Assembly: GCA_016235225.1 (NCBI GenBank)
Contig: JACRLS010000128.1
Location: 1 to 28,651 of the forward strand
DNA: 28,651 nt
Reading direction: 5' to 3'
DNA from: Nitrospirota bacterium
Lineage (GTDB): Bacteria > Nitrospirota > Nitrospiria > Nitrospirales > Nitrospiraceae
The position numbers were made by a program, and so were the translations under genes. Positions 1 to 28,651 of this stretch are shown here, piece after piece (positions within the stretch are counted from its first letter, which is position 1; each line of letters begins with the position of its first letter). The notes beneath the pieces are model-generated. The model was not told the origin of the DNA, ran no database searches, and saw nothing but the letters and a program-made list of their open reading frames with translations.

Positions 1-167
1 CAGGGCCTTGTAAAGACTCTGGCACCCATGCTCTGTGCAATCTCGACCGTCCGGTCGCTGCTGCAGGCATCGACGACGATGCGCACATCCATCCACTTGA
101 CGGATTCGAGACAGTCGCCGATGTTCTGCTCTTCGTTCTTGGTGATGATCAGCGCCGCAATGGACAT
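1..167 (-). CDS. Glycosyltransferase family 2, 5' part (runs off window start)
   Basis: Manual translation from ATG at 167: MSIAALIITKNEEQNIADCLESVKWMDVRIVVDACSSDRTVEIA, a typical GT2 N-terminus (NEE, VVD..S.D.T). Not in the ORF track. Confidence 0.85.
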   Translation of the reverse strand, partial: MSIAALIITKNEEQNIGDCLESVKWMDVRIVVDACSSDRTVEIAQSMGARVFTRP

Positions 168-177
168 CTTACGAACC

Positions 178-304
178 CGTGGTCAGGGGTAGGAACAGAT
201 CGTGGTCCGTGGTCAGTGAAGGAAACCCCATACTCACTCACCACCATCCACTAGCCACTCTTGACCACGGTCTTCTATTATCTCGCCACCAACCACTGAC
301 CACT
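178..304. repeat. Inverted arrays of degenerate heptamers (GTGGTC-type / TGACCAC-type)
   Basis: cgtggtc at 178, 201, 208; ccac cores at 241, 248, 255, 265, 286, 293, 300 (mostly 7-nt period). Confidence 0.7.
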
Positions 305-306
305 CT

Positions 307-1152
307 CTATCCCCTGAACCCTCTCTTCAGCACCGCTCGATAGAAGGCCGGATTCAGCCACCGGTTTCGGGACGGCTTGAGCTTCGGCGACCCGCCGGCG
401 CGGCTCGCCATTACGGCTGGATGGCTGCCGGTAAAGTTCTTCATCATGTCGTATTCCTGAAATTCATACAAGTCCTTTGCGAGCATCCGGGCTTGTTCCT
501 GACCCGGGGCTTCCCCATGATGGCGGGCCACCTGGTACCGGAACTTGTCGAGGAGAACCCGCGGGTCCTTGACCCAGCCGTAATGATAGATCGTGCCGCC
601 ACAGGGACGGACTCGGTCTTTGTGCACGCTCTGCAGGTAGCCCTGGTCAGCCTTGCGCCAGAAGCCCACAGCATCACCACAAGACTCCACCTGGCCGTCA
701 TTTCGGATGATCCGGACGGCGCGGTGATAGAACCAGGGATTACAGGACCAATAGTCGCCGTAAAAATGCAGATACCGAAACGTGAACCCGAGCACCGATG
801 GATTACCCAGCTCCTGCTCCATGGCCTCACGCACGCGCGCATGATCGGCTTCATGAAGTACCTCATCGGCTTGCAGATAGAGCGCCCAATTCCCTGTACA
901 CTGTGCGAGCGCGATGTTCGTCTGCAACGAGAAGAGCAGCCCGTCCTTCTTCATCGCATCGTCCCAGACCGACTCGACGATCCGGACCTTGTCCGATCCA
1001 ATGGACCGGATCAGCGCGACCGTCCCGTCATCCGATTGCCCCACGTTCACCACAAATTCATCGACGAGTGGAAGCGCGGACGTAATCACCTCGACAATCG
1101 GGTAGTCGAACTTGACGGCGTTTCGACAGATGGAGAAACCGCTGACCTTCAT
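307..1152 (-). CDS. Glycosyltransferase family 2 (LPS biosynthesis)
   Basis: MKVSGFSICRNA...VVNVGQSDDGT...YLQADEVLH...HYGWV. Start placed at 1152 because the ORF-track extension to 1218 lies in a repeat array. Confidence 0.85.
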   Translation of the reverse strand: MKVSGFSICRNAVKFDYPIVEVITSALPLVDEFVVNVGQSDDGTVALIRSIGSDKVRIVESVWDDAMKKDGLLFSLQTNIALAQCTGNWALYLQADEVLHEADHARVREAMEQELGNPSVLGFTFRYLHFYGDYWSCNPWFYHRAVRIIRNDGQVESCGDAVGFWRKADQGYLQSVHKDRVRPCGGTIYHYGWVKDPRVLLDKFRYQVARHHGEAPGQEQARMLAKDLYEFQEYDMMKNFTGSHPAVMASRAGGSPKLKPSRNRWLNPAFYRAVLKRGFRG

Positions 1153-1157
1153 CTCAA

Positions 1158-1250
1158 AATTTGGCGATCTGGCGATTTGATGATTTAGCGATTTTCGGAT
1201 CAAGACTCCCCTGTCCAACCTTCACAAGATTACCAAATCACGAGATCACC
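1158..1250. repeat. Inverted arrays of degenerate octamers (GATTTGGC / ACCAAATC)
   Basis: aatttggc gatctggc gatttgat gatttagc gattttcg (1158-1197), spacer, acaagatt accaaatc acgagatc (1224-1247). Confidence 0.8.
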
Positions 1251-2033
1251 CTTTTCTCGCACAAGTTCCCACAACTTCGCATACTTGATGAAGGTGTAAT
1301 AGGCATAGAGCCCCGACAGGATCAGTCCCGGCGTCCCATCCAGAAAGCCGCCCCGGCCCAGGTACATCTTGAAGAAGGTGAAGGTCGGATGGGTGAACAG
1401 TTGGTGAGGCCTAAACCTCCGGCCTTGCTTGGCCATGCGCTCCGCCATCAGCCCGCTGTAGCGATCCATTTTCTCAAGATAATGATTCACGTCGCGAAAT
1501 GGATACTGGAGGACATGCTCACGGAGATAGCCGGCCTGCCCATTCAATTCGAACCCCTCGTGAACCGCTTCCTCGCGATAGCGTAGGCGGCTCTTCCGAA
1601 ATAACTGAGGCTGTCTGTAGTCCGGATACCAGCCGCAATGCCGAATCTGTCGCCCGAGGAAGAAGTTTTGCCGAGGCACAAAATACGCGTCGGCCTTGGG
1701 CCCCTCTTCCAACACCCGACGGATTTCATCCCGAATCTCCGGCGTGGCCCGCTCGTCCGTATCCAGGCTGAACACCCACTCGTGAGTCGCATGCGCGACC
1801 GCCTCGTTCCGCAGGCGTCCGAATCCATGGAACTCGTGTTGAAAGACCTTGTCGGTATACTCCTGGCTGATCTTCGCCGTGGCATCCGTGCTGTGAGAAT
1901 CCACCACGATGAGCTCATCGACCCAGCGAAGACTGTCCAGGCAGGGCCGCATGTTCGGTTCATCATTGTAGGCAATGACATAGGCCGAGACCTTGGTCTG
2001 GTTCATCTGGTTCATCTGGTTTGTCTGGTTCAT
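1230..2033 (-). CDS. Glycosyltransferase family 2 (WaaE/KdtX-like beta-1,4-glucosyltransferase family)
   Basis: YVIAYNDE..IVVDSHSTDAT..LDTDER..WYPDY..VHE; N-terminal MNQ repeats come from the nonamer array (alternative starts 2015, 2006). Confidence 0.85.
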   Translation of the reverse strand: MNQTNQMNQMNQTKVSAYVIAYNDEPNMRPCLDSLRWVDELIVVDSHSTDATAKISQEYTDKVFQHEFHGFGRLRNEAVAHATHEWVFSLDTDERATPEIRDEIRRVLEEGPKADAYFVPRQNFFLGRQIRHCGWYPDYRQPQLFRKSRLRYREEAVHEGFELNGQAGYLREHVLQYPFRDVNHYLEKMDRYSGLMAERMAKQGRRFRPHQLFTHPTFTFFKMYLGRGGFLDGTPGLILSGLYAYYTFIKYAKLWELVREKGDLVIW

Positions 2034-2127
2034 CTCGTGTGTCTGGTTCGTTTAGTTATCTGGATCAACCAAAGAAACGAGAAAAACCAGATCAACGAGA
2101 CAAAGGAGATCAACCACACAAACCTGG
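1998..2127. repeat. Inverted arrays of degenerate nonamers (CTGGTTYRT / AYRAACCAG)
   Basis: ctggttcat x2, ctggtttgt, ctggttcat, ctcgtgtgt, ctggttcgt (1998-2051); atcaaccaa agaaacgag aaaaaccag atcaacgag acaaaggag atcaaccac acaaacctg (2064-2126). Confidence 0.9.
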
Positions 2128-2130
2128 CTG

Positions 2131-3150
2131 CTAGACATGCTGGACTGTCACCGATTCAGCCCTCGTCAGCACAGATTGGATTCTGTCTGCCACGCCGTCC
2201 GCCGTGATCCGGTCCAGGCAATCCCAATAGGGACAGGCTTCGTAAATGCATTTCTCACAGGTCGGCACGTCGGGGCGGAGCACAAAGCCACGGCCCAGCG
2301 GCGCCCACCGGATCGGCAGATTGTTTCGGCGGGGATCGAACAGGCTGACGGTGGCCACCCCGAGCGCCGCAGCCATGTGCGCAGGACCGGTCGCGCCCGA
2401 AACGACCACCTGGCTCTGGGCGACCACGGCCATCAACTGTCTGACGGACAGACGGCCCATGAAGTCTTCAATGCCCTTGGTCGCACCCGGAGACCGGCCG
2501 ATTTCTTCCCGAAACCGATCCCCCTCTGCCTGATTGCCCGTCAACCCGACGGCAAGTCCCTCGGAGACCAGGCGCTGCACCAAATCCCAGTAGTGTCGGC
2601 TGGCCCAGCGACGGGCCGCAAACCCGCCTGGATGCAGAATGACACGGGGTGAGGGGATGGTAGCCAGGGTCGAAGCCGCCCATGCCCGTTCCTCCGGCGT
2701 CACGACCAGCCGCGGAGGCGCGACCGGCCCCGGTTCAATTCCCAGCCCGCGCAGCAGGCCCAGATTATACTCGGCTTCGTGCTTCGTGAAATCAGACCGG
2801 TGCTCATACACTCGTCGATTCGCGAACAGACCATACCATCGATAGCCGGTGGCCACCCGCTGCGGAACGCGGGCCCACCATGAGGCCATGATCAGCCGGC
2901 GAAAGGGCTTCAGAAAGAGTGCGACATCGATCTTCCTGCGAAAGAGCGCAACCAATTCAGCAAAAGACTCTTCTCCCGAAACAGTGACCACGTCATCGAG
3001 ATCAGGATGATGCGCCAGAACCGGCGCCGCATAGGCACTGGAGAGAAACATGATCCGGCTCTGAGGCTGCTGACGGCGCAGGGCGGACGCTACCGGCAGC
3101 GAGAGGATCTCGTCGCCGATGCCGTCTGGTCTGACGATCAGCACGTTCAT
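2131..3150 (-). CDS. Glycosyltransferase family 9 (heptosyltransferase-like)
   Basis: LIVRPDGIGDEILSLP, VILHPGG, VVSGATGPAHMAAALGVATVSLF: GT9 motifs. Confidence 0.9.
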   Translation of the reverse strand: MNVLIVRPDGIGDEILSLPVASALRRQQPQSRIMFLSSAYAAPVLAHHPDLDDVVTVSGEESFAELVALFRRKIDVALFLKPFRRLIMASWWARVPQRVATGYRWYGLFANRRVYEHRSDFTKHEAEYNLGLLRGLGIEPGPVAPPRLVVTPEERAWAASTLATIPSPRVILHPGGFAARRWASRHYWDLVQRLVSEGLAVGLTGNQAEGDRFREEIGRSPGATKGIEDFMGRLSVRQLMAVVAQSQVVVSGATGPAHMAAALGVATVSLFDPRRNNLPIRWAPLGRGFVLRPDVPTCEKCIYEACPYWDCLDRITADGVADRIQSVLTRAESVTVQHV

Positions 3151-3260
3151 AGGTAGAGGTTCAGGCTAAAGGATATTGATTCATTGGGTCAACGGGTCAT
3201 TGATCCAATGTCTCAATGATTCAATGCCTCAATGCTGATCCCTCAGCCTCAACCTTGGCC
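3151..3260. repeat. Nested inverted arrays: outer hexamers (AGGYTN / CCTCAR) and inner octamers (TCATTGRK / TCAATGNN)
   Basis: aggtag aggttc aggcta | atattgat tcattggg tcaacggg tcattgat | ccaatgtc tcaatgat tcaatgcc tcaatgct | cctcag cctcaa ccttgg. Confidence 0.8.
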
Positions 3261-4300
3261 CTCCCCTGCAGCACCTGCTGCACCGCGCGGAAGACGTCGG
3301 AGGGCGCGATGGCCGTCAGACATTCGAGCTGGCTCACATTGGTACAGCGCCGACTGAAACAGGGGCTACACGGAATACCCGCGCGCAAGACTTGATGGGA
3401 GGCTCCGTATGGCCCGGTTCTCGCCGGGCTGGTCGGGCCAAAGATGGCCACGACCGGGGTCCCCACCGCAGCGGCCACATGCATGGGCCCCGAATCGTTC
3501 GTCACCAACACCGCCGCCTTCCGCAGCAGTGCGGGCAGGAGACCGATTCCCGTCTGCCCCACAAGACTGATCGGCTGCTGCGCCATCAAGCGACTCACTG
3601 CATCGGCAGCCTCGCGCTCGCTGGGCGCTCCAAACAGTACCACCGGCCCGATTCCCGCTTCATTCAACTGGTCGATAAGCTTGGCGAAGGACTGGATGGG
3701 CCAGCATTTGGTCGGCCAGCGGGCCGACACATTCATCGCAATCCAGGGGCGATCAGATGTGATACCGCGGCGCGTTAACAGCAGGTTGACTGCCTCATCA
3801 TCGGTCCGCGGAATACTCAATCGAAATCGCGGGGTGGAAGGCCTTGGGGCCCCCAGAGCCTCGGCCACCAGGAGATACCGATCGACCGCGTGCATGTCGG
3901 GAGAGGGGACCGCCACGCGATGGGAATAGAAGAGGGGACTTCCCTCCCGTGCATCGGCAAACCCCAGCCGCACCGGCGCGCCACTGAGCCGCGCCATCAC
4001 TCCGCTCCGGAACAACCCCTGCAGATCAACCGCCAGATCGACGGCTTCCGCGCGCAAGCGAGGGACCTTCCCGAACCAGCCGCGAAGCCCCGGGGCTACC
4101 GCGCAAATCTCATCGACCCCCTCAACCCGCTGAACAAATCCGGCCCATTCCTGCTTAACCAGCCACGTAATCCTGGCCTGCGGAAAGCGACTCCGCAAGG
4201 CATCCAGCGTCGGCAGGGCGTGCACGATATCGCCCAACGAACTGGGCTTGATGAACAAGAGATGATGAACGTCTGAGACTGGCAGCACGACGTGGGTCAC
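3221..4300 (-). CDS. waaC: LPS heptosyltransferase I (GT9)
   Basis: FIKPSSLGDIVHALP, VDLQGLFRSG, TNDSGPMHVAAAVGTP; GTG start. Confidence 0.8.
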   Translation of the reverse strand: MTHVVLPVSDVHHLLFIKPSSLGDIVHALPTLDALRSRFPQARITWLVKQEWAGFVQRVEGVDEICAVAPGLRGWFGKVPRLRAEAVDLAVDLQGLFRSGVMARLSGAPVRLGFADAREGSPLFYSHRVAVPSPDMHAVDRYLLVAEALGAPRPSTPRFRLSIPRTDDEAVNLLLTRRGITSDRPWIAMNVSARWPTKCWPIQSFAKLIDQLNEAGIGPVVLFGAPSEREAADAVSRLMAQQPISLVGQTGIGLLPALLRKAAVLVTNDSGPMHVAAAVGTPVVAIFGPTSPARTGPYGASHQVLRAGIPCSPCFSRRCTNVSQLECLTAIAPSDVFRAVQQVLQGRAKVEAEGSALRH

Positions 4301-4308
4301 TCTTAGTA

Positions 4309-4361
4309 GTGCTCACACTGAGGAGGGAGGCCGATCAGGCAGCCGCTGTCACAGTGAGCAC
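4309..4361. repeat. Intergenic inverted repeat (gtgctcac / gtgagcac)
   Basis: 8-bp perfect arms at 4309-4316 and 4354-4361, extendable to 11 of 13 matches. Confidence 0.5.
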
Positions 4362-4388
4362 AATGCTCGGCGAGATAGTCGTTCAACC

Positions 4389-6014
4389 CTACCGCTCATC
4401 GATCCGTCGACACCCCTCCCCGGCCGTGACCTGGTACCGAACGCCGCAAGCTTCGCATAGCGCCCGGCCCCGTGTCACCTTCAATTTGACGCCGCAGGCA
4501 CACATCCAGCCCACGCGACGGGCCGGATTCCCGACCACCAGCGCATAGTCCGGCACCGATTTCGTGACCACTGCGCCCGCCCCTACAAAGGCGGACTGAC
4601 CGATCGTCACGCCACAGACAATCGTGCAGTTGGCGCCGAGTGTGGCCCCTTCGCGCACTCGCGTCAACTTCAGTTCGGCTTTTCGCGGGATCGCGCTCCG
4701 CGGATTGATGACATTCGTAAAGACCATGGCGGGCCCGCAGAACACGGCATCCTCCAACGTGACCCCTTCATAAATAGACACGTTATTCTGGATCTTCACT
4801 CCGTTGCCGATCGACACACGGGGGCCGATCACCACGTTCTGCCCGACGATACAGTTTCGACCGATCCGACTCCCGGCCAGCACGTGTGAGAAATGCCATA
4901 GCTTCGTGCCGGATCCGATCTCAGATGGCTGATCGACGATCGCGGTCGGATGAACCCAGACCCCAGCATGCCCCTCCCCCTTTCCCTCTCCCCCGAGGGG
5001 AAAGGGGGGGGTGAGGGGGACTGTCTCGCCCTCCCGAGTCAGTGACACCGCGACGCCTCGCAGATCGAGCGACTGCTGACTCGCCTGCAGCACTTCCAAG
5101 ACTGCAAGGGCCTCACGACCGTCGGTCCGCGCGGTGGTCCGATGTTCGACACACTCGAGGAAATGGCGACACTCGGCGGCCAGCGGCTCCTCCGACTCCA
5201 GCGGCACGACTTCCGCATTGCCCCGATGGGCCACCGGAGCTCGATCAACCCACGACACTTCGTGGGGATAGAGCACCAATTTGTCCTTGGCCAGATCATC
5301 GAACACGGCCATCTTTCGATCCCCGATGACCACCAGTCGCTGTTCCTTCACAGGGTGCAGCCAGCTCACAAAGATATGGCCCCTGACGCCGTTCGAAAAG
5401 GCCAGATGCGTCATGGTGACGTCCGGCACCCCGGTTTGCAGATAGGTCCCCCCGTTCGCCTGCACTGCCACCGGCAGCTGTCCGACGAGATGAATGAGTG
5501 TGGAGATATCGTGTGGAGCGAAGCTCCACAGAATATTCTCTTCACGGCGAAATTTGCCGATGTTCAGCCGGTTCGAATAGGCATACTGCAGCTTGCCCAG
5601 CTCGCCTTTGGCGATCAGCGCATTCAGCGCCACAACGGCCGGATGGTAGCGCAGCACGTGGCCGACCATGAGAATGCGCTGCAGCCGCGACGCCAGATCC
5701 ACCACTTCCCGGCCTTCCGCGAGGGCCAGCGCCAGCGGCTTTTCGACAAAGACGTCCTTGCCGGCCAGCAGGGCCTGTTTGGCCATGGCGGCGTGCGTTT
5801 TTGCCGGCGTTGCCAGGACCACGGCGGCAATCGTTGGATCAGCGAGGACCCGCTCGTAGGAGGCGACCATCGGCACGTCGGGGAAATGCTTCGCCGCCCG
5901 CTTCAGAGCGTTCGGATCGTCGTCGCAGATCGCCTGCAACGCGCCCATCGTGCCAAAGTTTCGGACCAGGTTCGCGCCCCAGGCGCCCGCTCCGACACAG
6001 GCCACCCTGATCAT
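4389..6014 (-). CDS. Fused Gfo/Idh/MocA oxidoreductase (WbpB/WlbA-like) + hexapeptide N-acetyltransferase (WbpD/WlbB-like)
   Basis: N-terminal VGAGAWG, FVEKP, MVGHVL, APHD; C-terminal [36 protein letters not shown]. Confidence 0.85.
4971..5020. repeat. G/C-rich REP-like palindrome inside the coding linker
   Basis: cccctccccctttccc ... gggaaagggggggg tgagggg; translated as [16 protein letters not shown]. Confidence 0.7.
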
Positions 6015-7753
6015 GCCTGCCTCCAGTCAAAGGTCGTCTGCACCGAGACTGCCTCATGTCCGCCCCCTGCCGCGTCCTGCTCGATCCAGGACACCGCCTC
6101 CACAAGCGACTCGGCCGTATGGTGAGGCAGCAGCGATCGTTCCTGCAGATCGCGAACCGCCTGGGCACTCGTCGGGCCGGTCGTGACGAGGACCGCTTTG
6201 ACCCCGACCCGATGACCAAGCTCAATGTCCCGACTCTGATCGCCCACGATATAGGCCCTGGTCAGATCAATCCCCAAATCTCGCTTCGCCCGCTCGACCA
6301 TGAGGGTGCCGGGCTTGCGACAGAGACAGCCATCGTCGGGATGGTGCGGACAAAAGTAGATCGCATCCAGCCAGCCGCCTGCCTGAGCCAACATGTCCTT
6401 GAGCCGGCCATGCGTCGCCTCCAGCACCTCCGGCGTAAACATTCCTCGCCCGATGCCGGACTGATTGGTAATCAAGATCACGCGGGCACCCGTCCGATTG
6501 AGTCGCGCCACGGTGTCCGCCGCTCCGGGTAGAAGGGTCAATTCCAGCGGATTCGTCACATAGCCGGATTCATGGTTCAGCGTTCCGTCCCGATCCAGAA
6601 AGACCGTCACGCCCTTGAGCGGCAGGCGCCGGCCGGCAATCCAGGACGAGCGCGCATTGGACGCCGCATCCCTGGCCGAGTCCTTCACGGTCGGGGAAGC
6701 GGCATCGGGGGACCGGATCATCAGCTTGAGCGAGGCGGTGTAGACCATCTCGACCGTCACGCCCGACATGCAGCGGTGATCGATGGGACATTCGCGCAGG
6801 AGGCAGGGCGCACAGTCCACCGGGTATCGGATCAGCTCATGACCCGGTCCGGCCGGCGCTGTGCTCCGCCAATCCGTCGGCCCGAAGACCGCCACCGTCG
6901 GCACCCCGAAGGCGCTCGCGATGTGCATGGGCCCCGTATCGTTGGTCAGGAACAGGTTGCACCGGCGGGTCACGCCCATCAACTCCCGTATGGTCGTCTG
7001 CCCGGACCACACCAGCGATCTCGCCTTCATCCGAGCGGCAATCTCCTGTCCCAAGGCCTCTTCTCCTCGCGCCCCGACGATGATGACCCAGGCGCGGTCT
7101 CGCCCCACCTCGTGGATGAGACGATCCGCGGTGTCCGCAAAGCGTTCAGGCCACCAGCGCTTGGCGCCACCGTAGACCGAGCCGGGATTGAGCCCGAGCA
7201 CAAAATCCCGGCCATCGATGCCGGCCGCCGACAGTCGATCCGTCATCCGTCGGTCTTCGTGGTCTTTGAGATACAGGCGAGGCGGCGCCGGGTCGCCCTC
7301 CACGCCCAGACGATGGAGCATGTCATGGTAATACCGAATCTGATGAGCGGGCCGCGTCCGATCCGGAACCGGGACCGGATGGGAGAGCAAGACCGACCGG
7401 CCGTCAGTCGCGTACCCGAATCGCCGCCGGATGCCCGCCATCCAAGTAATCAACGCCCCCTCAAACGCATTCTGAAAGAGCACGGCCAGGTCAAAACGAT
7501 CCCGCCGCAGCCGGCGCGCGAGATGCCACTTGCCGGACACACCGGCATGCCGCCCACGGTGATCATAGACCACCGTCGCCTGGACGGCCGGATGGCCATC
7601 AAGCAGCTCGGCGATCGTCGGTCGGGCCAGCAGCGTCAGCGGCGTCTCGGGAAAGGCCCGATGGAGCGCCGACAAGGCGGGCTCACACATGATCGCATCG
7701 CCGATCCAGTTCGGCACCCGAACCAGGATCCGGCGGATCTGATCTATTTTCAC
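6011..7753 (-). CDS. waaF: Fused LPS heptosyltransferase II (WaaF) + D-glycero-D-manno-heptose 1,7-bisphosphate phosphatase (GmhB)
   Basis: [33 protein letters not shown]; then the HAD motif [14 protein letters not shown] and [14 protein letters not shown]. Confidence 0.9.
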
Positions 7754-7769
7754 GCAGGCCTCACAGGTC

Positions 7770-7798
7770 AGTATAGCGGAAGGGTTCAGGGCCGCGAA
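7770..7798 (-). promoter_or_regulatory. Possible internal sigma70 promoter upstream of waaF
   Basis: TTCGCG-N17-TATACT on the minus strand; the -35 is weak. Confidence 0.3.
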
Positions 7799-8940
7799 GC
7801 AGGATCGTCTCTTTGCGCACCAGTCCGGGGGACCATCAGCAGCCGGTCAAGCTCCGCCTCGCCATCCAACACCTCAACCCCCAGCCGGACAACCCGGCAC
7901 AGCCGCTCCAACTCGGGTCCCAGGGCGAGTCGCGCCAGCTTGGCCGCATCTTTTTCCGTCGTCAGCACATAGTCGGCGTGGGCGCGACGAGCCACATCCA
8001 TGAGGCGTTCGGCATCTCGAAGCGAATAGCGATGGTGATCCGGCCAGGCGACTGCATCTACGACCGTGACGTGCAAGCGGTCGACATCACGACGAAACGC
8101 GCGGGGATTCGCAATGCCGCATCCGGTCACCACTCGCGCGCCCCGAATCCCGTCGATCGCGGTGGTGGTTCCGCCCTGGAGATCCGTCAGGGCCTCGTGG
8201 AAGAATCGCAACTGAATGGTCGGCCTTGCGGGCACCCGCGCTCGTGCCAGACGAGACAACAAGGCCGCGCTTCCGTGAGGCGTCTCGGCCCTGGTCACCA
8301 CGATGGCCGAGGCCCGGGATGCCGCCGTGAGCGGCTCGCGTAGCCGTCCCGCAGGGAGCAGTTGATCCAGGCTCGCCGGCGCGCTGGCGTCCAGCAGCAG
8401 CAGATTCACGTCCCGATCGAGGCTGAGATGCTGGAATCCATCATCCAGCACGAGTACGTCGAGGGGGATCTGGTTCAACACCCACCCGCCCAATCTCGCG
8501 CGGTCGGCTCCCACCGCGACCACCGCCTGAGGACATCGCCGGGCAATCAGGTACGGCTCATCCCCCCCCTCATCCGGGCCGAGGAGCGTGCGCCGCCCAT
8601 CTGATACCAGGGCCATGTCTTGCGAGCCTGATCGCCGATAGCCCCGACTCAGGATCCCGACGCGATAGCCCTGCTCGATCAATCGCGACGCCACGAAGAT
8701 GGTCACGGGCGTCTTGCCGGTTCCCCCGACCGTCACGTTGCCGATACTGATGACACGACAGGGCAGCGCATGACGAGCGAAGAGCCCGGCTCGGTACCCA
8801 CCGGCGCGAAGGCGCACGGCCGCGCCATAGACCCAGGACAGCGGAGTCAAGCAGGTCCGAAGGGGCCATGACAGCATCGGCTCACCGGCGGAACAGGAGC
8901 CGGAACAGACCTGACCGCCGGTCGTCCGGTGGGCGGTCAT
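7786..8940 (-). CDS. lpxK: Tetraacyldisaccharide 4'-kinase
   Basis: ISIGNVTVGGTGKTP, LSRGY, LDDGFQH, LPAGRLREP, PDHH, TTEKD; ATGA overlap with the waaA stop. Confidence 0.95.
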   Translation of the reverse strand: MTAHRTTGGQVCSGSCSAGEPMLSWPLRTCLTPLSWVYGAAVRLRAGGYRAGLFARHALPCRVISIGNVTVGGTGKTPVTIFVASRLIEQGYRVGILSRGYRRSGSQDMALVSDGRRTLLGPDEGGDEPYLIARRCPQAVVAVGADRARLGGWVLNQIPLDVLVLDDGFQHLSLDRDVNLLLLDASAPASLDQLLPAGRLREPLTAASRASAIVVTRAETPHGSAALLSRLARARVPARPTIQLRFFHEALTDLQGGTTTAIDGIRGARVVTGCGIANPRAFRRDVDRLHVTVVDAVAWPDHHRYSLRDAERLMDVARRAHADYVLTTEKDAAKLARLALGPELERLCRVVRLGVEVLDGEAELDRLLMVPRTGAQRDDPASRP

Positions 8941-10358
8941 GCTCGGACCAATTGAGAGGCCTCTGTCCGATCGGAGTTCAGAATGCCTTGCACGAACTCC
9001 ACGCTCCGTCGCAGTGCACCTCGATTTTCCGTCACCACCAGAGAGGCGGCACGGCCCATGGCTTCACGCCGCTTTCCATCGCGTATCAGTTGTTCCGCTT
9101 CTCCGCCGAATTCCCGACCATCACGAATCCGAGCGCCGGCCCCCGCCTCCAAGGGAAGCGAGGCCAGTTCCTCGCAATGGTCCGTGTAGGGGCCGAACAG
9201 CACCGGCTTTCCCCATAAGGCTGGCTCCAGAAGATTGTGTCCACCGACCGGCACGAGGGTCCCCCCCACGAAGGCCACCGTGGCGTGCCGATAGACCGAC
9301 GCGAGTTCCCCTCGCGTATCCAGAATCACGACCCGCCCGGCTCCCGCCGGTGGGAGTGACCTCCCGTCCGTCATCTCGCTCCGTCGCTGGACGGCCAGTC
9401 CGCGCCCCCGCACCACGACATCGAGATCGGAGGCCCGCTCGATATGCCGGGGTGCTATGACCAGCACCGTCTCTGGATGGTGTGCGAGGATGCTCTCGTA
9501 CCCATCCAGAATCTGCTCTTCTTCACCTGGATGAGTGCTCCCTGCCACCAGCACCGGAGTCTGATCGCGGATGTCGAGGCCCGCACGCGTGATATCTTTT
9601 ATAAGGGATGTGCCGCTCCCGACAGTCTGGTCAAACTTGAGGTTACCGACCCGAACAACGCGGGCCGGATCGGCGCCCAACGCGATGATCCGCATGGCGT
9701 CACGTTCGGATTGCATCAGGAACAGGCGGATATGGGAGAGCACCTGGGCCATCAAGGGTCGAATCCGACGATAGCCCTCGAACGACCGTGAGGACAACCG
9801 CCCGTTGATCATGACACAGGGCACGCCGCGGCGATGCAAGGTCCGCAATAGATTCGGCCAGAGTTCGGTTTCCACAAAGACAAACAGCCGCGGATTCAGG
9901 AGGCGGACGACACGCCGGACGACCCAGGGAAAATCGAGCGGGGCATAGCAATGGTCCGCCACGCCCTTCAGTCGCTGTTCGACCGCTTCCCGGCCTGTTT
10001 CGGTCACTGTAGAGACGACCAACCGGTCCTGCGGATACCGCCGTCGCAGCTCTTGCACCAAGGGCACGACGGCAACGGCCTCGCCCAGCGACACCGCATG
10101 GACCCAGATGACCGGTTGATTTGGTTGATCTGGTTTGTCTCGTTTTTCTGGTTTGTGTGGTTCCTTGGTCCGGAGCCAGCCAGATAAACGAGAAAAACCA
10201 CATGAACCAGAAAAACCAGACAAACTGGACGGACCAGATGAACCAGATAACCCGAGTCTTTCGAGCAACCCTCGCCGGCAACGCTTCTTCACCAGCAAGA
10301 TGCCCAGAATAATCGGTGAGGCGATAAGCAGCAGGCCGTTATAGAGGAAGTACCACAT
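8937..10358 (-). CDS. waaA: 3-deoxy-D-manno-octulosonic acid (Kdo) transferase carrying an in-frame repeat insertion
   Basis: WVHAVSLGE, ETELWPN, VGNLKFD, AGSTHPGEE, APRHIER, GGHNLLEPA. Confidence 0.95.
   Translation of the reverse strand: MWYFLYNGLLLIASPIILGILLVKKRCRRGLLERLGLSGSSGPSSLSGFSGSCGFSRLSGWLRTKEPHKPEKRDKPDQPNQPVIWVHAVSLGEAVAVVPLVQELRRRYPQDRLVVSTVTETGREAVEQRLKGVADHCYAPLDFPWVVRRVVRLLNPRLFVFVETELWPNLLRTLHRRGVPCVMINGRLSSRSFEGYRRIRPLMAQVLSHIRLFLMQSERDAMRIIALGADPARVVRVGNLKFDQTVGSGTSLIKDITRAGLDIRDQTPVLVAGSTHPGEEEQILDGYESILAHHPETVLVIAPRHIERASDLDVVVRGRGLAVQRRSEMTDGRSLPPAGAGRVVILDTRGELASVYRHATVAFVGGTLVPVGGHNLLEPALWGKPVLFGPYTDHCEELASLPLEAGAGARIRDGREFGGEAEQLIRDGKRREAMGRAASLVVTENRGALRRSVEFVQGILNSDRTEASQLVRA
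10112..10256. repeat. Inverted nonamer arrays inside waaA (same family as 1998-2127)
   Basis: ccggttgat ttggttgat ctggtttgt ctcgttttt ctggtttgt gtggttcct; then ataaacgag aaaaaccac atgaaccag aaaaaccag acaaactgg acggaccag atgaaccag ataacccga. Confidence 0.9.
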
Positions 10359-10370
10359 GGAGAAAAGTAT

Positions 10371-10456
10371 GATTGAGTGATTCGGGGATTTGGTGATTAT
10401 CCGAACGGAGGAACTTCCGGTTCTGTCACTTCACCACATCATCAGATCGCCAAATC
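10371..10456. repeat. Inverted octamer arrays (same family as 1158-1250)
   Basis: gattgagt gattcggg gatttggt gattat; spacer; accacatc atcagatc gccaaatc. Confidence 0.75.
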
Positions 10457-11115
10457 TTACTTTCTCGCCTGTTCCTCCGCCAGCACCGTTAATCGGTTGA
10501 GGGCGTCCTGAAGTTCCGCGCACTTCGCGTCAAGTTCCTCATCCGTCGCTTCTGAGGCGACCGATATCGGCTGCCCGACCAGGAAGGCGCCCCGGCTGAA
10601 CGGCATCGGCAACTGGAAACGGTCCCAACTGGCGAGGGTTTTTTTTTTGCGTAGGCCACGGCCACCGGAACGATCGGCAGCCCTGTCGCCTTGGCCAGAT
10701 AGACCGCGCCCCGCTGCGCCGTATGGCGAGGCCCTCGTGGCCCGTCTGGCGTGACGATCAGGTCTCGCGCGCTCCGGCCTAATTCAACCAATCGGCGCAA
10801 GGCCACGGCGCCGCCACGGCTGGTCGACCCCCGGACCGCCTCAAGTCCGAACCGCGCGGCAATCCGGGCGATTAACTCGCCATCCCGATGGCGGCTGATC
10901 AGTACAGACGCGCCGGGGCCGTGATAGAACAGCGGCATCATCAACTGCTGGTCATGCCAGAAGGCGACAATCACGGAACGCTGCCCCCTGACCGTCTCAA
11001 AGGCTTCCCCACCCTTTTGAACATCCAGGCGAAGCGTGCGGCCGATCATGCGAATCAGCCAGGCCCCGAAACCGGGAATCAACATCAGCTTCAGCCGATT
11101 GATCATGTCGCGCAT
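10457..11115 (-). CDS. DUF374 / lysophospholipid acyltransferase family protein; needs a -1 shift at an A10 tract for full length
   Basis: Frame 0 has FWH, LISRHRDGELI, VRGSTSRGG, TPDGPRGP. The -1 frame after A10 reads TLASWDRFQLPMPFSRG...EEQARK and stops at 10457. Confidence 0.85.
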
Positions 11116-11124
11116 GGCATCTTT

Positions 11125-11161
11125 CTCAGCACTCAGCACTCAGCACTCAGCACTCAGCACT
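11125..11161. repeat. Perfect heptamer tandem repeat (CTCAGCA)5
   Basis: Five exact copies at 11125-11159; one degenerate inverted unit ttagtgctta at 11171-11180. Confidence 0.95.
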
Positions 11162-11194
11162 GCCAACTACTTAGTGCTTATTCTCACCGCTTCT

Positions 11195-12928
11195 TTAAGG
11201 CGCCACGTCCAGGAATTGAATGGAATGGAGGCGCTTGTACATCCCGCCCCGTTTCAGCAGTTCCTCATGCGAGCCGACCTCCGCAATGCGCCCGTGATCC
11301 ATCACGACGATCCGGTCGGCCTTTTGAATCGTGGAGAGCCGGTGCGCAATGATCAGCGTCGTACGATTCTTCATGACGTTTGAAATCGCCATCTGCACGA
11401 TCCGTTCGGATTCGGAATCCAGCGCGGAAGTGGCTTCGTCTAGAATCAGAATGGGCGGATCGCGAAGAATGGCCCTGGCAATCGCCAACCGCTGACGTTC
11501 GCCGCCGGAGAGCTTCACCCCATCCTCCCCGATCATGGTGTCATAGCCGTTGGGGAGGCGTTGGATGAAGTCATGGGCATAGGCGGCCTTCGCAGCCGTT
11601 TCGACCTCGGCCTCGGTCGCCTCCGGTCTCCCATACGCAATGTTCTTCTTGACCGAGTCATCAAACAGCATCGTATCCTGGGAGACAATCCCGATCTGCG
11701 CCCGGAGCGACCGGAGGGTGCAGCCCTGTATATCCTGGCCGTCGATCAGGACGGCGCCGCCAGTCGGATCGTAGAATCGCGGCACCAAACTCACCAGCGT
11801 GGACTTTCCGCTGCCGCTGCTTCCCACGAGGGCCACGTTCTCTCCTGCGCCCACCGTCAGGGTGACGTTGGCCAGGGCCTCACGATCATGCCCTTCATAC
11901 CGAAAGGTCACGTGCCGGAACTCCAGGCTCTGCCGAATGACAGGAAGATCCTCCCGACCGTGATCCCGGTCCTGCTCATTAGGAAGATCGAGCACCGCAA
12001 AGACCCGCTCGGCCGCGGCCAGCGCCTGTTGGACCGTATGATTGGTGGTCCCGAGACGGCGCAGAGGCGAGTAGGCGAGGAACATGGCGGTCATGAAGGA
12101 GAAGAAGGCTCCGGCGGTCATGGCTCCCGTTATCACGAGATACCCCCCATACCAGATGATCGCCGCGACGCCGAGGACACTGGTCAGTTCCAACTGAGAG
12201 GAGGACACCGAGGACACCTGGATCGCCTTCATACTGAGGCCGAAAAATGAGCGATTGATGCGGCGGAACCGGTCGGCCTCCATCTCTTCACGCCCGAAGG
12301 CCTTCACCACCCTGATGCCGGACAGGGATTCCTGTACGGCCGAGGACATGTCCCCCACCTTCTCCTGTCCCCTGGTCGCCAGCGTCCGCAACCGCTTGCC
12401 GCGCCGAACAATCGTATAGATCGACAAGGGCGCCACGATGATCGACACCGTCGCGAGCTTCCAATTCTGATAGAAGATGACGCCCATCAGGGCCAGGCAT
12501 GTCAGCCCCTGCTGAAACAGCTCGCGCATCACACCGGCGCCGGCGTTGGCCATGAGACTCACATCGTTAAACACGTGGGACATGAGGCGGCCGGACGTGT
12601 TGCTGTCGTGATAGCCCACCGGCATCCGCATGAGTTGCAGAAATAGTTCTTCCCGAATCTCTGTGACGACCTGATTCCCGACGTAGTTGATGAGGTACGC
12701 CTGCCCATAGTTGAAGACGGCCTTCAGCACGGAGACCCCAAGAATCGTCAGGGGGAGCACGAGGAGGAGCGTCTGATCCTTGGCGATAAAAATCCCGTCG
12801 AGCACGGGACGGACCAGCCAGGCGTAGGCGCCGGTCATGGCCGCGACCAATGCGGAACAGCCCAAGGCCGCCCCCAGCCGGACGCGGTACCGGAGCAGAT
12901 AGCGGAGCAATCGCAGAAACAGGGTCAT
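11195..12928 (-). CDS. msbA: Lipid A/core flippase ABC transporter MsbA
   Basis: Transmembrane domain plus GSSGSGKST, LSGGERQR, ILDEATSALD, IAHRLSTI; ATG at 12928 forms an ATGA overlap with the lpxB stop. Confidence 0.9.
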   Translation of the reverse strand: MTLFLRLLRYLLRYRVRLGAALGCSALVAAMTGAYAWLVRPVLDGIFIAKDQTLLLVLPLTILGVSVLKAVFNYGQAYLINYVGNQVVTEIREELFLQLMRMPVGYHDSNTSGRLMSHVFNDVSLMANAGAGVMRELFQQGLTCLALMGVIFYQNWKLATVSIIVAPLSIYTIVRRGKRLRTLATRGQEKVGDMSSAVQESLSGIRVVKAFGREEMEADRFRRINRSFFGLSMKAIQVSSVSSSQLELTSVLGVAAIIWYGGYLVITGAMTAGAFFSFMTAMFLAYSPLRRLGTTNHTVQQALAAAERVFAVLDLPNEQDRDHGREDLPVIRQSLEFRHVTFRYEGHDREALANVTLTVGAGENVALVGSSGSGKSTLVSLVPRFYDPTGGAVLIDGQDIQGCTLRSLRAQIGIVSQDTMLFDDSVKKNIAYGRPEATEAEVETAAKAAYAHDFIQRLPNGYDTMIGEDGVKLSGGERQRLAIARAILRDPPILILDEATSALDSESERIVQMAISNVMKNRTTLIIAHRLSTIQKADRIVVMDHGRIAEVGSHEELLKRGGMYKRLHSIQFLDVAP

Positions 12929-14055
12929 GCGCGGCACTCCGAGAGCACGACTTGGGCTGCCCGCCTTGAGGCACCCGGCGTGCCGAGCGCGTCACGGACC
13001 GCACGCAGTTCGCCTCGCATCCGCTCCCAAGCGGGGCGATCCCGGAGCAGTCGCAGGGCTTCGCTCACCATCCGGTCAACCGTGGCATTCGATTGAATCA
13101 ATTCTGGAATAATCTCACGACCGGCCACAAGATTGGCTAGCCCCGCCCATTGTACCCGAACCAGCCGCTTTGCGATCTGCCACCCCACCCAAGACGTCCG
13201 ATAGGTGATGATCATGGGGGTGCCGACGATCGCGGCCTGCAGAGTGGCGGTCCCGGAGGCCACCAACAGCAAGTCCGAGGCCGCCATCACCTCATTCGCC
13301 TGATCCCGAGCTATGGCGACTGGAAGGCCCGACGCCCGGATGGGACCATTCAACCATGATTCAGAGACGGAACGTGCTTGCGCCAGGACCAGACCCAGAT
13401 TCGGAAATTCCTGCTTGAGCGCCCCGGCCGATTCCAGCAGGAGCGGCAGGAGGCGATGGACCTCCTGCTCACGGCTCCCCGGCAGCAATCCAATGATCGG
13501 CCCGGCCGACGCCAGACCGAGGCGTCGCCGTACCTCCGCCTGGTCATAGCTCGGCGCAACGGCGTCCAACAGCGGGCGCCCGACAAACGTGCATCGGACA
13601 CCGGCGCGCCGGTACAGCTCCGGCTCGAACGGCAGGATCACCGCCACGTGGTCCACGTACTGTTGCATCTGCCGGATGCGGCCGGGACGCCAGGCCCAGA
13701 ACTGCGGCGCGATGTAGTACACGACCCGATGTCCCGCCTGCTTTGCGAAGCGCGCCACCCGGAGGTTGGTCCCCGGATGATCGACGAGCACGACGGCGTC
13801 CCACTTCGTGGCGCGCAGATGCTCGGCCAACCGGCGGAGATTGCCGATCGCCACCATCACCGCTTTGGGACCTGGAACCCCGATCACATCCACCCGTTCG
13901 ATCCCGGGCAGCAACGTGACCGGGACGGCGGCCATGTGAGGACCGCCCACCCCGTGCAGCTCGACGTTCGGATCGGCCTCTCGAAGCGCCTGGGCCAGGT
14001 GGGCCCCATGGAGATCTCCGGACGCCTCTCCTGTGATGATGAAAATCCGGGGCAT
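12925..14055 (-). CDS. lpxB: Lipid-A-disaccharide synthase
   Basis: ITGEASGDLHG, YYIAPQFWAWR, ILPFE, LLPGSR, ASGTATL. Confidence 0.95.
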   Translation of the reverse strand: MPRIFIITGEASGDLHGAHLAQALREADPNVELHGVGGPHMAAVPVTLLPGIERVDVIGVPGPKAVMVAIGNLRRLAEHLRATKWDAVVLVDHPGTNLRVARFAKQAGHRVVYYIAPQFWAWRPGRIRQMQQYVDHVAVILPFEPELYRRAGVRCTFVGRPLLDAVAPSYDQAEVRRRLGLASAGPIIGLLPGSREQEVHRLLPLLLESAGALKQEFPNLGLVLAQARSVSESWLNGPIRASGLPVAIARDQANEVMAASDLLLVASGTATLQAAIVGTPMIITYRTSWVGWQIAKRLVRVQWAGLANLVAGREIIPELIQSNATVDRMVSEALRLLRDRPAWERMRGELRAVRDALGTPGASRRAAQVVLSECRA

Positions 14056-14067
14056 CGGGTGCTGCTA

Positions 14068-14228
14068 AGGTTAAGGCTGAGGTTCAGGTCAAGAAGATGA
14101 GCTCAACACAGGGCGCAGCGCGGAGACTTCTTCGCTCTTCATCACCTCGTCATGCTCCCTGTCGGTCTTCATCTCAACTCAACCTTAGCCTTAACCTTAG
14201 CCTCTCCTTTCGCCTCAGCCTCAACCTG
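14068..14228. repeat. Inverted hexamer arrays (AGGYTN / CTYARC) flanking an ~80-nt insert
   Basis: aggtta aggctg aggttc aggtca (14068-14091); ctcaac cttagc cttaac cttagc ctctcc tttcgc ctcagc ctcaac (14178-14225). Confidence 0.85.
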
Positions 14229-15195
14229 TCTCCGACGAGTTCCGCCGCAGGAATTCGTCGATCGCGTCCAGGATCCGGTGGGCCAAGTCCAAGGCCGCCG
14301 TGCCATCCTCCCCCGACACCACAGGCGGGGCCCCGGTTGACACCGAGCGAAGAAAGGCCTCGAGCTCGAGTTTCAAGGGCTCGCCTTCTCCGCCGGTCAG
14401 AGGTTCCGTCTCAATCCCCGATGCTCCTTCCGTCGGTTGGTGCGCCCGTGAGATTGTGCCTTGACGGGTATGATAATCCATCATGATCGCCGCGTCTCGC
14501 TGGAAGAGGCGAATCGTCCGAGAAGGCGCCTCCGAGACACGGCTGGCCGTGAGATTCGCCACACATCCGCCGGCAAACTGGATCCGGGCTTGGGCGATGT
14601 CATACAAGGGGGTCAAGACCGGAGCGCCGACCGCGCGGATCTCCTCGACCGGTCCCGGCTGGAAGGAGAGGAGGATGTCCAGATCGTGGATCATGAGGTC
14701 GAGGACGACGTTGACATCCGTCCCGCGGACCCCAAACCGGCTCAAGCGATGACATTCGACGTACGCCGGCCGGGACACGAGAGACCGGAGCGCGGCAATG
14801 GCGGGATTGAACCGCTCCACATGACCGACCTGGAGCACGCGCGCCGCGTGACGCGCCAGGCGCACCAAGTCGTGCGCTTCGTGGGGCTCGACCGTGATGG
14901 GTTTCTCCACGAGGACATGGACACCGGCTGCCAGACAAGCTTTCGTGATGACATAGTGATCAGACGTCGGCACGGCCACGCTGACGGCGTCGACCTCTTT
15001 GAGGAGCGCCTGGACATCGGCGAACACCGCCGCCCCATACCGCTCGGCGACGGACTGTGCCTGCTCTGGACGCGTATCCACCACGCCGACCAGCGTGGCT
15101 TGCGGAAGAGCCGCATAGAGGCGCGCGTGGTGCTGGCCGAGATGGCCCACGCCGATGACGCCCACACGGAGCGGACGCGCCGCCTCAGCCCTCAC
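14221..15195 (-). CDS. Gfo/Idh/MocA oxidoreductase, GnnA-like (UDP-GlcNAc 3-dehydrogenase)
   Basis: VIGVGHLG, LVEKP, QVGHVERFNPA, DLMIHDLD; located between lpxI and lpxB. Confidence 0.75.
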   Translation of the reverse strand: MRAEAARPLRVGVIGVGHLGQHHARLYAALPQATLVGVVDTRPEQAQSVAERYGAAVFADVQALLKEVDAVSVAVPTSDHYVITKACLAAGVHVLVEKPITVEPHEAHDLVRLARHAARVLQVGHVERFNPAIAALRSLVSRPAYVECHRLSRFGVRGTDVNVVLDLMIHDLDILLSFQPGPVEEIRAVGAPVLTPLYDIAQARIQFAGGCVANLTASRVSEAPSRTIRLFQRDAAIMMDYHTRQGTISRAHQPTEGASGIETEPLTGGEGEPLKLELEAFLRSVSTGAPPVVSGEDGTAALDLAHRILDAIDEFLRRNSSETG

Positions 15196-16051
15196 GCGTC
15201 ACATCCTCCTCGGTAATCCCGACGACCGTGATGCCCGAGTCGTTCGCTGCGGCGATCATTTCCTGGCGATCAAGGAGCACGCTCCGACCGGCCTCTATCG
15301 CCAAGGTCAGCGCGTTGACCGACTGCATGGTCTTGATCGTCCCCGGCCCGATCGCCGGCAAGTCGAAGCGGAGATCTTGCTGGGGCTTGGAGCGCTTCAC
15401 CACGACGGCGCCGTTGCCCGCCAGCGTCCCCCCTCGCCGGATGGCTTCATCCGTTCCCTCGACGGCTTCGACGGCCACTACAACCCCGGCCTTGGTCACG
15501 ACGCATTGACCGATGTCCATGCGGCCGTTGTCGCGGGCGACCTCCCAGCCCTCACGAATGTCTTCCCATTCGCTGTCGCTCGGCTTCCGCCGCGTGAGCA
15601 CACCCCGCTCCACCAGCACCTCGCCCAGTCCGAAGGTGGATTCGCGGATCAGGATGCCTTCCCGCTCCATCTCGGCGGCGAACTCCCGCAACATCACATC
15701 GTCTTTCCATTCTTTGACTCGACGGGCCATCATGATCGCCCGCATGTCGGGCCGCACGTCGAACAGGCTGACCTTCTTGACGCCGCCCAGCATCACCGCT
15801 TGCCGAACTCCGTCCCCTTTGAGGGCCTTGATGACCTTGTTGAACTGGCCGATCTTGACCCAATGAATCCGATCGACGTGCTGCGCTAACTCCGGGAGGG
15901 TGATTTCGACGTGGGCGACAGCCGTCACCGCGAAGCCCAGACGCCTGGCGTTGTCGGAAAAGATGATGGGGAACCGGCCGTTGCCGGCGATCAGTCCGAT
16001 CCGCTCACCGGGCGCAGGGAGAGGCAGGACTCCTGCGCGATTTTCCGGCAC
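15185..16051 (-). CDS. lpxI: UDP-2,3-diacylglucosamine diphosphatase LpxI
   Basis: GLIAGNGRFP, DIGQCVV, AVEAVEGTD, QDLRFDLPAIG; GTG start at 16051 behind a GAGGAG SD. Confidence 0.9.
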   Translation of the reverse strand: MPENRAGVLPLPAPGERIGLIAGNGRFPIIFSDNARRLGFAVTAVAHVEITLPELAQHVDRIHWVKIGQFNKVIKALKGDGVRQAVMLGGVKKVSLFDVRPDMRAIMMARRVKEWKDDVMLREFAAEMEREGILIRESTFGLGEVLVERGVLTRRKPSDSEWEDIREGWEVARDNGRMDIGQCVVTKAGVVVAVEAVEGTDEAIRRGGTLAGNGAVVVKRSKPQQDLRFDLPAIGPGTIKTMQSVNALTLAIEAGRSVLLDRQEMIAAANDSGITVVGITEEDVTREG

Positions 16052-16055
16052 GCCG

Positions 16056-16862
16056 TTACTCCTCGTCTTCCTGGTCCCGGCCGACCGAGCGACAGACGCC
16101 TCGCTTTGACCCATCCAGAAAGCTCAGAACCTCTAACACGTCGGGCTGATCCTTGAAATCCTCTCGGGCTTGCTTGACCGCCTCCGCTATGCGGAGCCCG
16201 GACCGGAAGAGCAGTTCATACGCGCGTTTCAGTGTGGAAATACGTTCGTTCGAGAAGCCGTGACGGCGGAGGCCGATGGAATTGACTCCGTAGAGCTGGG
16301 CGCGGTAGCCGCCGGCCGACCGCATGAAGGGCGGCACGTCTTTTCCGACGGCCGAACAGCCGCCGATCATGACATAGGCGCCGACACGGACGAATTGGTG
16401 GATCCCGACCAGTCCGCCGATGACCGAGTGGTCGCCGATGGAGATGTGGCCGGCCAGAGTCGCCGCATTGGCCATCACGACATGATTCCCGATCTGACAA
16501 TCATGGGCGACATGCACATAGGCCATCAAGAAATTATGCCGGCCGATCGCGGTGACGCCGCCGCCCTGAACCGTTCCCCGATTCACGGTGACATACTCTC
16601 TGAGGATATTGTGATCGCCGATCACCACCCGGGTGGGCTCTCCCTTATAGTGAAGATGTTGGGGCGCCATTCCAATGGATGCAAACGGAAAGATCTGACA
16701 GTGGGCGCCGATCTCCGTCCACCCTCCGACCGAGACGTGTGAGAGCAGGGTGGTCCCGCGTCCGATCTTCACATGTTCGCCGACGACCGAGTACGGACCG
16801 ACCTCGACATCCTCCCCGAGTCGGGCGTTCGGATGGACGATCGCCGTGGGATGAATCACCAC
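16056..16862 (-). CDS. lpxA: Acyl-ACP--UDP-N-acetylglucosamine acyltransferase
   Basis: IHPTAIV hexapeptide repeats, PQHL, REYVTVNRGT, HVAHDC, VGIHQF. Confidence 0.95.
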   Translation of the reverse strand: MVIHPTAIVHPNARLGEDVEVGPYSVVGEHVKIGRGTTLLSHVSVGGWTEIGAHCQIFPFASIGMAPQHLHYKGEPTRVVIGDHNILREYVTVNRGTVQGGGVTAIGRHNFLMAYVHVAHDCQIGNHVVMANAATLAGHISIGDHSVIGGLVGIHQFVRVGAYVMIGGCSAVGKDVPPFMRSAGGYRAQLYGVNSIGLRRHGFSNERISTLKRAYELLFRSGLRIAEAVKQAREDFKDQPDVLEVLSFLDGSKRGVCRSVGRDQEDEE

Positions 16863-16875
16863 CAGGGGCCTCCCT

Positions 16876-17322
16876 TTACTTGGACTGGTCTATGGTGACA
16901 ATGGCAGTCACCTCTGCTTCGCTCGCCAAGTCAGACCCGACGAAGGCCTTGCCCTGCATTTTCCAATAGGCATCCCGGCGCTTCAGGGCCTCGACCTCGA
17001 ATCGCAACTGGTCGCCCGGCACTACCGGGCGACGAAATTTCGCCTCATTGATGCCCGCGAGAAAGACCACGGCCTTCGAGCCGGGCGGAAGGGATTTGAT
17101 GGCCAGGATGCCACCGACCTGTGCCATCGCCTCGATGATCAACACCCCGGGCATGATGGCGCGACCCGGAAAGTGTCCCTGAAAGAAGGGTTCGTTGATC
17201 GTGACATTTTTCAGACCGATGATCCGTCGTTCAGGCTCGAGTTCGATGATCCGATCGACCAGGAGGAACGGATACCGGTGCGGCAGCAACGACCGGATTT
17301 CTTCGACCTCAATCGGACCCAT
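16876..17322 (-). CDS. fabZ: 3-hydroxyacyl-ACP dehydratase
   Basis: LPHRYPFLLVDR, NEPFFQGHFP, PGVLIIEAMAQ. Confidence 0.97.
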   Translation of the reverse strand: MGPIEVEEIRSLLPHRYPFLLVDRIIELEPERRIIGLKNVTINEPFFQGHFPGRAIMPGVLIIEAMAQVGGILAIKSLPPGSKAVVFLAGINEAKFRRPVVPGDQLRFEVEALKRRDAYWKMQGKAFVGSDLASEAEVTAIVTIDQSK

Positions 17323-17353
17323 GATCCCTGCCCCTTTCCTCCCCTCGCGCCCT

Positions 17354-17899
17354 TTACTTGTAGCGCCGGTCGAATTCTTTGATCACGGAGTCCGTGAGGT
17401 CCATCGCATGGTTGGCATAGATGACCACACGGAGGGTGGCCGCGGAGCCCGTATCAAGTACCGCGGTGTACCCTTCACGGTCGGCTACCGCCGACGTCGC
17501 ATCATCGATCTTCTTCATATACTCCTCGGTCATTTCCTTCTGCTTTGCCTGCACTTCCCGATTGAAGTCCCCTAACCGCTTCTGATAGTTCTCGAACTTG
17601 GTTCTGAACTGTTCGGCCTTTTCCCGCCTCGTGGCCTCAGTCAGCCCCGCCTCCTGCGCTTTCAGGTCCTTCTCAAGATTCTTTATTTCTTCATCATCGG
17701 CCCCGATGATCCGCTGCCGACTCGCCGCGAACTCCTTCATCGTCTCCAATGCGCGCTTCCCCGCCTTCGACTTCTCCATGACTTCCTGCTGACTGATCAC
17801 CCCGACCTTGAGGCGATCGGCGGCAATTCCACCTGCCGCCGCAAAGACGATCAGCCCGCCGACCAGACATGCCACGATGCGCTGAGACCAGCCGTTCAT
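17354..17899 (-). CDS. skp: OmpH/Skp periplasmic chaperone
   Basis: Signal peptide, KVGVI, long charged coiled coil, VIKEFD C-terminus; sits in the bamA-fabZ interval. Confidence 0.85.
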   Translation of the reverse strand: MNGWSQRIVACLVGGLIVFAAAGGIAADRLKVGVISQQEVMEKSKAGKRALETMKEFAASRQRIIGADDEEIKNLEKDLKAQEAGLTEATRREKAEQFRTKFENYQKRLGDFNREVQAKQKEMTEEYMKKIDDATSAVADREGYTAVLDTGSAATLRVVIYANHAMDLTDSVIKEFDRRYK

Positions 17900-17920
17900 A
17901 GGTGCCTCCCCTCTTCGCCG

Positions 17921-18556
17921 TTACTTTTTGGGCGGTGCAACGTCCTGCCCGATTCGATTCATCTCGTCCATGACCCGGGCGGTGATGTCGAGCGCCTGAT
18001 CGTGGTAGACCAGCGCGCCGCCGCGCCCCCGTTCCAGCACGACCTGCAGTCCCGCCTGCTGAGCGACTTTCGATACGACGCGCTCGATCTTGTCTCGGAA
18101 TCCTTCAAAGACTTCCTTCTGCTTCTCCTGGACTTCTCGATTCATGTCGTTGATCTTCTGCTGATACTCCATCATCCGGCGGCGGAATGCTTCCTCGCGC
18201 TCCTTTTTGGCCGCGGCACTGAGGACGCTCCCCTGCTTAATCAGGTCATCCTCCATCCGCTTGAGTTCCTTCTCTTCCAGCTCGACGACGGCCTGACGGT
18301 TTTTCATGAACCCGTTGAGCGACTCCCTGGCTTTCTTTCCGGGCTCCGTGTCGTTCAAAAGCTTTTGGGGATCCACCACGCCGATCTTCCCCCCCCCAGT
18401 CTGTGCGGGCATCGCAGGCGTTTGCGATTGGGCTTGCGGCGCGCCGGCACAGGCGACCAGCAGCAGCGGAAGGACTGTGGCGAGCATGCCGGTCATGCGA
18501 CCCGTCCACCGACTCCGCCGTCCTGTCCATTCGGAGAATTGTGTCTTCACGTTCAC
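17921..18556 (-). CDS. skp: OmpH/Skp paralog with a predicted lipobox
   Basis: KIGVVDPQK, coiled coil, LDIT..V motif; LLLVAC lipobox. Start uncertain (GTG 18556 behind GGAGGA, or ATG 18496). Confidence 0.85.
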   Translation of the reverse strand: MNVKTQFSEWTGRRSRWTGRMTGMLATVLPLLLVACAGAPQAQSQTPAMPAQTGGGKIGVVDPQKLLNDTEPGKKARESLNGFMKNRQAVVELEEKELKRMEDDLIKQGSVLSAAAKKEREEAFRRRMMEYQQKINDMNREVQEKQKEVFEGFRDKIERVVSKVAQQAGLQVVLERGRGGALVYHDQALDITARVMDEMNRIGQDVAPPKK

Positions 18557-18584
18557 GTGCTCCTCCATTCGTGACGGTCCCGCG

Positions 18585-20610
18585 CTAGAACAAGGACCCG
18601 ACTGAGAATTCAAAGACGCCTCTCCGTTCCAAGGGCCGCGGATCGAGATTCAACCCGTAGGCGACCCGGAGCGGGCCGAACGGCGAAATCCAGCGGGCTT
18701 CGATCCCGGCCGCTTTTCGAAGATCACCCACATTGATCCGATTCGCCAGGTTAAAACCCTGCCCATAATCGAAAAAGAGGACCCCGTTCAGCTTGGCTTC
18801 CGCAGAGACGGGAAAGATGAAATCGTTATTGATCACGATCTGCCTGGCCGCACCCAGCAAGGTTCCCTCCGGCGTGACGGGCCCGGCTCGCCCGAACACG
18901 AATCCGCGCATCGTACTGATCCCGCCGACATAGAATTGCTCAGTGAGTGGGACCGGCCGTCCGCCATATCCATCGATCAATCCGAACCGCCCACGGATCA
19001 TGTGTCTCGTATCCCAGAAAAGCGGCGTATACTTGGCGCCATCCAACTGGATCTTGAAAAAGTTGTTGGTCCCGCCCAGTATGCGGGTTCCCAGATCGAA
19101 ATTGACCGCGGTGCGGCTCCCCGTGCGGGGGTCAATATAGTAATCCCGGGTGTCGCGAGTGATCGAGCTCCGGAATCCGGACGTGGACTGCGTGCCCACC
19201 TGCTGCAGGACCAGCGAGTTGGCCCCTTCAATAGGATTGGAGATTTTCAAGTTCTCATAGACGAGACTGACCGCCCCGGATGTAAATTCAGAAAACCACC
19301 GTCCGAAGGTCGCCGTCCCGCCCGATTTGTTTTCCTCGTAGGTCGTATAGTTCGTTTTCGTATTGAACAGGTCAAACTGCAGCGAGGTCAAGGAGTCCTG
19401 AAAGTTCCCCTCCGTGATGTCCGCCACTGCGGTCAACCTGTCCAGCGTGCTGAATCCGCCGCCGATACTGAAGGACCCGGTGGATTTCTCCTTGACCTTC
19501 ACGTCGAGATCGACCTTGTCGGATTCCACCTGTTTGGGCAGGATCTCGACGGTCTCAAAAAAATTCAGGTTCGTCAGCCGCTGGTAGCTGCGCTTCATCG
19601 AGACGGTATCGATGACCTCCTGCTCATTGACACGAAGTTCCCGGCGGACGACGTTGTCGCGGGTCTTGTCGTTCCCGCTGATCCGAATCTCACGAATGCG
19701 GATCAGATCCCCTTCCTTGATATTGAAGAGGATCGCCGCGGTCTTCGTCTGGGCATCCGGCGCCACCGAAGGATTCACATCGGTGAACGCGTACCCCTTC
19801 GCCCCATAAAGCTCGGTCAGGCGGGTGATCTCGTCCCGGATCTTGGCGCGCTGAAAGACCTCGCCGGTCTCGATCTTAGCCCCGGCCCGCAGCTCGGACG
19901 TCGTTCGCCAGCTCTTCCCGCTTGAGCAACCCCGCATCCGTAAACCGCGACACGAGAAGAATCCATTCCCGCGTCGCCATCACTTTCAAGAGTTCCTTCT
20001 TGCTGACGGCGTTGATCCCGTCAAAGATGACCTTTTTCACCCGCGCCCGGTCGCCTTCTTTGATGTAGAACGTCAGCCGCTTCCGCTCTTCATCCAGCGA
20101 CTGCACGATCGGCGTGACTTGCGAATTGTAATAGCCGTCCTCCTGGTAAGCGAGCAGGATCTTCTCCGCGCTCTCCTTGGCCTGCTGCTGATCCAGGAAC
20201 GTCTGACTCCGGATGGTGATCTTTTCCTTCAGCTTGTCGTCGCTCAGGTTTTCATTCCCGTCGAAGACCAGCTCCGTGATGAACGGTTTTTCCCGCACCA
20301 CGAAGATCAACGCGATGCCGCCCGCGACCGGTTCGGTTTCGATTTGGACGTCCTCAAAAAACCCCATCTCGTAGATGATACGCACCTGCGCGCGCACGGA
20401 TTCCGGGACGTAGGGATCGTCGACTTTCAGCGTCAGGCGCCCCCGGATTGCGGTTTCTTCGATCTTCTTGTTCCCGCGGATTTGAAGAGACTTGACCCGC
20501 TGCACGACGTCTTGCGCGTCGGCGAGCGTCGGAAGCAACACGAGGAGCATGGAGGCGAGGAGCACGCAGACGCGCAGCACCGCCCCGGCATACGGGGTCC
20601 GAATCGTCAT
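18585..20610 (-). pseudogene. bamA: Outer membrane protein assembly factor BamA, apparently broken by a frameshifting deletion (~19896) and an in-frame deletion (~19401); possibly an assembly artefact
   Basis: Signal peptide ending ADA|QD; POTRA1-2 intact; POTRA3 cut at ELANDV; resumes in another frame mid-POTRA4; STGSFSIGGG, MRGF and C-terminal FEFSVGSLF present. Confidence 0.85.
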
Positions 20611-20862
20611 GCGGGCGCGCCCTGGAGCCCCGGACGTTTCACGGATGTACCAAAAGGCCATAGCAGGACACAAGGGGGACACGCATGACTACCTGTCCCT
20701 CATGCGCTCGGCACCAACGCGAGACACATTGAGGGTCTCACTGGACGGGATCCACGAATCGACTGACGCGCCGAGGCCTCTCCCACCCGTCCATCGCGCC
20801 GATTTTTCTCCGCGCGGCATGAGACGGGCTGGCCTTGGACAAGACTGCGAAAAAACGGCGAA

Positions 20863-20891
20863 ATTATAGGGGTCCTTCCCCCTAATGTAAA
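20863..20891 (-). promoter_or_regulatory. Sigma70-type promoter for the bamA-lpx run
   Basis: TTTACA-N17-TATAAT on the minus strand (plus strand tgtaaa 20886-20891, attata 20863-20868). Confidence 0.7.
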
Positions 20892-20948
20892 GACAATTTC
20901 TCGCCGCCTTTGCGTGAAAACCATGCATGGAGGAGAACGCGCTTCTCC

Positions 20949-20977
20949 TTGACTTTCCACAGACCCATTACTAGTAT
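20949..20977 (+). promoter_or_regulatory. Sigma70-type promoter for galU
   Basis: TTGACT-N17-TAGTAT, ending 8 nt before the ATG. Confidence 0.7.
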
Positions 20978-20985
20978 CCAGTACG

Positions 20986-21855
20986 ATGTCCTCAGGAAAA
21001 ATTCGCAAGGCGATCATCCCCGCCGCCGGCCTTGGAACGCGCTTCCTGCCCGCCACCAAAGCCTCTCCCAAAGAGATGCTCCCCTTGGTGGACAAACCGT
21101 TGATTCAGTACGCCGTCGAGGAAGCGGTCTCATCCGGCATTGAAGACATCCTGGTGATCACCGGGCGAGGCAAACGGGCGATCGAAGACCACTTCGACCG
21201 GTCCGTGGAACTAGAGGAGAACCTCAAGGAAAACGGCAAGGTGTCGCTCCTCAAGAGCATCCAGCGCATCTCCGAATTGGCGAACTTCTGCTACATCCGA
21301 CAGCCTCATGCCCTTGGGCTCGGACATGCCGTGCTGTGTGCGCAGCACTACATCGGCAACGAGCCGTTTGCGGTCATCCTCAGCGACGAAATCATCGATG
21401 CCCGCATCCCCGCCCTCGCCCAACTGATCGAGCAGTATGAACGGGGGCACGGCGGCGTGCTGGGCGTCCAGGAAGTCCCAAAATCTGAAGTCAAACATTA
21501 CGGCATCATCGATCCGGAACGAGGCGAGAAGGGACTGCATAAGATCCTCGACCTCGTCGAAAAACCGTCGCCGGAAGAAGCCCCATCTCGGTATGCCGCG
21601 ATCGGCCGGTATGTGCTGTCGTCTGAGATCTTCCCGATTCTCCGGCGAACCACTCCCGGAAAAAACGGCGAGATTCAACTGACGGATGCCCTGCGGCAAC
21701 TCGCCAAACGCGCGCCGATGTACGCGCTGGAGATCGACGGCCAACGCTACGACGCGGGTGATAAACTGGGCTTTCTCAAAGCCACCGTTGAGTTCGCCCT
21801 GAAGAATCCGACCCTTGGCGAGGACTTCGCCAAGTATCTCAAAGGCGTGCGCTAG
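20986..21855 (+). CDS. galU: UTP--glucose-1-phosphate uridylyltransferase
   Basis: IIPAAGLGTRFLPATKASPKEMLP, LGLGHAV, VEKP, GEIQLTDA. Confidence 0.97.
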   Translation: MSSGKIRKAIIPAAGLGTRFLPATKASPKEMLPLVDKPLIQYAVEEAVSSGIEDILVITGRGKRAIEDHFDRSVELEENLKENGKVSLLKSIQRISELANFCYIRQPHALGLGHAVLCAQHYIGNEPFAVILSDEIIDARIPALAQLIEQYERGHGGVLGVQEVPKSEVKHYGIIDPERGEKGLHKILDLVEKPSPEEAPSRYAAIGRYVLSSEIFPILRRTTPGKNGEIQLTDALRQLAKRAPMYALEIDGQRYDAGDKLGFLKATVEFALKNPTLGEDFAKYLKGVR

Positions 21856-21891
21856 ACAACCCTCACGGGGCTGCGTGCAGACAGGACTCCC

Positions 21892-24407
21892 ATGAGCTCT
21901 GATCCGACCGAAAAAGACATTCAAAACGCCGAGATTCCAGACCAGTTGCCGCTCTTGCCGGTCAGGGACATCGTCGTGTTCCCCTACATGGTGCTGCCGC
22001 TCTTCGTCGGTCGAGAGATGTCCATCAAGGCGATCGAGGCCGCGCTCGCCGGCAACCGCATGGTCTTTCTGGCGACGCAAAAGGCGCTGGACGTGGAGAA
22101 TCCTTCACCCGACGAGATCCACCCCGTGGGCACCGTCGGCATCATCATGCGGATGCTCAAACTGCCGGACGAGCGCATCAAGATTCTGGTGCACGGACTC
22201 GCCAAGGCCAAGGCGACGGAGTACATCCAGTCGGAGCCTTATTATTCGGTCAAGATTGCGAAGATCGTCGAAGCCAAACCGGCGACCAATCTGGAAGGCG
22301 AAGCCGTCATGCGGACGGTGAAGGAGCAGCTTGAGCGCATCGTCAGTCTGGGCAAAGTGCTCATGCCCGACGTGATGGTGGTCATCGAGAACCTCGAGGA
22401 CCCTGGCCGCCTGGCCGACATGGTGGCGTCCAATCTTGGATTGAAGGTCGAAGTCACTCAGGAGGTGCTCGAGATCGAGGATTCGATCGGCCGCTTCAAA
22501 CGTGTGAGCGAGATTCTCGCCAAAGAAGTCGAAGTCCTCTCCATGCAGCAGAAGATCCAGGCGCAAGCCAAGGGGGAGATGGACAAGACGCAGCGGGAGT
22601 ACTTCCTCCGCGAGCAACTCAAGGCCATCCAGAAGGAATTGGGCGAGCTGGACGAACGGTCGGAAGAGATTGCCGAGTTCCGCAAGCGCCTCAAAGACGC
22701 CAAGATGCCCGAGAAAGTGCTGAAGGAATGCGAGAAGCAGGTCAAGCGGCTCGAGAAGATGCATCCCGACACGGCCGAGTCCGCCACCGTCCGCACGTAT
22801 CTGGAGTGGATGGTCGACCTGCCCTGGAGCAAGAAGTCGAAGGACAACCTCGACATCAAGGCAGCCGCGAAGGTCCTCAATGAGGACCACTTCGATCTGG
22901 AGAAGGTGAAGGAGCGGATTCTGGAATACCTGGCCGTTCGCAAGCTGAAAGACAAGATGAAGGGCCCGATCCTCTGCTTTGCCGGCCCCCCGGGCGTCGG
23001 AAAAACGTCGCTGGGCAAGTCGATTGCGCGCGCCCTGGGCCGGGAGTTCGTCCGCGTGAGCTTAGGCGGTGTTCGAGATGAAGCCGAGATTCGCGGCCAT
23101 CGTCGCACCTACGTCGGCGCCCTCCCTGGACGCATCATCCAAGGCATCAAACAGGCCGGGACCAGCAATCCGGTCTTCATGCTGGATGAGATCGACAAGG
23201 TCGGCGCGGACTTCCGGGGAGACCCCTCGGCGGCCTTGCTGGAAGTGCTGGATCCCGAACAGAACCATGCCTTCAGCGACCACTATCTGGGCGTTCCCCT
23301 TGATCTGTCCGAGGTCATGTTCATTACGACCGCGAATGTGATCGACCCGATCATCTCCGCGCTGCGGGACCGAATGGAGATTATCGAGATTCCAGGGTAC
23401 ACCGAGGAGGAAAAGCTGGGCATCGCCCTCAAGTACTTGATTCCGCGGCAGCTAAAAGAACACGGGATTACCGACGCCCATATCGCGATCACGGAGCCGG
23501 CTCTTCGCCAACTCATTTCGCAATATACGCGGGAAGCGGGCGTTCGCAACCTCGAACGGGAAGTGGCCCGCGTGATGCGGAAAGTCGCCAAGAAGGTCGC
23601 AGAAGGTAAAGTCCGCTGTTACGCCGTCACGCCCACCAACCTCTCCAAGTACCTCGGGGTGCCGAAGTATCTCCCCGACCGAAGTATCTCCCCGACACGG
23701 AGCAGACCAAGGACGAGATCGGCGTGGCCACGGGCCTGGCCTGGACGGAAACGGGCGGCGACGTCCTCTATATCGAAGCGACGGCCATGAAGGGAAAAGG
23801 CGGGCTGACGTTGACCGGACACTTGGGCGACGTCATGAAGGAATCCGCCCATGCCGCACTGAGTTATATCCGCGCGAAACAAAAAACCCTCGGGATCAAA
23901 GAGGATGTCTTTTCCAAGTTCGATCTCCACATCCATGTCCCGGCCGGCGCCATCCCCAAAGACGGGCCGTCCGCCGGCATTACGATGGCCACCGCGTTGA
24001 CCTCGATCCTGACCAACACGCCGGTCCGGCGCAACGTGGCCATGACGGGCGAAGTGACGTTGCGAGGGCGCGTGTTGCCGATCGGAGGCCTCAAAGAAAA
24101 AATCCTGGCCGCCAAGCGCGCCAAGATGACGACGGTCATCCTCCCCAAGCGGAACGAAAAGGATCTCCAGGAAATCCCCAAGCATCTGCAACGGGGCCTG
24201 CGCTTTGCCTTTGCCGACACTATGGACGACGTGCTTCGGGTCGCCCTGGCGCGAACCTCTCCGCCACGGGCCAAGGGTCGGACATCCGGGACAGCCCGCC
24301 GCCAGAAACCGGTCCGCCCCCGACATCCGACGCCCACGCCCCTCGTCCCGCCGAAGGGCACACCAAGGCCAAGACCGATCGCCCCCACCCTGTCGGTCCG
24401 CGCATAG
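21892..24407 (+). pseudogene. lon: ATP-dependent Lon protease, frameshifted by a 17-bp tandem duplication between the AAA+ and protease domains
   Basis: LPLLPVRD N-domain, GPPGVGKTS Walker [22 protein letters not shown] (catalytic Ser), GGLKEK (catalytic Lys). Confidence 0.9.
23662..23695 (+). repeat. Exact 17-bp tandem duplication CCGAAGTATCTCCCCGA
   Basis: Copies at 23662-23678 and 23679-23695; removing one restores [25 protein letters not shown]. Confidence 0.97.
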
Positions 24408-24427
24408 AGGGGCTCGTTCGTGCACGG

Positions 24428-25492
24428 ATGGCTCATCCCTCCTCATCGGTGACCGGGGAATTCCGCCTGATCCGGCAGTTGGCCGAGCGCTTTAGCTGGT
24501 CGCACCCTTCGGTTCTTCGCGGTATCGGCGACGATGCCGCCGTCGTGCGCCTCTCGACCAGGCGACCGCTGCTCCTCACGACCGATCTTCTGGCGGAAGG
24601 CATCCACTTCGATCTCAGGACCGCCGCCTTCGAGGACATCGGCTACAAGGCGGCCGTCGCCAATCTGAGCGACATTGCGGCGATGGGCGGCAGACCGCAC
24701 GCCATGCTGGTGGCGCTCGCGCTCCCGCGCACAGCCACGTCCCGCCAGGTCGAGCGGCTGTACCGGGGCATGATGCGGATCTGCCGGCCGTTCATGGTCG
24801 CGCTCGTCGGCGGGGACACCTCTGCCTCTCGGCATGGATGGTTCATCAGCATGACCATGACCGGGGTCGCCTCCCCGCATCGGATCCTCTATCGGAGCGG
24901 CGCGCGCCCGGGCAATGACCTGTGGGTCTCCGGCACGCTGGGCGACTCAGCAGCGGGTCTTCAACTCCTTGCGGGGCCCACGCCGTCGAGACTCGCCCCA
25001 CATCACGTCCGGACGTTGATCGCCCGACATCACCGACCCACCCCCCGCATCGCCCTGGGACAACTCCTCGCCTCACAGAAACTGGCGACCGCGGCAATTG
25101 ATGTCTCCGACGGTCTCTCGGGAGATTTGGCCCATGTGTGCGAAGAAAGCGGCGTGGGCGTGGAGGTCGTGGCCGCGACCCTCCCGCTCTCTCCGGCCCT
25201 GCGTGCCTATGCCGTGTCCAGGCGGATGGATGCCGCGCGCCTCGCCCTGCAAGGCGGCGAGGACTACGAGATCCTCTTCACTGCGCCGTCCTCTGCCAGG
25301 GGCAGACTGGAGCGCCTGAGCCGACGACAGGACCGTTGCCCGCTCACAAGGATCGGAACGATCAAGCGGAAGCGATTCGGGCTGCGGCTCCGGCAGATGG
25401 ACGGCAAGTTGGTCGCCATCCCGCGCCTGAGTTACGAGCATTTCAGCGAACGGCGCGACACAAACCTCACGAACCGGGACCTCTTCCAATGA
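24428..25492 (+). CDS. thiL: Thiamine-monophosphate kinase
   Basis: GEFRLI, GIGDDAA, NLSDIAAMGG, LVGGDT, DVSDGL, GGEDYE. Confidence 0.95.
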   Translation: MAHPSSSVTGEFRLIRQLAERFSWSHPSVLRGIGDDAAVVRLSTRRPLLLTTDLLAEGIHFDLRTAAFEDIGYKAAVANLSDIAAMGGRPHAMLVALALPRTATSRQVERLYRGMMRICRPFMVALVGGDTSASRHGWFISMTMTGVASPHRILYRSGARPGNDLWVSGTLGDSAAGLQLLAGPTPSRLAPHHVRTLIARHHRPTPRIALGQLLASQKLATAAIDVSDGLSGDLAHVCEESGVGVEVVAATLPLSPALRAYAVSRRMDAARLALQGGEDYEILFTAPSSARGRLERLSRRQDRCPLTRIGTIKRKRFGLRLRQMDGKLVAIPRLSYEHFSERRDTNLTNRDLFQ

Positions 25493-25974
25493 GCCGACTC
25501 CAATCGATGCTGCGGCAACTCCTGCATCTCGACGAGTCCCCCCATCGGACGTCCCTTGCCTTCACCCTCGGCGTCTTTATCACCTTCTCACCCCTCTATG
25601 GGACCCATCTCGCGCTGATTGGCCTCTGTGCCTGGCTGTTTCGGTTGAATGCGGTCGCGATGTTTGCGGGCGCGTTCGTCAACAATCCCTGGACGCTCGT
25701 GCCGACCCTCGGTGGGACCCTGTGGCTCGGCTGTTGGCTCACCGGCGTGTCATCCGCACCCGCGCTGGACTGGCAGGATTTGAGCGTCCGTGCCATCTAC
25801 AACCAGATGATGCCCTATGCGGTCCCGTTCCTGGTCGGAGGTCTGGTAGTGAGCACGGTTGCGGCAGTCGTGAGTTATCCGATTGCCTACTGGCTCATCG
25901 TGCGCTACCGAGCACGCCGCGCGAGTCTCGACAGGCCTCAGGAGCAATTGCCCCCTCCCACCACTGTGCGCTAA
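25489..25974 (+). CDS. DUF2062-family membrane protein
   Basis: MSRLQSMLRQLLHLDESPHRTSLAFTLGVFITFSP...NNPWT; hydrophobic; ATGA overlap with the thiL stop. Confidence 0.75.
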   Translation: MSRLQSMLRQLLHLDESPHRTSLAFTLGVFITFSPLYGTHLALIGLCAWLFRLNAVAMFAGAFVNNPWTLVPTLGGTLWLGCWLTGVSSAPALDWQDLSVRAIYNQMMPYAVPFLVGGLVVSTVAAVVSYPIAYWLIVRYRARRASLDRPQEQLPPPTTVR

Positions 25975-26054
25975 ACTAGCCTTGGATACCGGTCATCACG
26001 CAGCCGATCGATGTCGCCACGCAGAGGCACACAGCCGCAAGGCGAGACTCCCCC

Positions 26055-27479
26055 ATGCGGACCACGCTCCTGACTCCCGATCAACATTATGACGGATCGG
26101 CGCTGATCGCCGACCCCATTCACGAATACATCACCTTCACGGTTCCGTTTACCACTCCGGAGCCGGGGGAGCGGACCGAAAAAGACCTGATCGACTCCCC
26201 GTGGGTTCAACGGCTCCGCTCGATCTATCAATTGCAAAGCGCCCGGTGGGTCTATCCCTCCGCGGAACATAGCCGCTTCCAACATTCCCTGGGTGTCATG
26301 CACGTGGCCGGCCGGTTCGCGCGCCATCTCTATCCCTCGCTGGCTCGGGTGGTGCCGGACCTGCCCTCGCAGAACTATGTCGAAGAGCTGCTCCGCATCA
26401 CCGCCCTGGTTCACGATATCGGACACGGGCCGTTTTGCCACTTCTTCGATGAGAATTTTCTGGAAGACTTCGGCCTCACGCATGAGCGCATCGGCCAGGT
26501 CATTATCCGGGAACATCTCGGCGAGATGATCAAGAAGATTCGCCGCAGTCCCCATGGCCCGTTTCCGCCCGGCGAGCAGTTGGACCCGGATCACATGGCC
26601 TTCTTGATCCTGAAGGATCCGGCCAAAGACAGCGCGCGCTATCCCAAGTGGCTCGCCTTCTTGCAGCCGGTGATCGGCGGCATCTATACGGCGGACAATC
26701 TCGACTACGTGCTGCGCGACTCCTATATGTGCGGCGTCGCGGTCGGGCCTGTCGACCTGTCCCGGTTGATCCACTACACGCTGATCACCCCCAAAGGGCT
26801 CACGATCCACCGGACCGGCCTGCCGGCGCTCCAGATGTTCCTCAATACGCGGCTGTACCTGTACCAGAACGTCTATTATCACCGGACCACGCGCGCCATC
26901 GACATTCACCTGCGGGAAATCTTCCACGACACCATGGCCTTTGTGTTTCCCAAGAATCCGGTGAAGGCGATGGACGCCTACCTCTCGCTGACGGATTGGT
27001 CGTTGATCGAGACGGTGCGCCAGTGGCCGACCTCGCGGAGCCGGAAGAAGCGCGCGCTCGGGATGGAGTGGAAGCACATTCTCGGGCGGGATGTGAAGTG
27101 GAAGATGGCCTACAATGCCATGCTGCCGACGCGAGGGGACGAGCGCGGGCGGGTCTATATGGATCGGGACACGCTGACGGCGCGCATTCGTGCGGAACTC
27201 CCCGCCCATCTGAAGAAGATCGAATTCTGTGTCGATCTCGCCAATCAGGATCCCCGCCCGGTCAACCTCTTGAATATGGGGGAGTTCCAAATCTATGTCT
27301 ACGATCCGGCCACCCAGTCCGTCTCGAAAGAGGCGCTCAAAGAGTTTTTCGATTACCTCCCCGCTCGGATCGTGCAGCTTCGTATCTTCGCCAAAGATCA
27401 CAGCGCCGACGCGGAGTTGGCCAAGGTCACCGAGGGAGTGCTGACCTCCGAAGGCCACAGCGTCAAGACCAACGTCTGA
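26055..27479 (+). CDS. HD-superfamily phosphohydrolase (dNTPase-like)
   Basis: DPIH, QRLRSIYQL, HSRFQHSLG, HDIGHGPFCH, DNLDYVLRD, VYYHRTTR. Confidence 0.88.
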   Translation: MRTTLLTPDQHYDGSALIADPIHEYITFTVPFTTPEPGERTEKDLIDSPWVQRLRSIYQLQSARWVYPSAEHSRFQHSLGVMHVAGRFARHLYPSLARVVPDLPSQNYVEELLRITALVHDIGHGPFCHFFDENFLEDFGLTHERIGQVIIREHLGEMIKKIRRSPHGPFPPGEQLDPDHMAFLILKDPAKDSARYPKWLAFLQPVIGGIYTADNLDYVLRDSYMCGVAVGPVDLSRLIHYTLITPKGLTIHRTGLPALQMFLNTRLYLYQNVYYHRTTRAIDIHLREIFHDTMAFVFPKNPVKAMDAYLSLTDWSLIETVRQWPTSRSRKKRALGMEWKHILGRDVKWKMAYNAMLPTRGDERGRVYMDRDTLTARIRAELPAHLKKIEFCVDLANQDPRPVNLLNMGEFQIYVYDPATQSVSKEALKEFFDYLPARIVQLRIFAKDHSADAELAKVTEGVLTSEGHSVKTNV

Positions 27480-27558
27480 CCCCCCCGCCGTCCCCCACTC
27501 TCAAGACCGGCCCCCAACCGTCCGATGAAGGAGCAGGACCACCCCGGGACCCTCCGTC

Positions 27559-27918
27559 ATGCTCGTGACTGCGCCAGGATCCAAACTTCGTATCCTGAAC
27601 GAGCCCCTCTATCAGTTGCTCCGCGACGGTAAGGTCGCTGAGTTCAACGCGCGGAAGCCCGCCGGGGCGAAGTTGGATTTCACGAACGCGGATTTCCGGA
27701 ATCTTGAACTGCGTGGACTTGACGCGCGGGGGATTGATTTCAGTGGATCCTACTTCCGGCAGGCCGATCTTCGTGGCGTGGATTTCCGAGACAGCCGGCT
27801 GGAGGGCGCCAGCCTGAACGGCGCCAAAGTCTCCGGGGCCTACTTTCCCTCCGAACTCTCACCCGAAGAAATCTCGCTCTCGCTGCAACAAGGTACCCGC
27901 ATGCGGTATCGGCGGTAG
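27559..27918 (+). CDS. Pentapeptide repeat protein
   Basis: ADFRN/LELRG/LDARG/IDFSG/SYFRQ/ADLRG/VDFRD/SRLEG/ASLNG/AKVSG repeats. Confidence 0.88.
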   Translation: MLVTAPGSKLRILNEPLYQLLRDGKVAEFNARKPAGAKLDFTNADFRNLELRGLDARGIDFSGSYFRQADLRGVDFRDSRLEGASLNGAKVSGAYFPSELSPEEISLSLQQGTRMRYRR

Positions 27919-28074
27919 CAGGCGGGTCGTTCTTTTGTTCCGCCTCGCAGATCGCCTCGCCTCTCTCGACCCTCGGCACCTCCGCCACGCCGTGGAAGGG
28001 CGCCCAGCCCTGAACTGCCAACACGGCGGGGCGTCCCATCCCAAAGGAGAGGCACCGCTCTATTGGCTTTCATT

Positions 28075-28103
28075 TTGATCTGCCACCTAAACCAGCCTAC
28101 AAT
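28075..28103 (+). promoter_or_regulatory. Sigma70-type promoter for the PLD-domain gene
   Basis: TTGATC-N17-TACAAT, 60 nt upstream of the ATG at 28164. Confidence 0.55.
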
Positions 28104-28163
28104 GGCGCGGCCGAAGAATTATCCTTCAGCGACAGCCGATTCGAACGAGCGAAACACCAAGCA

Positions 28164-28651
28164 ATGCCCAGAATCTTCGACAACATCGAGCAATCCCTCC
28201 TGCCGGCGCTTCGGCAGACGTTACAGCTCTCACAGCGTGCAGACTTCTGCGTCGGGTACTTCAATCTTCGTGGCTGGAAAGCAATTGATTCATTCATCGA
28301 AGCATGGCCGGGTAACGCTGATAACCAGTGCCGGCTGCTTGTCGGGATGCAGCGACTGCCGCAGGAGGAGTTACGTCAGATATACAGTCTCATGCGTCGG
28401 GAAGACACGATGGACCAAAATATGGCGGTCCGTCTCAAGCGCAAACTTGCGGAGGAGTTCCGTGACCAGTTGACGCTTGGCGCACCCACAGCCGAGGACG
28501 AAGCTGGTTTGAGGCGATTGGCTGCGCAACTCAAAGCCGGCAAGCTCGTCGTGAAGCTGTTTCTCAAGCACACTCTTCACGCGAAGCTGTACCTCTGCTT
28601 TCGTCGCGATTCCGATAACCCGCGCACGGCCTATCTCGGCAGCAGCAACCT
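28164..28651 (+). CDS. N-terminal PLD-like nuclease domain protein, probably PLD-SF2 helicase fusion (partial, runs off window)
   Basis: Manual translation: MPRIFDNIEQSLLPALRQTLQLSQRADFCVGYFNLRGW...LLVGMQ...HTLHAKLYLCFRRD...AYLGSSN (HxK...GSxN). Absent from the ORF track because it has no stop in the window. Confidence 0.85.
   Translation, partial: MPRIFDNIEQSLLPALRQTLQLSQRADFCVGYFNLRGWKAIDSFIEAWPGNADNQCRLLVGMQRLPQEELRQIYSLMRREDTMDQNMAVRLKRKLAEEFRDQLTLGAPTAEDEAGLRRLAAQLKAGKLVVKLFLKHTLHAKLYLCFRRDSDNPRTAYLGSSN

Follow-up and report, generated by a model that had tools for sequence, protein, structure and literature searches.

The window, by which we mean the whole stretch of 28,651 nucleotides that was analysed, belongs to a Nitrospira MAG of 2.3 Mb, 70% complete. 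An LPS gene run, with GT2 and GT9 genes, waaA, msbA and lpxB, occupies its first half. At the junctions of these genes sit short arrays of tandem units facing their own reverse complement, across spacers of 20-95 nt that contain no ORF (Table 1). TRF and an inverted-repeat scan located the 8-, 9-, 6- and 7-mer arrays where a sequence-only reading had placed them. The array at 11125, which that reading had called mostly one-armed, is a perfect repeat with essentially a single arm. None was found in the other half (14.3-28.6 kb), again as had been said, and only four gaps there exceed 40 nt, two of them divergent.

Six of the nine sites listed by that reading fold far better than shuffled sequence, with z between -3.5 and -7, against -0.1 to -2.5 for four control spacers. 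Of the others, two (at 168 and 10359) are weak or decayed, and the site at 4309, previously taken for a weaker member of the family, is an ordinary hairpin.

Table 1. Sites of the LPS region; z is the folding score of the minus (sense) strand RNA against 200 dinucleotide shuffles, computed per site.
Position	Strand	Feature	Context	z	Details
168..306		heptamer-type foldback, GGTCAGT-like units	between unknown gene (307-1152) and GT2 gene (3-167)	-2.4	inverted pairs I17 and I25 (inverted-repeat scan)
1153..1260		8-mer foldback, GATTTGGC/GGTGATCT units	between GT2 (1230-2006) and unknown gene	-4.5	period 8 by TRF
1990..2130		9-mer foldback, TCTGGTTYR units	adjoining GT2 gene	-5.0	44-nt arms, 80% complementary
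3145..3265		nested: outer 6-mer GAGGTT/GAGGCT arms around inner 8-mer (CATTGANN) hairpin	between two GT9 genes	-5.0	
4296..4392		plain short hairpin, non-member of the class	GFO/hexapeptide-GT9 spacer	0.0	periodicity 0.42, i.e. none; no tandem units
10112..10256	-	9-mer foldback, translated in frame inside waaA	linker, membrane anchor to GT domain	-7.05 (10110-10258)	
10359..10488		decayed 8-mer element	DUF374/waaA junction	-0.5	one long imperfect hairpin; period-8 autocorrelation 0.61
11116..11200		mostly one-armed heptamer array, (CTCAGCA)x5.3	msbA/DUF374 junction	-3.5	TRF 100% matches
14056..14230		6-mer foldback, GGTTGA/GGCTAA units, ~90-nt spacer	between GFO-type gene and lpxB	-4.8 (14060-14209)	24-nt arms, 92% complementary

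The upstream stop codon (1230-1232) lies in the 5′ arm of the element at 1153..1260, and another lies in the first arm of the element at 14056..14230. At 1990..2130 the GT2 gene takes its in-frame start codons (ATGAACCAG) from the 3′ arm. The waaA element had been counted among those of gene junctions; it is placed inside the coding sequence, in a protein whose Pfam domain begins at residue 78.

Census and polarity across the genome

The view that such elements belong to glycan loci does not survive a census of the MAG. About 186 periodic hairpin elements, amounting to 0.86% of the sequence, are spread over it, housekeeping operons included: they are found at flagellar (fliQ, flgH), era, panD and ABC operon junctions. 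Glycosyltransferase matches in the MAG, 5 for GT2 and 7 for GT1, are too few to measure an enrichment at glycan loci. A period of 7 is the most frequent (103 elements), followed by 6 (46), 8 (19) and 9 (18). Arrays having a reverse-complement partner number 298, versus 6-12 in controls. Dozens of unit families coexist within this one genome, and a given family turns up at many loci and in more than one genus; that of the array at 11116..11200 has 41 matches across the MAG.

The LPS run is nevertheless dense, five of its six gaps being periodic against a genome rate of 19% (binomial p ~1e-3, a post hoc value obtained on the largest contig). The statement that almost every spacer is filled is partly circular: the elements create their own spacers, because the flanking genes abut or overlap where a close relative is without the element.

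Location and orientation follow a common rule. Periodic gaps account for 19% of co-directional and 18% of convergent gaps, as against 8% of divergent ones, and 70 of 100 elements have the upstream stop codon within the hairpin or no more than 20 nt from the foot. Whichever the strand, the G-rich arm is the 5′ one in 168 of 186 elements (p 1e-31), compared with 64 of 112 in a set of non-periodic hairpins. Stop triplets are enriched 1.5-fold in the 5′ arm (p 1e-26), and 103 of 372 arms block all three frames, versus 39 in shuffles.

Turnover at orthologous sites

Filled and empty states of the same site, which the sequence-only reading had envisaged, were found among waaA orthologues, in a relative about 90% identical (L001), in other Nitrospira and in a strain about 95% identical (X3). 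Tight or overlapping junctions in L001 make empty sites at two element positions: the element at 3145..3265 is absent, stop and start overlapping there as TGATG, and the gap that corresponds to 14056..14230 has only 18 nt. Other Nitrospira display at this latter junction 8-mer families, 7-mer families or nothing, while L001 has at the 11116..11200 junction a CATTGA 8-mer hairpin, which belongs to an unrelated family. Even the closer strain has different sequence at four element sites. There, 142 unalignable letters take the place of the element at 168..306, 121 different letters that of the element at 1153..1260, and 143 different letters that of the array at 11116..11200; the element at 3145..3265 is skipped. 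Its waaA element is 66 nt (22 codons) shorter, in frame, and in waaA orthologues the element is of variable length, or missing. At the DUF374/waaA junction 12 relatives had usable flanks; its length is 111-193 nt in every one of them, and its periodicity reached 0.6 in ten, with units of 7, 8 or 9 nt. A single junction hosts different unit families in different genomes, and the elements turn over much faster than the flanking genes change.

No target-site duplication was seen at two filled/empty sites. The motif AAGGTTGAGG was found in filled and empty alleles alike, making it native coding sequence within an arm, and the C-terminal codons of DUF374 match the heptamer unit. Arms that contain native coding sequence also fit local seeding. 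In genome annotation the elements matter as makers of operon spacers, as sources of stop and start codons, by the Shine-Dalgarno sites that they would remove, and by the low-complexity linkers that proteins such as WaaA acquire. They also provide strain-level markers, and probably cause contigs of Nitrospira MAGs to break.

Like arms around a four-helix-bundle gene

Arms of the same make also enclose a gene. All six genes of the MAG that belong to PF05635/TIGR02436, the Avd or '23S rRNA intervening sequence protein' family, occupy the loop that G-rich and complementary C-rich tandem-repeat arms enclose, on contigs other than that of the window. The cross-gene inverted-repeat score of these cassettes was reached by only 17 of 1877 genes, among which all five PF05635 genes called by the gene caller. 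Where arms of one family bracket a gene outside PF05635, that gene has a housekeeping role. Outside the MAG, flanking inverted arms were found at 25 of 29 PF05635 loci from other Nitrospiraceae genomes (IR score of at least 30) and at 20 of 25 from other Nitrospirota (at least 29), hence around about 45 of 54 sampled genes across Nitrospirota. TIGR04256, which had been named as another candidate cargo, was not found in the MAG. Literature searches, of incomplete coverage, returned no paper linking PF05635 to flanking tandem repeats, and none on such repeats in Nitrospira.

Arms and proteins vary together. Mean arm similarity is 0.60 for protein pairs at least 60% identical, versus 0.22-0.28 for less similar pairs, a covariation that is also seen in four sets with unrelated flanks and that is in part simple co-inheritance, since several same-clade cassettes are orthologous loci. 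The window elements share architecture, polarity and unit families with the cassettes, without the PF05635 ORF. Cassettes match the 6-mer family (L112), the 7-mers (C14; L106, L115, L117) and the 8-mer (C202): arms similar to those at 168..306 flank the PF05635 gene of contig C14, and an 8-mer similar to that of 1153..1260 surrounds the PF05635 gene at C202:7529. A 9-mer match (L124) is doubtful, because the mirror control scored higher (41 vs 36).

The sequence-only reading had suggested cassettes that lost their cargo, with TIGR02436 as a candidate. The link to this family holds. As to the loss, blastx matches of the window spacers to the four-helix-bundle family were no better than those of a reversed-sequence control, and with no such remnant the loss is unsupported, gain of cargo or independent gene-less copies fitting equally well. 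PF05635 cargo was also sought at orthologous LPS junctions, where the 750-1050-nt gaps of relatives turned out to contain ordinary extra genes (HAD-like, methyltransferase-like and glycosyltransferase-like, as judged by eye) and no PF05635 gene. All four genomes having a GTGCTGA-type cassette carry 22-58 arrays, and several genomes without it carry 20-50, making for a weak association that ignores phylogeny. Finally, one complete genome (G024) has 50 GTGCTGA arrays with no cognate four-helix-bundle protein above 34% identity; the protein is therefore unnecessary for arrays to persist.

Interpretation, rivals and related systems

At a probability of roughly two in three, we would assign these sites to a class of small palindromic foldback elements, distributed genome- and phylum-wide, the gene-less counterparts of cassettes whose like arms bracket a PF05635/TIGR02436 four-helix-bundle gene. 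Such an element comprises a stop-rich, G-rich array of 6-9-nt units, then a spacer, then a complementary C-rich array, and lies directly at a gene's stop codon, between co-directional or convergent genes, thereby creating its own spacer. It comes and goes by insertion, replacement and deletion, presumably spreading as a whole unit as MITEs do, with the four-helix-bundle protein as a possible repeat-specific partner. The high density in the LPS operon would then reflect many permissive junctions, not LPS function. Each element is predicted to add to the polycistronic RNA a hairpin of about -35 to -65 kcal/mol; the next gene would have its Shine-Dalgarno site displaced, and the stem would have the upstream stop at one foot and the downstream start at the other. 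Expression would then depend on termination-reinitiation across the stem, which RNase III might perhaps cleave, as it does in rRNA intervening sequences.

As regards mobility, three GAGGTT-armed families are present in 2-4 copies, 84-97% identical over 125-167 nt with conserved loops, and nested elements occur. The window's own copies have diverged, its two 9-mer elements (1990..2130 and that of waaA) being 74% identical over 127 aligned nt. Of the features of a MITE, dispersion in multiple copies with a conserved interior is there, while neither target-site duplication nor a transposase-encoding autonomous partner was seen. A search of the 70%-complete MAG brought up neither a transposase nor a match to RAYT (Y1 transposase, PF01797); the elements showed no target-site duplication and no defined ends, and among gene families PF05635 alone is enclosed by arms, without being known as a transposase. 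A link to retroelements via Avd was considered and discarded: the MAG has a single RT, the maturase of a group II intron, at a distance of 4.5 kb from one of the cassettes.

A rival that we hold to be unlikely, yet the best of those considered, does without mobility altogether. Slippage would amplify the surroundings of a stop codon and template switching would copy them inverted, each element being a by-product born in place. Native gene ends within arms and stop triplets enriched in units are what it would produce, as are slippage-type changes in length (the 66-nt in-frame difference in waaA, the variable linkers), and neither transposase nor target duplication was found. It accounts poorly for identical unit families at many loci and across genera, for families that are full-length copies with conserved non-repeat loops, for arms whose family tracks the four-helix-bundle subfamily in unrelated contexts, and for a junction that changes to an unrelated family between genomes about 90% identical.

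Somewhat less probable again is a selected RNA-hairpin system that would tune the stability of the long LPS transcript, its translation or, as the sequence-only reading proposed, its processing. Strong hairpins are predicted at nearly all the non-overlapping junctions of one operon, stop and start are at the feet of the stem, the local density is high, and the DUF374/waaA junction stays within 111-193 nt in the 12 relatives and is periodic in ten of them. Yet sense and antisense strands fold equally well (53:46, n=100, p 0.51), and, the sense strand not being preferred, a G:U-type signature of selection on RNA is lacking; an initial bias of 12/13 towards sense came from a set chosen by sense z-score, and vanished in this unbiased one. 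Elements are missing or replaced in strains 90-95% identical, the same class stands at fliQ, flgH, era, panD and other junctions, and the density has the post hoc standing already mentioned. A T-run right after the stem (at least 6 T in 10 nt), as for an intrinsic terminator, follows only 4 of 100 elements, and Rfam gave no match at gathering threshold anywhere in the window. No observation points to tuned RNA processing, both strands folding equally well and elements being replaced between strains about 95% identical. A search for data sets that contain the locus yielded DNA metagenomes only.

Improbable, too, is that the elements are paired sites on DNA to which a nucleoid protein or a global regulator binds, although the architecture is symmetric on DNA, displays no RNA strand bias and offers repeated short units suited to multimeric binding. 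Aklujkar et al. (2009; PMC2700814) read similar pairs in Geobacter as binding sites of global regulators, and proposed the IHF/HU type. A depletion in divergent (promoter) gaps, a location after stop codons, dozens of unit families per genome and a very fast turnover all go against such a role. As for G-quadruplex-forming repeats of the Xanthomonas/Nostoc type, which have the same orientation rule (G-rich strands converge) and the same location between aligned ORFs (Rehm et al., 2015; PMC4692102), the motif count largely refutes them, four canonical tracts of at least 3 G occurring in only 8 of 186 elements and in none of the window's eight.

Coming back to foldback elements and their cassettes, a tentative extension is that PF05635/TIGR02436 proteins may be sequence-specific partners of their own flanking units, cassette and gene-less copies together making an unrecognised mobile or self-maintaining element. 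The tandem heptamers of cyanobacteria (STRR) have been noted since 1990, and we know of no mechanism proposed to date for them or for the paired 6-9-nt repeats of Geobacter and Xanthomonas. Here, about 50 of 60 genes sampled in one phylum tie the paired-repeat architecture to a single family of small proteins, which gives a concrete factor for testing. The fold of this family is solved, and its relative Avd handles nucleic acid. Were the partnership true, it would explain the inverted 6-9-nt pairs of Nitrospira; extended to other groups, the explanation would cover the STRR as well as the pairs known from Geobacter and Xanthomonas.

Several known systems resemble the elements in part, the paired repeats of Xanthomonas and Geobacter and the cyanobacterial STRR being the nearest of those published. 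STRR of heterocystous cyanobacteria are abundant intergenic tandem heptamers, of several families and unexplained function; in the Nitrospira MAG, by contrast, inverted pairing and periods of 6, 8 and 9 are the rule, and host and periods (6-9) set the elements apart from that class. REP, BIME and REPIN are likewise dispersed intergenic palindromes located after genes, but REP arms lack a tandem structure and require the RAYT Y1 transposase, no cognate of which was found in this MAG. Rickettsia palindromic elements (RPEs), palindromes dispersed in the same manner, can in addition enter proteins in frame, a situation paralleled by waaA, and form one conserved sequence family only. The Drosophila foldback (FB) transposons end in long inverted repeats of varying length, themselves composed of short tandem subrepeats, and some but not all have a coding segment in between; being eukaryotic, of kilobase scale and unrelated in sequence, they are alike in architecture only. 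In the 23S rRNA intervening sequences (IVS) of Leptospira and Coxiella, a PF05635 gene also lies within inverted repeats that form a long stem. These IVS are located in 23S rRNA helices and excised by RNase III, whereas the Nitrospira cassettes and gene-less forms lie between or inside protein genes, with arms of tandem short repeats. The S23p/PF05635 family of IVS is related to the Avd of DGRs (PMC10053308).

Contrary to the statement that no known analogue mixes periods, Geobacter metallireducens does so, with paired 7-, 8- and 8/9-mer classes in which 3-5 tandem units face an opposite-strand copy at variable distance, between and sometimes within genes, and which are absent from a sister species (Aklujkar et al., 2009; PMC2700814). 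Set against this published description, our elements are similar in having at least 3 tandem units of 7-9 nt, an opposite-strand copy, a variable distance and several classes; their unit sequences are different, and PMC2700814 gives no four-helix-bundle link, polarity rule or turnover data. GGGAATC heptamers of Xanthomonas make 70-75 inverted pairs per genome with convergent G-rich strands, enriched between aligned ORFs at most 50 bp from the stop, under-represented at divergent ORFs and differing in copy number between species; Nostoc data of the same authors likewise show cyanobacterial tandem heptamers (Rehm et al., 2015; PMC4692102). Convergent G-rich arrays, enrichment between aligned ORFs and depletion at divergent ones are found here as well. 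Xanthomonas has one G4-prone heptamer family, whereas Nitrospira has dozens, with periods from 6 to 9 and canonical G4 in 8/186.

The locus and its hairpins

The MAG that holds the window (one entire 28.7-kb contig, C89) comprises 2.34 Mb in 317 contigs and is 70% complete. The best relatives of its WaaA come from Nitrospira and Nitrospiraceae MAGs, the closest being that of Nitrospira sp. RSF151 (locus L001; 88% amino acid identity). From 1 to 20.7 kb every gene lies on the minus strand. The order by coordinate is GT2, an unknown gene, GT2, GT9, GT9, a GFO/hexapeptide fusion, GT9-HAD, lpxK, waaA, DUF374, an msbA-like ABC exporter, lpxB, a GFO-type dehydrogenase, lpxI, lpxA, fabZ, skp, skp and bamA. 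The latter (18585-20682) is spread over two ORFs that overlap: 19876-20682 encodes POTRA domains, 18585-19937 POTRA and Omp85. A frameshift, an error of assembly or a true split could account for this. A ten-T run at 10636-10649 (A10 on the sense strand), within the DUF374 gene, had been pointed out as a possible frameshift or slippage site; the ORF that spans it (10489-11139) nonetheless matches DUF374 at residues 71-138.

TRF recovers 8-, 9-, 6- and 7-mer arrays where the sequence-only reading had placed them, and an inverted-repeat scan finds arms of at most 51 nt with 78-92% complementarity. Each site was folded as sense RNA against 200 dinucleotide shuffles; control spacers fold at z -0.1 to -2.5.

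Repeat elements of the window and their RNA fold relative to shuffles
Position	z	Character
168-306	-2.4	weak
1153-1260	-4.5	clearly non-random
1990-2130	-5.0	clearly non-random
3145-3265	-5.0	clearly non-random, nested
10110-10258	-7.05	clearly non-random
10359-10488	-0.5	decayed; period-8 signal 0.61
11116-11200		perfect heptamer array, one arm
14060-14209	-4.8	clearly non-random

The family of hairpins proposed for nearly every LPS gene junction is thus real, with five clearly non-random sites, but it had been drawn somewhat too widely. The '4309' hairpin is no member (z 0, no periodicity), and the 9-mer element at 10112-10256, rather than occupying a junction, lies within waaA and is translated in frame, between the N-terminal anchor, whose last residues are ...ERLG, and the conserved motif VIWVHAVSLGE; the Pfam domain starts at residue 78. 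In metagenome run X1, from groundwater, summed contig depth is ~5800 in the 500-nt bin 11001-11500, which holds the array 11125-11161, and many loose ends occur at window 11122-11164, which suggests that very many loci, and probably many organisms of that community, have the (CTCAGCA)n array in common.

A genome-wide class of elements

In the whole MAG TRF finds 1439 arrays, most commonly of period 7. A reverse-complement partner lies within 250 nt of 298 of them, as against 6-12 in reversed or complemented controls. The partnered arrays, merged with the output of an independent scan for hairpins, make up 186 periodic hairpin elements (103 of period 7, 46 of period 6, 19 of period 8 and 18 of period 9), with a median length of 99 nt and a median MFE of -47 kcal/mol, totalling 0.86% of the MAG. 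Periodicity of at least 0.6 is reached by 1 of 887 shuffles; among gaps of 40-260 nt the share that reaches it is 19% for co-directional, 18% for convergent and 8% for divergent ones. Five of six gaps in the LPS run are periodic (nominal binomial p ~1e-3, post hoc and on the largest contig), and the glycosyltransferase genes of the MAG are too few for proper enrichment statistics. Specificity for LPS genes finds no support, since the 186 elements are spread MAG-wide: arms of the same families also bracket genes for a response regulator, an ABC ATPase and a radical-SAM enzyme, as well as era, fliQ, flgH and panD. At C117:3379-5160 a long inverted repeat (score 199) encloses a 594-aa ORF, probably an insertion sequence with no relation to the short-repeat elements.

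The elements share a polarity. In 168 of 186 (p 1e-31) the G-rich arm comes first, at the 5' side, and the C-rich arm follows at the 3' side, as in 145 versus 8 of the strongly skewed ones; the elements being palindromic, this is true on both strands. Hairpins that are not periodic do not follow this rule (64 of 112). Stop triplets number 1079 in the 5' arms versus 723 in their own shuffles (1.5x, p 1e-26), and 103 of 372 5' arms block all three frames, compared with 31 3' arms and 39 shuffled ones. The stop codon of the upstream gene lies within the hairpin or at most 20 nt from its foot in 70 of 100 co-directional cases. At the six two-armed junction elements of the window that stop is in the 5' arm or at most 3 nt from it, and the next start is 0-11 nt past the 3' foot or within the 3' arm. 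As judged by eye, most genes downstream of window elements lack a Shine-Dalgarno motif, which the empty alleles of L001 possess.

The role proposed for the hairpins in tuning the processing of a transcript is unsupported, sense and antisense RNA being equally stable (53:46, n = 100, p 0.51); a 12:1 sense-strand bias in a first test was a selection artefact. The elements are not terminators, a T-run following only 4 of 100. Rfam gives no match in the whole window, and only eight of the 186 have canonical G-quadruplex potential.

Similar pairs are known elsewhere. Tandem 8-mers, 8/9-mers and heptamers of Geobacter metallireducens form paired sites that face each other from opposite strands at variable distance, and have been read as binding sites for a regulator (PMC2700814). 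In Xanthomonas, GGGAATC arrays make 70-75 convergent pairs, which lie close to stop codons between aligned ORFs, are under-represented where ORFs diverge and were interpreted as G4 repeats; Nostoc arrays are mostly unpaired (PMC4692102). The Nitrospira elements agree with these systems in architecture, polarity and location. The number of unit families, the 6-9-nt periods and the lack of G4 potential set them apart. Our literature search found no paper on them in Nitrospira.

Turnover and origin

Filled and empty states at orthologous junctions, anticipated by the sequence-only reading, are indeed seen. L001, collinear with window 14675-2676 at 87-92% nucleotide identity, is empty at two element sites: the 165-nt 6-mer element corresponds to an 18-nt gap, and the nested element at 3151-3260 to an overlapping TGATG stop/start. 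At the site of the CTCAGCA array of the window, L001 carries a CATTGA 8-mer hairpin. As the two genes abut or overlap in a close relative without the element, the elements make spacers rather than fill pre-existing ones. The operon is conserved across 18 Nitrospiraceae loci, where the overlapping junctions lpxB/msbA, waaA/lpxK and GT9-HAD/GFO are almost never filled and the non-overlapping ones are filled or empty by lineage, with differing unit families. At the GFO/lpxB junction the window holds a 6-mer, four genomes have a GGGGTAAN 8-mer, three a GCGTGAN heptamer, and five have nothing there. That of DUF374/waaA measures 111-193 nt in all 12 relatives with usable flanks, 10 of which reach periodicity 0.6 with 7-, 8- or 9-mer units.

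Turnover is also visible between strains. In contigs of metagenome run X3, whose genes are ~95% identical to those of the window, 152-335, 1146-1267 and 11069-11202 are taken up by sequence of similar length that does not align, and 3170-3274 is skipped. The waaA element of these contigs is shorter by 66 nt (22 codons), with the frame kept; nine Nitrospiraceae orthologues have this insert at differing lengths, and it is absent from seven, as from a more distant homologue (L019). Within glycosyltransferase genes, the short stretches 1533-1618, 2478-2580, 2637-2744 and 3370-3698 do not align to the X3 strain, and look like hypervariable patches.

Are the elements mobile, or born where they stand? 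Three families with GAGGTT arms have 2-4 dispersed copies each, 84-97% identical, non-repeat loops included; elements are nested at 3145-3265 and in contigs C75 and C162; and unit families, though not positions, are common to several genera. All this speaks for mobility. It speaks for local seeding that the left arm at 3151-3260 contains AAGGTTGAGG, native coding sequence present in the empty L001 allele too, that conserved C-terminal codons of DUF374 match the heptamer unit in seven lineages, that no target duplication is visible between window and L001, and that no transposase or RAYT gene was found in the 70%-complete MAG. We favour mobility of whole units, at a probability of about 0.7, possibly helped by microhomology with the target. 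A repeat with a GCGCGTTGCGCGAGCAC-like core adjoins several GAGGTT-armed copies (C187:~1850, C93:~8130, C271:~4800 and C37:~1700 of this MAG) and may represent a further dispersed family, or else a piece of some larger composite element.

A candidate protein partner

All six PF05635 (four-helix-bundle) genes of the MAG lie between G-rich and complementary C-rich tandem-repeat arms, heptamers at five and 8-mers at one. The cross-gene inverted-repeat score of these loci is reached by 17 of 1877 genes (3 in the mirror control), among them all five PF05635 genes found by the gene caller. The family is present in 36 of the 41 Nitrospiraceae genomes sampled, and in 32 of 81 from Nitrospirota. Taking the best match per genome, and arm scores of at least 30 (family) or 29 (phylum), inverted arms surround 25 of 29 family and 20 of 25 phylum loci, the latter ranging from 38% to 64% GC; nearly all arms are periodic, G-rich arm first. 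Mean arm similarity is 0.60 for protein pairs at least 60% identical, 14 of 31 reaching 0.6, as against 1 of 407 pairs less than 50% identical. Several of the similar pairs are orthologous loci, so that an arm family accompanying the gene is kept from one genus to another; four sets have only gene and arms in common, in unrelated contexts.

Unit families of the window recur in such cassettes: the GGTTGAGG 6-mer (L112), the heptamers GTGCTGA (L106, L115, L117) and GGTCAGT (C14), and the GGTGATNT 8-mer (C202). A 9-mer cassette (L124) is less clear, its mirror control having scored higher, and none with the CATTGA 8-mer was seen among the PF05635 loci examined. The suggestion that the hairpins are cassettes with lost cargo is supported as regards the link to PF05635, though not as regards the loss: element spacers contain no four-helix-bundle gene remnant, and cargo may have been either lost or gained. 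Abundant arrays need no cognate cassette, since one genome (G024) has 50 arrays and no cognate protein. We found no paper tying PF05635 to flanking tandem repeats; a known but poorly understood kind of repeat now has a concrete, testable candidate protein partner.

PF05635 resembles Avd, the DGR accessory protein (PMC10053308). The sole reverse transcriptase of the MAG, however, is a group II intron maturase (RVT_1 and GIIM; L153:889-2352, contig C56), which lies 4.5 kb from one PF05635 cassette. Finally, a complete Nitrospirota genome (G052) has two equal-scoring PF05635 matches, each with one in-frame TAA (C1:1520320-1520634 and 1736797-1737111), which may be copies within repeated units such as rRNA operons (classical IVS).

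What the first reader, a model, noticed from the sequence alone, without database searches (positions are those of the whole stretch)
10112..10256. Palindromic nonamer element translated in frame inside the Kdo transferase WaaA
Seen: ~145 nt of inverted 9-mer arrays sit between the N-terminal anchor (RRGLLERLG) and the conserved WVHAVSLGE motif. They add ~45 residues, GLSGSSGPSSLSGFSGSCGFSRLSG-WLRT-KEPHKPEKRDKPDQPNQP, as (xSG)n and (xxP)n tripeptides. The same DNA family is intergenic at 1998-2127. A 9-nt unit lets copy number change without a frameshift. Established parallel: Rickettsia palindromic elements insert in frame into ORFs. Inference: a repeat element domesticated as a variable-length linker in a normally essential enzyme.
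Basis: partly seen in the sequence, partly recalled or inferred. Interest (0 to 1): 0.75.

Follow-up and report, generated by a model that had tools for sequence, protein, structure and literature searches.

The report
Hairpin repeat translated inside WaaA linker
A small hairpin-forming DNA repeat built from 9-base units sits in frame in the Kdo transferase gene of Nitrospira, where it is read as a floppy, length-variable linker; it resembles the palindromic elements in Rickettsia genes, but it turns over fast and is tied to a wider, poorly understood repeat system.

Summary
Window 10112-10256 holds two inverted arrays of 9-nt units, TCTGGTTNN and its complement. They lie in frame in waaA (8937-10358, minus strand), between the membrane anchor and the first strand of the catalytic domain. 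The RNA fold is -72 kcal/mol (z = -6.5).

It is one copy of a dispersed Nitrospiraceae hairpin family: about 8 copies in this MAG and about 35 in a relative, nearly all intergenic.

- **Replacement, not insertion.** The element replaces the ancestral 12-residue linker. There is no target-site duplication.
- **Predicted disorder.** AlphaFold2 gives pLDDT below 50 for residues 40-77.
- **Variable length.** Across Nitrospiraceae the linker runs from 12 to 46 residues.
- **Haplotypes ignore the gene tree.** AU tests give p <= 2e-7.
- **Unit variant tracks the genome.** GGTT/AACC or GGTC/GACC matches the genome's dispersed copies.
- **A second in-frame site.** The GT9 heptosyltransferase-GmhB linker carries the element in three genera.
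- **Wider class.** Inverted short-tandem arrays bracket every PF05635 four-helix-bundle gene examined (19 of 19).

Most likely this is a tolerated selfish or neutral repeat that turns over by recombination, not a proven domestication. It is a new variant of a known kind (Rickettsia RPE-like). Earlier notes of this scan reported the same repeat class on other Nitrospira DNA, but not this in-frame use.

The parts
8937..10358 (-). waaA (Kdo transferase), 473 aa, read through the element without a stop
   Evidence: ORF. Pfam PF04413, E 2e-65, from residue 78. PDB 2xci aligns from residue 82.
10290..10355 (-). N-terminal membrane-anchor helix (residues 2-23), followed by the conserved KKRCRRGLxERLG motif
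   Evidence: AF2 helix 2-23, pLDDT 88-89. Invariant and near-invariant columns.
10179..10250 (-). 5' arm on the coding strand: 8 units of TCTGGTTNN read as x-S-G (residues 37-60)
10167..10178 (-). Centre (loop) of the palindrome, read as WLRT (residues 61-64)
10113..10166 (-). 3' arm on the coding strand: 6 units of NNAACCAGA read as (K/E/Q)-P-(D/E) (residues 65-82)
10101..10258 (-). Whole predicted hairpin, including 9-nt stem extensions in the flanking RLG and IWV codons
   Evidence: strand folding: -72.4 kcal/mol, z -6.48.
1996..2127 (.). Second, non-coding copy of the same nonamer family. It fills the gap between a GT9 gene (2131-3150) and a GT2 gene (1230-2033) and may overlap the GT2 start.
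6011..7753 (-). GT9 heptosyltransferase-GmhB-like HAD fusion. Its inter-domain linker lacks the element here but carries it in frame in three other genera.
   Evidence: Pfam. Linker comparison.

Best explanation
**What it is.** The stretch is a cargo-less copy of a Nitrospiraceae foldback repeat family. Each copy is a run of TCTGGT(T/C)NN units, a short centre, and a run of the complementary units. The family belongs to a broader class of inverted short-tandem-repeat arrays. In their full form these arrays bracket small PF05635 four-helix-bundle genes. As bare hairpins they fill gaps between genes.

**How it sits in waaA.** One copy occupies the linker between the membrane anchor and the GT-B catalytic domain of WaaA, in place of the ancestral 12 residues. 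It survives there for three reasons.
- The linker is structurally permissive.
- The 9-nt unit keeps the frame whenever the unit number changes.
- In the frame used, the arms encode stop-free, flexible, hydrophilic tripeptides: x-S-G, then K/R-P-D.

**How it changes.** The copy turns over quickly. Units are gained and lost in each arm, and whole linker haplotypes, including the element-free one, are exchanged between related backbones by short-tract recombination or gene conversion. The unit variant stays in step with the genome's other copies.

**Shown:** family membership, in-frame reading, replacement of the linker, predicted disorder, length and haplotype variation that conflicts with the gene tree, a second in-frame site, and the PF05635 link.

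**Inferred:** that the peptide is neutral or merely tolerated, and that recombination rather than re-insertion drives the turnover.
For: **Family.**
- 8 copies in this MAG.
- 20 of 61 family genomes hit, with reversed-pattern controls at about 0; up to 103 pattern hits (about 35 elements) in G006.
- 14 to about 25 dispersed matches at 72-88% identity to the waaA copy in G011 and G024.
- Nearly all copies are intergenic. In G006, 33 of 35 have no supported spanning gene.

**In frame.**
- All 9 species representatives that carry the element or a short form of it keep waaA in frame.
- 111 of 148 WaaA rows carry a linker of 20 residues or more.
- DNA of orthologous inserts is palindromic, -30 to -60 kcal/mol.

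**Replacement.** The element-free L087 and element-bearing L088 share flanks but have different 36-nt and 72-nt linkers and no duplication.

**Disorder.** AF2 pLDDT is 29-49 over residues 40-77, with coil throughout.

**Turnover.**
- Six element-free rows need 6 changes on a well-supported 752-column tree.
- AU tests reject grouping by linker haplotype, p 2e-7 to 6e-58.
- K-type against R-type inserts need 18 changes, against 20.2 for shuffled labels.

**Concerted variant.** GGTC/GACC appears in waaA, in the GT9-GmhB copy, in the PF05635 cassette and in the dispersed copies of G011. GGTT/AACC appears in G000, G006 and G024.

**Second in-frame site.** The GT9-[element]-GmhB linker carries the element in G006, G024 and G011, in open frames of 471+, 621 and 612 aa.

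**Class.**
- At least 61 inverted tandem arrays in this genome.
- 19 of 19 PF05635 genes have inverted-complementary flanks above the 99th percentile of 400 control windows.
Against: - Neutrality is not demonstrated. The element persists in waaA across many genera, and two linker sites in LPS enzymes carry it, which could reflect selection.
- No mobility mechanism is identified. No transposase is associated with the family, and Y1_Tnp was not found in G006 or G000.
- No near-identical donor copy was found in four genomes.
- Haplotype-tree conflict rests largely on metagenomic contigs, where strain mixing at a repeat could create some chimeras.
- The AU groups were named after the tree had been seen.
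- A sliding identity scan of one +/- pair showed no clear recombination breakpoint.
Confidence: 0.6

Rival explanations
1. **Functional nucleic-acid hairpin.** The long stem inside the operon mRNA (msbA-DUF374-waaA-lpxK...) is kept because it acts on RNA or DNA. It could slow ribosomes just after the anchor helix emerges, aiding membrane targeting. It could set mRNA stability or processing. Or it could bind a factor that recognises the nonamer. The peptide would then be a by-product.
For: - The predicted stem is very stable and extends into conserved flanking codons.
- Both arms are always kept, at roughly equal length, in all orthologues with DNA in hand.
- The T-to-C change in one arm is matched by A-to-G in the other.
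- The unit variant is uniform across a genome's copies, as expected if one trans-acting factor reads them.
- Intergenic copies often abut start codons.
Against: - Many close relatives do well with the plain 12-residue linker.
- The second in-frame site does not follow a membrane anchor, so a targeting pause cannot be general.
- Arms built from one repeated unit pair in many registers, so complementarity is cheap.
- There is no Rfam match and no expression data.
Confidence: 0.15
2. **Adaptive protein linker.** The S-G / K-P-D segment is selected at the protein level as a tunable spacer between the membrane and the catalytic domain. Discrete haplotypes would be kept by diversifying or balancing selection.
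For: - Only the hydrophilic x-S-G frame of the 5' arm is used, at both coding sites.
- The T-to-C variant is synonymous (Leu) in arm 1 and conservative (K to R, N to D) in arm 2.
- Several distinct haplotypes recur on different backbones.
Against: - The segment is predicted to be disordered, with no conserved residues beyond those the DNA unit dictates.
- Length ranges over 12-46 residues with no optimum.
- Element-free alleles are common.
- A cytoplasmic linker is an unlikely target of balancing selection.
- Frame choice is explained just as well by purifying selection against stops and hydrophobic frames.
Confidence: 0.1
3. **Local origin.** The array grew in place by slippage from native codons that already resemble the unit (CTGGGC in RLG, TCTGGGTC in IWV). 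It only resembles the dispersed family by convergence.
For: - Both native flanks resemble nonamer units.
- Some element-free linkers hold small GC-rich palindromes.
- Many unit families in the genome are single-locus.
Against: - The same unit, the same arm order and the same genome-specific variant occur at dozens of unrelated loci.
- The same family sits in a second gene's linker in three genera.
- Flank similarity fits homology-guided acquisition just as well.
Confidence: 0.08
4. **Assembly or binning artefact.** The insert is a mis-join at a repeat.
For: The source is a fragmented MAG (317 contigs, 70% complete). Repeats of this family occur on other contigs in the same runs.
Against: - Two runs give contigs that bridge the element with 0-1 differences.
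- More than 100 independent assemblies from many sources carry an in-frame element at the same site.
Confidence: 0.02

Closest known systems
Rickettsia palindromic elements (RPE; Ogata et al. 2000, 2002, as summarised in review PMC10969869)
   Same: Both are dispersed palindromic repeats of about 100-150 bp, found between genes and in frame inside unrelated genes for essential functions. Both are translated as an extra peptide at a structurally permissive place.
   Different: - There is no sequence relation and the phylum is different.
- The arms here are tandem 9-nt units, so length varies in frame, whereas an RPE encodes a fixed conserved peptide.
- In-frame copies are rare here (2 sites against about 35 copies in one genome), whereas they are frequent for RPEs.
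- This element replaces a linker, and its haplotypes are exchanged between lineages.
Paired (convergent) arrays of heptamer repeats: GGGAATC in Xanthomonas (Rehm et al. 2015, PMC4692102). Related simple arrays: TAACTGA in Beggiatoaceae and cyanobacteria (PMC4679880).
   Same: Both have 6-9-nt units in tandem arrays of variable copy number, often as two convergent arrays able to form a stem-loop. Both are mostly intergenic and close to gene ends.
   Different: - The unit here is 9 nt and not G4-prone.
- Here the arrays are translated inside genes. The heptamers are under-represented in coding DNA and cannot change copy number in frame.
- Those papers, as searched, do not report a link to PF05635 genes.
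REP / REPIN elements with RAYT (Y1) transposases
   Same: Both are short dispersed imperfect palindromes in intergenic DNA, with many copies per genome.
   Different: - There is no conserved GTAG/CGTC head.
- The arms are periodic.
- No Y1_Tnp gene was found in the richest genome, G006, or in G000.
MITEs (for example Correia, ERIC, Coxiella QMITE)
   Same: Both are small, non-autonomous-looking, hairpin-forming repeats that occasionally make in-frame fusions.
   Different: - The filled-versus-empty waaA comparison shows no target-site duplication.
- There are no unique terminal inverted repeats.
- No parent IS is known.
PF05635 ('23S rRNA intervening sequence protein', four-helix-bundle) gene cassettes
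   Same: In the five Nitrospiraceae genomes examined, these genes are bracketed by inverted short-tandem arrays. One in G011 is bracketed by the nonamer family itself.
   Different: The waaA copy carries no gene. What the protein does, and whether it acts on the arrays, is unknown.

Membership tests
Nitrospiraceae nonamer foldback family (TCTGGTYNN)n-centre-(NNRACCAGA)n | Two inverted arrays of the 9-nt unit, G+T-rich arm first on either strand | tested here: met
   all 28 palindromic copies listed share this order.
Nitrospiraceae nonamer foldback family (TCTGGTYNN)n-centre-(NNRACCAGA)n | Dispersed in many copies within a genome and across related genomes | tested here: met
   The reversed-pattern control gave about 0 for the GGTT form.
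Rickettsia palindromic elements | Sequence homology to an RPE family, and occurrence in Rickettsia | not tested
   No RPE sequence was compared. The organism is a Nitrospira. Filed as 'works like', not as a member.
Rickettsia palindromic elements | In-frame insertion in protein-coding genes that leaves the ORF intact | tested here: met
   waaA and the GT9-GmhB linker in three genera.
REP/REPIN-RAYT | An associated Y1 (RAYT) transposase gene in the genome | tested here: not met
   No PF01797 match in G006 (95% complete, about 35 elements) or in G000. It is present in G024, G060 and G067.
REP/REPIN-RAYT | A conserved GTAG or CGTC head on a 20-40-bp palindrome | tested here: not met
   The arms are periodic TCTGGTY units with no such head.
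MITE | Target-site duplication flanking the insertion | tested here: not met
   L087 (empty) against L088 (filled): the linker is replaced and there is no duplication. This is a single pair.
MITE | A parent IS with matching terminal inverted repeats | not tested
   No search was made for an IS with these ends.
Inverted short-tandem-repeat arrays bracketing PF05635 genes | A PF05635 gene flanked by mutually complementary tandem arrays | tested here: met
   19 of 19 genes exceed the 99th percentile of 400 control windows. TRF confirmed 8 of 19 against 1 of 300 controls.
Inverted short-tandem-repeat arrays bracketing PF05635 genes | The nonamer family itself occurs as such a bracket | tested here: met
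   G011:C3:123111-123431 lies between GGTC-type nonamer arrays. No such case was seen for the GGTT form in G000 or G006.
WaaA / Kdo transferase (PF04413, GT30) | The family domain, with the conserved HAVSLGE motif after the linker | tested here: met

The most novel reading that the evidence does not exclude
The inverted tandem arrays are the working ends of an undescribed copy-or-conversion system, possibly run by the PF05635 four-helix-bundle proteins that they bracket. This system would write hairpin arrays into sites that resemble the unit, and would keep all copies in a genome homogenised. The WaaA and GT9-GmhB linkers would then be recurrent targets, where the system overwrites coding DNA and generates cassette-like linker alleles in essential LPS enzymes.
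Probability: 0.2. Interest if true: 0.85.

Novelty: new variant of a known kind. Interest (0 to 1): 0.6.

Why it matters
Translated palindromic repeats in essential genes have been treated as a Rickettsia curiosity. Here the same outcome appears in free-living nitrifiers, with a repeat whose 9-nt periodicity makes it frame-safe by construction.

The element gives a natural series of linker alleles, 12 to 46 residues long, in WaaA. That series can be used to ask how much spacer a membrane-anchored glycosyltransferase tolerates.

Three findings together make the long-unexplained short-unit repeat arrays of bacteria testable as an active system rather than slippage debris. Haplotypes are shuffled across backbones. 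The unit variant is uniform within a genome. PF05635 genes are bracketed by the same kind of arrays.

Tried and rejected
- **phmmer of the insert peptide.** The 48-residue peptide was searched against 1.8 billion representatives. The only hit was an unrelated 4644-aa repeat protein, so this did not find other coding copies.
- **Rfam.** No match at gathering threshold over the window.
- **RAYT association.** Not supported.
- **Ectopic donor search.** No near-identical copy in G000, G006, G011 or G024.
- **Sliding nucleotide identity, L087 against L088.** The apparent high identity upstream of the element was not exceptional at the scale of the whole locus. It is not used as evidence for a breakpoint.
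- **Other spanning open frames in G006 elements.** Most had no Pfam support and look like spurious high-GC frames. The G000 C156 copy is intergenic.
- **P0032.** This looked like a broken waaA but is only a short gene call on an intact, element-free gene.
- **TRF-based test of PF05635 bracketing.** Too insensitive (8 of 19), so it was replaced by a local-alignment test.
- **Expression.** No RNA holder was listed for this stretch, and only contigs, not reads, could be laid. Neither expression nor within-sample length variation could be assessed.
- **The look-up of encoding contigs for the window's own WaaA.** Nothing was returned.
- **Reversed-pattern control for the GGTC unit.** Not valid, because the reversed unit is the same repeat in another phase.

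Full report
**1. The observation**

Window 9900-10500 shows, on the + strand, a run of GGTTNNTCT-type nonamers at 10112-10163. A 16-nt centre follows, and then a run of the complementary units at 10180-10254. Tandem Repeats Finder reports period-9 arrays on both sides, and the repeat finder reports 49-51-nt inverted arms that are 78-80% complementary.

The coding-strand RNA folds to -72.4 kcal/mol, against -44.9 +/- 4.2 for dinucleotide shuffles (z -6.5, 0 of 200 shuffles as low). The stem extends 9 nt into the flanking RLG and IWV codons.

The minus-strand ORF 8937-10358 (473 aa) runs through the element. The element is read as eight x-S-G triplets, WLRT, then six (K/E/Q)-P-(D/E)-type triplets.

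- Pfam PF04413 begins at residue 78.
- Aquifex WaaA (2xci) aligns from residue 82.
- AlphaFold2, run with a 48-sequence alignment, gives an N-terminal helix at residues 2-23, a first strand at 83-87, and coil with pLDDT 29-49 over residues 40-77.
- Logan contigs from two groundwater runs of one study bridge the element with 0-1 differences and no gaps. One of these runs may be the MAG's own source. A mis-join private to the MAG is therefore unlikely.

**2. The setting**

The genome is a Nitrospira MAG of 2.34 Mb in 317 contigs, 70% complete and 61% GC.

The first 15 kb of the window is one minus-strand lipid A / LPS-core run: lpxB, msbA, DUF374, waaA, lpxK, a GT9-HAD (GmhB-like) fusion, a GFO/hexapeptide fusion, two GT9 genes and a GT2 gene.

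**3. A dispersed family**

A 9-nt-phase scan finds 8 nonamer palindromes or half-palindromes in the MAG. One is the copy at 1996-2127, which fills the GT9/GT2 gap.

A four-unit pattern with up to 3 mismatches hits 20 of 61 Nitrospiraceae species genomes, while the reversed control gives about 0. Counts reach 103 in G006, 36 in G060 and 26 in G024.

All 28 complete copies inspected have the same order, G+T-rich arm first, with centres of 0-33 nt.

In G006, 33 of 35 elements have no supported gene spanning them, and many abut start codons. Examples are a MacB-type permease and a DUF4160 gene.

No Rfam family matches. No Y1/RAYT transposase was found in G006 or G000.

**4. Orthologues**

In 40 relatives, the three other families of the order all have a 12-14-residue linker of the type (W/F)xLPxxxxxxxx. 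Within Nitrospiraceae, 9 of 24 sampled genera-level genomes carry the element or a short form of it, always in frame.

Among 148 WaaA rows, the linker is 12-46 residues long and 111 rows carry the element. Where DNA was read, the inserts are palindromic, -30 to -60 kcal/mol for the full-length inserts.

Close relatives differ by whole units in either arm. The window has 8 + 6 units, P0002 has 5 + 6, and P0004 has 4 + 3.

**5. Replacement, not insertion**

Element-free relatives inside element-bearing clades share a conserved 12-residue linker (LRLPRGSRDGEP and variants) that is homologous to the outgroup linker.

DNA of such a pair was compared: L087 without the element and L088 with it. The 36-nt linker is replaced by a 72-nt element. 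There is no duplication, and the flanking R-L-G codons have shifted to A/T-rich synonyms.

**6. Turnover**

A careful tree was built on 752 columns with the linker excluded. The six element-free rows need six changes (bootstrap range 6-6).

Near-identical insert haplotypes sit on different, well-supported branches. AU tests reject uniting them:
- P0012 + P0030, p 2e-7;
- P0013 + P0044, p 1e-53;
- the five element-free rows, p 6e-58.

These groups were named after the tree had been seen. The N-terminal 30 residues follow the clade, not the insert, so the exchanged tract is short.

In a 59-row clade, K-P-D-type and R-P-D-type inserts need 18 changes, against 20.2 for shuffled labels. For example, P0048 and P0097 versus P0073 are less than 0.03 substitutions per site apart, yet their linkers are unrelated, including the 4-residue prefix.

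**7. Concerted unit variant**

In G011, G007 and G019 the waaA units are GGTC/GACC, a paired change in both arms. It is Leu-synonymous in arm 1 and K-to-R in arm 2.

The dispersed copies in those same genomes are of the GGTC type, while G000, G001, G006, G024 and G060 are GGTT. G015 is mixed. No near-identical donor copy exists in four genomes.

**8. A second in-frame site**

GT9-HAD fusions are standard in this lineage. In G006, G024 and G011 the inter-domain linker of that fusion is a nonamer element, read as x-S-G triplets and then N-Q-T triplets. In the GGTC genome the second arm reads D-Q-T. The frames are open for 471+, 621 and 612 aa.

The window, L087 and L088 have an ordinary linker there.

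At both coding sites the G+T-rich arm is read in the only one of its three frames that is not strongly hydrophobic.

**9. The wider class**

TRF finds 1590 short arrays in the MAG. At least 61 loci are inverted pairs, with periods of 7, 6, 8 and 9 nt.

Earlier notes of this scan pointed to PF05635 four-helix-bundle genes bracketed by such arrays, and I tested that lead. Five genomes hold 2-8 such genes each. All 19 genes inspected have inverted-complementary flanks above the 99th percentile of 400 control windows. One in G011 is bracketed by the nonamer family itself.

Elements cluster in the LPS regions: G011:C3 at 123-136 kb and G006:C10 at 35-61 kb. Arrays at gene junctions come and go between L087 and L088.

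**10. Reading**

The best-supported account is a selfish or neutral foldback repeat tolerated in two permissive linkers. It is frame-safe because its unit is 9 nt, and it is limited to hydrophilic, stop-free frames. It turns over by unit slippage plus short-tract exchange.

A role for the stem on RNA or DNA, or a tuned protein spacer, remains possible. Common element-free alleles and the absence of a membrane anchor at the second site weaken both.

**11. Known relatives**

The Rickettsia RPE is the nearest parallel for the outcome (PMC10969869). Convergent heptamer pairs in Xanthomonas (PMC4692102) and TAACTGA arrays (PMC4679880) are nearest for the architecture.

Searches found no paper on Nitrospira nonamer hairpins, on their translation, or on PF05635 bracketing.

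The element is therefore a new variant of a known kind. It carries an open question: what keeps the copies uniform, and what swaps the linker alleles?

Noticed in passing
window 11125-11161: A perfect 5.3-copy heptamer array (CTCAGCA) lies in the msbA/DUF374 junction. It is one of many short arrays at gene junctions in this run.
   Followed up: no
whole genome G000: TRF finds 1590 short tandem arrays. At least 61 loci are inverted pairs of arrays (34 with period 7, 15 with period 6, 8 with period 8, 4 with period 9). Many unit families occur at a single locus.
   Followed up: partly
L104-L123 (G000, G006, G024, G011, G019): Every PF05635 four-helix-bundle gene inspected (19 of 19) is bracketed by inverted short-tandem arrays, each with its own unit. 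There are 2-8 such genes per genome.
   Followed up: yes
L068, L130, L131; window 6011-7753: The GT9 heptosyltransferase-GmhB-like fusion is standard in this lineage. In three genera its inter-domain linker is replaced by the nonamer element in frame. The window's own copy has an ordinary linker.
   Followed up: yes
P0012-P0064 (about 800-aa proteins); L087, L088: In one clade, waaA is fused to lpxK (PF04413 + PF02606). The window has two separate genes that overlap by 4 nt.
   Followed up: no
L087 vs L088, positions about 760-860 and 3860-4030: Heptamer arrays are present at two gene junctions in one relative and absent in the other, where the genes abut or overlap. Junction arrays are therefore gained or lost between genomes whose WaaA-LpxK proteins are 87% identical.
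   Followed up: partly
G011:C3 123-136 kb; G006:C10 35-61 kb: Nonamer elements cluster in and around the lipid A / LPS-core gene run: 5-6 within 13-25 kb, against a genome mean of about one per 77 kb in G006.
   Followed up: partly
window 10636-10663: The bridging contig of run X1 differs from the window by G>A at 10636, next to the T-run in DUF374 that another first-stage note flagged. A loose end with a T9 run begins near 10663.
   Followed up: no
window 23662-23696: TRF reports an exact 17-nt tandem duplication (2.1 copies). Another first-stage note flagged it as splitting lon.
   Followed up: no
right ends of several G006 elements (L066, L073, L076, L080) and L131: Several copies share a short tail after the last unit (AAACCTCTTCTT-like). 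In waaA, the A/T-rich E-R-L-G codons beside the element resemble its complement. This may mark the true element end.
   Followed up: no
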